The notes below the pieces were generated by a model. That model saw nothing but the letters and a program-made list of their open reading frames with translations, did not search any database and was not told where the DNA came from. Of a stretch of 64,000 bases of DNA, positions 1 to 64,000 are shown piece by piece. How positions within the stretch are numbered: position 1 is the stretch's first letter; each line of letters opens with the position of its first letter. This DNA comes from an uncultured virus (IMG/VR IMGVR_UViG_2061766007_000682). Taxonomy: Duplodnaviria > Heunggongvirae > Uroviricota > Caudoviricetes. The DNA is taken from the IMG/VR virus record IMGVR_UViG_2061766007_000682; one strand, 5' to 3'. Both the position numbers and the translations under genes were made by a program.

Positions 1-195
1 CAAAAACGATTACTGAGAATGGCACTTATAATGCATCCGATGATCACGCAGATGGATATTCTGATGTGATCGTTAATGTTCCAAGTAGTGGAGCTCAGTA
101 TNNNNNNNNNNCCAGACAGAGAGCGAGGTAAATTATTTGAACATGGCGGATCGTCTTAGTATGTAACGCCTTAGTAATCTAATATTAGTGTAAAG

Positions 196-235
196 AGAGG
201 GGGTCTGGTCTATTTCGGCTAGGCCCCTTTTTTCT
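196..235 (+). terminator. Intrinsic terminator-like hairpin
   Basis: GGGGTCTGGTC / GGCTAGGCCCC stem followed by a T-run, downstream of a truncated ORF end. Confidence 0.65.
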
Positions 236-255
236 GCTAATTATATTTTTAACTC

Positions 256-437
256 TTTAGAGGCTTTAATGGGGTGATCGGCAACTCACTTTCTGGGATT
301 TTATTGCCCACCTTAGCATAATCACTTGCTGTTTACTCCTTTTGAGATTTTACGTTCTTCCACCACATTTTATAATACTCGTACCCAATCCCATTATAAA
401 TGTGGTCTCAGTCGGTCACTCCACTAAAGCCTCTAAA
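256..437 (+). ncRNA. Putative structured ncRNA, copy A (~180 nt)
   Basis: 256-282 pairs with 411-437 (26 of 27 pairs, 3 G-U); internal hairpin CCACATTT(T)ATAAT/ATTATAAATGTGG; arms resemble 42682-42861. Confidence 0.65.
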
Positions 438-456
438 TAGAAGGTGGTGAATAATA

Positions 457-768
457 ATGGCTAATACCAAGAAATCGCCGCCCGCTTATACAGATGATGA
501 ACGAGAGAAACAGTTAATTGCCTTAGCTTATGATGAGGTTGAAAGGCGTATTCGCAACCATGAAGCAACATCACAAGAGCTTGTACATTTTTTAAAGATG
601 GGTTCCAGCCGAGAGAAGCAGGAACGAAAGATTATGGAAAAGAATGAAGAGCTACTTGGAGCTAAGACAGAATCTATACAGAATCAGAAGAGTACTGAGA
701 TATTTATGCAGGATGCTCTTCTTGCGTTTAAGGTTTATGCAGGTGATGAAGATGGACAGAAGCTATAG
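457..768 (+). CDS. Putative terminase small subunit
   Basis: 103 aa helical ORF with RBS AAGGTGGTGA, first gene of the packaging module. Confidence 0.5.
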   Translation: MANTKKSPPAYTDDEREKQLIALAYDEVERRIRNHEATSQELVHFLKMGSSREKQERKIMEKNEELLGAKTESIQNQKSTEIFMQDALLAFKVYAGDEDGQKL

Positions 769-1165
769 TGAACTGATAAAGTTAAATACATTAGAAGAAC
801 GATATCGTTATCTCAGGAACGCTCATCATGTAGGAGACCAGACACTGTATGGCTATCGTCCACTCTATCTTCAATTTCTTAAATCATCTCAATGGCTCTC
901 TGTAAGAGATCAAGTTATATTACGGGATAAAGGTTGTGACTTAGGTCTAGACGATTATCCAATAAGCGGGCGAATAATAATACATCATATAAACAGTGTA
1001 CAGATCGAAGATCTTGTAAACATGAATGAAGATGTGTTGTTAAATCCTGAGAACTTGATATCTGTTTCTCACACAACACATTTAGCTATCGATTATGGCG
1101 ATGAAAGTTTTTTACCTAAACCGCCAATAGTAAGATTGCCAAATGACACTTGTCCATGGAGGTGA
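752..1165 (+). CDS. HNH endonuclease (packaging-associated)
   Basis: W..VRD.VILRD..C, IIHHIN, NLISVSH.TH motifs; ATG at 752 after AGGTGA. Confidence 0.8.
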   Translation: MDRSYSELIKLNTLEERYRYLRNAHHVGDQTLYGYRPLYLQFLKSSQWLSVRDQVILRDKGCDLGLDDYPISGRIIIHHINSVQIEDLVNMNEDVLLNPENLISVSHTTHLAIDYGDESFLPKPPIVRLPNDTCPWR

Positions 1166-1170
1166 ATCTA

Positions 1171-1509
1171 ATGTCAGAGACATATGACTCTATACTTAAA
1201 TCTATTTGCGACAAATTAGATTCTCGGGACTATACGGTTTTTTACGATGATCTAATTTCTACCATCAACATGTGTTTTGCGTTCTGTCAGCAGTTTGGTT
1301 GCGGTCCTGAAGAAGGATTCGAAATCACTGGTGAAACTGAAACATGGGATGACTATGTTTGCAAGGATATTACTCAAAAGAATATGGCTAAGGCTTACAT
1401 TGCAGCCAAAGCCAAACTTACTTTTGATCCTCCTCAGTCAGGACCTATGCTTCAGAGTCTAGAACGTGAGATCACCAAGTATGAGTGGTACATTACAAAT
1501 TGCAGATAA
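1171..1509 (+). CDS. Head-to-tail adaptor-like protein
   Basis: SIL.SI...Y...KL.FDPP pattern; RBS GGAGGTGA. Confidence 0.55.
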   Translation: MSETYDSILKSICDKLDSRDYTVFYDDLISTINMCFAFCQQFGCGPEEGFEITGETETWDDYVCKDITQKNMAKAYIAAKAKLTFDPPQSGPMLQSLEREITKYEWYITNCR

Positions 1510-1523
1510 GGAGGTAAACTTTT

Positions 1524-1655
1524 ATGGCTAAGAGAGAAATGCCGGTTGTTAATGAGTCTGCCGAAGAGAAGAAAGATGTAGTTAACAATGAGGAGAAAAA
1601 AGAAGTAAAAGAAACAAAGCCGAAGAAGAAAAGTAGTATCGCTAAGGGTAAGTAA
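1524..1655 (+). CDS. Small charged hypothetical protein (43 aa)
   Basis: RBS AAGGAGGT, MAKREMPVVNES...AKGK. Confidence 0.55.
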   Translation: MAKREMPVVNESAEEKKDVVNNEEKKEVKETKPKKKSSIAKGK

Positions 1656-1679
1656 TATTAGAAAGTGAGGAAAATCAAA

Positions 1680-3428
1680 ATGCCTTTATCTAATACAGCA
1701 ACACCCAAGTACTACGGACAGTTTAAAGCTAAAGTTCTTAAGGGAGAAATACCAATCAACAAGGAAATTGAGATGGAAATGAACCGTATCGATAAGTTGA
1801 TTGCTAACCCTGGAATTTATTACGATGAGAAAGCCGTTGAAGGTTGGATAAAATTTTGTGAAACTGAATTGACTTTGACAGATGGATCAGAAGTTCATAT
1901 GTTAGACTCGTTTAAATTATGGGGAGAACAAATCTTTGGATGGTATTACTTTGTTGAACGAACGGTCTATGAACCAGGTAAGAATGGTAGACCAGGACAC
2001 TACGTCAACAAGATGATTAAACGTAGACTGATTAATAAACAGTATTTAATAGTAGCAAGAGGCGCTGCAAAGTCAATGTATGCGTCTTTTATACAAGCGT
2101 TTTTTCTTACTGTTGACAGAACTACAACATATCAGATCACTACCGCTCCAACAATGCTCCAAGCTGAAGAAGTAATGTCGCCTATTAAGACGGCTATTAG
2201 TAGAGCTCCGGGTCCGTACTTTAAGTTTTGTACTGCCGGCTCCATTCAGAACACTACAGGTTCTAAAGCTAATAGACCTAAATTGTTTCCTAGTAAGGAA
2301 GGAATTAAATACACGATAACCAATTCAACTTTGCAAGTTAGACCAATGTCTATTGATAAACTTCAAGGTGCGAGACCGAAGATTTGCACTGTCGATGAAT
2401 GGCTTTCTGGAGATGTAACCGAGGACGTAATCGGCGCACTTGAACAAGGTGCAGCTAAAGGCGATCAGGAATATTTGATCGTTGCTATTTCGTCTGAGGG
2501 TACGGTTCGTAATGGTTCTGGTGACACTGTTAAAATGGAGTTAATGGAAATCCTTAAAGGAAATTACGATAATCCTCATGTATCTATTTGGTATTACAAG
2601 CTGGACGATATCAAGGAAGTAGCAAATCCCAATATGTGGATTAAAGCTAACCCTAATCTTGGAAAGACTGTTACTTATGAAACTTATCAATTAGACGTTG
2701 AAAGAGCCGAAAAAGCACCTGCAACTAGAAATGACATTCTTGCCAAAAGATTCGGTATTCCTATGGAGGGTTATACGTACTTCTTTAGATACGAAGAGAC
2801 ACTTCCTCATAGAAGAAGAGACTTTTGGAACATGCGATGCTCGCTTGGTGTTGACTTATCGCAAGGTGATGACTTCTGTGCATTCACATTTCTGTTTCCG
2901 CTTCCAAGAGAACAGTTCGGTGTGAAAGCGCGTAGTTACATTTCTCAAAATACATTGGATAAATTACATCTTGCACAGCGACAAAAGTACGATGAGTTTA
3001 TCAACGAAGGAACTTTAATAGTTTTACCTGGAACAGTACTTGATTTAAGAATAGTTTACGATAATCTAATTAAATACATTGAGGATTCTCAGTACGAAGT
3101 ATGTAGTATGGGATTTGACCCGTATAATGCTCGTGAATTTGTTGAATGGTGGGAAAAAGAAAACTCGCCATATGGTGTAGAAAAAGTAATTCAGGGAGCA
3201 AAAACAGAGTCGGTTCCATTAGGAGAAATTAAACAACTTGCTGAAAATAGATTACTTATATTTGATCAGTCAATAATGACATATACAATGGGAAATTGTA
3301 TAACAATAGAAGATACAAACGGTAATAGAAAGCTATTAAAGCGCCGCTATGAGCAGAAGATTGATAATGTTTCTGCTTTAATGGATGCTTGGGTAGCTTA
3401 CAAGTTACATAAGGAAGAATACGAGTAG
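1680..3428 (+). CDS. terL: Terminase large subunit
   Basis: Walker A variant ARGAAKS, Walker B TVDEW, nuclease GVDLSQGDDF and KIDNVSALMDA. Confidence 0.95.
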   Translation: MPLSNTATPKYYGQFKAKVLKGEIPINKEIEMEMNRIDKLIANPGIYYDEKAVEGWIKFCETELTLTDGSEVHMLDSFKLWGEQIFGWYYFVERTVYEPGKNGRPGHYVNKMIKRRLINKQYLIVARGAAKSMYASFIQAFFLTVDRTTTYQITTAPTMLQAEEVMSPIKTAISRAPGPYFKFCTAGSIQNTTGSKANRPKLFPSKEGIKYTITNSTLQVRPMSIDKLQGARPKICTVDEWLSGDVTEDVIGALEQGAAKGDQEYLIVAISSEGTVRNGSGDTVKMELMEILKGNYDNPHVSIWYYKLDDIKEVANPNMWIKANPNLGKTVTYETYQLDVERAEKAPATRNDILAKRFGIPMEGYTYFFRYEETLPHRRRDFWNMRCSLGVDLSQGDDFCAFTFLFPLPREQFGVKARSYISQNTLDKLHLAQRQKYDEFINEGTLIVLPGTVLDLRIVYDNLIKYIEDSQYEVCSMGFDPYNAREFVEWWEKENSPYGVEKVIQGAKTESVPLGEIKQLAENRLLIFDQSIMTYTMGNCITIEDTNGNRKLLKRRYEQKIDNVSALMDAWVAYKLHKEEYE

Positions 3429-3444
3429 AAAGGAGGTTATATTT

Positions 3445-4032
3445 TTGAGACACGATGAATTAGCACATTATGGTGTCCGCGGTATGAAATGGCGTTTCAA
3501 GAAAGGCATTACTGTTGATCCATCTAATAAGAATGTTAGAATTAAAAGACCTAATGGTGATGTTCGTGTTGAAAGAGAAAAGAACATTTCAATGACCGGG
3601 CCAAATCATAGATTAAGAACCTCCGAGAGAGATGTCGAAAAGAAAACAGAAAAAGATGAATTTAGTAAAATGGCTAATGAAGCGGCTGAAAAAGATAGAA
3701 AAGACCGTGAGGCTCGTGAGCAGTCAGCTAGAGATGCTTACGATGAAGCTTTGCGTTTGGCAAAAGAAAGAGCTGGTAAATCCAGCGGATCTGGTGGATC
3801 TGGCTCTAGTTCTTATAAAGCTGATGATAAACCTGCTGCAAATGCAAAACCGGCAGCTAAAGATAATAAAGGAAGTAATGAAAAGAATGCTTATTATACC
3901 AAGAATGCTAGAGAGATTGAGAGTCAGTATGGCATGAAGCCACACGTTAATGTAATGAACGATGTTGGTAAAGATCCTGAAAAGAAGCAGATTCTCAATG
4001 AAATGAATAAACGGACGTATAAAAAACGGTGA
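3445..4032 (+). CDS. LxH(H/Y)G-tag protein 1
   Basis: N-terminus ELAHYGVRGMKW; basic low-complexity body; TTG start after AAGGAGG. Confidence 0.75.
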   Translation: MRHDELAHYGVRGMKWRFKKGITVDPSNKNVRIKRPNGDVRVEREKNISMTGPNHRLRTSERDVEKKTEKDEFSKMANEAAEKDRKDREAREQSARDAYDEALRLAKERAGKSSGSGGSGSSSYKADDKPAANAKPAAKDNKGSNEKNAYYTKNAREIESQYGMKPHVNVMNDVGKDPEKKQILNEMNKRTYKKR

Positions 4033-4049
4033 GGAAGGAGGATAATAGT

Positions 4050-4655
4050 ATGCGAGATTACGAGTTAGAGGAATTCCTCATGCACTATGGTGTTCCGGGT
4101 ATGAAACGTCCTAGAGGTCTTAAGTATAAGACAAGAGGAAGCACTAGTTTATATGCTAATAGACAGCGCCAAATGTATAGAAGAAATACAGGAGAATCTA
4201 AAGAAGGTTCTAAAGAAGATGGCAAATCTACAGAATGGCGTAAATGGAAAATTCTTAATGACACTAAAAATAATGTTCCTGGTACAGGAACGAATGATGA
4301 TAAGAAACCTAGTATGCCTCCAGTTCAGCAAAGACGCCTTGCGACAAAAAAACTACTGGAGAGGAATGTAATAAATAGCCCTGAAGGTATGTTTTATAGA
4401 ACTCATGAAAAGTTTAAGAACATGTTTAAACCAAAACAGAAAAAGTATAAAGATCCTTACGAAGTAATGAAAGAACGAGAAGATCGTTTAATAAAAAATC
4501 TTAAAGAAAAACATTTAACAAGATATGGTATGCGATATGCACCTAACGTAAATTCAAGAATTCAAAATCCTAAGAAAAAAATAGGATACAATAAAAGGTC
4601 TACGTTAATGCTTCATCGTAAAAATAGAGCACCAACGCACATGAAAGATATATGA
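4050..4655 (+). CDS. LxH(H/Y)G-tag protein 2
   Basis: N-terminus FLMHYGVPGMKRP; very basic body. Confidence 0.75.
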   Translation: MRDYELEEFLMHYGVPGMKRPRGLKYKTRGSTSLYANRQRQMYRRNTGESKEGSKEDGKSTEWRKWKILNDTKNNVPGTGTNDDKKPSMPPVQQRRLATKKLLERNVINSPEGMFYRTHEKFKNMFKPKQKKYKDPYEVMKEREDRLIKNLKEKHLTRYGMRYAPNVNSRIQNPKKKIGYNKRSTLMLHRKNRAPTHMKDI

Positions 4656-4670
4656 AAGGAGGGATGCTAA

Positions 4671-5414
4671 TTGAGAGATTACGATATGGAACGTTTTCTT
4701 ATGCATTACGGTGTTCCGGGTATGAAACGTCCTAAAGGACTTCGCTACAAAACTAGAGGAAGTACTAGTTTGTACGCAAACAGACAGCGTCAAATGCATG
4801 GTGAAGATAATGAGGACAATTCTGAAAGTACAGGAAATAAGTTCTTAGACATTCGGAAGAATCAGGAAAAACAGGCTAAGGAAGCTAAGAAAACAAAAGA
4901 ACAGATTGAAAAATATAGACGTGATAAATGGGTTGATGAATATTCGTCAAAGTTTTTTACTACTAAAGAAACTCCACATAGACAGCATTATAAGGAAGAA
5001 GTTAAGTCTCGTAAACTTGGTAATACTAAAGAACGAGATGACTATCTAAACAAAACAAAGAAATTTAGAGATATTCGGAAGAATCAGGAAGAGGCTATTA
5101 AAACAGCTAAACAGATTGAAAAGTATAGAAAAGATAAGGCCGAAGATGAAAAGCGGGCTAAAGTGAGACAAGAGGCTAAACAAAAAGAAGAAAATAAACG
5201 GAAATTTTTAGATATTCCTAAGAACATAGGAAAACAAGTTGAAGTTGCTAAAAAGCAGAAAAGAGTCAAAGAACAGCAATCTAAAAATGAGTTTAATAAA
5301 TCTGTTCTCGATTTGATCGATAGAAATAGAGCTGAAAGAAACGACGGAAAGATTCAGAGACTTAAAAAGAAGAGAACGTCTTCCAGTAAGTATGGACGTT
5401 CGCGACAGGGTTAA
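4671..5414 (+). CDS. LxH(H/Y)G-tag protein 3
   Basis: First ~42 aa nearly identical to the preceding gene; three internal KF(L/R)DI.KN repeats. Confidence 0.75.
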   Translation: MRDYDMERFLMHYGVPGMKRPKGLRYKTRGSTSLYANRQRQMHGEDNEDNSESTGNKFLDIRKNQEKQAKEAKKTKEQIEKYRRDKWVDEYSSKFFTTKETPHRQHYKEEVKSRKLGNTKERDDYLNKTKKFRDIRKNQEEAIKTAKQIEKYRKDKAEDEKRAKVRQEAKQKEENKRKFLDIPKNIGKQVEVAKKQKRVKEQQSKNEFNKSVLDLIDRNRAERNDGKIQRLKKKRTSSSKYGRSRQG

Positions 5415-5427
5415 GGGGTGATATACA

Positions 5428-6186
5428 ATGAAAAACGAACTATATCACCACGGTATAGACGGACAACGTTGGGGTGTTACTCATGGGCCGCCTTATCCAC
5501 TGTCAAGATCTGAGCATAGAGCTGTTGTTAAAAGTAAAAATGCTATGGAAAAACGTAATGTTTCTTACCGTAAGTCTAGAAAATTTGCTAAGCGAATGTC
5601 TGATGAAGATTTAAATGCCGCTATTGATAGACTTAGGAGAGAAGAGACCTATCGTCAGCTTGTTAGTAAAGATAAAACAGAAAAAGCTCTTAAAAGAGAG
5701 CATAAGCGAGCGAATAAAGAAGAAGTTAAACAGACCAAAGCTCTTAAAAAGGCTCAAGAGCCGACTAAGCCAAAAAATCAAAATGATGGTGTTCTTAAGA
5801 AATCTGTTAAGGAAGCCCTTGGCGGAGGAATTAAGACCATGGGAAATGCTGGCTTCCAGGCTTTAGCTAAAACTATTTGGCCAGATGAAAAGAAAGAAGA
5901 TCAACCACAAGTTGAATACTTTGTTGATAAAGATGGAACCATAAATATTAAAAGTTTAAAAGGAAATACTGCAACTCTTACACCAGATATAGTGAGTATG
6001 ATGCTAGCTAATCAAAAGCAGATGAATTTTAAAGCGCCAAATAATACGAACAATACTTCAACTACGGCTTCTACAAGTAATAATCCTGGAACTGCTTATG
6101 CTGTTCCTAAAGACGAAAATAGAAACCGAATGCTTAAAAATGTATGGAATACAGGATACGATGAGATACAAGATTCTTGGGATTAA
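5428..6186 (+). CDS. LxH(H/Y)G-tag protein 4
   Basis: ELYHHGIDGQRWGVTHGPPYPL; MSDEDL...I.RL..E..Y helix motif. Confidence 0.8.
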   Translation: MKNELYHHGIDGQRWGVTHGPPYPLSRSEHRAVVKSKNAMEKRNVSYRKSRKFAKRMSDEDLNAAIDRLRREETYRQLVSKDKTEKALKREHKRANKEEVKQTKALKKAQEPTKPKNQNDGVLKKSVKEALGGGIKTMGNAGFQALAKTIWPDEKKEDQPQVEYFVDKDGTINIKSLKGNTATLTPDIVSMMLANQKQMNFKAPNNTNNTSTTASTSNNPGTAYAVPKDENRNRMLKNVWNTGYDEIQDSWD

Positions 6187-6201
6187 GGAGGTATTATATT
6201 T

Positions 6202-7473
6202 ATGAATATTACTGAGCGTATTAAAGGCGCTTGGAATGCCTTCCTTCGACCGAATTCTAAAAAAGAGCCCGAAGTAATAGAGCCTACTTATCCTAAGTAT
6301 AATACTTATGTTAGTCCTAGTTACTTTAGACCAAATAGAAGAAAGTTATCACGGGGTGTTGAGAAAACTATACTCGGTGGTATTTACTCGAGAATGGCAG
6401 TCGATGCGTCTCAGATTGATATTAGACATGTAATTTTGGATAAAGATGAGAAATTTTTGGATATTTTTAGAGATAGTATAGACTTTCGACTTCATATCTC
6501 AACTAACATGGATCAGACACCATCCGCTTTCATAGAAGATTTAATCCTTTCTATGTTTGATGAAGGATGCGTTGCTATTGTTCCAGTTGAACGAGAAGAT
6601 GAAGAGAATAAATTTGGAATCAGAGATATCTATTCTTTAAGAGTCGGTAGAGTTACTAAATGGTATCCTTACGATGTAGAAGTAGAATGTTTCAATCAGG
6701 TAACACAAAGACAAGATAGAATTATCATGTCTAAAAATGACGTTTGTATCATTGAGAACCCATTTTATGCTGTTATGAATGAACATAACTCTACTGCACA
6801 GAGAATCCTTAGGAAACTATCTCTTTTGGATGGTATTGATGAAGAAGCCGGTTCTGGAAAGTTAGATGTTATTATTCAGTTACCGTATACTATACGAGGT
6901 GACTCTAAGAGAAAATTGGCGGATGAACGTAGGAAAGACTTGGAAAGCCAGATGGCTGATTCGAGATATGGTATCGGATACATAGATTCAACGGAACGTA
7001 TCACGCAACTTAACCGTCCGGTCGAAAACGGTATTCTTAAAGAAATCGAGTATCTTAATAATCATTTGTTAATGCAACTTGGTATTCCGCCTTCTATTAT
7101 TGAAGGAACTGCAGATGACTCTGAAAAGGTCACATATTACAATTCTGCAATAGCCCCTATTCTTAGAGCAATCACAGAGGGATTCACAAGAACTTTCTTC
7201 AGTGAAGTAAGTATTCTTGAGGGACATAGAATCATGTACTTTAGAGACGTATTTAAGGATGCTCCTATCACTCAGATGGCGGACATCGTTGATAAGTTCT
7301 CTAGAAACGAGGTTCTTACCGGTAATGAACTTAGAGGTAAGATTGGTTATCCGCCTTCAAAGGATCCGCAAGCCGATAAGTTGTTAAACAAGAATATTGC
7401 TCACAATGAACAGTTCATGGACGAACCCGAAGAACAAATTCCACAGGAAGGAGAAAATCAAAATGAAGTATGA
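6202..7473 (+). CDS. Portal protein
   Basis: 423 aa between terminase and protease; QLGIPPSII, LTGNELRGKIGYPP motifs typical of HK97-type portals. Confidence 0.9.
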   Translation: MNITERIKGAWNAFLRPNSKKEPEVIEPTYPKYNTYVSPSYFRPNRRKLSRGVEKTILGGIYSRMAVDASQIDIRHVILDKDEKFLDIFRDSIDFRLHISTNMDQTPSAFIEDLILSMFDEGCVAIVPVEREDEENKFGIRDIYSLRVGRVTKWYPYDVEVECFNQVTQRQDRIIMSKNDVCIIENPFYAVMNEHNSTAQRILRKLSLLDGIDEEAGSGKLDVIIQLPYTIRGDSKRKLADERRKDLESQMADSRYGIGYIDSTERITQLNRPVENGILKEIEYLNNHLLMQLGIPPSIIEGTADDSEKVTYYNSAIAPILRAITEGFTRTFFSEVSILEGHRIMYFRDVFKDAPITQMADIVDKFSRNEVLTGNELRGKIGYPPSKDPQADKLLNKNIAHNEQFMDEPEEQIPQEGENQNEV

Positions 7474-9769
7474 CTTTTGTGGTTATGCTACTCGGTACAA
7501 TGTAAAGTGCACCGATGGTAGAACTATTAAGTCTAATGCTTTTGCGCATTGCGATGGAGCAACGGTTCCGTTGATGTTCCAGCACGGTCATAACGATCCT
7601 GCTAACATTGTTGGTAACTGCTTGCTCGAATCCAGATCGGATGGTATGTACTGTTATGGTAGCTTCAATGATACTGTAAGCGGTGAAACTATGCGTGAAT
7701 GCGTAGAGCATGGAGACATTAATAGTCTGTCTATCTATGCGAATCATCTTCAGCAGAATAATGCACTTGAAGTGTTCCATGGAGACATTAAAGAAGTAAG
7801 TCTCGTGCTTGCTGGAGCAAACATTGGAGCTTACATCGAAGATGTCAACATTGAGCATGGCGAAGACGGCGAATCTGAGGCTATTGTTTATATGCCGGAA
7901 GAGGAGTGCCAGTTTGAGTTGTCTCATGCTGATTCAGATGAAGAAGGATCTAAGGAAACTACTAAGAAAACTGTTGGTTCTATCGTTGAAACTATGAATA
8001 AAGAACAGCAGGATGTTCTGATGTGGCTTCTGAATCAGGCGGCTGAAGGCAAACTCGATCTCAACATGGCACATTCGGATGAGGATTCTGAGTATGAAGA
8101 CGAGCATGAAGATGCTGAAGATTCTGAGTATGAGGATGACGATTCCGAGTATGAGGACGATGAAGAGTACGAAGATGACGAAGCCGAAGATGAAGAGTAC
8201 GAAGATGATGAAGAAGATTCAGAGTACGAAGATGATGAAGATGATGACGAAGATGATGACGAAAATCAAAATGATGATCTCGAACATTACGACGAAAACG
8301 ATGAAGGAGGAAACAACGAAATGAAGAGAAATGTTTTCGAAGAAAAGAGAAGCGCTGATCAGATTACACATGCTGATTTCGCACAGATCGTTCAGGATGC
8401 TGTAGTTAATAAGGCGACCCTGTCCGATTCTATCCTTATGCATGCTGACGATTATGGTATCCAGGACATCGAATCTCTGTTCCCGGATCCGAAGGACATC
8501 AACATGCCGCCGGAGTGGGTAAAGCCGGAAAATGCTTGGGTTCCGACAGTTCTCAATGGCGTATCTCACACTCCGTTCTCCCGTATCCGCACACGTTTTG
8601 CTGATATCACTGCTGATGAAGCTCGTGCTAAGGGTTATGTAAAGGGCAACAGAAAGAAGGACGAGGTATTCTCGCTGCTTAAGAGAGAAACAACACCTTG
8701 CACCATCTACAAGAAACAGAAGCTCGATCGCGATGATATCATCGATATTACTGATTTCGATATCGTTCCGTGGATCAAGAGCGAAATGCGTATGATGCTC
8801 GATCTGGAAAAGGCTATGGCTATTCTTACAGGTGATGGTCGTTCTGCATATGATGAGGATAAGATTCCTGAGGATCATATCAGACCGATTTGGAAGGATG
8901 ACGAACTGTATACTATCCGTCGCCCGGTTTATTTCCCGGAAAATGCTAGTGATACAGATAAGACAGAAATCCTCCGTCAGACAATCCTCCGTTCCCGCAA
9001 GGACTACAAGGGTTCTGGTAACATGACTCTGTTCTGCAGCCCGGATTGGCTCACAACTATGCTTCTGGCTAAGGACGGTTTCAATCATCCGCTGTACAAG
9101 TCCGATTCTGAGCTTGCTGCTGCTCTCCGTGTATCTAAGATCGTAGAAGTTCCGCAGTTTGACGATAAGGTTTATACAGATTCTGACAACAATGAGTATG
9201 ATCTCGTTGCTATCCTTGTTAACCTGGCTGACTATAAGGTTGGTGCTGATCGTGGCGGCAATACTGAGATGTTCGATGACTTCGATATCGACTTCAACCA
9301 GTATAAGTACCTGATGGAGTGCCGTTTCTCTGGTGCTCTGACGAAGCTGCGTTCTGCAATCGTTGTTGAGGCTGCTCATTATCCGATGCTTAAGATCGCT
9401 GTAGAAGCTGCTGCTCCGAATACTGATCTTCTTGGTAAGACAGCTGCTGAACTGCAGTCTGGTGTACGTATCAATGATCTCGGTGAGATCCGTGGTACTC
9501 TTAAGTATGTTACTAACTATGATGGTTTCGAGCAGGGTGCTCAGGGCAACTTCATCGGTCTCAAGTTTGATACTGATGAGGGTGCTACAACTACTGTTGA
9601 GATCATCGGCGGTACTTCTGGCCCGACGACACTCGATTCTGACAATCTCTGGGTTGGCAAGATCGCTAACAAGCAGCAGAAGATTCGTGTAATCACAACT
9701 AAGGATGGTTCCACAAATACTGTAATCTATAGTCTGAAGTACATTAATCTTGAGGCTAAGAGGGACTAA
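7463..9769 (+). CDS. Prohead protease - acidic linker - major capsid protein fusion
   Basis: N-terminal HK97-type protease (FCGYA, FQHGH, LSI, EVSLV), D/E-rich linker, capsid domain, C-terminal beta-rich extension. Confidence 0.9.
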   Translation: MKYDFCGYATRYNVKCTDGRTIKSNAFAHCDGATVPLMFQHGHNDPANIVGNCLLESRSDGMYCYGSFNDTVSGETMRECVEHGDINSLSIYANHLQQNNALEVFHGDIKEVSLVLAGANIGAYIEDVNIEHGEDGESEAIVYMPEEECQFELSHADSDEEGSKETTKKTVGSIVETMNKEQQDVLMWLLNQAAEGKLDLNMAHSDEDSEYEDEHEDAEDSEYEDDDSEYEDDEEYEDDEAEDEEYEDDEEDSEYEDDEDDDEDDDENQNDDLEHYDENDEGGNNEMKRNVFEEKRSADQITHADFAQIVQDAVVNKATLSDSILMHADDYGIQDIESLFPDPKDINMPPEWVKPENAWVPTVLNGVSHTPFSRIRTRFADITADEARAKGYVKGNRKKDEVFSLLKRETTPCTIYKKQKLDRDDIIDITDFDIVPWIKSEMRMMLDLEKAMAILTGDGRSAYDEDKIPEDHIRPIWKDDELYTIRRPVYFPENASDTDKTEILRQTILRSRKDYKGSGNMTLFCSPDWLTTMLLAKDGFNHPLYKSDSELAAALRVSKIVEVPQFDDKVYTDSDNNEYDLVAILVNLADYKVGADRGGNTEMFDDFDIDFNQYKYLMECRFSGALTKLRSAIVVEAAHYPMLKIAVEAAAPNTDLLGKTAAELQSGVRINDLGEIRGTLKYVTNYDGFEQGAQGNFIGLKFDTDEGATTTVEIIGGTSGPTTLDSDNLWVGKIANKQQKIRVITTKDGSTNTVIYSLKYINLEAKRD

Positions 9770-9772
9770 TAT

Positions 9773-10120
9773 ATGAAGTTTGCTGGGATTGTCGGGTTTG
9801 AAATATTTTCAGAAGACGTCCCGGGCGTTTTTAAGCCTACTATAGTTGAGAAATTCTATAGGGGTAATGTCGAACAGGAAGTAAGACGATTATATCCTAG
9901 TGATAAAACTATTAACAATGACATAAACATTGATGATAGAATAAAAATCGTCGCTGACCCATTTGCTCAAACGAACTATCAGCAGATACGATTTGTTGAG
10001 CATTTGGGCGCCTGTTGGACAGTTAAAACGGTCGACGTTAGAAACTATCCTAGTATGTTATTATATTTAGGAGGTGTGTATAATGGCGAACGACAACCCA
10101 AGGCAGACGAAACGACTTGA
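9773..10120 (+). CDS. Head closure/stopper-like protein
   Basis: Position after capsid; beta-rich, ends LGGVYNG. Confidence 0.6.
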   Translation: MKFAGIVGFEIFSEDVPGVFKPTIVEKFYRGNVEQEVRRLYPSDKTINNDINIDDRIKIVADPFAQTNYQQIRFVEHLGACWTVKTVDVRNYPSMLLYLGGVYNGERQPKADETT

Positions 10121-10415
10121 GTTCCATAGAAAATTGGAATCAATCCCGGGTGTTCGGAAAGCGTATTTTCAACGCCCGCCTACTAATGGAATGATATACC
10201 CATGTATATTATACAAGGCTGAACCAACGGTTAAATATTATGCAAATAATATGCCTTATATGATGGGTACCAATTACACAGTGTATTACATTCATACAGA
10301 TCCGGATGACGAAGTTGTTGATTATATTATTCAGCATTTCCAATATGCTAGTCATGATCAGCAATATGTAGCAGATGGATTATATCATGATGTATACAAT
10401 ATATTTTATAAATAG
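10083..10415 (+). CDS. Tail terminator-like protein
   Basis: YFQ.PP...YPCI.Y motif; directly precedes major tail genes. Confidence 0.65.
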   Translation: MANDNPRQTKRLEFHRKLESIPGVRKAYFQRPPTNGMIYPCILYKAEPTVKYYANNMPYMMGTNYTVYYIHTDPDDEVVDYIIQHFQYASHDQQYVADGLYHDVYNIFYK

Positions 10416-10429
10416 GAGGAAAATGCTTT

Positions 10430-11107
10430 ATGACAAAGCTTCTTTGGGATCAGACCGGCGATAAGCTCTATTCCACTGGTGTTGACCGCGGCGTTCTTTA
10501 TGTGAACGATGGTACTGCATATCAGGATGGCGTAGCTTGGAACGGTCTTACATCCTTCCAGACGTCGTCTGATGGCGGTACGGCTAATGCTATCTATGCC
10601 GACAATATTAAGTATCTCAACCTCATTGCAACTGAGGATAAGAAGGGTACTATTAAGTGCTATACTTATCCAGATGAATGGGAAGAGTGCAACGGTAAGC
10701 GCACAATCACTGGTGCAACTGGTCTTTATGTAAACCAGCAGTCCAGAAGAACTTTCGGTTTCTCTTGCCGCACTCTTATCGGTAACGATACTGAAGGTAC
10801 TGATTACGGTTATAAGATCTATATCGTTTATGGAGCAACTGCTTCTCCGTCTGATGAAGAGTATCAGACAGTAAACGATAACCCGAACGCTATCGAGTTC
10901 TCTTATGAATTTAATACCGTTCCGGTTGACGTAGGTGTTACTGGCATTAAGCCGTGTGCTATCTTCGAGATTAAGTCTACCGATTTCACAAATGATAATG
11001 CCTCTAGACTTACTACTCTTGAAGACTTGCTCTATGGTACTGCTAATTCTGCTCCTACACTTCCTACAGTTACGCAGCTCATTAACATCCTTAGTGGAAC
11101 AACGTAA
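10430..11107 (+). CDS. Major tail protein, short copy
   Basis: WD..G...Y..GVDRGVLY, AWNGL, YADNIKYL motifs; biased codon usage of a highly expressed gene. Confidence 0.9.
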   Translation: MTKLLWDQTGDKLYSTGVDRGVLYVNDGTAYQDGVAWNGLTSFQTSSDGGTANAIYADNIKYLNLIATEDKKGTIKCYTYPDEWEECNGKRTITGATGLYVNQQSRRTFGFSCRTLIGNDTEGTDYGYKIYIVYGATASPSDEEYQTVNDNPNAIEFSYEFNTVPVDVGVTGIKPCAIFEIKSTDFTNDNASRLTTLEDLLYGTANSAPTLPTVTQLINILSGTT

Positions 11108-11122
11108 TAGGAGGGTTTAATT

Positions 11123-12013
11123 ATGACAAAGCTTCTTTGGGATCAGACTGGTGAGAAGCTGTACGCAACTGGTGTAGATAGAGGTGTTCTCTATGTTAAC
11201 GATGGTACTAATTATGGTACTGGTGTTGCATGGAACGGTCTCACATCTTTCCAGACATCTTCCGATGGTGGTACAGCTAATGCCATTTATGCTGATAACA
11301 TTAAGTATCTGAATCTTATCGCTACTGAAGATAAGAAGGGTACAATTAAATGCTATACTTATCCGAGTACTTGGGAAGAGTGCAATGGTAAGCGCGGTAT
11401 ATCCGGAGCAGTTGGTCTTTATGTTGGTCAGCAGTCTAGAAAGACTTTCGGTTTCTCTTGCCGTACTCTTATTGGTAATGACACTGAAGGCACCGATTAT
11501 GGTTACAAGATCTATATCGTTTATGGTGCTACAGCTTCTCCGTCCGATGAAGAGTATCAGACAGTAAATGACAACCCGAATGCAATCGAATTCTCTTACG
11601 AGTTTAATACCGTTCCGGTCGATACTGGCATTACAGGTATTAAGCCGTGTGCGATCTTCGAGATTAAGTCTACGGACTTTAATACAACTGCACTTCAGGC
11701 TAGACTTAAGGCCCTGGAAGACATGCTGTATGGAACTACTACATCGGATCCTACTCTTCCGACAGTAGCACAACTTATTTCTATTCTTAGCGGAACATCT
11801 GGTTACAAGCTTACACTTACACAGGGCGATGATACGACTCTGTCTGTAACTCGTGGTGCTACTGCTTTGGCTAATAATGCTGATATCGCACCTGGCGATG
11901 TTCTTACTATCACTGTAACTGGTGGTACTGTTACGGTCAATGGCGAGGCATTTACATCTGGTAATACTTATACTGTTGCCAGCAATGTTATTGTCGTGTC
12001 TACTAAGACCTAA
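11123..12013 (+). CDS. Major tail protein, long copy with C-terminal beta-rich domain
   Basis: Close paralogue of 10430-11107 plus ~70 aa Thr/Val-rich extension. Confidence 0.9.
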   Translation: MTKLLWDQTGEKLYATGVDRGVLYVNDGTNYGTGVAWNGLTSFQTSSDGGTANAIYADNIKYLNLIATEDKKGTIKCYTYPSTWEECNGKRGISGAVGLYVGQQSRKTFGFSCRTLIGNDTEGTDYGYKIYIVYGATASPSDEEYQTVNDNPNAIEFSYEFNTVPVDTGITGIKPCAIFEIKSTDFNTTALQARLKALEDMLYGTTTSDPTLPTVAQLISILSGTSGYKLTLTQGDDTTLSVTRGATALANNADIAPGDVLTITVTGGTVTVNGEAFTSGNTYTVASNVIVVSTKT

Positions 12014-12078
12014 TAGCAAAAAAATCAAAATGAAGTGGGCGAACCTCTTGTGCTTAGGTCAAGGTCGAAGGTTCAATT

Positions 12079-12113
12079 AGAAGAGAGGCGGCGGGGCTCT
12101 TCTTTTTATTTTT
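12079..12113 (+). terminator. Intrinsic terminator after tail tube genes
   Basis: AGAAGAG / CTCTTCT stem followed by T-rich tract. Confidence 0.6.
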
Positions 12114-12134
12114 ATTAATGGAGGAATGTAAAAA

Positions 12135-12563
12135 ATGTTTAAGAAAACCGTAACTTATGAAGATTTTAATGGCGAAGAGAGAACAGAAACCCTATACTTT
12201 AATCTCACAAAGACGGAACTTGCAAAGCTTGAATACTCCCATGGTGGAGGTCTTACTGAATGGATCAGACGAGCAGTTGAAGCAAAAGATGGCAAGACTT
12301 TGCTCGAGACATTCGAAGAAATTATCAAAGCAACCTATGGCGTTAAGTCCGCAGATGGTAAGACATTTATGAAGTCTGATGCTATCTTTGAGGAATTTAA
12401 GGCTACTAATGCATACGACCAGCTTTACATGGAACTGGTCACAGACGGCGAAAAGGCGGCCCAGTTTATTATTGAGTGCATGCCTAAGGAACTCCGCGAT
12501 AAAGCGGCCGCCGAAGTAAAAAAACAAACTGATGCTAATGCCATCAAGAAAGTAGAGTCCTAA
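12135..12563 (+). CDS. Tail assembly chaperone
   Basis: Y.DFNG.ER.E..YFNL motif; lies between tail tube and tape measure genes. Confidence 0.75.
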   Translation: MFKKTVTYEDFNGEERTETLYFNLTKTELAKLEYSHGGGLTEWIRRAVEAKDGKTLLETFEEIIKATYGVKSADGKTFMKSDAIFEEFKATNAYDQLYMELVTDGEKAAQFIIECMPKELRDKAAAEVKKQTDANAIKKVES

Positions 12564-12566
12564 ATA

Positions 12567-13133
12567 ATGCTAACAATTACGATTAAAGCCTGCCCGGATG
12601 TCTGGGACCCAGTAACAGAAACATTCGACTCCTTGGATCGCGATTGGACAATTCAGTTGGAGCATTCCCTAATTTCGATTGCAAAATGGGAAGCAATTTA
12701 CAAGAAGCCATATCTTTCTGAAGATACTAAGAAAACTACGGAAGAAGTGCTCGAGTATATTAAATGCATGACCATCACTCCAAATGTTGATCCTCACGCA
12801 TACAAATTTCTTAGTAAAGAAAATGTCGAAGATATAGAAAAATACATTAATGATCCTCGAACTGCAACTTGGTTTGCAGAAGATCATCGCCCTGGCGGTG
12901 GAAGATCTAAGATGAGAAAGGAAGTATTAACCTCCGAACTCATTTATTACTATATGACGGCGAATGGAATTAGCTGGGAAGCTCAGAAGTGGCATATTAA
13001 TAGGCTACTTACATTGATCCGTGTTCATGGAGTAAAGGATGAAGGTGGATCTAAGATGTCTAAGAAAGACATCATCAACAGGAATTCTGCACTTAACAAA
13101 GCAAGAAGGATGGCACTTGGCTCGAAAGGATGA
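12567..13133 (+). CDS. Tail assembly chaperone 2-like protein
   Basis: LEHSL.SI.KWE, TSELIYY.M, WH.NRLLTLI motifs; synteny. Confidence 0.65.
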   Translation: MLTITIKACPDVWDPVTETFDSLDRDWTIQLEHSLISIAKWEAIYKKPYLSEDTKKTTEEVLEYIKCMTITPNVDPHAYKFLSKENVEDIEKYINDPRTATWFAEDHRPGGGRSKMRKEVLTSELIYYYMTANGISWEAQKWHINRLLTLIRVHGVKDEGGSKMSKKDIINRNSALNKARRMALGSKG

Positions 13134-13522
13134 GCTTTATGGGCATTTACTTTTCTACAAGCGGTGATTGGAGTAAAACCGAAAAACTGCTTAAGCGAAC
13201 CGCAAAAGATAGTGTAGATTTGAATGTTCTTAGACAGTATGGCGAACTTGGTATACAAAGATTAGCGTATTACACACCTAAAGAAACAGGTGAAACCTCG
13301 GAATCTTGGTACTATGAGATTTCAAGAAATCAAAATAACAAGTATGTCATCACGTTTAAGAACCGAAATAGAGTGAATGGTGTCCCTATAGCCATCATTC
13401 TACAATATGGTCATGCCACAAGAAATGGAGGTTGGGTTGAAGGCCGTGATTATATTAATCCGGCTCTTCGCCCGATCTTTGATAATATGGCCGACAAAGT
13501 TTGGAAGGAGGCGATTAAGTGA
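13130..13522 (+). CDS. Neck/tail completion protein (HK97 gp10-like)
   Basis: TP..TG....SW, LQYGH, YI.PA motifs. Confidence 0.7.
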   Translation: MSFMGIYFSTSGDWSKTEKLLKRTAKDSVDLNVLRQYGELGIQRLAYYTPKETGETSESWYYEISRNQNNKYVITFKNRNRVNGVPIAIILQYGHATRNGGWVEGRDYINPALRPIFDNMADKVWKEAIK

Positions 13523-16500
13523 GTACTAGCATAGACGAACGTGTTGTGTATATGAAGTTTGATAATAAGAACTTTGAAAACAATGCTCAAGACTCTTTGA
13601 GAACACTTGATAAATTAAAAAGTAGTTTAGATTTTAAAGATGTTCAAAGTAAACTTAATAACGTCGATCTTTCTGGATTAAAAAGAAGTATGGGGTCGAT
13701 GTTTGATAACGTTGATACTTCAAAAATGGTATCCGCAATTGATAAACTCGAATATCGAATGTCAACCCTTGGCCAATTTACTGGAAGAATTGTTCAGAAT
13801 GTTGCCGATGATATTTATTCTGTAATTAAAAAAGCATTAGGCGGAATAGAAAAAGTAGTAACTTATGCTGAATCGGGTATAATTCAGGGTGGTTATACAA
13901 GAGCGAGTAATATTCAGTCTGCAAAGTTTAGTTTGGATGGTCTTGGTATCGCGTGGGATGAAATTTCCGGCGACATTGATTATGCAGTTAAAAATACTGC
14001 ATATTCTCTTGACCAAGCAGCGACAATAGCCGCACAATTAGCATCTGCCGGTGTTAGACCAGGAGAACAATATGTTACACTTGGTGGTGAATCACGAGAC
14101 ATAGATACAATGGCTATGATTCTTCGTTCTATTTCTGGTTCTGCATCAATGTCTGGTGGAACAGCTGATTATTCACAAATAGGTGCTATTTATACAAAAA
14201 TGCTTAGTTATGGAAAAGTATACATGACCGAGTTAAATTCTCTTGCTAATTTAACAAGAGTTGGTGTAAAAGCTACTATTGCTAAATATATGTCTGAAAT
14301 TGGTTATGAAGGTCGAAATGATTGGACAGAAGCAGATGTAATTGAAATGTCTCGTAGTGGCGATATTAATCCTATGTTAGTTATCGAAGCTATGTATGAG
14401 GAATTCGGTGAACAAGCTGTAAAGGCAAATTCTACTCTCGAAGGTGTTCTGGCTAATACAAGAGCTGCTTTAGCAAGAATAGGTGCCAATTTCTTTGAAC
14501 CAATTATTGAGAATAATGGTCCTCTTGTTCATGCTTTTGAGGTTTTAAGACAAAGCATTAATGATTTAAATACTGCAATTGGACCTGTAGTTAGTGCTTT
14601 TGGTAAAGATGTTGCCGGAGTAATTGGCAAATTTGCAGATAATTTTCTAGACAAAACTTTAATTGTCGATGAAGAAGGAAACGCTGTTTTAGATAGTAGT
14701 GGCAAAGAACAGTATACATATAGCCTTAAAAAGAAAGGTGGATTATTCTCTGACTTTGTTGAAGACTTATATGTTGGCGAATGGAAGGAAAAAGGAATAC
14801 CCGGACAAAGCGATCACACTTATGTTGACTTTGATGGTGAAGTAACAACAAGAGCTGCTATTATTGCTGAAAATCTTAGACTTTCTGCAATTAATACGAT
14901 GGAAACTTTAAGACTTATTGCTACAGCGATTGGTGATGCTTTTCATGCTGTATTTCCTAATGCAGATAGTTTCGCTGAAACACTTGTCAAAATCTCAGTT
15001 AAAATTAGAGAGATTACAGATGCGTGGAAGAACTCACCTTTCTTAAAAGACGGCGCTTATGAGAAGAGCGGACTGTTTAGAATACTTAGAGGTCTTGCTG
15101 CTGGTATTGATATTGTTATTCAATTCGGATCATCGTTTAAGAAACATATTATTGATCCTATTTTTAATAAAGGAAAAGAAGCGGCGGAGAAGTCTGGTTT
15201 AGGTGGATTCTTTTTAAAGTTCTTTGACTCGATTTACGAGTTTGATCAGAAAATAAAGAACTTTGACGGTGATTATTTTGGACCTTTCTTCGAAAAAACA
15301 AAAGTAATCTTTGGCAAAATAAGAGACGTTGTACAAAAAGGCTTTAAGTTTATAAGTGATAAGTTTGAAATAATAAAGCCAAAACTTGTTGCCTTCTTTG
15401 ATTTTATTAAGCCTAAGGTTAAATCTGCATTTGATAGTATTGTAAATTGGTGGAAACCAGTAAAAGATATTTTGGTTAATAGCGATCTTTCTATACAAGA
15501 GAAATGGGATGCTATTAAGAAATATTTTAAAGATAATTTTGAGATTCCTGGTATGGATAAGCTTAGAAGTCTTAGAGATTTCTTTAGTGAACATTTCGAT
15601 ATGCCAGGCTGGGATAATGTTAAGGATTTCTTTAGCACAATTGGTGACACAATTGGCAAAGGATGGGCAAAAGTTAAAGAGATATTTGGATTCGGTAAGA
15701 AAGAAGATGAAATTAGTTTAACTACTGCTGGTGCTGGACTATCTGGTAATAATGGATTATTTGGTAATGCTGGCAAAGTAGAAACTAATCTTACTATAAG
15801 TCAGGCATTAAATATGCTAGATAAAGACACAGAAAAGATGCCCACCATTATGGAAAGAATAAAGGGATTCTTTGATGGAATAAAGGAAGTATTTACAGAT
15901 TTCGATGTCGATGGTACAAAAGCCGTTTTACTCGGATTTGTAATAGTATTTGGTGTTGCATTTGTTACTATAACATCGTTTATTTATAAGATATTTAAAA
16001 CATTAACAACTGTTGTATTTAATCTTCCAAGATTAACTGAAAAATTGTTAACAAGTTTTAATGAACTGATAAATGGTATATCTGATACAATGCGTGCAAG
16101 TAGAGTAGAAATATATTCAGATGCATTGAAAAATATTGCTGAATCAATTGCTATTCTTGCATTAGTATTCCTAGCCATATCTGCTTTCATATTATTGGCA
16201 GACAAAATAGATCCAAGTGGAAATTATGTTGACAAGCTTATAACCGTCGGTGCCGTTATAGGTATTGTAACTACTGTTCTTGGTGTCATTATTGCTGCAC
16301 TTGCTGCGTATGCTGACACTATGAATAAAATAGTAACTATTACAAAAGCGGGACTAAATATAGTAACAGAAACAGCAGCTTTTGCTGGTATTGCTGCTGT
16401 AATAACAGCATTAGTTACAGGCATTGTTATTATATCCGGTGTTATATTTGCTTTGTCTTTTATGGATGAAAAAAAGTTTAAAGACGGATTAAAACGCTTA

Positions 16501-19500
16501 GCTATAGTTGCAGGGATATTATTTGGAATGACTGCTATTCTTATGGTTTTAGCAAGAATTGTCGGTGTATTTAAATCCATTAAAGGATTCCAAATGAATA
16601 ATGGATCGAAAGTAGCAAAATCGATGGCGGTTAATTTGCTTGGTATTGCATCTATTATTAATGCAATATCAATTGGCCTTGTAGTATTAACAGGCTTAAT
16701 TGCAGTATATGGATATCTATTTACAGATTCGAAGAAATTCTGGACTGGGGTCGGATATTTAGCTGTTGTTGGTGGTCTATTAGTAGCACTAGTGGCAGGT
16801 GTTCTGTATGTTATTCGTAGTGTAGAACGTATGGATATAAAACGAGAAATATCTGTTCCAAAATTAGTAGGTATATTTGCAGGAATGATTGCTATACTTG
16901 GCGCAATTGCGACAGGAATTGTATTCCTTTCTGGTATACTAATTATATTATCCAAAGTGGCAAGTTCTGACACGGGTGCATTCTGGTCTGGAATAGCGGC
17001 ATTGGTCGTCATTGGTGGTTTAATGGTTGCTATTCCTACATTGCTCATGAAATTTAATGCAACCGCTATGTATTCGGAAATTAATGCCGGTAACTTGTTT
17101 AAATTGGCTGGCAGTATTGCTGTACTATCAGTGGCGGCATTAATAATGGCTAAAGCTTTAAGCTTAGTTGCTAATTTGGATACTGAAGGAGTATTAGCTT
17201 CTGCCGCTGCTATAGGCGGTTTGATGCTCGCATGTATGTTACTTACCGGTATTATTATCGGCATATCTAATAGTGATAAAGATGCAGCTAAAACTGGGCT
17301 AGAAACAGTTCTCGCTATGTCACTTATGTTAGCAGCATTATATCCAGTTGCTTTAGCTATTGAGAGAATAGCTAATATGGAATTTGGAGATTATATTGCT
17401 GGAGTATTTGGTATAATTGGTGTACTGGGTGCAGTAGCATTAGTAGCATTAGCTCTTAATCGTTTTACTAAAGATGCCGATATAGACGGAAAGAAATTAA
17501 TAAATGTCGCAAGCACAATGACTATAATGGCTATTGCTTTAATCCCGATAGGAGCGGCTTTAGGATTATTATTTATGTCTCTTGATGGAAGAACTATAAA
17601 TAATGATAATCTTATTACGTCGCTGACCGGATTAGGAGTAATATTCTTTGTTATGGCTATGGTAACAAAGGGCTTGATTGATAGCATGCCTAAGGATCTT
17701 AATTACAAAGGACTATTATCTTCAATTGGTGGAGTAATGGGCTTATCTTTAGCGCTAATACCTATAATTGGAGCAGTAGCTTTGTTAATGTTAGTGATAA
17801 ATAGATCGCCTAATATTGATCCTTGGATGGTGCTTTCAATTTTAACTGGCATATCTTTAACCGTTGTAGCATTAGGAGCAGCGGCTATGTTTATCGCAGC
17901 CACAGCAACAAGACAGCTTACTGATACTAATTCTAAGGCGATGAATAAGCTTGGTAAAGTTATATTTACAATGCTTGCTGGTCTGATGGGCGTAGCAACA
18001 GTATTAAGTTTGTTTGTTTTAACAATGCATGCTTTCAATATTAATCCTGGAGAAATAGGATCAGCGACCTTATCTCTGGCAGCTCTTACTACATTAATAG
18101 TAGGTCTAGGTATGGCAGTTAGTGAAGTTGCGAATAATCAGAAAGTTAATTTGTTATCTGATGAAAAGTATGCTAATATGTTCAAATCCATAGGTATAGT
18201 TATTGCCAGTGTTCTTATAGCTGCGGCATCTATTTCACTAATTAACATGACTAGTGCTGGTGGATGGAGCACACTTCAAAATGTAGTTCCATTGATTCTT
18301 ACATTAGGTGCTGTTATAGGTGCTGTTGCTGGAATTCTTGCTATAGCAAATACTAAATTAATAAATGTTAATAGTTTGTCTAAATTGCCTGCGATGTTGA
18401 TATCTGTTGCAGTAGTGACTGGAGCTATGCTTATATTAGCTGGAGCTATAGTACTGCTTAATAGATTCGCACCCGATAATATTTGGAAATCATTTGGAGT
18501 TTTAGCTGCTTTGGCGGGGTTATTATTAGGTATGACTGCACTATTTGCCGTTATTTCTATGATACCGTTTAACCCGTTACAATTGTCAGCTTTAATAACT
18601 AATATGATACCTCCTGTAATATTAGTTGGCGCTTTAGCTGGAGTAGTTATATTATTAAATAGATTCACATCTGGTAGTATTTGGAGTACATTTGGCGTTG
18701 TTGCTGCTTTGGCTGGAACATTAACAGCCATGATTGCTCTATTAGCGACAATAAGTTTAATGCCATTTGATCCAGTTAAAATGAAATCATTAATTATCGG
18801 ATTAGTAGGATGCGTAGTGGCAATTGGCGGACTTGCTATAGCAATGAGATTGCTTTCAGATATGAGTTGGGAATCTATAGCCGGAAAATTAGCTGTATTC
18901 GTTATAGCTGTTTTAGCGTTAGCTGCTGGTATAGCCCTTCTCGGTAAAATACCTGGTGCTGATTTTGCATGGGCAAGCATGGGAACTATGTTAGTAGGCC
19001 TTGGTGTAACATTAGCTGGAGCTGGTGCTTTATTATATTTGAGTGCAAAAGCATTTAGCGATTTTACGGATGCATTGCTTAATATTAGCGGTAGAGATGA
19101 AGAATTAAAGAGTGGTATGTCAGCATGGACGTCGGCTATTGTTGCTGGATTTGTAACCGGTTTACATGAATTTAATGTACAATGGCCTAATATTCAGCAC
19201 GAAATAGATACGTTCTTAGAGACTATATTCCCATGGTTAGAAAATAAGCTCAGTCAATTGTTAGATCATTTAAAGACCCAAATTGGTACTATAATAGGCG
19301 CTTTGGCGGATCTTGTAGATGATCCTGAGATTCAGGAAGATCTCGCAAGCATAATCACTAATTTACTTGACTGGTTGGATGATCATGTTGAAGACTGGTC
19401 TGAAAAATTAGTAAGTATCGGTGCTAAGATATGTAAGGGTATCGCTAAGGGAATTGTTCATGCTTTGCCTATCGAATTAGCTAACTCGACTATTACAGAT

Positions 19501-21576
19501 ACTAATTACAGTATAGCATTCGCTGATAACCTGGATGAAATTTATGGACAACTCGAAAAAAGTTTGCATGAGTATTATCTTAAAGCGGGATACCTTGAAC
19601 AGGATTGGAATAAATTTGTAAGTAGTGCTAAATTCGAAGGTTTACAGGCATTGTTAGCTGACGCCATGGTATTTGGTGATCAGGATTCTATTGATTATTT
19701 GAATAGTATTGGTGGATACCAAAATGCTATAAATGCTGCTTTTTCTTCTATTGAAAAAGAAACCGGTGTCTATACCAAGAATGATCGACGACGTTATGAA
19801 GGTCTTTTCAATCCTGAAAATCAAAATAAACTTAAAATGCTATCTTCTTATGGATTCGATACAAGTGAGATTGAAAACATATTAAGTGGAATAGATATTG
19901 CTCTTTCTGCTGGTGGAGATTGGCAGAGTGGTATTACTGAATTAGAAGATTACTTAAGTTCATTATTAGAAACAATAGATGATCCTGAAACCAGATTGAA
20001 GTTTTTAATTGCCGCCCAAAACATGGGTCTTCAGTTACATATTGGATCGGAATTTGCTTACCCGGCTTGGCTTTCTGGGGCAGAAAATGCTAAGAGTAAA
20101 TACGGAAAAATATTTGGTAAAGATTCTGATAGAAAAGACATGTTTGATAATGGCCAAAGCTTTTTGAATGCGTATATAGAAGGAGCTAAAAAGGCACTTA
20201 ATTTAAAAGATTTAAATAGTTATGAAAATAGTATTCCTTATTTAATTGGACGAGCTACTGTTAAAGCACAACGTATTGGTATGCTGGAAGAAGAAGCTGC
20301 CCAAGGTGGTATAAAAGGCGCAGTAGCAGCATCGATGCTTGGAATAGCTCAAGCCGAATTAGATGGTATAATGAATGAAATAAAAGAAGCGTCTGCAGAA
20401 CAGGCATCTGAAGTTGCTGATACAACGACTGAGGCTATTGAAAAAGAACCAATAAATGCTAGTCCAACAGCAAATGTTGATCCGCAGATTAATGTAAATT
20501 ATACAGAAGAAGATGCAAATGGTGTCGCTAGTGAAATTGGTGGCACAACAGAGACAAGTCTTAGTAATGATTTTAGATCCAGAGCATGGGGCGATGTTGC
20601 TACAAATATTCTGGATGGTATCTTTAATAAGCTTAAAGATGATGAAGAATTACTTAAACGTGCCGAAGAAGCTGCAGAAAAAATGAGAGATAAGGTTGAT
20701 GAAGGCATAAGACATAAATTCCATATGCGTTCTCCTACGAGAGACCCTAAACTGTTAAAAGATGCTGATAATATAGGTTTAGGTATCTTTAATAGGATAC
20801 AAAGTATAACTCCAGGTCTTGCTGATGATACAGCTGGTGTAATGGAAGGAAGTCTCGAATCTAGTTTCGGAGACATTGCTGATAACATAGATTTTGAAGG
20901 ATTTGCTGGAGATATCATGGATAAGTTACGCAATCGTTTGCCTACTATGGAAGAACTTACATCTGGCTTTAGCTTAGACAAAGGACTTAGCGGTAATCTT
21001 GAAAATCTGAAAAATATTTTTGGTAAAATTAAAGACGCATTTAGTAATGTCGATTCGGATATTAGCTTACCAAACATCTTTGGTAGTCTTAAAGATCGTG
21101 TTCTTTCTGCTCTTGGTATCGATAGTAATAACGATCTTGGGCAAGCTATTACTGACGGATTAAGTAATGCACTCGGAATAGACCTTAATTCCATAATGGA
21201 TGGTTCTGCTCTGAGTTCTGATTTAAGTTTAGAAAGTCTTGGAGTAAATATAGATATGTCTGGTACAACCTTTGACCCAGATGCCAATGGTTTCGGCGGT
21301 TGGGATGCTAATGATTGGATGTCGAATAACACGATTGACATCGATACAAACATCGATTTGGATCAGCAAGTGTTGGACGATTTCTTAAATCAAAATACAA
21401 CCTTAGGGTTGGCAAATTCTGTTCCTGTCGCTGGAGGTTACAGACAGTCTACTATTGGATCAACGTATGTTAATAATTATAGTTACAATCAAACTAATAA
21501 CTCTCCTACAGCTCTTAATACAAGAGAGATTAATCGTCAGAATGAGCTTCTGCTTAATAGGCGTCGTAGGGGATGA
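13519..21576 (+). CDS. Tape measure protein
   Basis: 2685 aa, tape-measure N-terminal domain, long run of hydrophobic helical repeats, position before Dit. Confidence 0.95.
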   Translation: MSTSIDERVVYMKFDNKNFENNAQDSLRTLDKLKSSLDFKDVQSKLNNVDLSGLKRSMGSMFDNVDTSKMVSAIDKLEYRMSTLGQFTGRIVQNVADDIYSVIKKALGGIEKVVTYAESGIIQGGYTRASNIQSAKFSLDGLGIAWDEISGDIDYAVKNTAYSLDQAATIAAQLASAGVRPGEQYVTLGGESRDIDTMAMILRSISGSASMSGGTADYSQIGAIYTKMLSYGKVYMTELNSLANLTRVGVKATIAKYMSEIGYEGRNDWTEADVIEMSRSGDINPMLVIEAMYEEFGEQAVKANSTLEGVLANTRAALARIGANFFEPIIENNGPLVHAFEVLRQSINDLNTAIGPVVSAFGKDVAGVIGKFADNFLDKTLIVDEEGNAVLDSSGKEQYTYSLKKKGGLFSDFVEDLYVGEWKEKGIPGQSDHTYVDFDGEVTTRAAIIAENLRLSAINTMETLRLIATAIGDAFHAVFPNADSFAETLVKISVKIREITDAWKNSPFLKDGAYEKSGLFRILRGLAAGIDIVIQFGSSFKKHIIDPIFNKGKEAAEKSGLGGFFLKFFDSIYEFDQKIKNFDGDYFGPFFEKTKVIFGKIRDVVQKGFKFISDKFEIIKPKLVAFFDFIKPKVKSAFDSIVNWWKPVKDILVNSDLSIQEKWDAIKKYFKDNFEIPGMDKLRSLRDFFSEHFDMPGWDNVKDFFSTIGDTIGKGWAKVKEIFGFGKKEDEISLTTAGAGLSGNNGLFGNAGKVETNLTISQALNMLDKDTEKMPTIMERIKGFFDGIKEVFTDFDVDGTKAVLLGFVIVFGVAFVTITSFIYKIFKTLTTVVFNLPRLTEKLLTSFNELINGISDTMRASRVEIYSDALKNIAESIAILALVFLAISAFILLADKIDPSGNYVDKLITVGAVIGIVTTVLGVIIAALAAYADTMNKIVTITKAGLNIVTETAAFAGIAAVITALVTGIVIISGVIFALSFMDEKKFKDGLKRLAIVAGILFGMTAILMVLARIVGVFKSIKGFQMNNGSKVAKSMAVNLLGIASIINAISIGLVVLTGLIAVYGYLFTDSKKFWTGVGYLAVVGGLLVALVAGVLYVIRSVERMDIKREISVPKLVGIFAGMIAILGAIATGIVFLSGILIILSKVASSDTGAFWSGIAALVVIGGLMVAIPTLLMKFNATAMYSEINAGNLFKLAGSIAVLSVAALIMAKALSLVANLDTEGVLASAAAIGGLMLACMLLTGIIIGISNSDKDAAKTGLETVLAMSLMLAALYPVALAIERIANMEFGDYIAGVFGIIGVLGAVALVALALNRFTKDADIDGKKLINVASTMTIMAIALIPIGAALGLLFMSLDGRTINNDNLITSLTGLGVIFFVMAMVTKGLIDSMPKDLNYKGLLSSIGGVMGLSLALIPIIGAVALLMLVINRSPNIDPWMVLSILTGISLTVVALGAAAMFIAATATRQLTDTNSKAMNKLGKVIFTMLAGLMGVATVLSLFVLTMHAFNINPGEIGSATLSLAALTTLIVGLGMAVSEVANNQKVNLLSDEKYANMFKSIGIVIASVLIAAASISLINMTSAGGWSTLQNVVPLILTLGAVIGAVAGILAIANTKLINVNSLSKLPAMLISVAVVTGAMLILAGAIVLLNRFAPDNIWKSFGVLAALAGLLLGMTALFAVISMIPFNPLQLSALITNMIPPVILVGALAGVVILLNRFTSGSIWSTFGVVAALAGTLTAMIALLATISLMPFDPVKMKSLIIGLVGCVVAIGGLAIAMRLLSDMSWESIAGKLAVFVIAVLALAAGIALLGKIPGADFAWASMGTMLVGLGVTLAGAGALLYLSAKAFSDFTDALLNISGRDEELKSGMSAWTSAIVAGFVTGLHEFNVQWPNIQHEIDTFLETIFPWLENKLSQLLDHLKTQIGTIIGALADLVDDPEIQEDLASIITNLLDWLDDHVEDWSEKLVSIGAKICKGIAKGIVHALPIELANSTITDTNYSIAFADNLDEIYGQLEKSLHEYYLKAGYLEQDWNKFVSSAKFEGLQALLADAMVFGDQDSIDYLNSIGGYQNAINAAFSSIEKETGVYTKNDRRRYEGLFNPENQNKLKMLSSYGFDTSEIENILSGIDIALSAGGDWQSGITELEDYLSSLLETIDDPETRLKFLIAAQNMGLQLHIGSEFAYPAWLSGAENAKSKYGKIFGKDSDRKDMFDNGQSFLNAYIEGAKKALNLKDLNSYENSIPYLIGRATVKAQRIGMLEEEAAQGGIKGAVAASMLGIAQAELDGIMNEIKEASAEQASEVADTTTEAIEKEPINASPTANVDPQINVNYTEEDANGVASEIGGTTETSLSNDFRSRAWGDVATNILDGIFNKLKDDEELLKRAEEAAEKMRDKVDEGIRHKFHMRSPTRDPKLLKDADNIGLGIFNRIQSITPGLADDTAGVMEGSLESSFGDIADNIDFEGFAGDIMDKLRNRLPTMEELTSGFSLDKGLSGNLENLKNIFGKIKDAFSNVDSDISLPNIFGSLKDRVLSALGIDSNNDLGQAITDGLSNALGIDLNSIMDGSALSSDLSLESLGVNIDMSGTTFDPDANGFGGWDANDWMSNNTIDIDTNIDLDQQVLDDFLNQNTTLGLANSVPVAGGYRQSTIGSTYVNNYSYNQTNNSPTALNTREINRQNELLLNRRRRG

Positions 21577-21604
21577 TATTAATCATTTAAGGAGGTTTGG
21601 TTAC

Positions 21605-22525
21605 ATGATTAGCTCTGTTAGAGTAATCACCCGAACCGGATATACGAGAACGATCGAATTGGGGAGGCCGGAGAGATCTGGTCTCCTCATTCGAAATATA
21701 TCTGGTATAGGACCGGGAGCGGTNNNNNNNNNNNNNNNNNNNNNNNNNNNNNNNNNNNNNNNNNNNNNNNNNNNNNNNNNNNNNNNNNNNNNNNNNNNNN
21801 NNNNNNNNNNNNNNNNNGCGCTTTGGAAAAATACTGTAGAGGAAGCCAGGCATGAAATCGAAAAAATATTTAGAATCGGAGATAGTGTAAAAATTATATT
21901 TTTCACTTCAGAACGAACATGCTATATCAATGGTATAGTAGAATCAAATGAACCTGAAATATTCAGCGGAGGAGACGTAGAAGGTATTCCTGTTCAGGTT
22001 TCAGTAGTGTGTGTAGACCCTACTTTTTATGACGTGAATCCAGTTACATTAATCTGGCCGTCACAAGGTCAAGCAGGAACGCACTTTCCGCTAGCAAATA
22101 ATGCTTCAAATAATGGGTATATGGGATACCTTATGGGTGAATACGAATTTACTGTTGACAATACAGGAACCGAAGATGTAGGCTTACATTTCAAGTTTAA
22201 TATTATAAAAGATATCAATCAGTTTAGAATAACTAATTACAGAGATAGCAGTTATATGCTTTTGAAGGCCGGTGGAGCTAAAATTATGGAAAATGGAGAC
22301 TCCTTGTTAATTGATACACGTGGTGGGCATAAAAGTATAACGTGTCAAAAGAGTGACGGTAAAGTATTAAATCTGCTAAATTGCTATACGCCGTATGAAT
22401 CTACATGGTCTTTCTTAAGGCCTGGACAAAATGCATTTGTTATAAAGGTTAACGGGAAAACTACAACAGAACATTCTTTTTCGAAAATTGAATTAGAATA
22501 TCAGCCTGTTTATTGGGGGATCTAA
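21605..22525 (+). CDS. Distal tail protein (Dit)
   Basis: Follows tape measure; C.DP.FY and W..L.PG.N motifs; internal N gap. Confidence 0.8.
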   Translation: MISSVRVITRTGYTRTIELGRPERSGLLIRNISGIGPGAXXXXXXXXXXXXXXXXXXXXXXXXXXXXXXXXALWKNTVEEARHEIEKIFRIGDSVKIIFFTSERTCYINGIVESNEPEIFSGGDVEGIPVQVSVVCVDPTFYDVNPVTLIWPSQGQAGTHFPLANNASNNGYMGYLMGEYEFTVDNTGTEDVGLHFKFNIIKDINQFRITNYRDSSYMLLKAGGAKIMENGDSLLIDTRGGHKSITCQKSDGKVLNLLNCYTPYESTWSFLRPGQNAFVIKVNGKTTTEHSFSKIELEYQPVYWGI

Positions 22526-22527
22526 CT

Positions 22528-25364
22528 ATGAACTCGCATGTTATAGATTTATACATATTAGACGAAAAATTTCGAATAATAGCGGTTGTAGACTATTATT
22601 TATCCCTAAGCTGGCACACAAATATGCTAGGCGAAGGCGAAGTTGAGATTGAAATACCATTGACCACCGGCTATGATCTCGAATATATAGCAAATGACCA
22701 GGTTGATCCTAAGAACAAAGATGATGGGAAGCGGTCTATCTTTACTAGAAATCATTATATTATTAGAACCGACGATGAAATGGTTACCATCATAACATAT
22801 ACTGAAACCAGAGAAACCGATACTGGTGACGTGTATTATATTAAAGCCGAAGATATTACTAAAAGGATTCTTAACAAAAGAATTATTTGGAAAAAAGGAG
22901 TATACTCTGGTACAGTCACGAATTGCATAAAAACATTGATAAAAGAAAATTTTCAAGAGTCTTCAAAGAAAGAAAGAAATTTAATCACAGCGGATGGACA
23001 ATATATGCTACAAACAGATTGGACTGGTGATGCTGGTGATGAAAAGTTAACGTTTTCATACGATCATGATGCTGTCGGGGATTTGATAGAAACAATATTA
23101 AATAACTGGCGTTATGGTATGCGAATGACTCTTGAACGACGATACAGCAATAAAGTTGAGGATGGTATTATTCCGCTTTTAAAATTAAAGATATATCGCC
23201 CATCAAATCGTTCGTCATATGTTATATTTAATAAGAAATTTGATAATATCATAAACACAAATTTTACATCTGAATACATAACCGGATCGAATGTTATATT
23301 TGTAAATGGAGCTGTAGATAAAGACACTGGGTACAATAGACAAATCGAAGTCGGTACTTTAGCTTCTGGATTAGACCGTAATGAATCATATTTGGATAAA
23401 ACGTCATTGTCAAGAAATATCCCATGGCATGATTTTCTTAAACAGTATCCACCAATACAAAATGTTCATGACATTGTAAAAGATGAAAATATTGGTGGAA
23501 CAACTAGAAAAGAAACCTTTAAAAGTGATTCGTTGAAAACTGATTCCGGTGAGATAGCTATGATTGAAGATGCTTGGGACAAAGATAGTTTATCCACTGG
23601 AGAAATAGTATTTCCTTACCGTAAGGAACCATATACCAGTGTAACGATCACTCATGACAGCAATTATGTCAATGAAAAAGATCCAGATACTAGTGCGTGG
23701 ATTGTAAAACGAATTATTCGCAAAGGTGACAGAGGCGATGATGTAGCTGAGATGCAGAGAAGACTTATAGAAAAAGGTTATTCTTGTGGTAATCCAGGAG
23801 CGGATGGTGTTTATGGAGATCTTACATTAGCTGCTGTAGTAAAATATCAGCAGTCATTATGGCCTGACGACCCAACACAATGGGATGGTGTTTGCGGACG
23901 AGGAACATTAGGATCACTTGGAGCTATAGTTAAGATAGACGATGGCGTTAAAACCACAGAAAAGCATACAATAGATCTTGAATATAGAGATGATCCGGAT
24001 TTGGAAGCAGACGCTTGGGTTGTTCGTCGTATATTAAGTCGCGGCGACCGAGGTGATGATGTAGCCGAGATGCAAAGACGATTAATTGAAAAAGGTCATT
24101 CATGCGGTCCTAAAGCCGACGATGGTATATTTGGTCCTCGTACAGAAGAAGCAGCCATTGCATTTCAGAAAACGGTATGGCCAGATGATTCGTCGCAATG
24201 GGATGGCATTTGTGGTCAAGGAACTCTTACTGCTCTTGGCGCAGTTTGCCGAGGTACTGTTTATGACAATAGCTGGGAAGTATACAAGGTACTTAGACAA
24301 GGAGACCGTGGCGAAGATGTTCGAGAGATGCAGAGAAGACTCATTGAACGAGGTTTCTCATGCGGTAGTACAGGAGCCGATGGTATCTTTGGACCTCGTA
24401 CTGCAGAGGCTGCTATTGAATTTCAGAAAACAGTATGGCCTGATGACCCATCTCAATGGGATGCTGTATGCGGTCATGGTACATTAGCTGCTCTTGGCGC
24501 TATTGTTAAGATTGATGACGGTACTGCAAGTGGTCATGAGTTTTATGGCGGTTATCTCGATTTTGTTAATGGCAAATTATACAGTCAGTATAACTCGGAT
24601 GGAACTGAAAAAGATCATGTAGAGATAATAGAAGTTAAAAAGATAACACTTAAATTAAGTGAATCGACGAATGCCATTTATACTAATATAGAGGATACTA
24701 CAGTTAGAGTTGGTTATTATTACAAAGTTAGAAAATGGTATTACAATATGAAAGTATTCAAAATACCGCTTATATCTAANNNNNNNNNNNNNNNNTATAT
24801 AAAGATAAAAAGTGGTATTTGAAAGATGAAGAAGTGAATAATCAAAAGATCACATATTTTTGTGTAGAAAATTGCGATATAGCCATATTTGATGTAGATA
24901 TTATATATGATCCACCAGAGAAAGAAACGCCAACAAAAGTAGATTCTAATGAAATCATAGATACTGATGTAGCTAATGAGGAAGTTAGGTACAAGACAAA
25001 TCCTACTGCATATGTGCTGAATACTTTGTATGAAGTAATGCTGACTCAGGAAGGTTACAAAGTATATTTGGAAGGAACATTAGACACTTCATTCTCTGCC
25101 GAAATTGATCCTAATGCAACCGTTAAGTACAAGGAAGATTATATTTTAGGGGACTATGTCGGAATCTACAATAACTATGGTATTAAGTCTGATGTACAGG
25201 TAACCGATGTGACAGAGACAATAGATCCGTCAGGTTATCATGTTGATATATCATTAAGTACGGCGTCTTCTATGCAAAATCAGGAAGTTACAATATTCTG
25301 TGCTACCGATGCTGTCGACACCGTTTACATATTATCGGATGATGGCAATTATATTATACTGTAA
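22528..25364 (+). CDS. Baseplate hub/Tal-like protein with three inserted peptidoglycan-binding domains
   Basis: Gp37-like N-terminus (Y.SL.W...GE.EI), C-terminal Y..DY.LGD.V; ORFs 22513 and 24819 are joined across the N gap at 24780. Confidence 0.75.
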
Positions 25365-25380
25365 AAGGAGGCTATTTAGC

Positions 25381-25704
25381 ATGGCGGGTGAAAACTGTGT
25401 TAGAACAAAAGATTTACCGGTTATTAACTCCGGTAGTGCTATTAATCCAGATGATCGAGTAATGCTTGTTTATCGGATTAAGAAAACCGAAGATGAAGCT
25501 TCCTATAGTATTCGTCATGAAGCCTTTACTAAGGGTATAGCAAAAACATTAGTGGATGATGGGTCTGTTAATAACCGTCTTTACGGATTAGCAGATCCTA
25601 ATCCAACCCTTGGTGCTGATGGTGACTTGTATTTCCAATATGACACTAACAAAACGGTTATTGCCATGTTTGTTAAATACAGTGGAGAATGGCAGAATCT
25701 GTAA
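25381..25704 (+). CDS. Minor tail protein
   Basis: P...LG.DGDLYFQ motif shared with neighbouring fibre genes. Confidence 0.6.
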   Translation: MAGENCVRTKDLPVINSGSAINPDDRVMLVYRIKKTEDEASYSIRHEAFTKGIAKTLVDDGSVNNRLYGLADPNPTLGADGDLYFQYDTNKTVIAMFVKYSGEWQNL

Positions 25705-25715
25705 AGGAGGAACGT

Positions 25716-26903
25716 ATGGCAGAAAATAACACTATAAAAACTAAAGAACTACCTATTGTTAGTCTAGATGTAGAAATAAGCACAGATGATCGGGTAGTAG
25801 CTACTCATGTAGTAGATGCAAATACAAGGCAAACAGTTGGTATTACAGTTGGCGCTCTAAGAGATAAATTCCTGGCTGATGCAACTGGCACTTCACTGTT
25901 TCCCAGAAACATTTTTGACACCGTTGATCCGACTAGTGACGTTGGTAATGACGGTGACCTTTACTTTAAGACTAATGGCGGATCTGTTGAGTCTGCATAT
26001 TTCAAAATGAATGGCGAATGGTATCCGTTTAAGATAAGCGATGATAACTGGAACAAGTTCCTTAACGGTGAAGCATTTGATGTAATCAGTATGGCTAAGT
26101 CAGTTAAGGCTCATGCATTTGAGAATAACAGTCTGTTAAGACGAGTAATCATGCCCGAATGCGAGAATGTATACGAGTATGCGTTTAAAGGTTCCAGTAT
26201 TAGGGAACTCAGTATGCCTAAACTCGAGAGAGCATGGGAGTATTCGTTTGCTGATACGGATGATTGGGTAGCAAATACTACGCTCGATTTACCGTCATTG
26301 AAAACAATTGACAATAATGCTTTTCGTGGGATTTATTTAGGAAGTGGTAATCATGTATATATGAATATCGAGAACGTTGAAACCATAGGTACTACTGCAT
26401 TCTACGAATCAGGTTCAATTATATTTTTACCATATGAAGGTCCGCTTAATGATCTAATATTACCTAAATGTACATCTATAGGNNNNNNNNNNNNNNNNNN
26501 NNNNNNNNNNNNNNNNNNNNNNNNNNNNNNNNNNNNNNNNNNNNNNNNNNNNNNNNNNNNNNNNNNNNNNNNNNNNNNNNNNNNNNNNNNNNNNNNNNNN
26601 NNNNNNNNNNNNNNNNCACAAGTATTGGATCAGGTATATTTAGTACAACATCAGATCTTGGACCTAGAGGAACAGATCCAACGTATGGGCATAATATATA
26701 CGGCGACTGGATAGATATGTATATCGAAGCCGTAAATCCTCCATCATTGGCAGGATTCTTTAATTCAGCAATGGTTCANNNNNNNNNNNNNNNNNNNNNN
26801 NNNNNNNNNNNNNNNNNNNNNNNNNNNNNNNNNNNNNNNATACAAGACACATTCTGCTTGGTCACGTTACGCTGATTATATTCAGGCAATACCAACAACA
26901 TAA
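25716..26903 (+). CDS. Tail protein with BspA-type leucine-rich repeats
   Basis: Repeats of ..P....I...AF; C-terminus YKTHSAWSRYADYI; joined across two N gaps. Confidence 0.7.
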
Positions 26904-26917
26904 AGGAGGAATAATAT

Positions 26918-27706
26918 ATGGCTGATACACCAATAAATTCAGATTATATTCAATGTGGTTTCTTTGACGCCGTTGAGACTTCTCCTGGCGTATATGACAG
27001 AATTTACGATGCAGATTCATGGAGTAATCCTTATCGCCGAATTATATCCGACGGTGTATTTGCTTCTCAGGCTGGTTCCGTTAATAGCGATTTTAAAGTA
27101 GAAGCTGTTGATGGTCAATCTAGAAATATTAGAATTACAAAAGGTGATGGTATCTTTTGGTCTAAGTGGCTTAGTTTAACGGCAGACCAGATTATTGANN
27201 NNNNNNNNNNNNNNNNNNNNNNNNNNNNNNNNNNNNNNNNNNNNNNNNNNNNNNNNNNNNNNNNNNNNNNNNNNNNNNNNNNNNNNNNNNNNNNNNNNNN
27301 NNNNNNNNNNNNNNNNNNNNNNNNNNNNNNNNNNNNGTCAACAGAAGACTTGTTTAGACAATGGACCAAATTGTATCAGGATTACTTCGAACAGACAAAA
27401 TCCTCAATAAATGCATTTATGCGCGATTTGACTGAAGATCTTACCGTTGATATGACATTGCAGGAATTAAATAGTGTTATTGAGGTGGCATCCGATACTA
27501 GTACAATTACTATTTCTAACTATGATTCTATAAGCGATGTTATATTTATAGATGTTAACGGGCTTATGTTGAACAGCGATGATTATTCTATTGATGTTAC
27601 GGGAACAACAGTTACATTTACAAACTTGTTACGTACGGGATCTAAAGTTCATGTTAAGATTCTTAAATCAGTAAAGGCTCCTACAGCAGAAGGGAGTGAA
27701 TTCTAA
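26918..27706 (+). CDS. Baseplate/receptor-binding-associated protein
   Basis: GFFD...DR.YDA N-terminus seen in siphophage baseplate proteins; internal gap. Confidence 0.6.
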   Translation: MADTPINSDYIQCGFFDAVETSPGVYDRIYDADSWSNPYRRIISDGVFASQAGSVNSDFKVEAVDGQSRNIRITKGDGIFWSKWLSLTADQIIXXXXXXXXXXXXXXXXXXXXXXXXXXXXXXXXXXXXXXXXXXXXXXXSTEDLFRQWTKLYQDYFEQTKSSINAFMRDLTEDLTVDMTLQELNSVIEVASDTSTITISNYDSISDVIFIDVNGLMLNSDDYSIDVTGTTVTFTNLLRTGSKVHVKILKSVKAPTAEGSEF

Positions 27707-28584
27707 TGTCTGTGAATTACATAATTAATGGTGATACTTTAAAAGATATTGCCGATGCCATTAGAGAGAAAAAAGAAACTTCTGCGCCAATAGATGTGAG
27801 TGATTTTGCTAATGAAATATTAACTATTTCAGGAGGAAGTTCCGTACTAATATCAAAAACGATTACTGAGAATGGCACTTATAATGCATCCGATGATCAC
27901 GCAAATGGATATTCTGATGTGATCGTTAATGTTCCAAGTAGTGGAGCTCAGTATCCTCAAGCAACAAAAACGTTAATCGTAGATAACACATCGTTAACCA
28001 ATACTTTAACTTTCACCGAATCATACACAAATTACGATTTTCTTGAAATGGTAACGTACAATTCTTCCAGTCAAAAGGAAACATCATTTTTGGTTACACC
28101 GTCTATGGTAACAGCATCTTTTACGTATTCTAGCAATCTTATGAATTTTAATGAATTTGATTCAGACCAGTATGTTTGCTATAAAAAGACATCAGATACA
28201 GTATGGACTAGAAACAATTCTAGAAATTTGAATATTAAAACAATTCATGGATTGACGTTAAGTAATGCAACTAAAACGGAAACTGAACTGTATAGTCGTG
28301 AAGCTATTAGTGGATCAAATGTAGCTCTTACTCCTCCTGCAGGTAAAACATTTTATGATTACGATTATATTTTGTTTATGACATGCACTGGTAGTAGCGA
28401 TGAAACACAGCCCTGTAATTCCGTTTTTATGAATCCTGTAAAAGATTGTATGTTTGACACTTTTGTTTCTAAAACCATAAATATCAATAAGTATAATACT
28501 TACCAATCCTCTACTGTAGAAGCTGATAGTATAACTTCATATCGGTATTTCTACGTAGTAGGATTAAATTTCGAATACACTTAA
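27706..28584 (+). CDS. Tail fibre-like protein
   Basis: L.DIADAIREK coiled N-terminus, ITENGTY.A...GYS.V.VNVP module. Confidence 0.65.
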   Translation: MSVNYIINGDTLKDIADAIREKKETSAPIDVSDFANEILTISGGSSVLISKTITENGTYNASDDHANGYSDVIVNVPSSGAQYPQATKTLIVDNTSLTNTLTFTESYTNYDFLEMVTYNSSSQKETSFLVTPSMVTASFTYSSNLMNFNEFDSDQYVCYKKTSDTVWTRNNSRNLNIKTIHGLTLSNATKTETELYSREAISGSNVALTPPAGKTFYDYDYILFMTCTGSSDETQPCNSVFMNPVKDCMFDTFVSKTININKYNTYQSSTVEADSITSYRYFYVVGLNFEYT

Positions 28585-28599
28585 TGGAGGTGACCTGAA

Positions 28600-29838
28600 A
28601 TGCCTGTTTATGCTTACGATGAAGGATACAATAAGCATGAAGTAGCATCATCTGATGCCCTCGATACATTAGAAGCAGTAGTTGAAACGAAGCAAACTTT
28701 ATTAAATATGACTCAGGGTGCGGAACAAAGTGATTACAATACCTTATCTGATACTGGTATTTATTACATGCCTGTAACTGCAGCTAATAAACCATCTAAT
28801 ACCAATTATATTCTGTTTGTTGCTCCTATTGACGATTCGGCGTCCGCTGTAATGCAAATAGCGTACAGTATAGGTGGCACATTGATGTACACTAGAGTAT
28901 ATTCCTCTGGAACTTGGTCTCCTTGGATGCGATGGGCTACGTACGAATCCGTGCAGCAAATATCGGTTCAAAAGACTTGGAGTGGTACTACAGAACCGGT
29001 CGCTTCTACTGGTAAAAATGGCGACTTATATTGTCTAATTGGAAACACCGGCATCGATGCTACGTACGTAAAAATAAATAACAATTGGATGAAAGTAGAA
29101 TCACAGCAGACATATAGCGGAAGCTCAACACCGAATAACGATTTAGGCAGTAACGGAGACTTATATTTTCAAGTTACTGTCATAAATAGCGTTATTTCTG
29201 TTGTTGCTATTTACACTAAAATTGGAGAAGAATGGGTAAGATCCGATGATGTAACTTATTCGAATTTAACGACCACGAATAAAACGTTACCTGCAGCAAT
29301 TAATGAACTTAATTCGACTAAGCAGAATTCTACTGATAATTCGTTATCAACATCCAGTAAAACAATACCTGGTGCAATTAATGAATTATATTCTAATAAG
29401 CAGAATTCTACTGATAATTCGTTATCAACATCCAGTAAAACAATACCTGGTGCAATTAACGAATTATATTCTAATAAGCAGAATTCTACTGATAATTCCT
29501 TATCAACATCCAGTAAAACAATACCTGGTGCAATTAACGAGTTAAATACTGAAAAACAGGATAGTTTATATGGTAGCACATTGGCAAATACGGATTTCAA
29601 TACTGTAAGAAAAAATGGAAATTATTGGGTAGGTGCAGGCAATACAAATATTCCTGTTTCTGGTGCTTATGGCTATTTGGAAGTAATTAATACTTACAAT
29701 AGTACATCGTCTGCTGTAATGCAGAGGTTTACACGATATGGAAATGATAGTGCATCTACTAGAGGCGAAGTATATGTACGCTTCTATACTAATAGCCAGT
29801 GGTATAGTTGGAATAAAATTGCACAGTTGATTACATAA
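28600..29838 (+). CDS. Tail fibre protein with knob-like domains
   Basis: Two D.N.....G.Y ... W..W knob-like domains, G.NGDLY motifs, KTI.GAINEL repeats. Confidence 0.75.
   Translation: MPVYAYDEGYNKHEVASSDALDTLEAVVETKQTLLNMTQGAEQSDYNTLSDTGIYYMPVTAANKPSNTNYILFVAPIDDSASAVMQIAYSIGGTLMYTRVYSSGTWSPWMRWATYESVQQISVQKTWSGTTEPVASTGKNGDLYCLIGNTGIDATYVKINNNWMKVESQQTYSGSSTPNNDLGSNGDLYFQVTVINSVISVVAIYTKIGEEWVRSDDVTYSNLTTTNKTLPAAINELNSTKQNSTDNSLSTSSKTIPGAINELYSNKQNSTDNSLSTSSKTIPGAINELYSNKQNSTDNSLSTSSKTIPGAINELNTEKQDSLYGSTLANTDFNTVRKNGNYWVGAGNTNIPVSGAYGYLEVINTYNSTSSAVMQRFTRYGNDSASTRGEVYVRFYTNSQWYSWNKIAQLIT
29319..29541 (+). repeat. 78-bp in-frame tandem repeat (about 3 near-identical copies)
   Basis: TAAGCAGAATTCTACTG starts at 29319, 29397 and 29475; encodes KQNSTDNSLSTSSKTIPGAINEL. 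Confidence 0.95.
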
Positions 29839-29852
29839 GGAGGTGACCACAA

Positions 29853-30579
29853 ATGCTTAACGAATTTATTGATTATCTAGAGCTACAGGTTGTAAATCAT
29901 AGTATTTATGTCTGGGCTGGCNNNNNNNNNNGATCGATCAGATGGAAACGTCTGCTAAGAATGCCACTAGAGCTAAGAACTTCTGGCACAAGCAGTGTGA
30001 TTTGGGCTATGCTAAGGTACTTAGAGCATTTGACTGCTCAGGACTTGGTATGACCTGGATTGAGAAACATTTCCCTTACCCGGATATGACTGCTTATGGT
30101 ATGTATACGACCCTTTGTGAGCCGATATCAAAATCACAGCTGAAGCGCGGAGACTGGGTATTTAAGAAAAATTCCACAGGCAAGATTTCGCATGTTGGTT
30201 ATATTGTAGATGCAAATCTCAATGTAATTGAAGCGAAGGGTAGAGACGATNNNNNNNNNNNNNNNNNNNNNNNNNNNNNNNNNNNNATGGAAGACCTAAG
30301 ATCTTTAAGAAGGAGATCGAGGGAGAAGGTAGTGCATGGGTCGTTACTCGTCTCTTGAAAAAGGGATGTAAGGGCGACGATGTAAAGGAGATGCAAAAGA
30401 GACTCATCGAACGTGGGTATTCTTGCGGATCCTGGGGCGCCGATGGCAGTTTCGGTGGAGCTACCCAGAAGGCTGTAATCGCATTCCAGAAGGCATATTG
30501 GCCCAACCGGCCTGAGGAATGGGATGGTCTCGCTGGTAAGCGTACACTTACTGCCTTGGGCGCCGAATGCAAATGGTGA
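29853..30579 (+). CDS. Endolysin: NlpC/P60-like peptidase plus peptidoglycan-binding domain
   Basis: YVWAG, FDCSGL, HVGY motifs; C-terminal G..G.DV.EMQ..L...GY...GADG.FG; three ORF pieces joined across N gaps. Confidence 0.8.
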
Positions 30580-30589
30580 GGTGATTGCA

Positions 30590-30892
30590 GTGGACTGGAA
30601 AGTACAAGTTGTATTAACTATTGTTACTTCTGTCCTTGCATCCTCAGGTGTATGGGCAGTCGTGGCTAGGATTTTCGATAACAGAAGTGTTAGAACACAA
30701 ATGTTAATTGGACTAGGGCACGATAGAATATGCTTCTTAGGACAGGAGTATATCAAACGTGGATATATTTATACAGATGAGTATGAAAATCTCCACGACT
30801 ACCTATACCAACCATATGCAAAGATGGGCGGTAATGGAACTGCTAAAAGAATAATGGACGAAGTTTCTAAATTGGAGGTGAGGACACGATGA
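30590..30892 (+). CDS. Holin-like membrane protein
   Basis: N-terminal TM helix, Y..MGGNG motif, directly after endolysin. Confidence 0.65.
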   Translation: MDWKVQVVLTIVTSVLASSGVWAVVARIFDNRSVRTQMLIGLGHDRICFLGQEYIKRGYIYTDEYENLHDYLYQPYAKMGGNGTAKRIMDEVSKLEVRTR

Positions 30893-31879
30893 AATATTGG
30901 AGAACAGCCGACCTGGATAATACTCCTAATTATCTAATGCATCATGGTATTCAAGGTCAGAAGTGGGGAGTATCCCATGGACCGCCGTATCCGCTTGGTA
31001 GCGATGTTAGCACTGGTAATAAGCTTAAAACTAAAGTGGTATCTAATTTGCCTCATAAGAGAATATCTGCCAACCGTATGAGAAATTATACAAAGTCTGA
31101 ACAGGCTCGTATTTCAGAAGGACAGACAATGGGAGCTNNNNNNNNNNNNNNNNNNNNNNNNNNNNNNNNAGAGGCATATTAATAGGGAAAATGCAGGACT
31201 TCGTGACAAGAAATACACAAACGATGAACGTGTTCGTATCAATAATGCTTATGAGACAACTGGTTTAATAGGAACTGCCATAAGTAGACATAATGTTAAG
31301 AAAGAAAATAAACAGGCTGCTCAGAAAGAAGCGCTTAGTGTAGTAGATAATATGAATGGCTTTAACAAGGAAGACTTTGAGGTCTCTAAAACAAAGAGGA
31401 CTAAAGATGGTAATAATTATATTATTGAGGTTAGTCATAAAGAAGATCCAGAAATGAGTATGTTTGTTAAAGTAACAAAGGATAAGAATTCGGGAAAGAT
31501 GTCAGTATCTAATATTGGTCTTACTGAGGAAGATGCCAAGTCTGGAAGCAAGGGAAGCAATGCTGAAAAGATTAAGGCTAAGTCTGATTCTTATGATACT
31601 AAGCCTGCCACNNNNNNNNNNNNNNNNNNNNNNNNNNNNNNNNNCATCTAGTAAGTCACGGGACGACAAGCAGAAAAACGCTATTGTAAGTAAGATGAAT
31701 GAACGCGGTGGCAAATTTGCTGGTATTGATAAAGATTCACTTACTAGAGTAAAAGATAGTAGAGAAACTTATGATAATCCAAATGGTACTACCGGAATTA
31801 CTGAAATGTGGACTGATGGCCATGGAAATTATTTTACTNNNNNNNNNNAGAAACAATAGATCAGATAGTAAGAGAATAA
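30889..31879 (+). CDS. LxH(H/Y)G-tag protein 5 (interrupted by gaps)
   Basis: YLMHHGIQGQKWGVSHGPPYPL; an open frame continues between three N gaps to TAA at 31879; end uncertain. Confidence 0.6.
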
Positions 31880-31894
31880 AGGAGGATTATATTT

Positions 31895-32746
31895 ATGATT
31901 TATAAACAGCCTCCTTCTTGGCTTGCTCATCATGGCGTTGAAGGGCAACGTTGGGGTGTTAAACATGGGCCTCCTTATCCGTTAGATGATGATATTAGTA
32001 CTGGAAGTAGATTAAAAATCTCTACAAATAATGATTTTACTGATAAGGATAATTTACGTGTAAAGCATGTTACTCACGTTTATGGTAAACGTAAGGGTCG
32101 TAAAGAAAAGAGCAAGATTTTAAAAGAAAAACAAAGAATAAATGAGAATCAGCAATATTTATATGACAACTATGAAAAAGAAGTAATTGATTATTTAGAT
32201 AAGGCGGATGCTTTTGATAAAAAGTATCGTTCTTTATTTGATGAATATTATGATAATCGAGATAAATACGCCGAAATAGCAGCTAATATAGCTTACGATA
32301 AATGGTCACCTAAATATTCGGATGTTTCTTCTAAAGATTATGACCGAGCTTTTTGGATTTATGGTTATGTAATGGATGATCTTGATCAAGGTAACGATTC
32401 TTCTCAGAGTTTATTTTTTCTTGATAAAAAGAGAAAAAATTATGATAAATTCATGGATCAATACTTGGAAGATAAAGAAATTATGGATGATTCTCGCAGA
32501 AAGCTTTATGATGCTTTGAAAGAAGAACATGGCACTAAACATAAATCTACTAGTACTGTTATAGAGGCTCATGATACATTAGACAAAATTTTAAAAGACA
32601 ACGGTCTTCCAGAAGATTTAGATTATGTAATGTACGAAGCGTATAAAATGGATGATTCAAATTGGAGAAAAGAGCTTTTGGCTGGTATTGACAAATACAA
32701 AGATTCTTCCTTTGATTGGGAACGAATATTAAATGAACAAGAATAA
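31895..32746 (+). CDS. LxH(H/Y)G-tag protein 6
   Basis: WLAHHGVEGQRWGVKHGPPYPL followed by an acidic helical domain. Confidence 0.8.
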   Translation: MIYKQPPSWLAHHGVEGQRWGVKHGPPYPLDDDISTGSRLKISTNNDFTDKDNLRVKHVTHVYGKRKGRKEKSKILKEKQRINENQQYLYDNYEKEVIDYLDKADAFDKKYRSLFDEYYDNRDKYAEIAANIAYDKWSPKYSDVSSKDYDRAFWIYGYVMDDLDQGNDSSQSLFFLDKKRKNYDKFMDQYLEDKEIMDDSRRKLYDALKEEHGTKHKSTSTVIEAHDTLDKILKDNGLPEDLDYVMYEAYKMDDSNWRKELLAGIDKYKDSSFDWERILNEQE

Positions 32747-32758
32747 AGGAGGCCAACA

Positions 32759-33007
32759 ATGACAGACAATCAGAAAAAGTGGTTTAAAGCAGCTGGAATT
32801 CGTGCTCTCAAGACATTCCTGCAGGTAGCTGCCGGTTTCATCACCGTAGGAGCTGCTATCAGCGACATTAAATGGGGAGTGATGTTCTCTACCGCTTTCG
32901 TAGCAGGATTATATTCTCTCATTACAAGTGTAATCACAGGTCTTCCTGAAGCACCGGCAGGATTTAAAGAGGACGAGGATAATAACAATGGACCGACAGA
33001 TACCTAA
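32759..33007 (+). CDS. Holin (r1t-like)
   Basis: W.KAA.IRALKTF.Q, two TM segments, GLPE end. Confidence 0.8.
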   Translation: MTDNQKKWFKAAGIRALKTFLQVAAGFITVGAAISDIKWGVMFSTAFVAGLYSLITSVITGLPEAPAGFKEDEDNNNGPTDT

Positions 33008-33932
33008 TTGGTTAGCTCATCATGGTGTCCAGGGGCAAAAATGGGGGATCAAACATGGTCCTCCATACCCCATCGGTTCGCATCCTAGAAAAGTATTTGT
33101 ATCCGGAACATCTAAATTCAAAGGTAAGTTACCAAAAGAGATAACTAGTAAACTGGATAATTATATTCAGAATAACTACCACATATTAATCGGGGATGCA
33201 CCGGGTATTGATACTGAAGTCCAAAAATATCTGGCGAAGAAAAATCATAGAAATGTTACAATTTATACGATTGAGAACGAACCTAGATTTCAAGCTACGA
33301 ACGATTTAGGTTGGGGAGTTAAGAAAGTCGAGGCTCCTGAATCGGAGATCGTAGACGGGTATAATCCTGCTCAGGTCTATAAGGACAAAGCTATGGCTAA
33401 GGATGCACATATTGGATTGGCAATCCCTATTGAAAACGGTGCTAAAGCTACACGTAAAAATATTGAAAGATTAGAGGGATCCGGCAAGTCGGTAGATGTT
33501 ATCGAACTTGGTACGGACGGGTATAACTCCGAGCAAAAGAACGTTAATTCTTGGGGCAAATCTAAAGACAATAACATATTATATATTTCCGGTAAAGCAG
33601 GAAGTGGAAAATCTTCTAAAGCCTTATCCATGTCTAATAATGTTATACATTTGGATTTCTATTTCGAGCCAGGTTATGAGAAGTATCAGTCTAAGGATTT
33701 CAACAAATATCTTAAACAGCACTTTCCCAATTACAAAGACTTATTAAATAAGGATAAGAACTTTGGAAAGAATCTTGAGAAGTTTGAAAACGTTATTCAA
33801 GATTATGGTAAGTATGCTTTTAACAATGGCGAATCTGTCGTGGTAGAAGGTTTACAGTTACTTGATGGAACTTTATTTCCAGATAGTAATTATTTCAACG
33901 ATAAACCTTATATTTTAATGACAAAAGAATAA
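32988..33932 (+). CDS. LxH(H/Y)G-tag protein 7 with SLOG-like and P-loop kinase-like domains
   Basis: WLAHHGVQGQKWG; VFVSG...IGDAPGID...KD.AM...T..NI (SLOG-like); ISGKAGSGKS Walker A, VVVEG. Confidence 0.75.
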   Translation: MDRQIPNWLAHHGVQGQKWGIKHGPPYPIGSHPRKVFVSGTSKFKGKLPKEITSKLDNYIQNNYHILIGDAPGIDTEVQKYLAKKNHRNVTIYTIENEPRFQATNDLGWGVKKVEAPESEIVDGYNPAQVYKDKAMAKDAHIGLAIPIENGAKATRKNIERLEGSGKSVDVIELGTDGYNSEQKNVNSWGKSKDNNILYISGKAGSGKSSKALSMSNNVIHLDFYFEPGYEKYQSKDFNKYLKQHFPNYKDLLNKDKNFGKNLEKFENVIQDYGKYAFNNGESVVVEGLQLLDGTLFPDSNYFNDKPYILMTKE

Positions 33933-33968
33933 AGGCATCGGATGAAAATCTGGTGTCTTTATTTTTTT
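33931..33968 (+). terminator. Terminator at end of the late region
   Basis: AAAGGCATCGGAT / ATCTGGTGTCTTT stem plus T-run. Confidence 0.8.
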
Positions 33969-33996
33969 CGCGTGGAAAACTGATGGTATTATAGAA
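33967..33996 (+). promoter_or_regulatory. TTCGCR-N17-TATRRAA element (first of the array)
   Basis: Same motif at 34201, 34416, 34773, 35353, 35623, 36063, 36672, 37382, 37564, 37902; gap-truncated at 35057 and 35738. Confidence 0.85.
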
Positions 33997-34019
33997 GAAC
34001 AATAATTGGAGGTGATCTT

Positions 34020-34181
34020 ATGACAAAATTAGAGAGATTGATGATCAGACTTGAAGGGATAGCTAAAAATACAGCTTTCTCTGAGAGATCAGGAATCAGC
34101 TATGATAAAGAAGGAACAAAGGAAGAACTGGAAAACATTATTGGAAAAATCTACGAAGAACTGGATAAGGTAGCGGAGTAA
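34020..34181 (+). CDS. Cassette microprotein (53 aa, helical), ends KVAE
   Basis: RBS GGAGGTGAT; stop codon lies in the loop of the downstream hairpin. Confidence 0.75.
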   Translation: MTKLERLMIRLEGIAKNTAFSERSGISYDKEGTKEELENIIGKIYEELDKVAE

Positions 34182-34242
34182 TATCTGCTCCTTATCTTTT
34201 TTCGCATTATATTCTAACCTTAATATGAAAGGAGGTGATAAC

Positions 34243-34398
34243 ATGAGAACATGCTCGAATTGCAAGTATTCTAAGGTGAATCACGAAGCAGATACTTTTT
34301 ACTGTAAAGTACACTGCGACGATACACCTAAGGAATACGGGGAGAACATGTACTGCGATTATCACGTGTTTAAACCAAGAAGAGAAGGCGCAGAGTAA
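34243..34398 (+). CDS. Cassette microprotein (51 aa, Cys/His-rich), ends EGAE
   Basis: RBS AAAGGAGGTGAT; C..C.Y...C...C..H pattern. Confidence 0.75.
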   Translation: MRTCSNCKYSKVNHEADTFYCKVHCDDTPKEYGENMYCDYHVFKPRREGAE

Positions 34399-34455
34399 TC
34401 TGCCCTTCTTATTTTTTCGCATTATATTCTGTCTCCTATATAGGAGGTGATAAGT

Positions 34456-34731
34456 ATGAACGAATTTGAAAATAAAGTAATAAATGGTATATTTGTTTCA
34501 CAATATGTAGCCGCATGGGTTAAAGAGTGTGGTGGATGTGAATATCATTACATCAAAAAAGATGGAAAGATAGAACGTGTTTGGCCGTTTAGAAAATGGT
34601 TAGAACAGCTTCTTATCAATGGAAGACATCTTACCGATGATGAGGTGAGATTCATAACCAACTTTGCAACTAACGGCAAATTGGAGTTGGAGGCAAATGC
34701 ACGACATTTTAATTCAGAAACAGAACCTTAA
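34456..34731 (+). CDS. Cassette protein, copy 1 of a duplicated gene
   Basis: FENK.INGI..SQYVAAW...NGKLELE; paralogue at 36347. Confidence 0.85.
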   Translation: MNEFENKVINGIFVSQYVAAWVKECGGCEYHYIKKDGKIERVWPFRKWLEQLLINGRHLTDDEVRFITNFATNGKLELEANARHFNSETEP

Positions 34732-34734
34732 GAT

Positions 34735-34774
34735 TAAGGAGGTTACGGACGAAAGTCCGGCCTCTTTATTTTTT
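34735..34774 (+). terminator. Type B hairpin GGAC-GAAA-GTCC
   Basis: Near-identical copy at 36635-36673; related hairpin at 54480. Confidence 0.8.
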
Positions 34775-34822
34775 CGCGCCAACTCCCGGGATCTATATAG
34801 AACATATAAGGAGGATAAAACT

Positions 34823-35017
34823 ATGAAAAAGGTTTATATTGTTACTTACAACAGAGTCGATGCTAAGGGCGTCGTAATCCTGAATGAGATTTGGCATGTT
34901 TCGTCAAGTCTTGGAAGAGCTAAGTGCTGGTGTTGGGATCACCGGCATGTAGAATATATCAACAAGAACGAGAGCGCCAAACTCATCATTGAGGAAGTCG
35001 AAGTCGACGATGAGTGA
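34823..35017 (+). CDS. Cassette microprotein (64 aa)
   Basis: RBS AAGGAGG; MKKVYIV...SS...A...IEEVEVD small phage beta-alpha-beta pattern. Confidence 0.75.
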   Translation: MKKVYIVTYNRVDAKGVVILNEIWHVSSSLGRAKCWCWDHRHVEYINKNESAKLIIEEVEVDDE

Positions 35018-35022
35018 GAGCA

Positions 35023-35058
35023 ATAAGGACGCAGAGTAATCTGCTCCTTATATTTTTT
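35023..35058 (+). terminator. Type A hairpin TAAGGA-C-GCAGA-GTAA-TCTGC-TCCTTA
   Basis: Identical core at 36247, 36861 and 37532; variants at 34165 and 34384. Confidence 0.85.
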
Positions 35059-35112
35059 CGCNNNNNNNNNNNNNNNNNNNNNTATAAAAATAATTTTTAG
35101 GAGGAAACAACT

Positions 35113-35274
35113 ATGAAAAACGAAATGGAAATGAAAAAGGATATGGTAACTCGGCTTAACAAGACCATTGAGGGACTGGAGAACCAGAAACTCAATGCGA
35201 AAAATGCTGAGGAATGGCAATTCCTTGACAAATTGGAACGTAGTTTTCAGGAAGAACTAGATGCAGTAACATAA
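35113..35274 (+). CDS. Cassette microprotein (53 aa, coiled)
   Basis: RBS AGGAGG; MKNEMEMKKDMVTRL...DAVT. Confidence 0.7.
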   Translation: MKNEMEMKKDMVTRLNKTIEGLENQKLNAKNAEEWQFLDKLERSFQEELDAVT

Positions 35275-35402
35275 AGGAATTATTATTCAATGATACGGAG
35301 CGTTAACAGCGCTCTTTATCTTTTTCGTTTACAAATCTATCTATTATATTTTTTCGCGCCAAAAACACACCTCCATATAGAACAACAAAGGAGGACAAAA
35401 CT

Positions 35403-35579
35403 ATGAAAAGAGCAATGTTAATTAAGTTGGTAGTTGGATGTATCATTCTTACATCTGGTTGTGGAGGAGACAAAACTGAAACAACTAAGAAGAAAGAAGA
35501 TAGACTTCCAAATGCCACTTATTGGGAAGATGTCTTGGTAGAAGAAACCTTAGTTGAAGAAACAATTATCGGGTGGTGA
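35403..35579 (+). CDS. Cassette lipoprotein-like microprotein (58 aa)
   Basis: MKR, hydrophobic stretch, lipobox-like LTSG-C; stop TGA lies inside the downstream hairpin. Confidence 0.7.
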   Translation: MKRAMLIKLVVGCIILTSGCGGDKTETTKKKEDRLPNATYWEDVLVEETLVEETIIGW

Positions 35580-35604
35580 AATATCCACCCTTTAATTTTT
35601 TTTT
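35571..35604 (+). terminator. Type C hairpin GGGTGG-TGAAATAT-CCACCC
   Basis: Identical copy at 37354-37383. Confidence 0.8.
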
Positions 35605-35649
35605 GCCGACAAACCTGGCACGGACGCGTTATATTCTGCTACTAATATG

Positions 35650-35730
35650 AAAGGATAATATTAGCTCAGTAGGGAGAGCACCGATCTAACAAATTGGAGG
35701 TCCTGGGTTCGATCCCCAGATTTATCCTTT
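35650..35730 (+). tRNA. tRNA-like RNA, anticodon AAC (Val), atypical acceptor stem
   Basis: D arm GCTC/GAGC, anticodon stem CCGAT/ATTGG with loop CTAACAA, T arm CTGGG-TTCGATC-CCCAG; acceptor stem extended and bulged, no CCA. Confidence 0.75.
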
Positions 35731-35794
35731 ATATTTTTTCGCGTAGAAAACGGTTCTNNNNNNNNNNNNNNNNNNNNNNNNNNNNNNNNNNATT

Positions 35795-36009
35795 ATGGGT
35801 TTTATTAACAAAATTTGGAATACAAAGTGTATGAGATGCGACGAAGAATTTCCTAAAACTCAGGCGCATTCTGTAGTAGTAGATACTAAACAGTATCTGC
35901 TATGCAAGAAATGTGCTTGGGATGTGGAAGTCCTGTTGCATTGTTCGCCACTTCCAAAATTCGGAGATGAAGGCGACATGAAAGTCATTCCATCAGAGAA
36001 TTCAAAAGA
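35795..36009 (+). CDS. Cassette zinc-finger-like protein (3' end in gap)
   Basis: CMRC...LCKKC. Confidence 0.6.
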
Positions 36010-36106
36010 NNNNNNNNNNNNNNAAATTAGAGATCGGACAAAAGTCTGGTCTTCTAATTTTTTTCGCATTATATTCTGTTATCAATATGAAAGGATGGTG
36101 ATAAAA

Positions 36107-36262
36107 ATGTTATGGTTGTTATTAGCATTTATAGTATGCCTTATACTCAGTATATCGAGTGAATATACATTCTTTATTGTATTGGGTATTGGTATAGGGT
36201 TGCTTATAGACTACATACCATTTGCAATAGCAATACTTTTGGAACGTAAGGACGCAGAGTAA
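36107..36262 (+). CDS. Cassette membrane microprotein (51 aa, 2 TM), ends KDAE
   Basis: RBS AAAGGATGGTGAT; hydrophobic; stop in hairpin loop. Confidence 0.75.
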   Translation: MLWLLLAFIVCLILSISSEYTFFIVLGIGIGLLIDYIPFAIAILLERKDAE

Positions 36263-36346
36263 TCTGCTCCTTATTTTTTTTTTTTTTNNNNNNNNNNNNN
36301 NNNNNNNNNNNNNNNNNNNNNNNNNNNNNNNNNNNNGGAATGTAAA

Positions 36347-36631
36347 ATGGACGAATTTGAGAACAAAGTTATAAATGGAATATTTACCTCACAGTATGTA
36401 GCCGCGTGGGTTAAAGAGCGTGGTGAATGCGGATATCATTACATCAAGAAAGATGGAAAGATAGAGCGTGTTTGGCCGTTTAAAAAATGGTTAGAACAGC
36501 TTCTTATCAATGGAAGGCATCTTACTGATGATGAAGTCCGATTCATTACGAACTTTGCCACTAACGGTAAACTAGAACTGCAGGCAAATGCACAACATTT
36601 TAGTTTTAATGACGAAATGGTAGAACCTTAG
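36347..36631 (+). CDS. Cassette protein, copy 2 of a duplicated gene
   Basis: Highly similar to 34456-34731. Confidence 0.85.
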   Translation: MDEFENKVINGIFTSQYVAAWVKERGECGYHYIKKDGKIERVWPFKKWLEQLLINGRHLTDDEVRFITNFATNGKLELQANAQHFSFNDEMVEP

Positions 36632-36715
36632 GGTTAAGGAGGTACGGATGAAAGTCCGGCCTCTTTATTTTTTCGCATCAGAATCATATCTCTATATGAA
36701 AGGATGGTGATTTAC

Positions 36716-36877
36716 ATGCTTATGTTTATTGGACTAATTGTACTGGTTTCAAAGTTATGTATAGCCCTTAACATACAAACAGAATATGTGATAGGGATTA
36801 TATGGGGGCTTGGAATCATGGAAGCTATAAACATGCATAGACTTGTTTTATACATGAAGTATAAGGACGCAGAGTAA
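36716..36877 (+). CDS. Cassette membrane microprotein (53 aa, 2 TM), ends KDAE
   Basis: RBS AAAGGATGGTGAT; MLMFIGLIVLV...YKDAE. Confidence 0.75.
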   Translation: MLMFIGLIVLVSKLCIALNIQTEYVIGIIWGLGIMEAINMHRLVLYMKYKDAE

Positions 36878-37187
36878 TCTGCTCCTTATTTTTTTTTTTT
36901 TNNNNNNNNNNNNNNNNNNNNNNNNNNNNNNNNNNNNNNNNNNNNNNNNNNNNNTAAACTGTAAACATCGTGATGAGTGTTGCTATAGAGGAGGCTATAG
37001 TGATCATAATTCATGGATGAGTTTACATGGCGGTATGAACCCGTATTCTGATCGTTGNNNNNNNNNNNNNNNNNNNNNNNNNNNNNNNNNNNNNNNNNNN
37101 NNNNNNNNNNNNNNNNNNNNNNNNNNNNNNNNNNNNNNNNNNNNNNNNNNNNNNNNNNNNNNNNNNNNNNNNNNNNNNNNNNNNNNN

Positions 37188-37346
37188 AAAAGGTTGTGGC
37201 TTACAGGTGTCATCATTCCCGTAGCAGGGATGTGTGTGACATTGTATGCTCACGTGCCGGAAGTACGAAGGGCTGTCAACGATATGCCTCACAATATCAA
37301 GAAGAGGGTGGCTCATCTTAAGAACCGCTTTCACAGAAAGGAGTGA
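37188..37346 (+). CDS. Cassette protein, 3' part (start in gap)
   Basis: Hydrophobic segment then basic tail; followed by type C hairpin. Confidence 0.5.
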   Translation, partial: KRLWLTGVIIPVAGMCVTLYAHVPEVRRAVNDMPHNIKKRVAHLKNRFHRKE

Positions 37347-37425
37347 AGTATCTGGGTGGTGAAATATCCACCCTTTAATTTTTCGCATTATATTCTGTCC
37401 TTTAGATGAAAGGATGGTGATTTAT

Positions 37426-37545
37426 ATGACTGGAATGAGAGATAGTATGAATGACTGTGATTTGAAAAGTAGTTACGAATGCTATTCTGGAATGAGAGAT
37501 AGTATGAATGATGACGACATTAAAGAATGTGAGGACGCAGAGTAA
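37426..37545 (+). CDS. Cassette microprotein (39 aa) with internal duplication, ends EDAE
   Basis: RBS AAAGGATGGTGAT; GMRDSMND occurs twice. Confidence 0.65.
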   Translation: MTGMRDSMNDCDLKSSYECYSGMRDSMNDDDIKECEDAE

Positions 37546-37630
37546 TCTGCTCCTTATATTTTTTTCGCGTCAGAATCGTACCTCTATATAGAACTGTAAG
37601 ATCTATATAACTTTTAAGGAGGAACTTATT

Positions 37631-37848
37631 ATGGCAAGTTTTAAAGAATCTTTTAAAAACGGTATGGCGAAGCAGGGCGGAGAAATGGCAGCAAGCGTTG
37701 TCCTTTCAGCAGCANNNNNNNNNNNNNNNNNNNNNNNNNNNNNNNNNNNNNNNNNNNNNNNNNNNNNNGAACTGATGAAACAACGCCGACACAGGAATCG
37801 GTAGAACTTCCAAAAGAGATCAAAGAAGAACAGACAAAAGAGCCGTGA
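37631..37848 (+). CDS. Cassette protein, paralogue of 37971-38195 (central gap)
   Basis: Shared leader and C-terminal ELPKE..KEE..KEP. Confidence 0.65.
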
Positions 37849-37970
37849 GACTCTATAAACTTCACATGAANNNNNNNNNNAGTCTCCTAATCTTTTTTAA
37901 ATTCGCGTGAAAAACGTATCTCTATATAGAACTGTAAGATCTATATACAAAAATTTAGGAGGAACTTATT

Positions 37971-38195
37971 ATGGCAAAAGTAACAGAAGACATGAAGAAC
38001 TTTGCAGCTTATGGCGTAGCTGCTGGACTTGCACTTGGCCTGACGGTTGGAGTGACCCACTTGGTCGCAAAAGCTGGAAGCGCTATTGCAAACAAGCACA
38101 CTGCTAAAAAGGCGGCAAAACTGGAAGAAAAGAAGAAGCCCGTAGTAACGGAGCTTCCAAAAGAAGTAGTAAAGGAAGAACAGAAAGAGCCGTGA
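37971..38195 (+). CDS. Cassette single-TM protein with charged tail
   Basis: RBS AGGAGG; Ala/Gly-rich hydrophobic helix. Confidence 0.75.
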   Translation: MAKVTEDMKNFAAYGVAAGLALGLTVGVTHLVAKAGSAIANKHTAKKAAKLEEKKKPVVTELPKEVVKEEQKEP

Positions 38196-38215
38196 GACTC
38201 TCAATTTCTCACAGG

Positions 38216-38256
38216 AAAGGAGATTGGATGAAAAATCTGATCTCCTGATCTTTTTT
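38216..38256 (+). terminator. Type D hairpin AGGAGATT.GA / TC...TCTCCT
   Basis: Related hairpins at 42641 and 45539, partial at 37881. Confidence 0.75.
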
Positions 38257-38285
38257 GCCTAATTATATTTAAGGAGGTGATTGAT

Positions 38286-38396
38286 ATGGCAGATTGTAAA
38301 TCTTGTAGGCATCATACGATATGCAATATTATATTTAAAAGTAAAAAGAATCCTTTTTGTAAGCAGGAGGTAAACAACCATGTCACATACAGTTAA
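38286..38396 (+). CDS. Small Cys-rich protein (36 aa)
   Basis: RBS AAGGAGGTGAT; CKSC....C....C. Confidence 0.5.
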   Translation: MADCKSCRHHTICNIIFKSKKNPFCKQEVNNHVTYS

Positions 38397-38558
38397 TACA
38401 GCAGTAGCAAAAAGATGCATATGTGGAAGCATTCCTGTAGTAAAACCTGCTTCAAATGAAGGCGTCGCATGTATAGTAGAATGCATGTTTTGCGACGTGG
38501 ATAGTGTAATCGGATCTAATAGGCATAACGCAATTCAGGTATGGAATGAAATGATAGA
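38380..38558 (+). CDS. Lar-like zinc-ribbon protein (3' end in gap)
   Basis: CICG..P...C..C...AI..WN. Confidence 0.55.
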
Positions 38559-38717
38559 NNNNNNNNNNNNNNNNNNNNNNNNACGCAAAGTATTTAGCAC
38601 CAAATCTGTTCAACACTTATGATGATTGGTATAATAATTATGTCAAAGATTTAGGTAAAGAGCCAGACGAGTCATTAGTTGAAGAGGCAAAGTTATATTT
38701 TAAGGAGGATAAGTAAA

Positions 38718-39056
38718 ATGGGATACAGACCATACATTTATATCAAAGAAGAAGGATGGCCGTCCGGCATAGAATTATCAAAGTTCTACGGATATGTGGA
38801 TCATAAAGAATGTAAATCGATTACCTGGCTGTTAGATCATGAAAAAATAGAAGACCCTTATACATTTTATGCAGGTGAAGGTCCATATATCGAATTCACA
38901 GCTGAAGAATTCAGAGAGTGGTTTGAATTATATTGGTCCGATATAGCCGCATACAGAGAGATACACAACATGGAACAATATGATCCATATGATGAATATC
39001 CGGAGTTAAAAGACATTTACGATGATGATAGATCAAAGATGGTAGAATGGGGGTAA
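38718..39056 (+). CDS. Hypothetical protein
   Basis: RBS AAGGAGG, tightly packed ORF. Confidence 0.7.
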   Translation: MGYRPYIYIKEEGWPSGIELSKFYGYVDHKECKSITWLLDHEKIEDPYTFYAGEGPYIEFTAEEFREWFELYWSDIAAYREIHNMEQYDPYDEYPELKDIYDDDRSKMVEWG

Positions 39057-39062
39057 TAACAT

Positions 39063-39737
39063 ATGAAAAAAGATGATATTCTTGTTACGTACGGACCAGA
39101 AGGTGGAGACTGTACACGACCGTATTATATTCGTTTGAACAGACAAGACATTACAGTGCAAGAGTTTATTGATTTTATCCTAAAAGAAGCATCCGGTGAA
39201 TGGGGAACTATAGACGTAAGAGATGTAGATAAAATGACACCCGATAAGAAATATACGGTCGAATACTCTCATGGCGAAATTAAATCACAAGTCGGAGATC
39301 CGGATTGGCTATCGGCAACAATAACTAAGATGCGCGGACAAGGAGGCTGGTCATGTAGTGACTTTATGCTAACGGTAAAACCTGCGGCATCGGAAACCAA
39401 AGAGCCAAATGATCCACCCACAATTCCAAAGCAAAAGGTTCTTGTTGTATGTCGAACGGAACATCGCCCTGTGGATTATATTTCATCACAGAAACTTGCT
39501 AGTAATACTGAGATTCATATAACAAGTAAGATTTATAAGGATTACACTACTGTAATAGGTGTATGCGAATACCATGGAGATGAAAAAGAGGCTCTATCAA
39601 TTAAGATGATAAAAGACGATAAAGAGTACCTCATTTCAAAGCATGGCAGTAAATGTGTGAATGATCCTGAATATTGTTATCGTAACAAGAAATTATATTT
39701 TGAGTATTCGGTTAGTATGATGGAGGTGAAGAAATAA
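39063..39737 (+). CDS. Hypothetical protein
   Basis: 224 aa ORF in operon. Confidence 0.7.
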   Translation: MKKDDILVTYGPEGGDCTRPYYIRLNRQDITVQEFIDFILKEASGEWGTIDVRDVDKMTPDKKYTVEYSHGEIKSQVGDPDWLSATITKMRGQGGWSCSDFMLTVKPAASETKEPNDPPTIPKQKVLVVCRTEHRPVDYISSQKLASNTEIHITSKIYKDYTTVIGVCEYHGDEKEALSIKMIKDDKEYLISKHGSKCVNDPEYCYRNKKLYFEYSVSMMEVKK

Positions 39738-40087
39738 TGGAACGTGAAACGTGTCCGCAATGTGGTGCTGCAATAACGGAAGAAAAGTGTCCTTATTGCG
39801 GAACTTTATTCTACGACTTCGCGTGCATAGATTTAAAAGAACCGTTTTGGATAAAAATTAAAGATGGTAATAACATAAGACGAATGAAGGTACGTTTGCA
39901 AGGAGCTCAATATACGGTTGGCTGTCCGGATACTAGTATAGCATATTGTGATAATGAGCCTATATACATGATGACCAGTCCTGCTACGCACGAGTTTAAC
40001 ATGTCGTTTATTGTGTTACCAGATGATGGCATTCTTGCTAAAATAGTAGATACGGACGTGATAGACAAAGATACAAAAGCGTGGTGA
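39737..40087 (+). CDS. Zinc-ribbon protein
   Basis: CPQCGA...CPYCG; TAATG coupling. Confidence 0.75.
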   Translation: MERETCPQCGAAITEEKCPYCGTLFYDFACIDLKEPFWIKIKDGNNIRRMKVRLQGAQYTVGCPDTSIAYCDNEPIYMMTSPATHEFNMSFIVLPDDGILAKIVDTDVIDKDTKAW

Positions 40088-40097
40088 GGAGGATAAC

Positions 40098-40249
40098 ATG
40101 TTACAAGTAAAATGTGATGTTTGCGGCAAAGTTTTAGATATGAACGATCATAACACAATATTTTTTAAAGCAAGATTTCAACAAGTATACCATTTTCGGT
40201 TTTCCGGAGAAAATGCAACTTCTTTATCCGATTATGGTATTAAAGACAA
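40098..40249 (+). CDS. Zinc-finger-like protein (3' end in gap)
   Basis: RBS GAGGAGG; KCDVCGK. Confidence 0.55.
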
Positions 40250-40554
40250 NNNNNNNNNNNNNNNNNNNNNNNNNNNNNNNNNNNNNNNNNNNNNNNNNNN
40301 NNNNNNNNNNNNNNNNNNNNNNNNNNNNNNNNNNNNNNNNNNNNNNGAAAAAAATATTGTTTTAATAGTGCAGATGGAACTACTAAATGTATTAAAGGAA
40401 GATGCCCGTTCGTTGATATCCGTAGCTGTAGTTGTGCATTAGGTTTATTTATGAATAGACATATTAAAGAACCAGAATCTGATTACCCATTCGATCCTAA
40501 TGTCCCTGAAATGGGACAGTTGTAATTATATATTTGTAAAGGAGAATAATTAAC

Positions 40555-40948
40555 ATGAGAAAGAAAACATATTATATTTGTTTAGTTCTTGTACTTATTA
40601 GTATTTTTGCTGTCGGTTGTGAACAGTCAGATAAGGTAAGATACAATTTGAAGAAACAGGCTGACAATTTTAATCTGGTCAGACGAATCACAGTTATCAA
40701 CTGTATAAAAGGTGATACTATATTTCAAATGACTGGAAAAATGTCTATTGAAGTAGACGAAAGTGAAAATCAGTTGGAAGTAACTGTGGAGGATGGTGGA
40801 TCATNNNNNNNNNNNNNNNNNNNNNNATGTTACTTATGTGATAGAGGATCTGAATCTTGGTGCAAATGAAGTGAGCAATTACAAATACACATTGGTGTAT
40901 AACCCAGAGATGTGGATTCCTGTGGATGGACCTGAGTATGTTGAATGA
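40555..40948 (+). CDS. Phage lipoprotein
   Basis: Signal peptide with AVG-C lipobox; ADNFN..RRITVIN; frame joined across gap to TGA at 40948. Confidence 0.7.
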
Positions 40949-41196
40949 TGTAATTTTGTTAGTTATACTTATTGTAGTTTTACTTGCTTTGTATCGTGAA
41001 GGATTAAGTAAGTTATAAAATATTGAAAGAAGGTGATGAAAAGTGAGTGAGGCAGTTTGGATACACAAAGGACTGTATGGAAATGGAACCGCATTTGCAC
41101 CTTTTATGGATTTATATGAGTGTTCTAATTGCAAGGCTCTTTCTGTTGTACTTTTTGATGAATGCCCGGAATGTCATTTGAATATGAAGAAAGAAG

Positions 41197-41562
41197 GTGA
41201 AGAGAATGGAACTTGATAGAAGATTTGACAAAATGTACTTTGATGCAGAAAAAAAGAAAGCTTTGGAATCTGATTTAGAATCCAATAACGAATCGATGAT
41301 ACAAAAAATGGTAGAGAGTTTGGTTAAAGCAGAAGAGGAACTTAAGTATATAGAGCTTCGGAATAAAGGAATCATATCTGACGTTGTGCTTGTCATGAAT
41401 CCAGGACATAAAGGAGTTATTGAACAGGCATTATATTCTGCAGGTATAAAAAAGATTCCTATCATTTATGTTGATTATGTAGAGCTTGATAAAGCATACG
41501 CGATTACAGATAAGCACTTAGTTGAAAATATTAAGAATAATCTGTCTTGGGAAGAATGGTGA
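41197..41562 (+). CDS. Hypothetical protein
   Basis: 121 aa ORF in operon; start uncertain. Confidence 0.65.
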   Translation: MKRMELDRRFDKMYFDAEKKKALESDLESNNESMIQKMVESLVKAEEELKYIELRNKGIISDVVLVMNPGHKGVIEQALYSAGIKKIPIIYVDYVELDKAYAITDKHLVENIKNNLSWEEW

Positions 41563-41568
41563 AGAGAA

Positions 41569-41799
41569 ATGAGTAGAGAATATTTTCTTGAGGACCCACT
41601 TCACCCTAATGGCGGTATTACCATAAAGTGCAGAGACGAACATGATTGTGTTTTCTGTGAGCATTGTACAGATGTATTTTGGGATTATACAAGTCTCATT
41701 TACATGATTTTTTGCAATGAAGATCATGACCCTTGGACCAGACCATGTAAACAGTTTAAAGAACGAAGTGTAAAGGACGGTGAAAAAGATGAAACATAA
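41569..41799 (+). CDS. Cys-rich hypothetical protein
   Basis: CVFCEHC...C...C..F. Confidence 0.65.
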   Translation: MSREYFLEDPLHPNGGITIKCRDEHDCVFCEHCTDVFWDYTSLIYMIFCNEDHDPWTRPCKQFKERSVKDGEKDET

Positions 41800-42136
41800 C
41801 ATTTGCCCTAATTGCGGTGCTGCTATGATACTTAATGGTTATAGATGGCATTGCGATTATTGTGGTACAGAAGTCGATGACATGGGACAAATAATTGTAC
41901 GTGTCGAGAATCCAAAAATTAAGGTCGCTGCTTCGAAGGTTGCCGTCGATAGAATGATACTTGAATTATACCCTGAAGAAGTAGAAAAGCATGCTAAAAT
42001 GGAAACATGTAGGCAATTAGCTGAGTTTCTATTCGAGAATGATCTCGTGGATTTTGAGGAAACATTCGATCCTGTATTAGCTCAACAAGTATATTTAGGC
42101 AAATTCAGATACGTAGACAAAGGAGTAAAACTATGA
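41789..42136 (+). CDS. Zinc-ribbon protein
   Basis: CPNCGA...CDYCG. Confidence 0.75.
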   Translation: MKHNICPNCGAAMILNGYRWHCDYCGTEVDDMGQIIVRVENPKIKVAASKVAVDRMILELYPEEVEKHAKMETCRQLAEFLFENDLVDFEETFDPVLAQQVYLGKFRYVDKGVKL

Positions 42137-42360
42137 ACATCGCTATACTAATTATATCCATTCTCATTCTGCTTGGTTCCATATTTTCATTTCTTATGTT
42201 CACTGTATTGTACTACGATCTGTACAAACGGACACAAGACATAACCAAACAACTGCAAATTATATTTAAGCAGAATGGTAACATGTTTAAAAAAGTAGAG
42301 TACATCGAAGATCAACTGATACAGAAGGAGGCTGAAAGATTGTCAGTTGATAAAAAATAA
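42133..42360 (+). CDS. Single-TM protein
   Basis: N-terminal hydrophobic helix, RBS AAAGGAG. Confidence 0.65.
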   Translation: MNIAILIISILILLGSIFSFLMFTVLYYDLYKRTQDITKQLQIIFKQNGNMFKKVEYIEDQLIQKEAERLSVDKK

Positions 42361-42373
42361 TCCGCTAATCGAA

Positions 42374-42403
42374 TTCGCGCGAAAATATGGTCCTCTTATA
42401 GAT
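42374..42403 (+). promoter_or_regulatory. TTCGCG-N17-TATAGAT element
   Basis: Same spacing as array elements; heads a solitary cassette. Confidence 0.75.
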
Positions 42404-42429
42404 AACGATATTAAAAGGAGGATGAATTT

Positions 42430-42618
42430 ATGAGAGATAGTTGGATTCGTAAGATCATCGTTGGAATAGCTGTGCTATTATCTATGATATTGGTTGCTAC
42501 AGGAGTAGCCTGGTGGATTGCCGGGGCTCTCTGGTCGACCTTTATTTGGGTATTAGTGGCCGCTGTACCCACGATCTTGGTAATCAAACTCATCAGAAAG
42601 ATTGCGAAATCTGCTTGA
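42430..42618 (+). CDS. Two-TM membrane protein (solitary cassette)
   Basis: RBS AAAGGAGG; followed by type D hairpin 42641-42679. Confidence 0.7.
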   Translation: MRDSWIRKIIVGIAVLLSMILVATGVAWWIAGALWSTFIWVLVAAVPTILVIKLIRKIAKSA

Positions 42619-42681
42619 TGAAGTTATCTACCAAAACAAAAAGGAGATTGGAATTATATTCTAGTCTCCTGATCTTTTTGA

Positions 42682-42861
42682 GTTTTAGAAGCCTTAGTGA
42701 GGTGGCCGGTTTTGCCGTAATTNNNNNNNNNNNNNNNNTGGTTTGTTGTTCTCCAGTAAGTATCTGTGGTGCCTGAACGATACTTACACTAAAAGACGTA
42801 TTATATTTCCACGTCTATAAAAAAAGATTTCGACCGGCCATCTCATTAAGGTTTCTAAGAC
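42682..42861 (+). ncRNA. Putative structured ncRNA, copy B (~180 nt)
   Basis: 42682-42710 pairs with 42833-42861 (29 of 29 pairs, 4 G-U); internal hairpins GTAAGTATC/GATACTTAC and AGACGT/ACGTCT. Confidence 0.7.
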
Positions 42862-42890
42862 AATTATATTTAAGTTAGGAGTGTGAAACT

Positions 42891-43202
42891 ATGACTGAAT
42901 TAGAAAAATTGATACTTCAGAAAAAGGAAATCGAGAACAGAATTCAAGAACTGAAGAACAGCAGAAAGTGCTATGGGAGTGGCAAAGTTCTTAAAAGAGA
43001 ATTTGTGGACCGACCATGTGGAAAAACAATAAAAATTTCATTAAAAACACGTATAAACCGAGAGTATAAAGTACCTACTAGTAGATGGTTTGTTCTCTCA
43101 GAAATGAGCATATCAAAGGATAAAGATGTATATGAATATCTCGAAAAAGTACGCGATGCTTTAAACGAGTATTTAGACGAGCATAATGAAGAGGAGGAAT
43201 AA
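42891..43202 (+). CDS. Hypothetical protein
   Basis: RBS AGGAG; coiled N-terminus. Confidence 0.65.
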   Translation: MTELEKLILQKKEIENRIQELKNSRKCYGSGKVLKREFVDRPCGKTIKISLKTRINREYKVPTSRWFVLSEMSISKDKDVYEYLEKVRDALNEYLDEHNEEEE

Positions 43203-43206
43203 AATT

Positions 43207-43407
43207 ATGTATGCAGTAATTAGTGAGTACTTCAATTTTAACAATCCGGAGTATAATGAATGTGATATTATCAGTTTTCACGTTACTTTGGATTCTGCTA
43301 AGGAAAAGGTTAATATTCTTAAGTCTACTGACGAGTATGTTAACCTGACAGAGCATGAGAAGGTAATTCTTAGAATTGTTAAGATGGATGTTGTTGAGGA
43401 GGCATGA
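43207..43407 (+). CDS. Hypothetical protein
   Basis: RBS GAGGAGG. Confidence 0.6.
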   Translation: MYAVISEYFNFNNPEYNECDIISFHVTLDSAKEKVNILKSTDEYVNLTEHEKVILRIVKMDVVEEA

Positions 43408-43410
43408 TGT

Positions 43411-43692
43411 ATGAAAATTGCAATTAATAAGTGTTACGGTGGTTTTGGTCTTAGCGATTTCGCATGTGAAAAACTTGGTTGTCATCCATATGATTATGAT
43501 GCCCGGTCAGCAAGAGCCAACGAGAAGCTTATTGATCTTATGGAAACGTACGGATCTGAGAAATGCAGTCGTAGCTGTGCAGCTCTTGTTATTGTAGAAA
43601 TCCCGGATGAGACTACCGATTGGGAGATTAATGAGTATGATGGCTTGGAAACGCTTACATACATAATCGACGGTAAAATCCATCATGTATGA
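43411..43692 (+). CDS. Conserved-type phage hypothetical protein
   Basis: INKCYGGFGLS...VEIPD...W.I.EYDG.E motif familiar from phage early genes. Confidence 0.75.
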   Translation: MKIAINKCYGGFGLSDFACEKLGCHPYDYDARSARANEKLIDLMETYGSEKCSRSCAALVIVEIPDETTDWEINEYDGLETLTYIIDGKIHHV

Positions 43693-43705
43693 GGAGGTGT
43701 AATAT

Positions 43706-43870
43706 ATGACTGACAGAGAAGCACAGATTATCATTATTAACATGATGTCAAAGACTAATGACATTAAAGAAATCGAAGCCTTGGCAACTGCATCTGCTGC
43801 TCTCAGTCTTAAAGAACAGTTTGTCAAGAGATTGAAACAGATGAAGGAGGATAACAATGAGAGCAGTTAA
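43706..43870 (+). CDS. Hypothetical protein (54 aa)
   Basis: RBS GAGGAGGTG; MT..EA...EAL..A..AL pattern. Confidence 0.6.
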   Translation: MTDREAQIIIINMMSKTNDIKEIEALATASAALSLKEQFVKRLKQMKEDNNESS

Positions 43871-44045
43871 GTTTTACAATTTGAATCCTGGAGATGAATT
43901 TAAACTGAATCGAGTAAGGGATAAACGAGTATTCAGACGAGAAGAAGAAGGCGCTACAACAATTCTTGATAAAGACGGTAAACCTTGTAGGCACGATTAC
44001 AAGATTTATCCGTCAATGGTTTCGGTGGTTTGGGTCGAAGACTAA
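43857..44045 (+). CDS. Hypothetical protein
   Basis: RBS AAGGAGG; F..L.PGD.F. Confidence 0.6.
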   Translation: MRAVKFYNLNPGDEFKLNRVRDKRVFRREEEGATTILDKDGKPCRHDYKIYPSMVSVVWVED

Positions 44046-44069
44046 TTATATTTGAAGGAGATGATCGAT

Positions 44070-44528
44070 ATGGATGAAAACAAACAAAATATGTACGTAA
44101 CTAATGTTAGAATCTGCCGTTACATGCTTATGGTATTTGAGGTCGGCATGATTCTAAGTATCTTTGCCATGCTTAAGCCATTGGCAATTATATTTGCAGC
44201 TTCATTACTTGTTATACGAGTATATCAGATGTTTACCATCGACAAGCTAGGACGGAAACTCGGACATGACAAGGCCAGAGAAGTTCTTGATTCCGATGAC
44301 TTTTCTCAAGCAGCGGAACTTGGAGAACAGGTCATAGGAGGGAAATATCCATTCACGAAATACCTTTTAGTTGCTGAAGGTATTACAGTAATGTTAACTG
44401 CATTGGTGACAGTATTCTGGATTGGTATCCTACCAATTATATTTGCGGCCATTGATGCTTTCATTACTGTTCTGTTTTACATAGTAATTATTAAATCAGC
44501 TATTGATATTAAGAAAGGTAGGTTTTAA
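44070..44528 (+). CDS. Four-TM membrane protein
   Basis: Two pairs of hydrophobic helices. Confidence 0.7.
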   Translation: MDENKQNMYVTNVRICRYMLMVFEVGMILSIFAMLKPLAIIFAASLLVIRVYQMFTIDKLGRKLGHDKAREVLDSDDFSQAAELGEQVIGGKYPFTKYLLVAEGITVMLTALVTVFWIGILPIIFAAIDAFITVLFYIVIIKSAIDIKKGRF

Positions 44529-44530
44529 TT

Positions 44531-44782
44531 ATGATTAAGATTTGTGACATTTGTGGAGCAAAGTTGGACACGACAAACCCGGAAGTAGATGAGGATTTCG
44601 AGTATAAGAATTATTCAATCATCCGGGTACGAACGGAGAATAGGAATCCTAGTAAACAGGCAGCCTATTATTCGGAAGGAGCACTTATGGCATGCGCTAG
44701 ATGCATGAAGAAACACGTGTTTGACATGCCATTTGGTGAGGTCATGGATCGTATGGTTGATAGAGTTAATAAGGAGGGATAA
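44531..44782 (+). CDS. Zinc-finger-like protein
   Basis: CDICG...CARC. Confidence 0.65.
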   Translation: MIKICDICGAKLDTTNPEVDEDFEYKNYSIIRVRTENRNPSKQAAYYSEGALMACARCMKKHVFDMPFGEVMDRMVDRVNKEG

Positions 44783-44783
44783 T

Positions 44784-44975
44784 ATGGAACTTCAAGATTG
44801 TAAATGCGGAAGAAAGCCATGTGTCAAACGATCGAAGCAAATCCGATTCGGTAAAGCATTTTTAAATGAAACCGAGGACTTTACTCGGATTTATTGCAGG
44901 AAATGTAAAGACAAAGCGGTAGTAAGCTTTATCGGTTATGATGCTGCTGTCAAAGCATGGAACGAAGGAAGATAG
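44784..44975 (+). CDS. Lar-like zinc-ribbon protein
   Basis: MEL..CKCG..P...C..C...A...WN. Confidence 0.6.
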   Translation: MELQDCKCGRKPCVKRSKQIRFGKAFLNETEDFTRIYCRKCKDKAVVSFIGYDAAVKAWNEGR

Positions 44976-44988
44976 GAGGATTATATTT

Positions 44989-45219
44989 ATGGACAATCCT
45001 GAGATCGTGAAGGCTGTGCCATGTCATTCATGCGGTAAACAGCCTCACACATTTAAATACAGAGACACCGATGATGGTGAACAACGATTTGAGATTTGGT
45101 GTGCTACGATGAATTGTGGAGAGCCAATTGCTATCAAGACCAAGGTTAGCATGCGTGAAGCAATTATATTGTGGAATAAGGCGCAGGCGGAGAAATCGCA
45201 CGAGAATCTACCGTCTTAA
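44989..45219 (+). CDS. Lar-like zinc-ribbon protein
   Basis: PCHSCG..P...C....C...EAI..WN. Confidence 0.6.
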   Translation: MDNPEIVKAVPCHSCGKQPHTFKYRDTDDGEQRFEIWCATMNCGEPIAIKTKVSMREAIILWNKAQAEKSHENLPS

Positions 45220-45224
45220 TAGAA
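45195..45224 (+). promoter_or_regulatory. ATCGCA-N17-AATAGAA element
   Basis: Variant of the array motif upstream of 45258. Confidence 0.6.
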
Positions 45225-45257
45225 CTATATTAGTGTATTTAAAGGAGGAATGTAAAA

Positions 45258-45530
45258 ATGGCAAACGATTTTAGTTTTGATGAGCAACAGGCATTAGAAG
45301 AACAGAAGCATCGCAATAAGATGAAAGAAATTCTTTTGCAGAATAGATGCGACAAGAATCTGGAAACGATGAAAGCTGATAATCAGCAGAAGCTCGAAGA
45401 GCAGAAAGCTAAGACAGCTAAGAAGATCNNNNNNNNNNNNNNNNNNNNNNNNNNNNNNNNNNNNNNNNNNNNNNNNNNNNNNNNNNNNNNNNNNAAGAAA
45501 TGTACCTCGGGAGAAATGAAAACTAAATAG
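45258..45530 (+). CDS. Coiled-coil hypothetical protein (solitary cassette, gap)
   Basis: RBS AAAGGAGG; followed by type D hairpin 45539-45576. Confidence 0.65.
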   Translation: MANDFSFDEQQALEEQKHRNKMKEILLQNRCDKNLETMKADNQQKLEEQKAKTAKKIXXXXXXXXXXXXXXXXXXXXXXKKCTSGEMKTK

Positions 45531-45602
45531 TATCTAAAAGGAGATTAGAATTATATTCTGGTCTCCTGATCTTTTTGAATTTTTATTAAAGGAGATGATT
45601 TT

Positions 45603-45923
45603 ATGAGTAATAATGTTGATGGTATGAAGTATACAGAAGAAGAAGCTAAGAGACTTAAAGCCAGAAGTGAAGATCTCATAGAAAACATGAATGATATGAG
45701 TGTCAATGATATTATTAATGAAACTGCCAATATTCTTTCCGATGCTATGTTAGCTTCAATTGACGGGCTGTTCATTTCATTTGGTATGGATAATGTGCCT
45801 GGACGTGAACGATTGTTTAATGCTGTCGTTCAGAAGGTGATCAATGGTATTAAGGATCGTGAGAAAAATATTGAAATGTATTATGGATCTAAGGATTCTG
45901 ATGATGTTTTCAATGTCCAGTGA
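45603..45923 (+). CDS. Hypothetical protein
   Basis: RBS AAAGGAG. Confidence 0.65.
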   Translation: MSNNVDGMKYTEEEAKRLKARSEDLIENMNDMSVNDIINETANILSDAMLASIDGLFISFGMDNVPGRERLFNAVVQKVINGIKDREKNIEMYYGSKDSDDVFNVQ

Positions 45924-45931
45924 GGTGATAT

Positions 45932-46399
45932 ATGATACTTAAAGATTATATTAAGAAGCATCCGGGTGAGATGGTTAAGATCGGAATGAAATCTGGATTC
46001 TGGTATATGGGTCGTCTTGGCAAGCTTGATGACAAATTTGCTACGAACGTTGATGAGCAATTAAAAGCTGAATCTGAAAAGAGGAAGAGAAAAGACGAGA
46101 AACAAATGAAAGTCATGCGTAAACTTTTAAAAGAGCATTTCGAGAACGAAAAGATGCATGACGATACAACACTTCGTAATCTGTGTGATCAGTATGTGGT
46201 AGCTAGTGATGGAGCTGTTGACGAACGAGTATATTTGACTAAGTATACTCCACTGATGGAACGGGAGATTGTTGCTCAATATCGTGAAGTAGTCAGCAAT
46301 GAGAAGTATATTTGGAATTTCTTAATCTTGGAAGGAAGCGAGACATGTAAGTATTATTTGTATAATGAATGGCTTAAAGATAATGATGAAAGGAAGTGA
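45932..46399 (+). CDS. Hypothetical protein
   Basis: RBS GAGGTGAT. Confidence 0.65.
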   Translation: MILKDYIKKHPGEMVKIGMKSGFWYMGRLGKLDDKFATNVDEQLKAESEKRKRKDEKQMKVMRKLLKEHFENEKMHDDTTLRNLCDQYVVASDGAVDERVYLTKYTPLMEREIVAQYREVVSNEKYIWNFLILEGSETCKYYLYNEWLKDNDERK

Positions 46400-46617
46400 T
46401 TATCATGAGCAAGTCATATCGTGGTTATTATATTCAGTGGAGTGCTTACGAGAACTGTTATCAGGTAAGGAAGTACCAAGTTGGATATAGTAATAGGTCT
46501 ATCGTTGTAGCTCGTAGAGAGTCTGAAGGTGAAGCCAAGATGTTTATCGATGACACCTTGGATGGAACGACAAAGGAAGACGAATATGAAAGAAAACAGG
46601 TCAAAGGAGGGATTTAA
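46396..46617 (+). CDS. Hypothetical protein
   Basis: GTGA overlap with the upstream gene. Confidence 0.6.
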   Translation: MIIMSKSYRGYYIQWSAYENCYQVRKYQVGYSNRSIVVARRESEGEAKMFIDDTLDGTTKEDEYERKQVKGGI

Positions 46618-46788
46618 ATGACCAAAGGATTCAGTAAGATCGTGAATTTTGAGAAGTGTAGAACTTGCCAATTCAAGGATACATCTCCCGATGAGGAACC
46701 GTGCGATGAGTGTTTGTCCAATCCAGCTCGAGATGGAGAGGAATCTCATACACCAATTAACTACAAACAAGTTGAAACTAAAAACTAA
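46618..46788 (+). CDS. Small Cys-rich protein (56 aa)
   Basis: RBS AAAGGAGG; C.TC...EEPC.ECL..P. Confidence 0.65.
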   Translation: MTKGFSKIVNFEKCRTCQFKDTSPDEEPCDECLSNPARDGEESHTPINYKQVETKN

Positions 46789-46820
46789 ATAATTATATTT
46801 GAAGTTAGGAGTGTGATAAT

Positions 46821-47903
46821 ATGTCAATTATTTGTAAGAAAGTATTAGTATGTAACAGATGCAGATGCGAAACGATAGTGGATGACGTCAAGTATATTGG
46901 AGCAGCGAATGTTAAACTCACAGCAGCTCCGCTTAATGAAAGATATCGTGTTCTTAGTCTTGATCATAATGATATTTGGGATTCTTTCTATCTCTGTGAC
47001 AAGTGCATGGATCTTGTTAGGTCTATCATTGACGGCGAGGATTATATTCTGCCTAAAATGGCTGAGAAGAACGAGAGACCGCCGGAGGACGACAAACCTG
47101 ATTTGAATCTGTATAAGAAACTGCCGGAGGATGAAGACACAGTTCCTACAGGATCTTGGCATGTAAAAGGACCTGATCCGGACGAGATGGAATTCGAGGA
47201 GATCGATTTCAATGAATCTGAAGAAGACGATGATCTTGATTCTGAGGAACCTAAGAATGAGCCGATTATTCGCAAATGGGATCCTTGTAAGGATAAGAAA
47301 CGTGAACGCATTGTATGGGACGATTATATTGTTAAGAAGATTGTCGATCTCATCAAGAAAGGTTGTAACAAAAAGCAGATTTGTACGGAACTTAAACTGA
47401 CGGACAAGCAGTATGCCAGTTTCTTGTACAAAGTTCGCAATCCGGAAGAAGTAGTTGGCGATAATACTAAATATGTTCGTTGGAACAAGATGTATAGTGA
47501 TATCTTCTCGGACTCAAATCCGCGCCAAAAGAGAAGACCATTTACCAAGTTTAATAAGATTGACAGTGACACAAAAGGAGAAATCATAACTGCGATTAAA
47601 GCAGGAAAAACAGAAGACAAAATTAGCGAAGAATTCAATGTTAGCAGAAGCACTATTTGGCTTATTAAACGTGAATTCGGTCTTATTTCTCGTAAGCTTG
47701 TTAAATCTGAAGAACGGTTCACTCCTAAACTTGTCCGCGAGATGTTCGAGGCTAGAAAAGATGGGATGGCTTGGAATGCTATAGCTCAAGTTCTTAACAT
47801 CCCGCAGTCAACCCTTAGTTTATTCGTCCGGAGTCTGCGCGAGGCAAAGCCCGGCGACTGGATGTACGATCTGGCTAAGGAATACGGTTACATCGATGAT
47901 TAA
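46821..47903 (+). CDS. Zinc finger plus multiple helix-turn-helix protein
   Basis: CNRC...CDKC, acidic linker, HTH-like segments ISEEFNVSRSTIW and IAQVLNIPQSTL. Confidence 0.7.
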   Translation: MSIICKKVLVCNRCRCETIVDDVKYIGAANVKLTAAPLNERYRVLSLDHNDIWDSFYLCDKCMDLVRSIIDGEDYILPKMAEKNERPPEDDKPDLNLYKKLPEDEDTVPTGSWHVKGPDPDEMEFEEIDFNESEEDDDLDSEEPKNEPIIRKWDPCKDKKRERIVWDDYIVKKIVDLIKKGCNKKQICTELKLTDKQYASFLYKVRNPEEVVGDNTKYVRWNKMYSDIFSDSNPRQKRRPFTKFNKIDSDTKGEIITAIKAGKTEDKISEEFNVSRSTIWLIKREFGLISRKLVKSEERFTPKLVREMFEARKDGMAWNAIAQVLNIPQSTLSLFVRSLREAKPGDWMYDLAKEYGYIDD

Positions 47904-47914
47904 GGAGAAAAAGT

Positions 47915-48106
47915 ATGCTTAGGACATGTCCATTTAAAGAAGTCAGAATAGAAAAAAGAGATGGAAACACAACAACGCAGAGTATTGAATACGGTGATTG
48001 TGTTCGATGGAGCTGCCCGTTCTTCACATGTACTCATGGATCATGGGGAGAGGATGTCTGCAAACGGGTAGACTTATATTTAAAAACCGGAGGAAACATT
48101 AAATGA
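47915..48106 (+). CDS. Small Cys-rich protein
   Basis: CPF...C....CPF...C. Confidence 0.6.
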   Translation: MLRTCPFKEVRIEKRDGNTTTQSIEYGDCVRWSCPFFTCTHGSWGEDVCKRVDLYLKTGGNIK

Positions 48107-48870
48107 AATCATCAACATTACACTGGTTAATCGGTATTGGAACCGTATTAACAGCGGTAGCAACAGGAATTACGACAAAAATTGCATCAGATAAGGTAAA
48201 TGAAGAGCGTCAAGTACGTCAGCAACAGGATCCAGGCTTCACGGATTTGACGAAATGGGAGAAATTTAAGATCTATGCACGCTGGGAAACCATTCCCTTG
48301 ACCATGGCAATAGGTACTGGAGCAGGTATTTATCAGTCATATAAGGAGTCTCAGGAAGCGATTAAAACAGTCAGTAGCGTAGCTTCGGGGGCAAGCACCT
48401 TTATAAATGGCTACAGAGACCTAACAAAAGAGGCTCTTGGAGCGAAGAAAGAAGATGCTATTTACACGAAAGCAGTGCAGGAAAATGTAATGCCAAAGAC
48501 AGTTCCGGCCAATCTAATCCTTGGAGAGAACGATTGTTTATGCATGGTTATCTCTCCAGGACTAGATGAAGTCGGTAGCGGATTGCCATTTGTTTCAAAT
48601 GCAACTAAGATTAAGGAAGCAACATTGNNNNNNNNNNNNNNNNNNNNNNNNNNNNNNNNNNNCAAATCTATGTTGAATGATGCTTCCTTTTCTATTGTCG
48701 AGTGGTTTGATTATTTAGGTGTTAAGATTGATAACCGAATTTTAGATCATCTTGGATGGACGTATCAACATGATGGAGTGATCGAGATCTCATTTAGAGC
48801 TGGATTAACAAATGATAATAAACCAATCCTGGGAATTGAATTTACGGTGGATCCGCATTATATAGAATAG
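48103..48870 (+). CDS. Membrane-anchored phage protein, paralogue of 55335
   Basis: Gly/Ala-rich TM segments, Y......G..KE, LG...GW motifs. Confidence 0.7.
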   Translation: MKSSTLHWLIGIGTVLTAVATGITTKIASDKVNEERQVRQQQDPGFTDLTKWEKFKIYARWETIPLTMAIGTGAGIYQSYKESQEAIKTVSSVASGASTFINGYRDLTKEALGAKKEDAIYTKAVQENVMPKTVPANLILGENDCLCMVISPGLDEVGSGLPFVSNATKIKEATLXXXXXXXXXXXXKSMLNDASFSIVEWFDYLGVKIDNRILDHLGWTYQHDGVIEISFRAGLTNDNKPILGIEFTVDPHYIE

Positions 48871-48998
48871 GAGGATTATATTTATGGTAAATGATCATTA
48901 TCTTAGAGTTGCTGAGTATCAAGGCGACTACGTTGACACACGAGAACTAGAGCAAACCTATAATCCCGATCTTAAGAAATATTATATTCCGGAGGGAA

Positions 48999-49232
48999 AT
49001 GAATATGGAAAAGATAGGTGAGATTTTCCTGGCGGTAAATGAGTATTACAATAACTCGCTAGGACGTAGAGAAGTAAACTCAGCAATCGCATTCAAGTCG
49101 CATGCAGCTGCGGTTGGATATTGTAATTCAAAGAACGAGGAAGAAAGAAAAGATAAAGAACGGTTAGAGCGAAATGGTATCTTTGCATCTAACTGGTACG
49201 TACGTTGCATCAATTTATACGATGTTAAGTGA
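48999..49232 (+). CDS. Hypothetical protein
   Basis: IAF.S..AA motif shared with 51375. Confidence 0.6.
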   Translation: MNMEKIGEIFLAVNEYYNNSLGRREVNSAIAFKSHAAAVGYCNSKNEEERKDKERLERNGIFASNWYVRCINLYDVK

Positions 49233-49238
49233 GTTATA

Positions 49239-49329
49239 TTTGTGGTGGCGGAATAGGTAGACGCTTATGGCAGNNNNNNNNNNNNNNNNNNNNNNNNNNN
49301 NNNNNNNNNNNNNNNNNNNNNNNCACAAA
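49239..49329 (+). tRNA. Partial tRNA-like gene (Leu-type D arm; anticodon in gap)
   Basis: TGGCGGAATAGGTAGACGC D arm; TTTGTG pairs with CACAAA after the gap. Confidence 0.5.
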
Positions 49330-49449
49330 TTATATTTAAAAGGAGATGAATTTATGGAAAGTCAAAAACTTAAATACATTATTGGCGGCATTCTGCTGTT
49401 TATTCTTTTTGTGGTTCTTGCTATTCTTAGTTTGTGACGGAGGTGTAAT

Positions 49450-49737
49450 ATGAGCGATACAGTAAAACTTGTTAAATGCGGTAACGTACGTGAAATGATA
49501 ATGGGTGACAAAATATATTTTAAAAACGCATTGGAACGATGTGAAAAACTAAATCACTGGCTGTACATTTGTGACTCAAGCGGGGTTGAATTTGAAAATA
49601 TCATATTAGAGTTAGCCCCTTTTAGCGAACTTCCGTCATTCTTGAAAAAATCATTATATTCTAATGAAGTTATTAACAAACCAATACGTATGGCAACGAT
49701 GGGCGTAGTAACTTTTGTTATGTTTTTGGATGAGTAA
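49450..49737 (+). CDS. Hypothetical protein
   Basis: RBS GGAGGTG. Confidence 0.6.
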   Translation: MSDTVKLVKCGNVREMIMGDKIYFKNALERCEKLNHWLYICDSSGVEFENIILELAPFSELPSFLKKSLYSNEVINKPIRMATMGVVTFVMFLDE

Positions 49738-49748
49738 GGAGGCACGAC

Positions 49749-49997
49749 ATGGCTAGAATTATATTTGTAGGAGAAAGTGAACTCCAGATTTCAGATGAAG
49801 ATGCAAAAAAGATATGCAACGTCATAAACTTAAGCGCTTTATTTCCTTCTGATATAAGTAAGTTTACACGTTTGTCAGATGGTGTAATAGTTAATATCAA
49901 TCATATTCTTTTCATTGATGGCATTAACTGGGAAAATATGAAAGATGGTGATGAGAATGAAAAAGACACTTTCAATGAAGAAACCTATTTAGTGTGA
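49749..49997 (+). CDS. Hypothetical protein
   Basis: RBS AAGGAGG. Confidence 0.6.
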   Translation: MARIIFVGESELQISDEDAKKICNVINLSALFPSDISKFTRLSDGVIVNINHILFIDGINWENMKDGDENEKDTFNEETYLV

Positions 49998-50230
49998 GGT
50001 TATTCGCGAATGCGGAAAGGTAATAATTAGACCAAAAGAGGAGTAATGAACATGTTCTACATCTTAAAAGAAATGTACATGACTAGGATTGCAATTGCGG
50101 CAAACCTTCCATATCCAATCCCGAAGCGTTTTAAGATTTATGACTGTTGCGGTTGTGCGAGTTACCTTATGCTTCCTAGAAAAAATGGTAAATACAGGTA
50201 CTCGATGGCTCAGTTGAGGAGGTGAAGAAA

Positions 50231-50521
50231 ATGGAAACTAAAACATCTATGACTGATGAACATGCTATCCATGTACTGGAGACGATGGCACAAATGTTTG
50301 CTATTAAATCTCGCAAAGATTCTAAGGATGAATTTAATCTTCTTGCTCAAGAAGCAATATTGCAAGCCATTTCAGCTCTAAAACGTCCTAAAGTCACTTA
50401 TATTTGCAAAGACAAAGGCAATGATTATTGTCATCATACGTCTTATGTAAACATGGCTAGGAATTTTGAGAAGGTTGGTGACAATGCGTACCAAGAAATG
50501 GAGAGACAAAATGAGATTTAA
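50231..50521 (+). CDS. Hypothetical protein
   Basis: RBS GAGGAGGTGA; MT...AI..L...EA...AISAL. Confidence 0.6.
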   Translation: METKTSMTDEHAIHVLETMAQMFAIKSRKDSKDEFNLLAQEAILQAISALKRPKVTYICKDKGNDYCHHTSYVNMARNFEKVGDNAYQEMERQNEI

Positions 50522-50803
50522 TTTAAATTATACATTTGCCGATCTTTCATCATATTTCAGGAAACATTTGGTATCAGCAGATATAGAACCACATTGGTTT
50601 AATGATGTACTAGTTACGCTGAGACGAGATGAATTCGAGGTAACTAAATTAATCCATTTGGATAAAGAAGATTTAATGGAAGAGATTGAAAATATGGTGG
50701 CTGAATTGGATAGCAATTATCCGGNNNNNNNNNNNNNNNNGGACCAGAATTTGTTACAAATGGAGAATTATGTTGGCTGGAAGAAAATACATATAAGCCG
50801 ATA

Positions 50804-51085
50804 GTGAAACTAGATGGTATTTACGGTATAAAAACTGTAAATGAAATTAGAAGCGAACTTGATCTGGATCCGGTTGATAACATTGTAGCAATCCCGCAAA
50901 GTTATTCTATCGAATTGACAGGCAGCTTTCACGTTAACGACAATGAAATTATATTTGACCTGATACATCCGGTTAAATGCAATTGCAGAAATTGTGGAGC
51001 ACCTGTTAGATTGGAATATTGCGAGTATTGTGGAACACCATATCCGACAGACTACAAGTTAGGAATGAAATTTGGAGGTAATTAA
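50804..51085 (+). CDS. Zinc-ribbon protein
   Basis: CRNCGAP...CEYCG. Confidence 0.6.
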   Translation: MKLDGIYGIKTVNEIRSELDLDPVDNIVAIPQSYSIELTGSFHVNDNEIIFDLIHPVKCNCRNCGAPVRLEYCEYCGTPYPTDYKLGMKFGGN

Positions 51086-51374
51086 ATATGTCAAACGAAG
51101 AAGCTATTGAGATGTTAGAAGCCTTGCTGGATCCCGAGACATATGATCCAAAGCTGTCAAAAAGAGCAGAAGAAGCAGTTAAAGTAGCAATCGAAGCGCT
51201 TAAGGAAAGGAGTAATTAAATGAAATGTCCATGGCAAACAGTAGAAGATACGTACAAANNNNNNNNNNNNNNNNNNNNNNNNNNNNNNNNNNNNNNNCTG
51301 TATTAAAGACTATTGCCCGTTTTACAATAGTGAAGAACGGAAGTGCAATCGAGTAGAACATAAGGAGGATACAA

Positions 51375-51657
51375 ATGGATAAAATACATGTCATATTCAC
51401 ATCATCGCTTAACAGAGACGTAGGTCATATCACAAGTGAACCGATCATCGCATTCGGCTCAAGACCTGCGGCTAAAGCATTCATGAACGAACGTAGAGAG
51501 GAGGATGAGCGGCAAAAGGAATATTATATTAGCGAAGGCATATACGATGTCAGATGGTGGATGGAAGAGGTACCGCTTAATGACATGAATCTCAATGCCG
51601 ATGCCAAGGACCGCTTAGAGGCGAAGTGGGAAATCAGACCTGCCGATAACGGCTGGG
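51375..51657 (+). CDS. Hypothetical protein (3' end in gap)
   Basis: RBS AAGGAGG; similar to 48999. Confidence 0.55.
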
Positions 51658-52585
51658 NNNNNNNNNNNNNNNNNNNNNNNNNNNNNNNNNNNNNNNNNNN
51701 NNNNNNNNNNNNNNNNNNNNNNNNNNNNNNNNNNNNNNNNNNNNNNNNNNNNNNNNGAATGAAGAAACGTTAAAGGACATTTTAAATATGTCAAATGAAG
51801 AATGTGTTAAGGTTCTCGAGGATGCTGGATTTGCAGACCTTGATAAGTCAGTAGCTCATTTTGCATCATCAGANNNNNNNNNNTAATGAAGAAACATTAA
51901 AAGACATTTTAAATATGTCAAATGAAGAATGTGTTAAGGTTCTTGAGGAGGCTGGATTTGCAGACCTTGATAAGTCAGTAGCTCATTTTGCATCATCAGA
52001 TTCCAATTTAAATGCTAAATATGGTAAGCGTGAGATCGCTTTGATGAAACAGAATGTAGCACTAACGAGAGCATTTAACGCACTTAAGGATACTACTATG
52101 AATAAGAAACAGATTGATGGGGGAACTTGTAATGGTAATTAAGTATGAATGTAAGTGTGAGAGATGTAAGAAGCCGTATAGTTTGAAAGGAGATGAGTAT
52201 TATACTAATGATCTTTTTAATACAGACATGTGCCCTGATTGCACTGCCTTAAGAGATGCNNNNNNNNNNTAGACATGTGTCCTGATTGCACTGCTTTAAG
52301 AGATGCTATGTACAATGCATTTTATTATGCTCTTCACGATAGTCCGGAGGAAAAGAAGGAACTCAAGCTCGAGGATTATGTTAACATGGCTTATCTGTAT
52401 GCTAACAAATTTACGATATACAACATTACGAATTTGTACATGCTTCCTGAGTCTGTTGTACGTAACATTATATTTGATATCAAAGCAGGAGATACGCCTA
52501 GAGCAAAGGAAGTGATGAGTATTTTAAAAGAAAAGTATGGCATTCTTGAGCTGGCAAAGAAAGCGGGTGAAAGGTTGAGTGACTA

Positions 52586-52987
52586 ATGAATGTTAAAGTT
52601 AAGAATGCTTTATGGCAATACGGGTTTATGGAAAAGCTACTTACGTATGCACTACAGAAGAATAGAATGGAGGAACTTATGAAAATCAGAGATACTAGTG
52701 GAAAACAGCCTAAGATATTTAGATTGGATGATGTTGAATCAGGTCAGCTCGTTACACTTATAAATAATGAGCATAATAAAAGTACTTTAGCGGACTGGAC
52801 AGTTAAATCAGTTTTAGACGGAACCCATAATATATTCTTTACTACCGGAACTTGGGATGACACTACATGCAGCATTGTGAGACTAGATAATGGTTATATT
52901 TATGATGTGTCAAGAGATACACAGGTATATGTCTATGACGAACCTGAGATCTTGATTAGTAATTTTAAAACAGAGGAGGATGAATGA
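52586..52987 (+). CDS. Hypothetical protein
   Basis: K.FRL.D.E.G ... V.VYD motif shared with the C-terminus of 52991. Confidence 0.6.
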   Translation: MNVKVKNALWQYGFMEKLLTYALQKNRMEELMKIRDTSGKQPKIFRLDDVESGQLVTLINNEHNKSTLADWTVKSVLDGTHNIFFTTGTWDDTTCSIVRLDNGYIYDVSRDTQVYVYDEPEILISNFKTEEDE

Positions 52988-52990
52988 TGA

Positions 52991-54076
52991 ATGAGACTGG
53001 ATGATTGTTCAGAATTTCGCGGACATAGGCTAAAAAGTTGCTCAAGATGCGGGCATCTGTTTGATGGGCTTAAGCTTACTAGATTGAATTGTGACCAATT
53101 AAATGCTATTAAAGACAAAGAATGGCAGTTTGGTTTTAAATGGAAACTGAGCGATTGGGCTGTTGGCGAAGCGGTTAAAGTGGATGTATGTCCTACATGC
53201 TATGCTGACATTATTAGTTTAATTAGTGCACATGAGCAGATTGATAAACTAACTATTGGCTATGCATCAGAGCATCCAGATTTTCTTGCTAAGCAGCTCA
53301 ACATTCCTGTGTGCAAATGCCAAATATGCCACAAGGAGTTGCCTAAGAATGGCTTCGTAAATATACCGCATTATATTACTTCTGATATATTAACGAATCC
53401 GGAGGATTATTTTGTGGAGTGGCCTAAATCTGAGAAACAAGCTTTTATAAATGTATTATCTGAATCGGCATATGTAAAAACAGTAAGAGTATGCCATCAA
53501 TGTTACGAAGGCCTTTTCCATGAATATCTTAATATTGAAGTACAAAGACTCAAGAAGGAAACTGATCATAAGGTACCGATTTATATCAATGGCGAGTATC
53601 AAGGAGAAGTATATGCAGAACCGTACAGAGTTGACACGTTACAAGGTTGCTGTATTAGAAAAAACGACATGGTAGATGCTGCAAGGTACACTTACGAAAA
53701 ATTACAACATGAAAGAAAAATACTTAAATTTAAATTGGAGGAACGTAAAATGAAAAACTTAAATGAAACAAAGACACACGCATTCGCAATTGAGAGAAAC
53801 TACGACGAGACTGATCGTAAGTTGTTTAGACTTGAAGACGCTGAAACAGGCGATTTTATCAGACTTGCTACGGACGAGGAGCGGCTCATTTACATGGTCG
53901 TAAACATCGCACCAGTCAAGAATCGCGTAAAAGTAAATGAAAAGTCAGAATCTAATTGCGTTTGGTGCGTATGCATTCAGACTCAGGATCTCGTAGCGTT
54001 AAATAGCGACGAGATGGTATATGTCTATGATCCCAGATACATCGCTTTCCGTATCGGACGTTTCATCGACGCGTAA
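52991..54076 (+). CDS. Multi zinc-finger protein, possible internal start at 53750
   Basis: CSRC/CPTC and CQIC/CHQC pairs; internal RBS GGAGG before in-frame ATG. Confidence 0.65.
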   Translation: MRLDDCSEFRGHRLKSCSRCGHLFDGLKLTRLNCDQLNAIKDKEWQFGFKWKLSDWAVGEAVKVDVCPTCYADIISLISAHEQIDKLTIGYASEHPDFLAKQLNIPVCKCQICHKELPKNGFVNIPHYITSDILTNPEDYFVEWPKSEKQAFINVLSESAYVKTVRVCHQCYEGLFHEYLNIEVQRLKKETDHKVPIYINGEYQGEVYAEPYRVDTLQGCCIRKNDMVDAARYTYEKLQHERKILKFKLEERKMKNLNETKTHAFAIERNYDETDRKLFRLEDAETGDFIRLATDEERLIYMVVNIAPVKNRVKVNEKSESNCVWCVCIQTQDLVALNSDEMVYVYDPRYIAFRIGRFIDA

Positions 54077-54089
54077 ATAAGTAACCGAA

Positions 54090-54119
54090 GACGCGCGAAA
54101 ATCTATTGATATTATAGAA
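54090..54119 (+). promoter_or_regulatory. GACGCG-N17-TATAGAA element
   Basis: Same spacing as array elements. Confidence 0.7.
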
Positions 54120-54178
54120 GCGGATAATATGCTTCTTTAATTTTTTTAATCTATATTATATTTAAGGAGGACAGTAAA

Positions 54179-54457
54179 ATGTCGGAAAACGTAAACAATG
54201 TAGAACCAAAGGTTGAGAAGAGGGGCATCTTCGCAGAAGCTAAGGCTTTCTGGTCTGATGTCGGCGCAGCTATGAAGAAGCGCAAGATGGGTAAGGTTCT
54301 CGTAGGAACCGCGATCGGCGTTGTAGTAACAACTGGCGTTGCTGTTGGAACAGTAGTAGTTACGAAGAAGCTTCGTGGTAAGAATGACGAGGAACCGAAT
54401 TATATTCCTGAAGATGCAAAGGATGTCACACCTACAGAGGAGACAACTCAGATCTAA
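54179..54457 (+). CDS. Single-TM protein with acidic tail (solitary cassette)
   Basis: RBS AAGGAGG; followed by hairpin terminator 54480-54519. Confidence 0.75.
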   Translation: MSENVNNVEPKVEKRGIFAEAKAFWSDVGAAMKKRKMGKVLVGTAIGVVVTTGVAVGTVVVTKKLRGKNDEEPNYIPEDAKDVTPTEETTQI

Positions 54458-54589
54458 GGAATAAACTGGGAAGAAATAATAAGGAGGCTGGATACCACAT
54501 CTGGCCTCTTTATTTTTTTCTTTTATTCAGAATAATTTCTCTAGGAAGAATATTCCTATTACTTAAATTATATTTAGGAGGAAAAATGT

Positions 54590-55318
54590 ATGTCATTACC
54601 AAAGTCATCGTTAAATGGTAACTTTCCTGATAACAGTGATTTCCAACTGACTGATAGTATTAAAACGGCAGAAGGTTTGACAAAGAAAGTTATCCAAGGG
54701 AAAGCGATTGAAGGTAAAAGTAATGCGTTGACAGCTGCTAAAGACTCATTCCTTTATCATGATGGCGAATCCATAGGATCAACTATCATGGAAACAGTTG
54801 TCTTGCCTGCAGCTAAGAATTTAGCAAGTAATGTAGTTGGTAGTTTCTTCGATATTGTGGTTGATTCAATCAATAATATTATATTTAAAGACGACCCAAC
54901 TCATGCTCGAGGATCATCGTATACGAAAGGAACCGGATATGTTGGCTATAGCTCTATTTTTAATAATAACTCTGGCTATTATAATGTTACTCCTTGCTCT
55001 TCTGGGTATCGCAGTAGCATTAACAATCAAGCTATTTCTCCTGCTTCTCCTACTATCCCCAATCGTTATAATAATATCATTCTTGAGAATCGTGGTGAAG
55101 CGGAAACATTCATAGACGATCTGCTTGATACGGTAAATCGTTATCAATCTATTAGTGTAGCAAATGTATATGCTAAGTTGGATTGGGTATCAACGTTCCA
55201 GGATACGAAATGGGGTTGGACGCCGGATATCCTTAATCCAAATACGATCGTTAAAAGGCGTGTTGCAAACGGAGCATGGCGTATTATATTGCCACGTCCG
55301 GTAGCTATTGATATTTAA
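54590..55318 (+). CDS. Conserved-type phage hypothetical protein
   Basis: V.LPAAK...R.EAE...SVA..Y...D.KWGW...LP.P. Confidence 0.75.
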   Translation: MSLPKSSLNGNFPDNSDFQLTDSIKTAEGLTKKVIQGKAIEGKSNALTAAKDSFLYHDGESIGSTIMETVVLPAAKNLASNVVGSFFDIVVDSINNIIFKDDPTHARGSSYTKGTGYVGYSSIFNNNSGYYNVTPCSSGYRSSINNQAISPASPTIPNRYNNIILENRGEAETFIDDLLDTVNRYQSISVANVYAKLDWVSTFQDTKWGWTPDILNPNTIVKRRVANGAWRIILPRPVAIDI

Positions 55319-55334
55319 AAGGAGGTTAAATAAA

Positions 55335-56321
55335 ATGGGATTCAAAGAAACTATTCTTGAGAAGACCGCAGGCGCAAGATTGTTCTACAAGGATCATCAG
55401 TCTGAGATTGAAATTGGAACTGGTATTGCGTGTTTCGCTCTGTCTGTTATCACAGCAGCTAGAGCAGGAATTAAAACAAAGAAGATCATTGATGATTACA
55501 ACAAAGCTGCATGCGAGGCCGAGGTGCATCGTCAGGAAGGCATGGTAACCGTTTGGTCTGACAATCAGCAGGAGATCATACCGTATACGGAAGAGGATTT
55601 TAAAAAGGAACTCCGTAACATCAAGCTTCGTACGGCCGGTAAGATCGCAGTAACATGGGCTCCTTCAGCTCTCGGCTTTGCCGGAGGTACAAGTCTTGTC
55701 CTGCATAGTCATCATCTAATGGCTCAATCTAACATTGCTCTTGCCGCTGCACTTAAGACAAGTGAAGAACAGCTTAAGAAGTACAGGGATAAGAATGCAG
55801 AAAAGATTGGCGAAGAAAAAGAACAGCAGGTGTATGACGGTCAGGAAACTGAGAAGAAAGGCAAGAAAGAGTATGTTCTTCAGGGCACACCGTTATCTAA
55901 ATATGCCAGACTGATGAGTAAGGATACGCTCGGTCGTTCTGCTGATTGGTGCAACAGCTCGTGCGATTATAATTTCGGACGTGTCAAGAGAATCAATGAG
56001 TGGGCAAATAGACAGCTTAAGATGAATGGCGTTGTAACACGAAGAGAAGTGTATGAAGCGCTTGGCTTCGATGTTACGAATGAAGATCCTGATTGTTCCG
56101 TAGATGGATGGAGACTGAAGAAATATGGTGGTAAGACTGATGAAGGTGGTATTGAGATCAGAATTATTGACCATATCGGTGGAGATCCTAATAATGTAAC
56201 CTATGTACGTGACGAGTTTGGGGACGGTTACGTACGTTCCGCGGATGCATTCTGGATTGATTTAAACTGTGAAGGTTGTATTCTTGCTGTTAGTACATTG
56301 AAGAAGCTTGGAGGAGCGTAA
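55335..56321 (+). CDS. Membrane-anchored phage protein, paralogue of 48103
   Basis: TM segments, YR......GEEKE, EVYEALG...GW, D.NC.G.I. Confidence 0.75.
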   Translation: MGFKETILEKTAGARLFYKDHQSEIEIGTGIACFALSVITAARAGIKTKKIIDDYNKAACEAEVHRQEGMVTVWSDNQQEIIPYTEEDFKKELRNIKLRTAGKIAVTWAPSALGFAGGTSLVLHSHHLMAQSNIALAAALKTSEEQLKKYRDKNAEKIGEEKEQQVYDGQETEKKGKKEYVLQGTPLSKYARLMSKDTLGRSADWCNSSCDYNFGRVKRINEWANRQLKMNGVVTRREVYEALGFDVTNEDPDCSVDGWRLKKYGGKTDEGGIEIRIIDHIGGDPNNVTYVRDEFGDGYVRSADAFWIDLNCEGCILAVSTLKKLGGA

Positions 56322-56322
56322 A

Positions 56323-56856
56323 ATGAAATATCTGAATGTTATAATTAGTTGTGTCTGTGCTATAGGCGGCGGCTTAGCTGGTTACTATTATGGTAAGCAG
56401 AAGGAAGTAAAAGCTTACGAAGCAGATATTGCATCATTAAAAGAAGAGTATCAGAAAAAGATCGATGAAGCCAAGAAAGCGGGGAGAATGGAGATGCTTA
56501 AGAATATGAGCAAAGGCCCAGTTGATGGTGAAGAACAGAAACTGAAGGAGAACGGGGATATTGATGATGAAATCGTTGAAGTTGTATCCGAGAACGATGC
56601 TCTTGATAGCCCCGTTATTGAAGACATTATATTTTTCGGTAAAGACAAAGTGTGGTGGAATCAGGATCGTGAGAAGACATACAATAACAACGATCCGTTT
56701 ACTATTCCAACAGATTTCTTTACATATTTTGGAGAAGATAAGGCGGATCTGATTTATCTTCATAACACGAAGACAAATGAGTACTTTGCCGTACGTTACA
56801 ATCCTGGATCCTATGTTTCTAATGTTCTCGGTTATGATGATACCTCTGATGATTGA
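56323..56856 (+). CDS. N-terminally anchored acidic protein
   Basis: GG.AGYYY anchor, coiled coil, FGE...D.IY..N. Confidence 0.7.
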   Translation: MKYLNVIISCVCAIGGGLAGYYYGKQKEVKAYEADIASLKEEYQKKIDEAKKAGRMEMLKNMSKGPVDGEEQKLKENGDIDDEIVEVVSENDALDSPVIEDIIFFGKDKVWWNQDREKTYNNNDPFTIPTDFFTYFGEDKADLIYLHNTKTNEYFAVRYNPGSYVSNVLGYDDTSDD

Positions 56857-56885
56857 TGCTTCTCTAAAGAGAGGAGGAATTATAT

Positions 56886-57449
56886 TTGGGAGGTACGAGA
56901 TATTTGTCGCGTGCCGAGGTTGAAAGAGATCAGTATATTGGATGGCTTGCCGATAAAATTAATATATATGTCGGCGGCCAGTATTCCAATCTGATACATT
57001 GCTTATGGGAAATTCCATTTGTGTGGCAAGTACCTGATGACAGAAATAGAGCGATCGATGGTAACATGCTACGTACGATTTATATTCAGTCACATACGGT
57101 TTTTAATACTAATATTGTGTTCCCGTATGAAGATGGTTGCACATTCTTGGAATTTCTCATAGCTCTTTCAATGAGGGCAAACGACATTATGTACGAACCA
57201 GGTGTCGACAAAACTACCGATTATTTTTGGCAGATTATAAGCAATATTGGCTTAGATCATTGTGTTAATGACACGTTTGGTAGGACTTGGGACGCCTTTT
57301 ATGTACATGAAACGATAGGAAAAATACTCTCCAGAGACTATGATTATGACGGTTTGGGAGGATTATTTCCACTAAAAAATCCAATAAATGATCAAAAAAC
57401 GGTGCCAATTTGGTATCAAATGAACGCCTATTTGAATGAAAATTCATAA
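56886..57449 (+). CDS. Conserved-type phage hypothetical protein
   Basis: D.NRA.DG..LR, LE.LIAL..R, G.GGLFPL, W.QMNAYL; start uncertain. Confidence 0.7.
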   Translation: MGGTRYLSRAEVERDQYIGWLADKINIYVGGQYSNLIHCLWEIPFVWQVPDDRNRAIDGNMLRTIYIQSHTVFNTNIVFPYEDGCTFLEFLIALSMRANDIMYEPGVDKTTDYFWQIISNIGLDHCVNDTFGRTWDAFYVHETIGKILSRDYDYDGLGGLFPLKNPINDQKTVPIWYQMNAYLNENS

Positions 57450-57652
57450 AAATTCAATTTAAAAATGTCAAATTTTGTTGATATTTAGGCCGTTTACGGG
57501 CTTAATTTGTTGACAAACCTGGCACGAACGGCGAAAAAATGTCAAATTTTAAGTCAAAATATGTCAAAAATCTTTGATATTTTTGATAAAATTGTTGAAA
57601 AAACATGAAAAATTCATCAAAATTTGCACAAAATTGCACAAAACTGTTTTTA
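57450..57652. other. Putative replication origin region
   Basis: Non-coding, AT-rich, repeated (AT)GTCAAA and TTGA(C/T)A elements, upstream of the helicase-primase. Confidence 0.5.
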
Positions 57653-58065
57653 ANNNNNNNNNNNNNNNNNNNNNNNNNNNNNNNNNNNNNNNNNNNNNNN
57701 NNNNNNNNNNNNNNNNNNNNNNNNNNNNNNNNNNNNNNNNNNNNNNNNNNNNNNNNNNNNNNNNNNNNNNNNNNNNNNNNNNNNNNNNNNNNNNNNNNNN
57801 NNNNNNNNNNNNNNNNNNNNNNNNNNNNNNNNNNNNNNNNNNNNNNNNNNNNNNNNNNNNNNNNNNNNNNNNNNNNNNNNNNNNNNNNNNNNNNNNNNNN
57901 NNNNNNNNNNNNNNNNNNNNNNNNNNNNNNNNNNNNNNNNNNNNNNNNNNNNNNNNNNNNNNNNNNNNNNNNNNNNNNNNNNNNNNNNNNNNNNNNNNNN
58001 NNNNNNNNNNNNNNNNNNNNNNNNNNNNNNNNNNNNNNNNNNNNNNNNNNNNNNNNNNNNNNNNC

Positions 58066-59738
58066 TCCAAAGATTTGATGGTAAAAGGTTCTAAGTTCTA
58101 TGCTATATGGGATGAAGAAGCCGGATTATGGTCTACAGATTTATATGACGTTCAAAGATTAATTGATAAAGAACTCGATGACTATGTAGCCAAGAATAAT
58201 TTTGACACTAGAGTCAAGATTAGATATCTGGCTTCTTTCTCTTCACAGATTTGGACTACGTTCTTGAAGTATGTAGCTTCATGTCCTGACAATTATAAAT
58301 TGCTGGATAGAACAATTACGTTTGCTGATACACCAGTTAAGAAGAGCGATTATATTTCTAGGAAGCTTCCATATACTTTGAATGATATACCAACTCCAGC
58401 GTATGATGAATTAACAAATTCATTATATTCTCCTGATCAGAAAGAAAAGTTTGAATGGGTGATTGGATCGATAATAGCTGGCGATTCAAGAAAGATTCAA
58501 AAGTTTCTTGTGTTTTATGGAAAACCTGGAACTGGTAAAAGTACAATTCTTAATATTATACAGAAATTATTTGAAGGATACTTTAATTCATTCAATTCAA
58601 AAGCATTAGGAAATTCCAATTCTGAATTTTCAATAGAACCTTTTAGATTAAATCCACTAATTGCTATTGAACATGAAGGTGATCTATCGCATATTGAAGA
58701 TAACACGAGATTAAATAGCATAACGAGCCATGAACCGATAACTGTAAACTTAAAGCATAAATCTATGTACACTGATACATTTACGTCAATGTGTATTATT
58801 GGTACTAATAAACCTGTAAAGATTACAGATTCAAAGTCTGGTATTATTCGAAGACTAATTGATGTAAATCCTAAAGGTATTATTATTCCTGAAAAGAGAT
58901 ACGACGCATTATATCATCAAATAGATTTTGAGTTAGGTGGAATCGCAAAACATTGTTTGGATGTCTATACTTCACTTGGTAAAAATTATTACAAAGATTA
59001 CAAGCCGATTGCAATGATGCAGAAAACTGATGTATTCTTCAATTATATTCAAGAGTATTACAATGAGTATGCAGATGCAAATGAAGTAACATTGAAAAAA
59101 GCTTGGATGAATTATTTGGAATTTTGTAATAATACTAATATTAAGTATGACATGCCTCAGTATAAGTTCAGAGAAGAATTAAAAGAATATTTTGATGAAT
59201 TCCTTGAACAAACTACTATGGGAAATGGAATGCGAGTACGTAGTTTATATAGAGGTTTTAAGAAAGAGAAAATTTATTTAGAAGTAACAAAGCCTGAAAA
59301 AGATAAAACTAAAAAGAACGAGGCTAAGCCATGGGCATTTAATTTAAATAGCACAAAGTCATTGTTAGACAAAGCATTGGCTGACTGTCCTGCACAATAT
59401 GCAAAAGAAGATGGAACACCTGTGACAACTTGGAGTCGTAATATGTATATATTAAAAGACATCGACACAAAAGAGTTGCATTATGTGAAACCGCCTCTTA
59501 ATCATATTGTTATTGACTTTGACTTGAAGAACTCTAATGGCGAAAAAGATTTCNNNNNNNNNNNNNNNNNNNNNNNNNNNNNNNNNNNNNNNNNNNNNNN
59601 NNNNNNNNNNNNNNNNNNCATCTTCATTATATTTATCAAGGAGACCCAGAAATGCTGGCATCTGTCTATGATACAAATATTGAAGTAAAAGTATTTAAAG
59701 GTCGTTCATCTTTGAGGCGTAAACTTACTAAATGTAAT
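58066..59738 (+). CDS. SF3 (D5-like) helicase plus primase-like domain (5' end in gap)
   Basis: Walker A GKPGTGKS, GTNK, RRL; HIVIDFD and, after a gap, HLHY AEP-like motifs. Confidence 0.8.
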
Positions 59739-59775
59739 NNNNNNNNNNNNNNNNNNNNNNNNNGCGGTTGACAAA

Positions 59776-61863
59776 ATGGTAGATTTTACAGTATTAAAGA
59801 ATGAAGCAGCATTAGACACTTATATTCGTAAGTGCCTTAATAAGGAATATTCTCCACATGCGACTAAGCCAATGATAGATTATATTTATGACGCATTGCT
59901 TAAAGCATATGAATCAGGCATGGATTATGACATGTCTAAATGGTATTCTGATATTATGGCCTTCGGACAGAATAGTTCTCATAATGCTGATTATTGTGTA
60001 CGAAAAGTAGTTGAAATGAAATTTAAAGGAAAGAAGTATGAACAGCAGGAAGAAGTTCCAACTAAAATCTCGGATGGGAAATATGACGATGATAGACTTG
60101 TGTTCTTTGATATCGAAGTATTTCCTAATCTTTTAATGATTGTGTGGAAATTTAAAGACGATGATCATATGAATGTCCTTATTAATCCAGAACAAGAAGA
60201 AGTAAGACGATTGTTTCGTTTGAAACTTGTTGGATTCAACTGCCGTCGATACGATAATCACATTGTGTATGCTGCAGGAGCAGGGTTTACACTAAAAGAA
60301 TTATATTCTTTGAGCAAGATGATTATTAAAGAGCAAAAAGGATTTATTGTGCCAGCGTATGGATTGTCGTATGCTGACATTTATGACTTCTCGACTACTA
60401 AGCAAAGTCTTAAGCGATTTGAGATTGATCTTGGTATTCATCACCAGGAACTTCCATTAGATTGGAACAAACCTGTNNNNNNNNNNNNNNNNNNNNNNNN
60501 NNNNNNNNNNTGTAACGACGTTAGAGCAACTGAAGCAACATTTAATAAGTTGCAAGCTGACTATGATGCTAGATGTATTATTGCTGAGCTGGCAGGTTTA
60601 ACACCTAACTCAACAACAAGAGTTTGCACAGAGCATATTATATTTGGCGAAGACATGCATCCGCAAGATAAGTTTGTTTACACCGACTTGTCTACAATCT
60701 TTCCGGGCTATGTATTTAAATCCGGTAAGAGTACATATGCTGGTGAAGTAATCGGAGAAGGCGGATATGTATATGCTGAACCCGGTGCGTATGGCAAAGT
60801 NNNNNNNNNNNNNNNNNNNNNNNNNNNNNNNNNNNNNNNNNNNNNNNNNNNNNNNNNNNNNNNNNNNNNNNNNNNNNNNNNNNNNNNNNNNNNNNNNNNN
60901 NNNNNTAAATGGTATCTTGGTTCCATATATGTCTGATGAAGCAGCTTGTAAAAAATTAGCTTATGCTCTAAAGATCGTAATTAATAGCGTATATGGTTTA
61001 ACATGTGCATCATTTGAGAACAGGTTTAGAGACCCAAGAAACATTGACAACATTGTTGCTAAGAGAGGCGCATTATTCATGTGCACTCTTAAACACAAGG
61101 TTCAGGAAATGGGTTACAAGGTTGTTCATATTAAAACGGATTCAATTAAGATTGCAGAGCCAGATGAGACAATTATTAAATTCGTAACAGAATTTGGTAA
61201 ATCATATGGTTACTCGTTTGAGGTTGAACATGAATTTGAACGAATCTTACTTGTAAATGATGCTGTTTATGTTGGTAAAACTACAGAACCGGATGACGAT
61301 GGTCTTTATTGGACAGCAACCGGAGCTGAGTTTAAACGGCCATACATATTTAAGATGCTCTTTACTAAGCAACCAATTATATTCTCAGACTTGTGTGAAA
61401 CAAAGCAAGTGCAAACTGAGATTTATTTGGATTTTAATGAAGAGAATCCTGATAAGCATAGATACACTTTTGTTGGTAAGGTCGGATCATTCTTACCAGT
61501 CAGAGAAGGTTGTGGCGGAGGCTTACTTATGAGAAAAGTAAATGCTGATGACCAAATACCTGTTGACGTCTGGTTGGATGAGAAAGATGTTGTTGACGAA
61601 AAAGACTCAAAGAAATTTAATAAATTTGCGTCAGTAACAGGAGCAAAAGGGTATCGTTGGAAAGAGGCTGAACTCATTAAAGATGACTTCGAGTCTCAAA
61701 TTGATATGACATACTATAATAATATGGCAGATGAAGCAAAGAATCATATTATGGAATTCTGTGATTATGAACTGTTTGTTTCAGATGACGATTATATAGT
61801 NNNNNNNNNNNNNNNNNNNNNNNNNNNNNNNNAAATGAAGATTTACCATGGGACAACAATTAA
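59776..61863 (+). CDS. DNA polymerase (3'-5' exonuclease plus family B-like motifs)
   Basis: FDIEVF, GFN..YD, C.NDV..T; KIVINSVYG and KTDS; joined across gaps. Confidence 0.85.
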
Positions 61864-61892
61864 AACATTTAAAATTTTAGGAGGATTTAAAA

Positions 61893-62366
61893 ATGAAAAT
61901 TAAGGTAATGAGACCCGCAAATGGTGGAAGAGATGTTTATGTTATTCAGAATGCTCAGCTTAAGTATAAGAACTTTAGTGGCAAGCAGGGCAAGTTCCCA
62001 GGATCTAGATCGGTCAACGTTCTTGTTGATGCTGAGGATAAGGCAATGATGGAAGCAAAGGGTCTCAGAGTTAATGAGAGAACTAATCCGCATACAAACG
62101 AAGTTGAGTATACAATTAGAATTAATGTTAAGATGCTTCCTGGCAACTCTCCGAAGATCACTCAGAGAACTGGTAANNNNNNNNNNNNNNNNGAAGTAAC
62201 TGTAGAAGCTCTCGACAGTGTTTCCATCAGCAAGGCAGATGTTGCCTGGACTTACGGTTTTGGAACAGGAAATCCCGTTGCTTACCTTAAGGAAATGAAT
62301 GTGGTTATTGTTCCTTCCATCTTTGCACCGGATGCGAATGATTATTACATGGAGACCCATGATTGA
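61893..62366 (+). CDS. Putative single-stranded DNA-binding protein
   Basis: NA....KNFSG...R, LD...I..AD, AYLK.M; position in replication module. Confidence 0.6.
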   Translation: MKIKVMRPANGGRDVYVIQNAQLKYKNFSGKQGKFPGSRSVNVLVDAEDKAMMEAKGLRVNERTNPHTNEVEYTIRINVKMLPGNSPKITQRTGXXXXXXEVTVEALDSVSISKADVAWTYGFGTGNPVAYLKEMNVVIVPSIFAPDANDYYMETHD

Positions 62367-63577
62367 TTCACTTAGATGATTATCAGTTAGATGCGATTAA
62401 AAGGCTAAGGACTGGCTCCATTCTTTGTGGTGGAGTCGGTTCTGGCAAATCGCGAACTGCATTAGCATACTATTATATTCAGCAAGGAGGGTCTTTGGAT
62501 CCTTACTCTCCTATGGATTTTTATACGGCTAAGGATTTATACATAATAACTACGGCAAGAAAACGTGATACTTATGAATGGGAAGATGAAACAATTCCAT
62601 TTCTGCTAAACAAGGAAGACGATAAACACCGTAATTATATTTGTAACTACTATGTTGATTCTTGGAACAACATTAAAAAATATGCAAACGTTAAAGATTC
62701 ATTTTTCATCTTTGATGAACAGAGAGTAGTTGGATATGGTGCATGGACTCAAGCATTTTTAAAAATAGCAAAGAACAATGCATGGATTTTATTAAGTGCT
62801 ACACCTGGCGATTGCTGGTCAGATTATATTCCAGTGTTTGTTGCAAATGGCTTTTATAAAAATAAAACTGAGTTTACAAAAGAGCATATCATTTACAAGC
62901 CATTTAGGTCTTATCCTATAATTGATCGATATGTTAATACTAGGAAGCTTGATTATTTTAAAAGTAAAATTTTAATAGACATGGATTACAAAAGTCCAGC
63001 AACAGAAATTTATATAGATGTTCCTGTTTCATATGATAGAGATAAATACATNNNNNNNNNNNNNNNNNNNNNNNNNNNNNNNNNNNNNNNNNNNNNNNNT
63101 ATTGTAAATGCTAGCGAATATTGTAGTATACTTAGAAAGATTATTAATAGCGATAAATCAAGATCCGATGAAGTTATTAGATTATGCGAAAGACATAAAA
63201 AGGTAATTATATTTTATAACTTTGATTATGAACTCGAGATATTGCAAAATTTATTAACTGTGCATAAGATACCATTTTCCGAATGGAATGGTCATAAGCA
63301 TGAACCAATTTTGAAATCAGATCATTGGGTTTACTTGATACAGTATTCTGCTGGGTCTGAAGGTTGGAACTGCATAGAGACAAATGTAATTATATTCTAT
63401 TCACAGACTTATTCATATAAGCAAATGATTCAGTCAGCTGGAAGAATTAATCGAAGGAATACACCTTTCAAAGAATTATATTTGTATCGATTTAAATCTA
63501 AAGCAGGAATTGATAAGGCAATAACTCGAGCTTTGAACAACAAAGAAGATTTTAATGCCAGAAAGTTCTTCGCGTAG
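62363..63577 (+). CDS. SF2 (SNF2-like) helicase
   Basis: GVGSGKS, FDEQ, LSATPG, EG.N, Q..GR..R. Confidence 0.9.
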   Translation: MIHLDDYQLDAIKRLRTGSILCGGVGSGKSRTALAYYYIQQGGSLDPYSPMDFYTAKDLYIITTARKRDTYEWEDETIPFLLNKEDDKHRNYICNYYVDSWNNIKKYANVKDSFFIFDEQRVVGYGAWTQAFLKIAKNNAWILLSATPGDCWSDYIPVFVANGFYKNKTEFTKEHIIYKPFRSYPIIDRYVNTRKLDYFKSKILIDMDYKSPATEIYIDVPVSYDRDKYXXXXXXXXXXXXXXXXXIVNASEYCSILRKIINSDKSRSDEVIRLCERHKKVIIFYNFDYELEILQNLLTVHKIPFSEWNGHKHEPILKSDHWVYLIQYSAGSEGWNCIETNVIIFYSQTYSYKQMIQSAGRINRRNTPFKELYLYRFKSKAGIDKAITRALNNKEDFNARKFFA

Positions 63578-63598
63578 AAATCTAACTATATTATAGAA
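63569..63598 (+). promoter_or_regulatory. TTCGCG-N17-TATAGAA element
   Basis: Overlaps helicase stop; same spacing as array elements. Confidence 0.75.
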
Positions 63599-63665
63599 GG
63601 GGATACGTAGAGTGTGTCAAAAACATGCTCTACTGCCCTTTTTATTTTTTCAGGAGGAACAGCAA

Positions 63666-63959
63666 ATGAGGGAGTCAACTTTTAGAACTGGATTTATTAG
63701 AAAGCTCAGACTCTTAAGTCCAGACATCTTTGTTGAATTCGCAGACCCATCTCGGGTTAACGGAATTCCTGATCTGATTATTTTTTATCGAGATAAGCAT
63801 GCTCGCATAGAAACTAAGAGATCAAAGAACGCATCTAAACGATTGCATCAGGAACATTATATTCAGTTGTTCAATTCGTATGGTGTTTATTCGACTTTCC
63901 TTACACCAGAAAATGAGGAGGAAGTTTTAAATGAGCTTAGAAGGTATTTCCAACTATAA
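63666..63959 (+). CDS. VRR-NUC / Holliday junction resolvase-like nuclease
   Basis: ES.F, GIPDL, IETK, Q motifs. Confidence 0.8.
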   Translation: MRESTFRTGFIRKLRLLSPDIFVEFADPSRVNGIPDLIIFYRDKHARIETKRSKNASKRLHQEHYIQLFNSYGVYSTFLTPENEEEVLNELRRYFQL

Positions 63960-64000
63960 AGACAAGCATGCGTTTCTTGCACCGTCGCAACCGGCGTGGC

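Follow-up and report, generated by a model that had tools for sequence, protein, structure and literature searches.

The segment from 33.9 to 38.3 kb of the 64,000-nt stretch of DNA analysed here (hereafter the window), which belongs to an uncultured gut phage, is an array of about 15 one-gene units, each comprising a small ORF together with a putative terminator hairpin and its T-run, a conserved promoter-like box (TTCGCR-N17-TATRRA) and a strong ribosome-binding site. Terminator-like sites number 32 between 30 and 48 kb of the window vs 8.0 ± 3.0 in shuffles, and they have the features of intrinsic terminators, namely a G+C-containing stem-loop on the coding strand with a U-tract immediately 3′. 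The hairpins, boxes, leaders, microgenes and tRNA gene located below are all on the + strand, and the junction readings omit several window junctions that fall in N runs.

A preliminary description had singled out five microproteins with similar C-terminal ends, all of which we confirmed. ORF 34020 (34020..34181) encodes a helical protein of 53 aa ending in KVAE; ORF 34243 (34243..34398) a Cys-rich protein of 51 aa ending in EGAE; ORFs 36107 (36107..36262) and 36716 (36716..36877) hydrophobic proteins of 51 and 53 aa that both end in KDAE; and ORF 37426 (37426..37545), which contains an exact 25-nt direct repeat (37430–37454 and 37487–37511), an acidic protein of 39 aa ending in EDAE. As reported, four of the five are 51–53 aa long. 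The array also holds two 94-aa genes (family D2, one at 34456–34731) that arose by segmental duplication and are 87% identical. Among 22 small proteins, Pfam gave one match, below its cut-off, and PHROGs gave matches of unknown function only; for the three ORFs searched against 5.8 billion proteins, one or two homologues each were found.

Promoter-like boxes and leaders

Matches to the TTCGCR-N17-TATRRA box number 10 across the window vs 0.11 expected, and every one is on the + strand. Eight exact copies (within 33967..37930, starting at 33967, 34201, 34773, 35353, 36063, 36672, 37564 and 37902) each lie directly past a terminator T-run, and near-copies occur at two further sites, 34416 and 37382. 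TTTTCGC has 11 copies on the + strand, every one of them within 33965–37562. The box matches the sigma-70 consensus at 4/6 + 4/6 positions and was not reported by a generic consensus scan; it could be a promoter for a phage-specific or alternative sigma factor, or have another role. Three small contigs came from the single RNA run (n = 1), among them one on ORF 34823 that is 166 nt long; they do not demonstrate transcription.

The leader ATGAAAGGA(T)GGTGAT-N3-5-ATG precedes ORFs 34243, 36107, 36716 and 37426, four of the five microgenes, as the preliminary description had noted, and consists of the promoter-like −10 box fused to a Shine-Dalgarno sequence. At 36087..36109, for example, a −10-like tail (TATGAA) runs into an extended Shine-Dalgarno sequence and ATG; further copies start at 34225, 36696 and 37406. 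Another copy, starting at 35647, leads into a tRNA-Val gene (anticodon AAC, 35653..35728), which occupies a cassette slot just 3′ of the −10-like box and has a T-run plus TTCGCG directly on its 3′ side. A 1491-nt contig of run X3 begins and ends inside this tRNA gene, with the unit order permuted.

Gene ends within putative terminator hairpins

One of the hairpins, termed type A, consists of a GUAA loop on a stem of 12 bp with one bulge. Six copies lie in the window, with folding energies of −15.0 to −19.3 kcal/mol and a T-run after each; the 14-nt core has five perfect + strand copies, and when as many as two mismatches are allowed there are 11 matches vs 0.33 expected. Canonical copies lie at 35023..35051, 36246..36274 (−15.4 kcal/mol), 36861..36889 (−15.0 kcal/mol) and 37529..37557 (−19.3 kcal/mol, with a stem extendable to 37525–37561). 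The copy at 34382..34410 is a compensatory variant of the lower stem (GAAGG/CCTTC), and that at 34163..34197 (family D3, −19.0 kcal/mol) is diverged, with a shifted bulge and a loop 2 nt longer. Across 12 copies from the window and two assembled relatives, the metagenome sequences L002 and L003, we observed pairing in 97.2% of cells vs 39–58% in slid controls, and two-sided changes at four stem pairs.

All five microgenes take their TAA stop from a type A loop, as had been described. The in-frame reading GAC GCA GAG TAA that was given for them is exact in three, with GGC GCA GAG TAA in ORF 34243 and GTA GCG GAG TAA in ORF 34020, which ends in the longer loop. The loop TAA is the stop of the upstream ORF at 5 of the 6 window copies and at 11 of the 12 copies overall, and 10 of the 12 have a second stop, in another frame, at the stem base. 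The sixth window copy (35023..35051) is out of frame: the upstream 64-aa ORF (34823..35017, + strand) terminates at a TGA of its own, 7 nt ahead of the stem. The in-frame bias expected from the preliminary description is found in 11/12 copies; after correction for paralogy and orthology it is modest, with five families in the loop frame vs one (by hand calculation, P = 0.018 for three equally likely frames, P = 0.11 when viability is limited to the two frames that bear a stop).

Among the tails, residue −3 is D, G or V, tracking the compensatory stem changes, and tails switch inside ORF families: KVAE/KDAE for ORF 34020 (its L003 homologue, 51% identical, ends in KVAE; database homologues P0003 and P0004 end in KDAE), EDAE/KDAE for ORF 37426 (homologue P0005, 80% identical, ends in KDAE), and EGAE/KDAE for ORF 34243 vs a weakly similar 60-aa Cys-rich ORF of L003 (L003-4827, which ends in KDAE; 3/2000 shuffles). 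That residue −3 follows the stem even inside families points to selection for the hairpin as an RNA structure and not for a peptide tag. The K/E-D/G/V-A-E tail is then the translated 5′ arm of the type A terminator, probably a by-product that unrelated microproteins have in common because their gene ends overlap this arm.

The preliminary description had raised the possibility of a shared C-terminal tag, and [KE][DGV]AE might be a functional one (degron, sorting signal or partner-binding site) that the cassette adds to any ORF. In line with this, the tail frame is the one used at 11/12 type A copies, and A and E are invariant in 11 tails and in all five database homologues; homologues without a DAE-type end, which that description had proposed to look for, did not appear among P0001–P0005, the relatives of the three ORFs checked, which end in EGAE (P0001 and P0002, homologues of ORF 34243) or KDAE. 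However, the codons for A and E fall in the invariant upper stem plus the first base of the loop, and a constraint on the RNA therefore suffices to account for them, while D, G and V are chemically unlike and go with the stem variants. Members of one ORF family can also bear different tails, the same hairpin follows one ORF that has no tail, other terminator types yield other protein ends (GW, for example) or none, and the tailed proteins, which are membrane, Cys-rich, helical or acidic, have no common theme. We therefore consider a functional tag very unlikely.

The remaining hairpins differ in where the stop lies. Type B, which has a GAAA loop and whose SD-like 5′ arm carries TAA at the base, is found at 34735..34768 (family D4) and 36635–36667, with variants at 33930–33961 and 36026–36058, and in 7/8 evaluated junctions the stop lies 0–8 nt before the stem. 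The type C hairpin at 35571–35590 holds in its loop the TGA of a 58-aa lipoprotein-like ORF (35403..35579, + strand), in agreement with the preliminary description; at the second copy (D20, 37354..37373) the upstream ORF stops 7 nt before. The L003 homologue of ORF 35403 also ends in W, but at another terminator, 8 nt past the stop. Stop codons in this phage group are probably placed as far 3′ as each hairpin permits, which is the loop in type A (TAA within GUAA), the stem base in type B and the loop in one type C copy.

A stop inside the hairpin could also be regulatory, if the terminating ribosome melted the hairpin so that translation of each microgene controlled read-through to the following unit or the 3′ stability of its mRNA. 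A ribosome at the loop stop would cover the 3′ arm of the hairpin. According to a review, as far as it treats the matter, a ribosome near RNA polymerase would mask so close a terminator; the same source, however, takes stop-proximal terminators in Firmicutes as a sign of ribosomes lagging behind the polymerase (PMC7858274), so coupling would not be expected, and type B and other terminators of the array keep the stop outside the stem. Such regulation is quite unlikely.

Gene content between the cassettes

L002 and L003 carry the same flank motifs as the window, around ORFs that are different, missing or reordered, with breakpoints in the flanks: homology to the window ends at a start codon or leader and resumes at a hairpin or promoter-like box. 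In L002, 212 nt of unrelated sequence stand in for the interior of ORF 37426 (37430–37536), with flanks of 89% and 80% identity on either side, and this socket holds an unrelated 74-aa membrane ORF between the same leader and type A hairpin. L002 also has an 80-aa ORF at the position of the 94-aa gene 34456–34731, lacks the units 34779–35061 (which holds ORF 34823) and 36723–36954 (that of ORF 36716), and contains a stretch (its positions 1216–1474) that is missing from the window. L003 has the upstream 314-aa gene in common with the window (94.5% identity) and thereafter only the cassettes and three ORF families.

Contigs of three further samples contain reordered units. In 7 of the 12 joints listed, both ends lie in cassettes or coincide with the start of an ORF or with a terminator, with the caveat that the joints come from de Bruijn contigs at 85% likeness, which may be chimeric at such repeats, and that 4/12 are ambiguous. 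Joints such as 34423>34781, 36057>34197 and 35602>34418 are among them; at 35058>35333 there are 299 other letters between the two ends, and one joint, present in two runs, links the two 94-aa paralogues. The L002 socket, the insertions, deletions and replacements of ORF units and the reordered contigs bear out the earlier picture of constant flanks with expression signals around a variable interior.

The suggestion that randomised DNA is turned into peptides here was not supported. ORF 34243 has an L002 orthologue (88% identical, dN/dS 0.045), ORF 36107 has another (96% identical), dN/dS between ORF 34020 and its L003 homologue is 0.20, and across ORFs the values are 0.045, 0.07, 0.10 and 0.20; with such purifying selection and with homologues in relatives, these are real genes rather than random peptides. 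Nor are the five microproteins all unrelated, as had been stated: with tails trimmed, ORFs 36107 and 36716 are alike (z 6.0; a score reached by 1/2000 shuffles), and these diverged paralogues reduce the five to four unrelated groups. This pair, the segmental duplication of the 94-aa genes and the narrow length range of four of the five ORFs would fit a single ancestral microgene whose diverged copies remain recognisable only at their RNA-constrained ends. But among the 36 pairs of nine tail-trimmed proteins only 36107/36716 and 34243/L003-4827 stand out, the next best reaching 58–59/2000 shuffles, uncorrected for multiple tests; the ORFs also differ in composition class, and an unrelated ORF twice as long occupies the same socket in L002. 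A common ancestor for all five is highly improbable.

It is also conceivable, if unlikely, that the cassettes are a generic expression socket with a stop built into the terminator, in which the phage population trials new microproteins and a ribosome at the loop TAA makes termination or mRNA decay dependent on translation. Any in-frame sequence between leader and hairpin would then at once be transcribed, translated and terminated, and ORF 37426, with its 25-nt duplication and its replacement in a close relative, would exemplify the turnover.

Comparison with known cassette systems

B. subtilis terminators sit a few nt past stop codons, in keeping with "runaway" transcription (Johnson et al. 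2020 via PMC7858274). The hairpins described here likewise begin at or a few nt from the stop; they differ from the terminators covered in that source in that the overlap reaches 12–16 nt, the stop lies in the loop and one hairpin serves several genes. Integron gene cassettes are similar as single-ORF units bounded by repeated hairpin-forming sites that vary between relatives, whereas the present hairpins, unlike attC, are predicted to be RNA terminators, each with a coding-strand T-run, and there is a promoter-like box per unit. No attI was found, nor any integrase among 16 large ORFs scanned with PHROGs, and units are presumably exchanged by homologous recombination, unlike in integrons. The host-takeover module of Bacillus phage SPO1 resembles the array in its small early genes, many strong promoters, strong ribosome-binding sites and terminators; we know of no repeated stop-containing hairpin there.

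The closest counterparts are the promoter-early stem-loop (PeSL) cassettes of T4-type phages (Arbiol et al. 2010, PMC2839356; Comeau et al. 2014, PMC4122927). We infer that the 33.9–38.3 kb segment probably consists of PeSL-like regulatory cassettes of a Firmicutes-type siphophage, in which stop codons have been displaced into the terminator. It would be a hyperplastic small-gene array built from one-gene transcription units, perhaps expressed early, in which each intergenic cassette, spanning the interval between one gene's stop codon and the start codon of the gene that follows, contains an intrinsic terminator hairpin, a T-run, a TTCGCR-N17-TATRRA promoter-like box and an extended Shine-Dalgarno sequence. 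Owing to the repetition and likeness of the cassettes, recombination between them would insert, delete, replace and reorder whole ORF units, and would also homogenise the hairpins, as for the PeSLs.

As far as those reports describe them, PeSLs share with these cassettes the pairing of a stem-loop terminator with a promoter, a concentration in a variable small-gene region beside ORFans, and ORF insertion, deletion and replacement at the cassettes among close relatives (PMC2839356, PMC4122927). The motifs recur in about 15 units and again in L002 and L003; stable hairpins, T-runs and covariation argue computationally for terminating stem-loops; the region is hyperplastic and lies beside ORFans; and indels and replacements end in cassettes in L002 and L003 and, with the caveats above, at 7/12 contig joints. 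For the excised mini-circles of PeSLs, which bear a single ORF and a chimeric cassette, the only hint is the permuted 1491-nt contig of run X3. The carrier is not a T4-type myovirus, and its virion genes match siphovirus-type families, including the major tail protein phrog_2645. A 2685-aa ORF (13519–21576) lies inside the tail-gene block.

Further differences concern the cassette itself. PeSLs, in the accounts cited, have a sigma-70 consensus early promoter with AT-rich sequence upstream and stop codons that fall in this AT-rich stretch 5′ of the promoter rather than in a loop (PMC2839356, PMC4122927); here the box matches that consensus at 4 + 4 of 12 positions and follows a T-run, the host signals are of Gram-positive type with the extended Shine-Dalgarno sequence AAAGGAGGTGAT, the hairpin is always 5′ of the promoter-like box and resembles a canonical terminator with a T-run, and it extends into the coding sequence, whose last four codons and stop it supplies.

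The idea of regulatory cassettes that double as recombination sites for accessory genes is hereby extended beyond T4-type myoviruses of Gram-negative hosts, to a gut or rumen phage with Gram-positive-type signals. Extreme overlap of gene end and terminator leaves its mark on proteins, giving unrelated microproteins the same last residues, and annotators should be aware that such common tails need not be a motif and can arise as a by-product at the RNA level. The array offers both a compact natural set of terminator, promoter and ribosome-binding-site parts and a tractable site for studying the turnover of phage ORFan genes. The shuffling of genes by regulatory cassettes is already known in phages, and the element is not itself a new kind; it works like a PeSL without being a member of the described set, from which the stop codon inside the terminator and the siphophage setting distinguish it.

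Stop codons within the type A hairpin

The five ORFs of the preliminary description (34020-34181, 34243-34398, 36107-36262, 36716-36877 and 37426-37545) have the coordinates, lengths and tails (KVAE, EGAE, KDAE, KDAE and EDAE, respectively) that it had given them. Each ends at the TAA in the loop of a type A hairpin, one of the recurring terminator-hairpin kinds of the region, which has a 12-bp stem carrying a single bulged nucleotide under a GUAA tetraloop, folds at −15.0 to −19.3 kcal/mol and is followed 3′ by a T-run in every case. The 14-nt type A core is present in the window in 5 exact copies on the + strand, and in 11 matches when up to two mismatches are allowed, against 0.33 expected; the copy at the end of ORF 34020 is diverged, and the copy at 35023-35051 lies out of frame with the upstream ORF 34823-35017, whose own TGA is 7 nt 5′ of the stem. 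ORF 35403 had also been correctly described as stopping inside the type C hairpin (35571-35590), where its TGA lies in the loop. Across the 12 type A copies in the window and in two related metagenome loci, L002 and L003, 97.2% of cells are paired compared with 39–58% in slid controls, and both-sided changes occur at four stem pairs, all from a single variant lineage (GAAGG/CCTTC), so that covariation of stem positions supports the hairpin structure. The invariant A-E of the protein tail corresponds to the upper part of the stem together with the first base of the loop. Separately, we observed that in type B hairpins (34735-34768 and 36635-36667) the 5′ arm (AAGGAGGT) is a near-perfect Shine-Dalgarno (SD) sequence, a stop codon lying at the base of this arm, and that the 3′ arms of type A and type B hairpins are similar to the anti-SD end of 16S rRNA.

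The proposed in-frame bias holds across the window and its relatives when copies are counted, as 11 of the 12 have an upstream ORF ending at the loop TAA, but is modest by ORF family, where 5 use the loop frame and 1 does not (by our own arithmetic, P = 0.018 if the three frames are equally likely and P = 0.11 with two viable frames). In 10 of the 12 type A hairpins a second frame also meets a stop, located where the stem begins, and the third stays open for 25–67 nt. The in-frame bias is real, and it is not strong evidence for anything beyond a stop positioned as far 3′ as the hairpin permits; type B hairpins follow the same rule, 7 of 8 junctions having the stop 0–8 nt 5′ of the stem. Scanning metagenomes with the hairpin pattern yielded 11 loci, and L002 and L003 are the only relatives among them. 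We used the remaining 9 as a rough frame control; they represent 8 contexts, L005 and L008 being one sequence, a set enlarged to 10 by L012 and L013, which came from a pattern scan of genome contigs and were rejected as unrelated terminators. In this control, too small and heterogeneous to be given weight, at least 25 codons are open in the loop-TAA frame in 4 of 10 contexts (75 codons in L006, 44 in L010, 40 in L009 and 33 in L007), and among these four only L006 additionally has the lower stem and a terminator-like tail. On this unrelated metagenome contig (L006, 1900-1960), the loop TAA of a core-bearing hairpin closes the 75-codon frame (tail ...EKGAE), with an SD plus ATG immediately downstream; the loop-stop arrangement may occur in phages besides the window's group.

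Cassettes of the small-gene array

From 33.93 to ~38.3 kb, one kind of intergenic cassette surrounds every small gene, in which a terminator hairpin (type A, the GAAA-loop type B, type C or another) is followed in order by a T-run, the box TTCGCR-N17-TATRRA, an extended SD and the ATG. The window has 10 copies of the box where 0.11 would be expected, all of them on the + strand; 8 copies lie within the array, and the two exact matches outside it are found on the + strand at 42374-42402 and 63569-63597. All 11 copies of TTTTCGC on the + strand fall in 33965-37562, and terminator-like sites number 32 between 30 and 48 kb versus 8.0 ± 3.0 in shuffles. The leader reported 5′ of the ORF starts is indeed common to four of the five, but it is the tail of a −10-like hexamer (TATGAA) fused to the SD. 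From conservation and position we infer promoter and terminator activity for these elements; the promoter-like box is a poor match to the sigma-70 consensus, and RNA sequencing run X20 yielded 3 small contigs only and no evidence of transcription. A reading of ATGAAAGGATGGTGA as a 4-codon mini-ORF (MKGW) was rejected, since its ATG is part of the −10-like box and lacks a dedicated SD, and since the frame continues into the gene in the copy at 34225.

One cassette slot, just 3′ of the −10-like box, is filled by a tRNA-Val gene with the unusual anticodon AAC (35653-35728), which is the sole Rfam match above threshold and is also present in L002. The gene does not encode CCA, and a T-run and the following TTCGCG box come immediately after its 3′ end, as though stems of the tRNA itself stood in for the terminator hairpin.

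Every long ORF in the 64-kb window is on the + strand, and PHROGs matches include a large terminase, portal, head protease, major tail protein and endolysin-domain tail protein, as well as a DNA polymerase or primase and a helicase; these named genes therefore identify a tailed-phage genome of siphovirus-like build. The ribosome-binding sites match the extended Gram-positive SD, and the terminase large subunit is only ~70% identical to those of uncultured faecal phages and Streptomyces phages and thus does not place the host. There are 39 N runs in the window, several inside the small-gene region. The consecutive ORFs 57574-59688 and 59776-60936, with N runs nearby, match profile positions 28-537 and 620-956 of the same DNA polymerase family (phrog_4210), and this gene may be split or interrupted.

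Turnover and kinship of the enclosed genes

A search of 50,697 phage records by megablast with 33000-38500, and of the phage records by tblastn with the 94-aa protein, gave no match, and no relative was found among IMG/VR viral contigs with three DNA patterns or two protein-based scans. L002 (3662 bp) is 79–98% identical to the window where aligned, and L003 (10.3 kb of a 75-kb contig) shares an upstream 314-aa gene at 94.5% identity and thereafter mostly just the cassettes. The claim of constant flanks around a variable interior is borne out at ORF 37426, where the same leader and type A hairpin enclose an unrelated ORF of double length in L002, the left flank being 89% identical up to one base past the ATG and the right flank 80% identical starting at the upper stem. 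L002 also has an 80-aa ORF in place of the window's 94-aa gene 34456-34731 and lacks units 34779-35061 and 36723-36954, its own 1216-1474 being absent in the window. Divergence between the two is patchy (3 of 153 nt in ORF 36107, 23 of 153 nt in ORF 34243).

Contigs of three other animal-gut samples gave 12 joints relative to the region. In 7 of them each end falls in a cassette, at an ORF start or at a terminator, and 4 are ambiguous. The joints come from de Bruijn contigs placed at 85% likeness, and such repeats can mislead assemblers; we regard them as supporting, not decisive. In one, a 357-nt promoter-to-promoter deletion removes the first 94-aa unit; in another, sequence resumes at 34197 after 36057. 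A joint seen in two runs from other samples (34700>36621) fuses two 94-aa paralogues, of which these relatives may have a single copy. A 1491-nt contig of sequencing run X3 (34197-36057) begins and terminates within the tRNA gene (near 35699 and 35678) and carries in permuted order a zinc-ribbon ORF, ORF 34243, ORF 34823, another ORF and a lipoprotein ORF; a tRNA duplication, an artefact of assembly or a circular molecule could each account for it.

We compared 9 proteins in 36 pairs with the first residue and last five trimmed, using 2000 shuffles. Judged by their alignment, ORFs 36107 and 36716 are paralogues (z 6.0; score reached in 1/2000 shuffles), so the microproteins described as five unrelated ones form four unrelated groups in the window, and a 74-aa membrane ORF of L002 (tail EGAE) provides a fifth. 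ORF 34243 resembles a 60-aa Cys-rich ORF of L003 (z 3.8; 3/2000), and none of the remaining pairs showed outstanding similarity, the next best reaching 58–59/2000, uncorrected for multiple tests. Whole units are also duplicated: a 91/94-aa ORFan gene has two copies (34456-34731 and 36347-36631; 87% nucleotide identity, dN/dS 0.10), each with a type A hairpin 5′ and a type B hairpin 3′, and a further whole-unit tandem duplication comprises the paralogous ~70-aa ORFs 37631-37849 and 37971-38195, which both end ...KEP and whose promoters are nearly identical and terminators similar.

The suggestion that such flanks turn randomised DNA into peptides is contradicted by dN/dS values in the purifying range (0.045 for ORF 34243, window versus L002; 0.07–0.10 for the 94-aa genes; 0.20 for ORF 34020, window versus L003) and by homologues of the ORFs: among 5.8 billion proteins, ORFs 34243, 34020 and 37426, the three searched, have 2, 2 and 1, all with a hairpin-type tail. 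A phmmer search of 1.84 billion representatives with ORF 36107 found no credible relative, its only hit being a 1358-aa protein with 12 short stretches (E 1e-5) that was taken as a compositional match. For 22 small proteins, Pfam gave one match, below cut-off, and PHROGs only matches of unknown function. ORF 37426 contains an exact, in-frame 25-nt direct repeat (37430-37454 and 37487-37511, 57 nt apart) that encodes GMRDSMND twice and recurs in its database homologue P0005. The other proposal, a shared C-terminal tag, is unlikely to hold, as tail residue −3 (D, G or V) tracks the stem variant and tails switch within ORF families, from KVAE in the window to KDAE in the database homologues of ORF 34020 and from EDAE to KDAE for ORF 37426. 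These two patterns point to selection on the RNA; the tail is probably not a functional tag, and its changes point to hairpins exchanged or converted independently of the ORF body.

Comparison with known cassettes

Of the overall interpretation offered previously, the modular flanks stand, whereas the random peptides and the peptide tag do not. Johnson 2020 is reportedly the source of the finding that B. subtilis stop codons lie near terminators. The available excerpt of that literature describes such stops as typically close to terminators and reads this as a sign of transcription-translation uncoupling (PMC7858274). Among the matches listed by full-text literature searches, none dealt with a stop codon inside a phage terminator loop or with such cassettes in Firmicutes siphoviruses.

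The promoter-early stem-loop (PeSL) cassettes of T4-type phages, as excerpts of two papers present them, consist of an upstream stop codon, AT-rich region, promoter, stem-loop, SD and start codon, and adjoin ORFans in hyperplastic regions where recombination leads to insertions, deletions and replacements (Arbiol 2010, PMC2839356; Comeau 2014, PMC4122927). Set against these descriptions, the window's array works alike, with gene-flanking cassettes that probably mediate exchange, but differs in phage type and host-type signals, in its fixed order of terminator then promoter with a non-consensus promoter box, and in a hairpin that extends 12–16 nt into the coding sequence. The kind of cassette is thus already known, and what is new is the variant, in which the hairpin overlaps the end of the gene.

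Follow-up and report, generated by a model that had tools for sequence, protein, structure and literature searches.

The RNA gene that begins at position 35,649 of an uncultured phage genome very probably encodes a mimic of the tRNA shape that does not decode. It belongs to a family which, as judged from its sequences, is spread across many related gut, dairy and soil phages. We call the whole 64,000-nucleotide stretch that was analysed the window, and all positions refer to it. The RNA would probably act in trans. The best explanation of the whole, on which our own judgement is nearly evenly balanced, is a stand-alone, tRNA-shaped non-coding RNA of ~90 nt, uncharged and non-decoding, that would serve as a decoy in trans. 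The earlier note on this stretch had proposed a tRNA mimic rather than a normal tRNA, and that proposal is supported by the box and terminator of the cassette context, by the family and by the orthologues.

The window is a near-complete siphovirus genome with all of its large genes on one strand. The terminase, portal, protease-capsid fusion, tail and lysis genes are followed by small genes and replication genes. The terminase has ~70% identity to that of Streptomyces phage Rima and its kin, which makes this a Rima/1706-like siphovirus, and it matches 251 phage records at E <1e-150, mostly from phages of Arthrobacter, Gordonia, Streptomyces and Lactococcus. Most of the stretch is also present in two runs labelled bovine gut metagenome, which come from one sample, possibly the source. 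At least seven ORFs with unrelated bodies (3445-6186 and 30889-33932) start with a DUF7211-type HHG motif, and the ORF at 32988-33932 has a weak P-loop/AAA match at its end.

The RNA gene lies in an array of cassettes, each made of a promoter-like box, a short ORF and a terminator hairpin with a T-run. Terminator-like sites number 23 in the array versus 2.1 in shuffles. The cassettes may be strong early-type units. Relatives of one cassette protein were sought and none was found, and a literature search on cassette repeats returned nothing useful. One cassette ORF of 91-94 aa is duplicated (34456-34731 and 36347-36631; DNA 87% identical), with one copy in the related contig L096, and a 39-codon cassette ORF (37430-37511) contains a 25-nt exact direct repeat. 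The features are as follows.

33940..38260, + strand: array of box / short ORF / terminator cassettes with the RNA gene in one slot (repeat families D3-D12)
35624..35648, + strand: promoter-like box of the RNA cassette (variant pentamer 35624-35628, 14-nt spacer, hexamer 35643-35648)
35649..35661, + strand: purine-rich 5' strand of the closing (acceptor-like) helix, made from the cassette leader, with bulged T35659
35662-35663, + strand: U8-A9, read from the sequence
35664-35667/35676-35679, + strand: D arm, 4-bp stem, loop with G18 G19 G20
35681-35685/35693-35697, + strand: anticodon arm, 5-bp stem including one G.U, canonical 7-nt loop at 35686-35692
35688-35690, + strand: anticodon AAC, in the loop of the window RNA
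35698-35702, + strand: variable region, between the anticodon and T arms
35703-35707/35715-35719, + strand: T arm, 5-bp stem, canonical T loop
35720..35739, + strand: 3' strand of the closing helix and T-rich tail, a terminator-like end without CCA
35739..35757, + strand: promoter-like box of the next cassette (hexamer in masked bases; full box readable in L096 and L118)

The D, anticodon (AAC) and T arms, which the earlier note had described as canonical, are seen in the sequence itself and are recognised by two programs. ARAGORN calls a tRNA-Val(aac) at 35653-35728, the sole tRNA that it calls in the window, and Rfam RF00005 matches with 47.7 bits (E 4.4e-7) and a base inserted in the acceptor stem. 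No Rfam family other than tRNA matches the window RNA. Eleven base pairs, interrupted by a single bulged T (35659), form the closing helix (35650-35661/35720-35730), a T6 run at 35734-35739 lies 3' of it, and there is no CCA; helix and missing CCA are both as that note had stated. Its observation that the 5' end reuses the leader of protein cassettes also holds, the shared leader being the six-copy repeat family D9. The folding energy of the RNA by itself is unremarkable (z -1.36 to -1.90), and a terminator scanner flagged the T arm only, not the long stem. An in-frame amber (CUA) reading of the anticodon loop was rejected as incompatible with the stem.

Could the bulged helix be an assembly error? 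This was ruled out. A separately assembled contig from run X1, possibly the source sample, covers 35571-36276 without a single differing letter, and the bulge and the whole RNA body are retained in two orthologues, L096 and L118. A contig of another study, X3, covers 35645-36102 with 11 other letters and 19 gaps; since neither the substitutions nor one inserted letter could be placed, it is uninformative on the anticodon. The orthologues came from a metagenome scan (27 hits) with a pattern that demanded AAC, so that they do not demonstrate conservation of the AAC, even though their anticodon arm and variable region are identical to those of the window. The window differs from L096 and L118 at three positions, one in the D loop (a T at position 20 of L118) and two in the 3' strand of the helix. 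Both 3'-strand substitutions turn a Watson-Crick pair into G.U, which fits an RNA transcribed from the + strand. No close orthologue was found in the viral collection with anticodon-arm and T-arm patterns, and blastn of the window RNA against annotated phages returned generic tRNA matches only.

These sequences also show the gene as a movable unit. The order of cassettes in L096, L118 and run X3 differs from that in the window. The variant box that precedes the window RNA drives a protein cassette in L096, where the RNA has the standard box, and in X3 yet another box is joined to the RNA. With differing neighbours and swapped boxes, the RNA gene is a shuffled cassette. The array, the orthologues and the X1 and X3 contexts thus bear out that the RNA is cargo of a cassette and that a promoter-like box and a terminator-like end belong to it.

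The box was surveyed in the window (33968-37930) and at 141 distinct sites in related loci. Its consensus is TCGCR, 14 nt with a conserved C (91%; this C was outside the search pattern), a TATWAT-like hexamer, and then G or A. The conserved C sits about one helical turn after TCGCR. The box of the window RNA has the same spacing as 10 other cassette heads in 33968-37903, and we infer that it has promoter activity. Where would transcripts start? A ribosome-binding match of at least 6 letters begins 1-4 nt past the hexamer in 32 of 112 protein cassettes. In the RNA family, pairing begins at the second base past the hexamer (position 2 G-C in 11 of 13 vs 5.2; position 4 in 15 of 15 vs 10), while at positions 1, 3, 5 and 6 it is not significant. 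Transcripts would therefore begin right after the hexamer. Such a start is unlike the usual sigma-70 geometry, and the box geometry hints at a phage-specific promoter type; neither an RNA polymerase nor a sigma factor was recognised among the window ORFs scanned. The predicted window RNA is leaderless and runs from G35649 to the U tail, about 90 nt.

The first signs of a family were tRNA-shaped sequences right behind the same box among 38 relatives selected by terminase and searched for tRNA and T-loop motifs; in two of them, L138 and L142, a GAAA tetraloop stands where the anticodon would be. When the viral collection was scanned with a pattern that demands box, T loop and T-run, at least 106 stretches matched, versus one for a control with the T loop reversed. 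From these 80 loci were kept, representing 68 distinct sequences, which together with L142, the window and its orthologues gave 51 clusters at 80% identity among the matches listed.

Outside the pattern, the 51 clusters among the matches listed have a 4-bp D stem in 46, U8 in 45, G10 in 47, A14 in 44 and A21 in 45, counts that are approximate because the arm parser was wrong for L142, L154, L173, L178, L198 and L202. On the same matches and with the same tolerance, at least 4 of 5 anticodon-stem pairs form in 41 of 51 clusters, the anticodon loop has 7 nt in 7 and is canonical in 3, the window included, and CCA at position 74 occurs in none. Neither the length (3-11 nt) nor the sequence of the anticodon loop is fixed, and the loop is often a tetraloop. 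The closing stem is 8-16 bp and the T stem 5 bp. Every copy found by a promoter-free model or by the AAC pattern has the box directly upstream.

Pairing was counted in an alignment of 47 members that left out the window cluster, L142, L196 and L202, with a structure set by hand on that same alignment. Paired cells make up 84.0%, versus 65.0 in shuffles and 36-57 with slid partners, and changes on both sides of a pair number 242 vs 87 in shuffles. The D stem is 94.6% paired and the T stem 96.2%, the D-loop GG is present in 46 of the 47, and 29 of 44 have complementary bases at the Levitt pair 15:48, vs 17.2 when shuffled. Within nine clusters of close relatives, variable sites are 9/76 at the anticodon tip, 8/69 in the D loop, 1/72 in the D stem and 2/90 in the T stem. 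Kinship of the members inflates these conservation counts, yet elbow and anticodon loop plainly differ. DNA-level repair of inverted repeats can also create complementarity in the outer stem. Taken together, the comparisons indicate that the D arm, the T arm, the tertiary contacts and the long closing stem are under selection, and that the anticodon loop is not. The earlier note had named decay of arm pairing in relatives as a sign of a pseudogene. In the family the D and T stems are kept with compensatory changes, and a canonical anticodon arm remains in 3 of the 51 clusters among the matches listed.

Are these sequences simply decaying tRNA pseudogenes, or relics of attachment sites, that serve only as terminators? 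With about 36-56 bits the family loci score low against Rfam tRNA, their closing stem and T-run are like the terminators of the array, and the anticodon arms look eroded. Decay does not readily account for the compensatory changes in the D stem, T stem and Levitt pair, for the near-invariant D-loop GG or for a box directly upstream, and no integrase was found among the 66 window ORFs scanned against Pfam. We regard this explanation as highly improbable.

A closer fit to the family than to tRNA is also seen with model R1, which was built from the 47 aligned members and so excluded the window cluster. With R1 the window reaches 68.4 bits, and its orthologues reach 68.3 and 68.0; the Rfam tRNA model gives the window 47.7. 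Other tRNA genes in the R1 control loci reach at most 50 bits, but the left-out members score 48 (L142), 41 (L202) and 31 (L196), so that R1 does not separate all members from tRNAs. In its sequence the window RNA has the family traits, starting right after the box hexamer and ending in a long stem and U tail without CCA. It departs from the typical member in its anticodon loop, which is canonical and not degenerate, and this perfect anticodon arm is a counterpoint to its reading as a mimic.

It is in this context that a working, if odd, tRNA-Val(AAC) must be weighed. Such a tRNA would be trimmed, receive its CCA from the host and read GUU; or, cut to leave a G-1:C73 pair, it would be mischarged with histidine. 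The window RNA has the valine elements A35, C36, G20 and G45 along with its canonical arm, and GUU is the commonest valine codon in the window (323/746). Engineered A34 tRNAs are matured and active in E. coli (bioRxiv 10.64898/2026.05.15.725136), so A34 alone does not mark a tRNA as non-functional. Regular stems and CCA are also found in bacterial genes for tRNA-Val(AAC). Valine identity, however, needs A73 and a regular acceptor helix, and in E. coli charging suffers when the third or fourth pair is G.U (PMC9976931). The window RNA has C at 73 in a 7-bp register, and its helix is bulged, A-U-rich and 11 bp long instead of regular and 7 bp; in L118, base 20 is U and the helix includes a G.U pair. 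Codon usage reveals no special need for a GUU reader, the U-ending share of valine codons (43%) lying within that of the other four-codon boxes (38-59%). Finally, R1, the model of the non-decoding relatives, fits the window better than the tRNA model does. A working tRNA-Val is therefore very unlikely in our view.

The regular genes just mentioned are observations in their own right. A tRNA-Val(AAC) with a 7-bp stem and CCA is present in Clostridia/Christensenellales genomes and metagenome contigs (L095, L101, L108, L111, L117, L122, L124, L128) and is apparently a natural bacterial A34 valine tRNA. In L100, L104, L110, L112 and L126, tRNA-Val(AAC) with CCA stands in tandem with tRNA-Val(TAC) in several contigs, one of this set coming from a genome titled uncultured proteobacterium. 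Phages L088-L091 have a tRNA-Val(AAC) inside a tRNA cluster (1975-2066), with an irregular acceptor stem and no CCA; they have no terminase homologue and were set aside as unrelated. The terminase relative L081 has a regular tRNA-Ile(TAT) at 1501-1577. This anticodon is rare in bacteria.

The earlier note had placed weight on the A34 anticodon, which the family does not support, its anticodon loop being free in length and sequence. The AAC of the window RNA is probably incidental. The suggestions of a decoy that presents its anticodon to an anticodon nuclease, or of a T-box ligand, do not fit either, since the anticodon loops of the family are degenerate. A T-box ligand requires pairing of the anticodon with the specifier as well as an NCCA end. 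Among the matches listed, all three clusters with canonical loops have A34 (AAC, AUA and AAA), and host-type anticodons may be avoided in such loops; this is no more than a hint, given the A-rich loops and a window chosen for its A34. ARAGORN either misses family members or calls them tRNA-Stop (tta), Pyl (cta), SeC (tca) or A34 tRNAs, so such calls here are not evidence of stop-codon recoding or unusual decoding. The L153 cluster (12 loci), L205 and L189, called tRNA-Stop (tta), Pyl (cta) or SeC (tca), could be mistaken for suppressor tRNAs.

The carriers are Rima/Deejayvirinae/1706-like siphoviruses, the window included, as judged by terminase. A terminase homologue was present in 34 of 50 carrier records tested (of 80), and in 25 of 25 of those at least 90% complete. 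Among six complete genomes selected by terminase, two are clear carriers, one has an element with a T arm only and three have none, which marks the RNA gene as accessory. Among nine named phage records, R1 was positive in Lactococcus P078 and CHPC971, Gordonia Duffington and D_HF5_2C, and had no match in Rima, Gordon, Circum and Camille. The RNA is also present in Lactococcus P092 and in four more Gordonia phages, all chosen through blastn hits, and the Gordonia copies have tetraloops. The cultured carriers include Lactococcus P078, P092 and CHPC971, and Gordonia Duffington, Jodelie19, Madvan, AlainaMarie and OhMyWard. In P078 and Duffington the RNA is unannotated and lies, as in the window, in a cassette array after the structural genes. 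Four extra copies found with R1 were read, and all four have the box directly upstream. A hit in the record of L294 was rejected as an ordinary tRNA-Met, and weak hits in L314, L317 and L318 lack the standard T loop. A second RNA type behind the same box (L134 at 270-372, and L135) has a long closing stem, a T arm and one hairpin but no D arm, and lies upstream of the last gene of the genome.

The sequences that follow the RNA gene bear on a cis-acting role. As a tRNA-shaped 5' leader it might be an attenuator, an RNase Z/RNase P processing signal or an mRNA stabiliser, and the stand-alone copies would be by-products of shuffling. Among the matches listed, an ORF without a recognised box follows in 37 of the 51 clusters, a new box in 6 and neither in 8; a ribosome-binding site and start codon belong to the following ORF likewise in 37 of 51. 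A leader role fits this pattern as well. Ordinary tRNA genes follow in two clusters. Many copies lie directly upstream of a related ~250-aa gene, likely DUF6353 (L169, L170, L175, L179, L187, L194, L197, L203, L206, L215, L223). For DUF6353 and the PHROG 4079 protein the Atlas returned no function. Two DUF6353 genes lie in other parts of the window (48103-48870 and 55308-56321).

Several observations run against a leader. A new box stands immediately behind the RNA in the window, L096, L118, P078, P092 and four Gordonia phages, and there the fold is kept, with compensatory changes. The genes downstream of family RNAs vary widely, and the predicted RNA has no leader that RNase P could remove. 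Past an ordinary protein cassette (38218-38290), too, a terminator precedes an ORF that lacks a box. Behind one and the same RNA, four Gordonia phages have a new box and a fifth has a ribosome-binding site, so that the downstream gene looks incidental. On balance a cis-acting element seems rather unlikely. The gene's own box and terminator-like end would most simply give a free RNA.

How might a free RNA work? Transcription from a phage-type promoter would begin at the first base past the hexamer and stop at the closing stem and U tail, so that the RNA would have neither a leader for RNase P nor a CCA end. The RNA would offer its D/T elbow and its acceptor-T helix in trans to a host protein that reads tRNA shape, and that protein would be tied up by a substrate that can neither be charged nor cut normally. 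What is kept in the family appears to be what shape readers see, the elbow and the long acceptor-T helix; what is lost appears to be what synthetases, ribosomal decoding and T-boxes need. The likeliest class of target would be anti-phage effectors that attack tRNA. Host defences do cut tRNA (PMC10264068). We put the decoy first because such tRNA-attacking defences exist and because accessory cassette arrays would be the expected sites of counter-defence. The decoy is also favoured by the patchy presence of the RNA and by its two or three full-length copies in several genomes. That an anti-defence decoy is the actual job of the RNA is plausible, though we hold it with less than even confidence.

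Housekeeping tRNA-handling enzymes likewise recognise tRNA by its elbow and acceptor-T helix and ignore the anticodon. The RNA might therefore be an inhibitor or sponge in trans of RNase P, RNase Z, the CCA-adding enzyme or modification enzymes, and aid host takeover instead of counter-defence. The conserved elbow/acceptor-T surface matches what these enzymes read, and several tRNA-handling enzymes recognise YrlA (PMC4201824). A phage needs mature host tRNA, however, the presence of the RNA is patchy, and several carriers encode ordinary tRNAs as well. We consider such a sponge unlikely.

If the decoy reading is true of the family, a lineage of phages of Bacillota and Actinomycetota would make anticodon-independent tRNA-shaped decoys, from its own promoter type, against immune effectors that attack tRNA. 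This wider proposal is the more tentative one. The window member would then be a recently recruited or little-eroded copy, with its A34 outside the usual anticodon set of the host. RNA anti-CRISPRs mimic crRNA, and counter-defence by tRNA shape might be compared with them. It would mean a widespread, unannotated class of non-coding tRNA mimics in phages, for which cultured carriers are available for tests, and it bears on the old question of the purpose of odd phage tRNA genes.

Literature searches, mostly of open-access papers, found no account of this family, which RNA-motif catalogues in supplements may nevertheless contain. Comparison with known systems begins with tRNA itself. The window RNA shares with tRNA (RF00005) and tRNA-Val the cloverleaf order, the D and T arms and the tertiary bases. 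It is unlike tRNA-Val in its 11-bp bulged helix that runs into a U tail and in lacking A73 and CCA, and its relatives have lost the anticodon loop. Allo-tRNAs (8/4 and 9/3) have longer acceptor stems too and occur in bacteria and phages, but they have a 12-bp branch and a short T stem (3-4 bp) and are chargeable (PMC5389517); the window RNA has a 5-bp T stem, an 11-bp closing stem and no CCA.

Bacterial Y RNAs (YrlA; Yrn1 of Deinococcus) are likewise non-decoding tRNA mimics that also occur in phages, and in Yrn1 an anticodon arm with a 6-nt loop has been modelled, alongside a long terminal stem (PMC4201824). YrlA is permuted, with its T arm before its D arm, and lies beside Ro60, unlike the window RNA with its order of D, anticodon and T arms (PMC4201824). 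A TROVE/Ro60 gene was found in 0 of 27 carrier genomes, with the control positive in 2 of 14 genomes; TROVE had no match among the window ORFs scanned, nor YrlA in the Rfam scan of the loci. The consensus of the Streptococcus sRNA SpF41 (RF02435) reads as tRNA-shaped, with D-like and T arms and a 4-nt loop in place of the anticodon, and shares the long closing stem and U tail of the family. One of 12 loci tested matched it, L216 at 1501-1579 with 42.5 bits, which is below the gathering score of 52; the window RNA gave no hit at E up to 5. SpF41 is chromosomal and was detected by Northern blot, and its source paper does not, in part of its text at least, call it tRNA-like (PMC3395615). That the RF02435 consensus resembles an anticodon-less tRNA mimic is our own observation, on which the same portion of that paper is silent (PMC3395615).

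The tRNA-Other of Bacillus cereus is also a tRNA-like element outside translation that was recruited elsewhere, but it is a single island-flanking element inside longer RNAs and not a family of phage genes with box and terminator (PMC3399842). Phage tRNAs that resist anticodon nucleases have altered anticodon loops tied to host defences that cut tRNA; they replace depleted host tRNAs, whereas most members of this family cannot decode (PMC10264068). The array, for its part, resembles the PeSL cassettes of the T4-type phages RB49 and phi1, in which repeats of promoter and stem-loop terminator shuffle small non-essential genes. These belong to another phage group and have another promoter type, and their description, in part of its text at least, names no RNA-gene cargo (PMC2839356). 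Non-coding RNAs that mimic tRNA are thus an already known kind, and what is new here is the family.

Follow-up and report, generated by a model that had tools for sequence, protein, structure and literature searches.

A putative long-stem phage RNA family and its ectopic second copy in an uncultured siphophage-like genome

In the early mRNAs of the phages T7, lambda and SP82, RNase III sites or protective helices separate the transcription units and stabilise the downstream message. RNase III acts on RNA duplexes that run without interruption for about two turns, or at least 20-22 bp. The phage hairpins of this type, such as the T7 R sites, the lambda N leader and those of the Bacillus phage SP82, are intergenic, co-directional with the genes, placed between units and present in multiple copies, and they are normally short and irregular, of about 50-60 nt. 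A second type of system is represented by the loops of Staphylococcus aureus RNAIII and by the RsaE/RoxS RNAs, stand-alone host genes whose exposed C/U-rich motifs, with UCCC or CCCC seeds, are complementary to GGAG, and whose duplexes are often passed to RNase III. Cis-acting anti-Shine-Dalgarno (anti-SD) leaders, among them attenuators, RNA thermometers and riboswitch platforms, carry the anti-SD upstream of a gene with a strong Shine-Dalgarno (SD) sequence on the same RNA, tailored to that SD in a local hairpin. In rRNA operons, the processing stalks form a long flanking helix for release by RNase III, and the enclosed RNA contains CUCCUUUC. Finally, phage HK022 has two paralogous structured leader RNAs, putL and putR, each heading an operon.

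The element described here is most like the phage RNase III hairpins and the Firmicutes pyrimidine-loop RNAs that bind SD sequences, and it is a member of neither group. It shares with the former its intergenic, co-directional position between units, the presence of more than one copy and a helix long enough for RNase III, by which cleavage is predicted here; contrary to them, it encloses a domain of 50-140 nt with an anti-SD motif. As in RNAIII and RsaE/RoxS, a C/U-rich motif complementary to GGAG is exposed, but the element is phage-borne, would be part of an mRNA leader, and has a very long helix and the full CUCCUUUC core. From the cis anti-SD leaders, which likewise lie upstream of a strong-SD gene, it differs in having a constant motif within a closed domain that does not follow the cognate SD; from the rRNA stalks, in the size of the enclosed RNA (50-140 nt), which has no Rfam rRNA match; and from putL/putR, in size, sequence and structure. 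At the gathering threshold, Rfam 15 recognised in the window only the tRNA at 35654-35727, and among the loci of eleven relatives, at E<=1, only a sub-threshold mir-1255 match to a long hairpin (37.9 bits vs a gathering value of 63). Literature searches yielded no description of an element of this kind. A survey from 2023 (PMC10690425), made on the IMG/VR collection to which the window also belongs, predicts in its DNAVirus_N set more than 10,000 unnamed structured-RNA candidates, some of them upstream of terminase genes; the long-stem family may be among them, and the architecture and motif of the family are not described in the matching passages of that paper, nor in the covered part of its supplement.

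The window, by which we mean the whole stretch of 64,000 nt that was analysed, is a siphophage-like genome whose recognisable genes all lie on the + strand. It begins with the packaging genes, namely a terS-like gene of PHROG 4259 (457..768, 103 aa), an HNH endonuclease (644-1165) and the large terminase (1665-3428). It also encodes a portal, a protease, tail genes and a 2685-aa ORF of tape-measure size, and later lysis-type domains, a tRNA-Val, and then small early genes and replication genes. Two long-stem elements, hereafter A and B, are present, and neither locus had a nucleotide match in a blastn search against 50,697 phage records. Near-identical DNA is contained in bovine gut metagenome runs, and none of the 20 runs listed is an RNA data set.

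Element B is closed by a helix in which the 5' arm (42682..42710) pairs with the 3' arm (42833..42861) of the + strand across a spacer of 122 nt. These 29-nt arms, 86% Watson-Crick, form the longest inverted repeat of the 64-kb window, and a base-by-base reading of the + strand gives 25 Watson-Crick and 4 G-U pairs with no other mismatch. The interior (42711..42832) contains a masked run of 16 bases (N; 42724-42739), an unpaired UUCUCC (42750-42755) and two internal hairpins (42756-42787 and 42794-42816), the second of which is missing in two B relatives. Directly 5' of the element, the terminator scan found a terminator-like hairpin (42642-42670) with its T run (42642..42679), whose loop holds the sequence AATTATATT (42652-42660). 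This terminator is one of three near-identical intergenic modules, the others lying near 38213-38258 and 45533-45580. On the 3' side, AATTATATT occurs again right after the arm (42862-42870), and is followed by the SD sequence AGGAG (42877-42881) of a 103-aa ORF starting with the ATG at 42891 (42891..43202), which has no Pfam or PHROG family. A scan of 37 ORFs recognised neither a sigma factor nor an RNA polymerase as a possible reader of AATTATATT.

Two known classes were considered for B and rejected. The first is an intrinsic terminator: the 3' arm is not followed by a U run but by AAUUAUAUUUAAG, and the scan flags the upstream hairpin and not B. The second is a retron msr-msd, since the ORFs flanking A and B have no reverse transcriptase domain in Pfam or PHROGs.

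The stem of B exceeds chance. With a strand-neutral scoring, in which both G-T and A-C are penalised as mismatches, only B (17) and A (16) reach a score of at least 14 among the long-range inverted repeats of the window. When the window was block-shuffled eight times, the best scores were 11-14, and 14 was attained in one shuffle of the eight. Given the 16 masked bases of the window copy, whole-element folding was performed on two relatives with complete B elements. One of them gives -69.3 kcal/mol (z -7.2) for the sense strand and -59.8 kcal/mol (z -5.5) for the antisense strand, and the other -60.1 kcal/mol (z -7.3) for the sense strand.

Copy A (253..440, + strand) is a canonical member of the family and a true paralogue of B. 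Its 28-bp helix (253-280 with 413-440) consists of 24 Watson-Crick, 2 G-U, 1 A-C and 1 C-U positions and is the second longest inverted repeat of the window; copy A has a folding energy of -61.5 kcal/mol (z -8.1) for the + strand vs -57.2 kcal/mol (z -5.2) for the - strand. The arms of A and B are about 75% identical, and their interiors are mostly unrelated. Copy A lies between a GC-rich terminator-like hairpin (207-233; 207-225 in the terminator scan) with AATTATATT (239-247) on one side and the terS-like gene on the other, and precedes some 30 kb of structural genes. The repeated terminator occurs again 2.9 kb beyond B. The shared context that the initial annotation had described, a terminator hairpin and AATTATATT near both copies, thus holds. 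The exposed TTCTCC that it had assigned to both copies is found in B, at 42750-42755, but not in A, whose interior has CTCCTTT (336-342; CUCCUUU in the RNA) and TTCTTCC instead. There is no homology between the 103-aa proteins encoded behind A and behind B.

B is not confined to this genome. It is also present on three independent metagenome contigs, here called X5 (from a separate study), L138 and L141, as a module of about 95% identity with the order terminator, B, AATTATATT and SD, and with AATTATATT again in the terminator loop. Behind B, the window, L138 and L141 each have a different gene, and X5 has an unlike sequence of 322 letters; in L141, the gene upstream differs as well. B is therefore conserved as a unit in independent samples, and its downstream 103-aa ORF is not part of the element, since the relatives that keep B have other genes there; a search for this ORF in viral contigs returned only two 28-residue matches, neither of which was used. 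X5 and L141 lack an internal hairpin of 29 nt. The few substitutions in the arms leave the pairs intact (U.G becomes U-A, U-A becomes U.G, and G-C becomes A-U in the basal pair). L138 and L141 come from a metagenome pattern scan with five loci, of which L139, L140 and L142 were dropped as chance occurrences without a matching second arm. Three further contigs (X1, X3 and X4) stop or branch at the repeated terminator, a repeat of about 45 nt, which is probably an assembly effect, and they were not counted as absence of B.

The wider family was reached through the terS-like protein. All six close relatives found with it among viral contigs have an inverted repeat with arms of 31-35 nt just upstream of the gene, and a profile built from such proteins recovered 58 viral loci, 29 with a stem score of at least 12, corresponding to 25 distinct elements. 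The other 29 loci score below 12 or have no stem, some of these contigs being too short and some stems short or interrupted, as the 10-bp stem of L085. A search of the viral contigs with two arm patterns gave no matches. In bacterial and archaeal genomes, including bins and isolates, 52 loci were found, mostly in Clostridia (Lachnospiraceae, Ruminococcus, Christensenellaceae, Oscillospiraceae, Butyrivibrio and other Clostridia), with 35 distinct stems scoring at least 12. These family counts are not phylogenetically independent. Across the family, the closing helix usually measures 22-35 bp, the longest stem having 36 bp, and the interior 50-140 nt. Among cultured phages, the terS-like gene is present in 228 records, three of which were looked at. 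Arthrobacter phage Sporto has a stem with 36-nt arms and, within it, UUCCUUUCAAGAG in the context …CUUCCUUUCAAGAG…; Bifidobacterium phage BitterVaud1 has a stem with 15-nt arms around CUCCUU; and Streptomyces phage RosaAsantewaa has the gene preceded by 105 nt that hold no element and leave no room for one.

The position of the element in this family is well defined. Of the 58 viral loci, 34 have a contig end at 124-424 nt upstream of the gene; where a stem was found, this end lies 26-70 nt upstream of the A-type element. A shared GC-rich motif lies near those ends, and the record of RosaAsantewaa begins with the same motif. SEA-PHAGES records begin at the physical genome end, and the contig ends near A-type elements are consistent with a physical cos end. 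The A-type element normally sits between the left (cos) end and the terS-like gene. The whole contigs of five relatives carry one such element each, so that the two of the window are unusual. B is found among the early genes, in front of an unrelated 103-aa ORF, the canonical position next to terS being held by A. B is therefore an ectopic copy: the second, diverged copy of an apparently undescribed, widespread phage RNA family.

Even though the arm sequences are almost wholly different between subfamilies, their pairing is kept. In the close subfamily, counted over the two window copies (winA and winB), the two B-types L138 and L141, and L007, 94.7% of the cells are paired and 12 of 30 pairs show double-sided change; L008 and L009 were left out of this count because MAFFT shifted their inner arms by one column. 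None of 500 shuffles reached these pairing values, and slid registers are 31-51% paired. At one stem position, the B-types have G-U where winA and L007 have A-C. In the strand-neutral search of the family, the sense-strand stem mismatches comprise 103 G-U vs 27 A-C, for which base composition predicts a G-U share of 0.48; the binomial p of ~1e-11 overstates independence, since the sequences are related, but G-U prevails in each of the two data sets (50:12 and 47:14). Such an asymmetry would not be expected for a DNA cruciform or for transposon ends. Given this bias and the co-variation of the arms, B is an RNA-type, sense-strand structure rather than a plain DNA palindrome, and we regard it with high confidence as a real + strand member of a structured RNA family. 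The initial annotation, which had reported a 29-bp stem with G-U as its only deviations and had read it as an RNA structure rather than a DNA inverted repeat, is confirmed in the first point and well supported in the second.

The interiors diverge almost freely, with one exception. Nearly every one of them contains CUCCUUUC, the core of the 16S rRNA 3' tail, that is, of the anti-SD sequence; the 16S 3' end taken from the host genome of one family member reads TGGATCACCTCCTTTCTA. An exact match of at least 7 nt to this tail occurs in 60 of 63 elements vs 2 of 62 coding controls of the same length. Conservation centres on CTCCTTTC, in many cases with an A behind it, and the positions 5' of this core (5' of CUCC) are not conserved. 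CTCCTT is present in all 25 distinct elements from viral contigs and in 30 of the 35 from the genome set, being absent from five, and CUCCUU was seen in 26 of 26 viral-contig elements examined. In partition-function folding, the motif has a predicted mean unpaired probability above 0.5 in 18 of those 26. On the sense strand, the motif is almost confined to the element: CTCCTTT occurs once in the 64 kb of the window, within copy A, and CTCCTTTC has 14 sites in the contigs of ten relatives (543 kb), ten of which lie within the leader element. The other four are two sites in ORFs and two ribosome-binding sites of antisense genes, and their reading as second copies of the element in these relatives was rejected. 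The motif is nearly absent from the sense strand because a typical ribosome-binding site is its reverse complement.

In the window copy of B, the visible part shows only the UUCUCC, and the 16 masked bases fall at the place of the relatives' motif. All three relatives carrying B have CTCCTTTC in the corresponding part. In L138 and L141, it lies in the 12-nt loop CAUCUCCUUUCU of a predicted hairpin, and the region around this loop agrees with the host 16S tail at 16 of 18 positions; in X5, an insert at that place carries the motif as well. The relatives' segment is about twice as long as the masked run, and B may therefore lack part of the motif hairpin.

We infer transcription, cleavage and SD pairing of the element from these sequence features. 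The domain would be made as part of an mRNA leader on the + strand, and its exposed pyrimidine motif would pair with ribosome-binding sites of the GGAG type and thus control translation, either of the gene behind the element or of other messages once the RNA is released. The long helix would probably be a site of RNase III processing, a protection that gives a stable RNA, or both. A leader or excised RNA that pairs with SD sequences, with the helix as RNase III or stability module, is the best explanation for the element, and we give it about an even chance of being right. Taken separately, cleavage of the helix by RNase III could go either way; with its 29 bp free of bulges, the helix of B satisfies the length known for RNase III substrates.

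For the SD pairing, the own gene and other messages were considered as targets. Duplexes between the motif and the ribosome-binding site of its own gene have a mean of -12.84 kcal/mol vs -12.11 kcal/mol for non-cognate ones, a difference short of significance (permutation p = 0.059), and among the four members of the window's subfamily the cognate duplex ranks, out of 26, 26th in L007 and L008, 25th in L009 and 6th in winA; generic complementarity between motif and ribosome-binding site is always present. In this subfamily, only 4-8 nt separate the SD from the base of a helix of about 28 bp; judged by this geometry, the SD would not reach a motif at the opposite end, provided that the helix forms. 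As for other messages, the visible interiors of A and B have no complementarity of at least 12 nt to other + strand RNA of the window. The B loop of the relatives has 13 complementary sites of at least 9 nt in the window, vs a mean of 8.6 and a maximum of 27 with shuffled targets; three matches of 12 nt and one of 11 nt (at 44055, 45588, 52185 and 49339) correspond to generic ribosome-binding sites of early genes. Because neither the cis nor the trans tests give a specific target, we place action through SD pairing slightly below an even chance, divided about equally between cis and trans. A bolder reading, in which a stable mimic of the 16S tail is cut from the leader at the long helix, shows the tail sequence in a loop and competes with ribosomes for SD sites or decoys a host factor or defence nuclease that recognises the 16S 3' end, appears unlikely. 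Such a mimic might reprogramme translation during infection, and element B, whose loop in the relatives would surpass the ribosome in its fit to the phage's own early-gene sites of the AAAGGAGAUGAU type, might be a separate switch specific for a set of genes, which we consider no more probable.

Among the alternatives to SD pairing, a pure RNA processing or stability module, in which the helix acts as RNase III site, as 5' protection or as both and the motif has no pairing role, is a rather unlikely one. Such a module would account for the uninterrupted helices of 22-35 bp, for the position of both A and B right behind a terminator-like hairpin and right before a gene, and for the maintenance of B while its neighbour genes change, as for a generic intergenic module. 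It leaves unexplained, however, why an 8-nt motif identical to 16S rRNA is kept in 60 of 63 interiors amid free divergence, and why this motif is nearly absent elsewhere on the sense strand.

A leader RNA acting on RNA polymerase, by processive antitermination as in HK022 putL/putR or the Bacillus EAR RNA, would let transcripts begun behind a terminator pass the later terminators of a long operon, and would fit the two copies of the window, each heading a long co-directional gene block just behind a terminator. To our knowledge, however, put and EAR are compact RNAs with neither a 30-bp helix nor an anti-SD motif. The absence of similarity to any Rfam family, and the whole contigs of the five relatives, which have the packaging-gene copy only, speak against this mechanism, and we hold it to be improbable. 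A protein decoy has a similarly small chance. Here, the look-alike of the 16S tail would titrate or distract a host or phage protein whose normal ligand is the 16S rRNA 3' end, for example a factor of rRNA maturation, a toxin directed at rRNA or a nuclease of a defence system; the motif is indeed the core of that tail and does not follow the ribosome-binding site of its own gene, and the B-type loop region equals the host 16S 3' end at 16 of 18 positions. Outside the B-type, however, conservation stops at the 8-nt core, and no candidate partner gene is linked to the element.

Even less probable is a function at the DNA level, as a cos accessory site, a recombination linker or a miniature transposable element, in which the pairing would be irrelevant or would act in DNA in its single-stranded state; sense-strand folding in that state, which is included here, is given the same very low weight. 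The distance of 26-70 nt between A-type elements and contig ends, with 34 of 58 loci fitting a cos end, and the location of B at a mosaic junction where the flanking genes vary between phages would agree with such a role. Yet the arms co-vary, when protein sites in double-stranded DNA need no intramolecular complementarity, G-T prevails over A-C on the sense strand, and no cos-like motif lies beside B. A miniature inverted-repeat transposable element was rejected as a class for A and B: their flanks share no duplication (B, …TTTTTGA / AATTATATT…; A, …TTTTTAA / AAGGTGG…), there are two copies in the window and one in each of five relatives, the arms are unrelated family-wide, and the window has no transposase. 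The remnant of a mobile element with target-site duplications and without G-U bias, which the initial annotation had named as the contrary case, was looked for and not seen.

A guide-RNA-like scaffold, which that annotation had proposed as a conserved scaffold with a variable interior and in which the arms would bind a protein and a programmable interior would specify the target, finds a parallel in the A and B arms of about 75% identity around mostly unrelated interiors, but it is highly improbable, for across the family only the pairing of the arms is conserved, the sole conserved sequence lies in the interior, the visible interiors lack the targets sought above in phage RNA, and no nuclease, effector or other partner gene travels along with B, whose flanks vary among its carriers.

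If the SD-pairing reading of the family is right, a wide group of siphophages from gut Clostridia, Bifidobacterium and soil actinobacteria would share an undescribed RNA at the start of the packaging operon, and an RNA-based layer, in cis or in trans, would be added to the translation control of phages. The existence of cultured members, Arthrobacter phage Sporto and Bifidobacterium phage BitterVaud1, makes this reading directly testable, and prophage members are found in the isolates Butyrivibrio sp. INlla21 and Clostridiales bacterium CCNA10. The element would also be a practical marker of the cos-proximal end in metagenome assemblies.

The 9-mer AATTATATT occurs 35 times in the window, exclusively on the + strand, where only 3.3 sites would be expected; examples on this strand include those at 239, 38261, 42258, 42652, 42862, 44044, 45549, 46791, 49328, and 54566. 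No conservation extends past the nine bases. A Shine-Dalgarno sequence often lies 2-8 nt downstream. Terminator loops hold the 9-mer twice, and some further sites fall inside ORFs. The sense-strand bias is also present in four relatives, with sense to antisense counts of 21:0 (G004), 8:2 (G002), 7:0 (G003), and 4:0 (G001). This 9-mer may serve in RNA processing or act as a promoter-like signal. Among the 37 window ORFs scanned, none was recognized as encoding a sigma factor or an RNA polymerase. Separately, a 78-nt direct duplication is found at 29340-29500, within a 412-aa ORF (28600-29838), and both of its copies carry AATTATATT.

The small early genes of the window are kept apart by three near-identical terminator modules (38213-38258, 42636-42681, and 45533-45580), built as …AAAGGAGATTGG…TCTCCTGATCTTTTT…. 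Contigs assembled from public runs branch at these three modules, and the genes lying between them vary across related phages, which together fit an exchange of cassettes at the terminator repeats.

Two types of ribosome-binding site are present in the window, both on the + strand only: GGAGATGA, whose 7 sites are all confined to 35.9-52.2 kb (35963-52196), and GGAGGTGA, whose 10 sites span 1158-50225 and are mostly located in the late and lysis region. The loop of those relatives carrying element B, the long-stem RNA candidate at 42682-42861, is a better match to the GGAGATGA type than to the GGAGGTGA type. The window includes 2159 N bases, distributed in several runs, one of them within element B itself.

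Regarding the left end, nine relatives (L016, L020-L022, L028, L061, L085, L145, and L147) have a common motif in the stretch from the end of the contig to the A-type leader element, consisting of CGCGCCGGTC, an A run, TTCYCCGGRGG, and a T run, in this order. The deposited left end of the Streptomyces phage RosaAsantewaa begins exactly at the TTCYCCGGRGG part, and this motif is probably the cos region. The equivalent place in the window (~196-233) holds a different GC-rich hairpin instead. In the cultured Arthrobacter phage Sporto (L146), the 583 nt upstream of gene 1 contain two long inverted repeats, at 45-154 (29-nt arms) and 374-497 (36-nt arms); the pyrimidine motif lies inside the second repeat but not the first.

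A tRNA-Val gene with anticodon AAC (35653-35728, + strand) separates the late and early gene blocks. Finally, PHROG 4210, a primase-polymerase-type DNA polymerase with a profile length of 1304, is matched across three consecutive ORFs: 57574-59688 (profile positions 28-537), 59776-60936 (620-956), and 60767-61903 (1007-1293). The polymerase gene could be split or interrupted, or could carry a frameshift.
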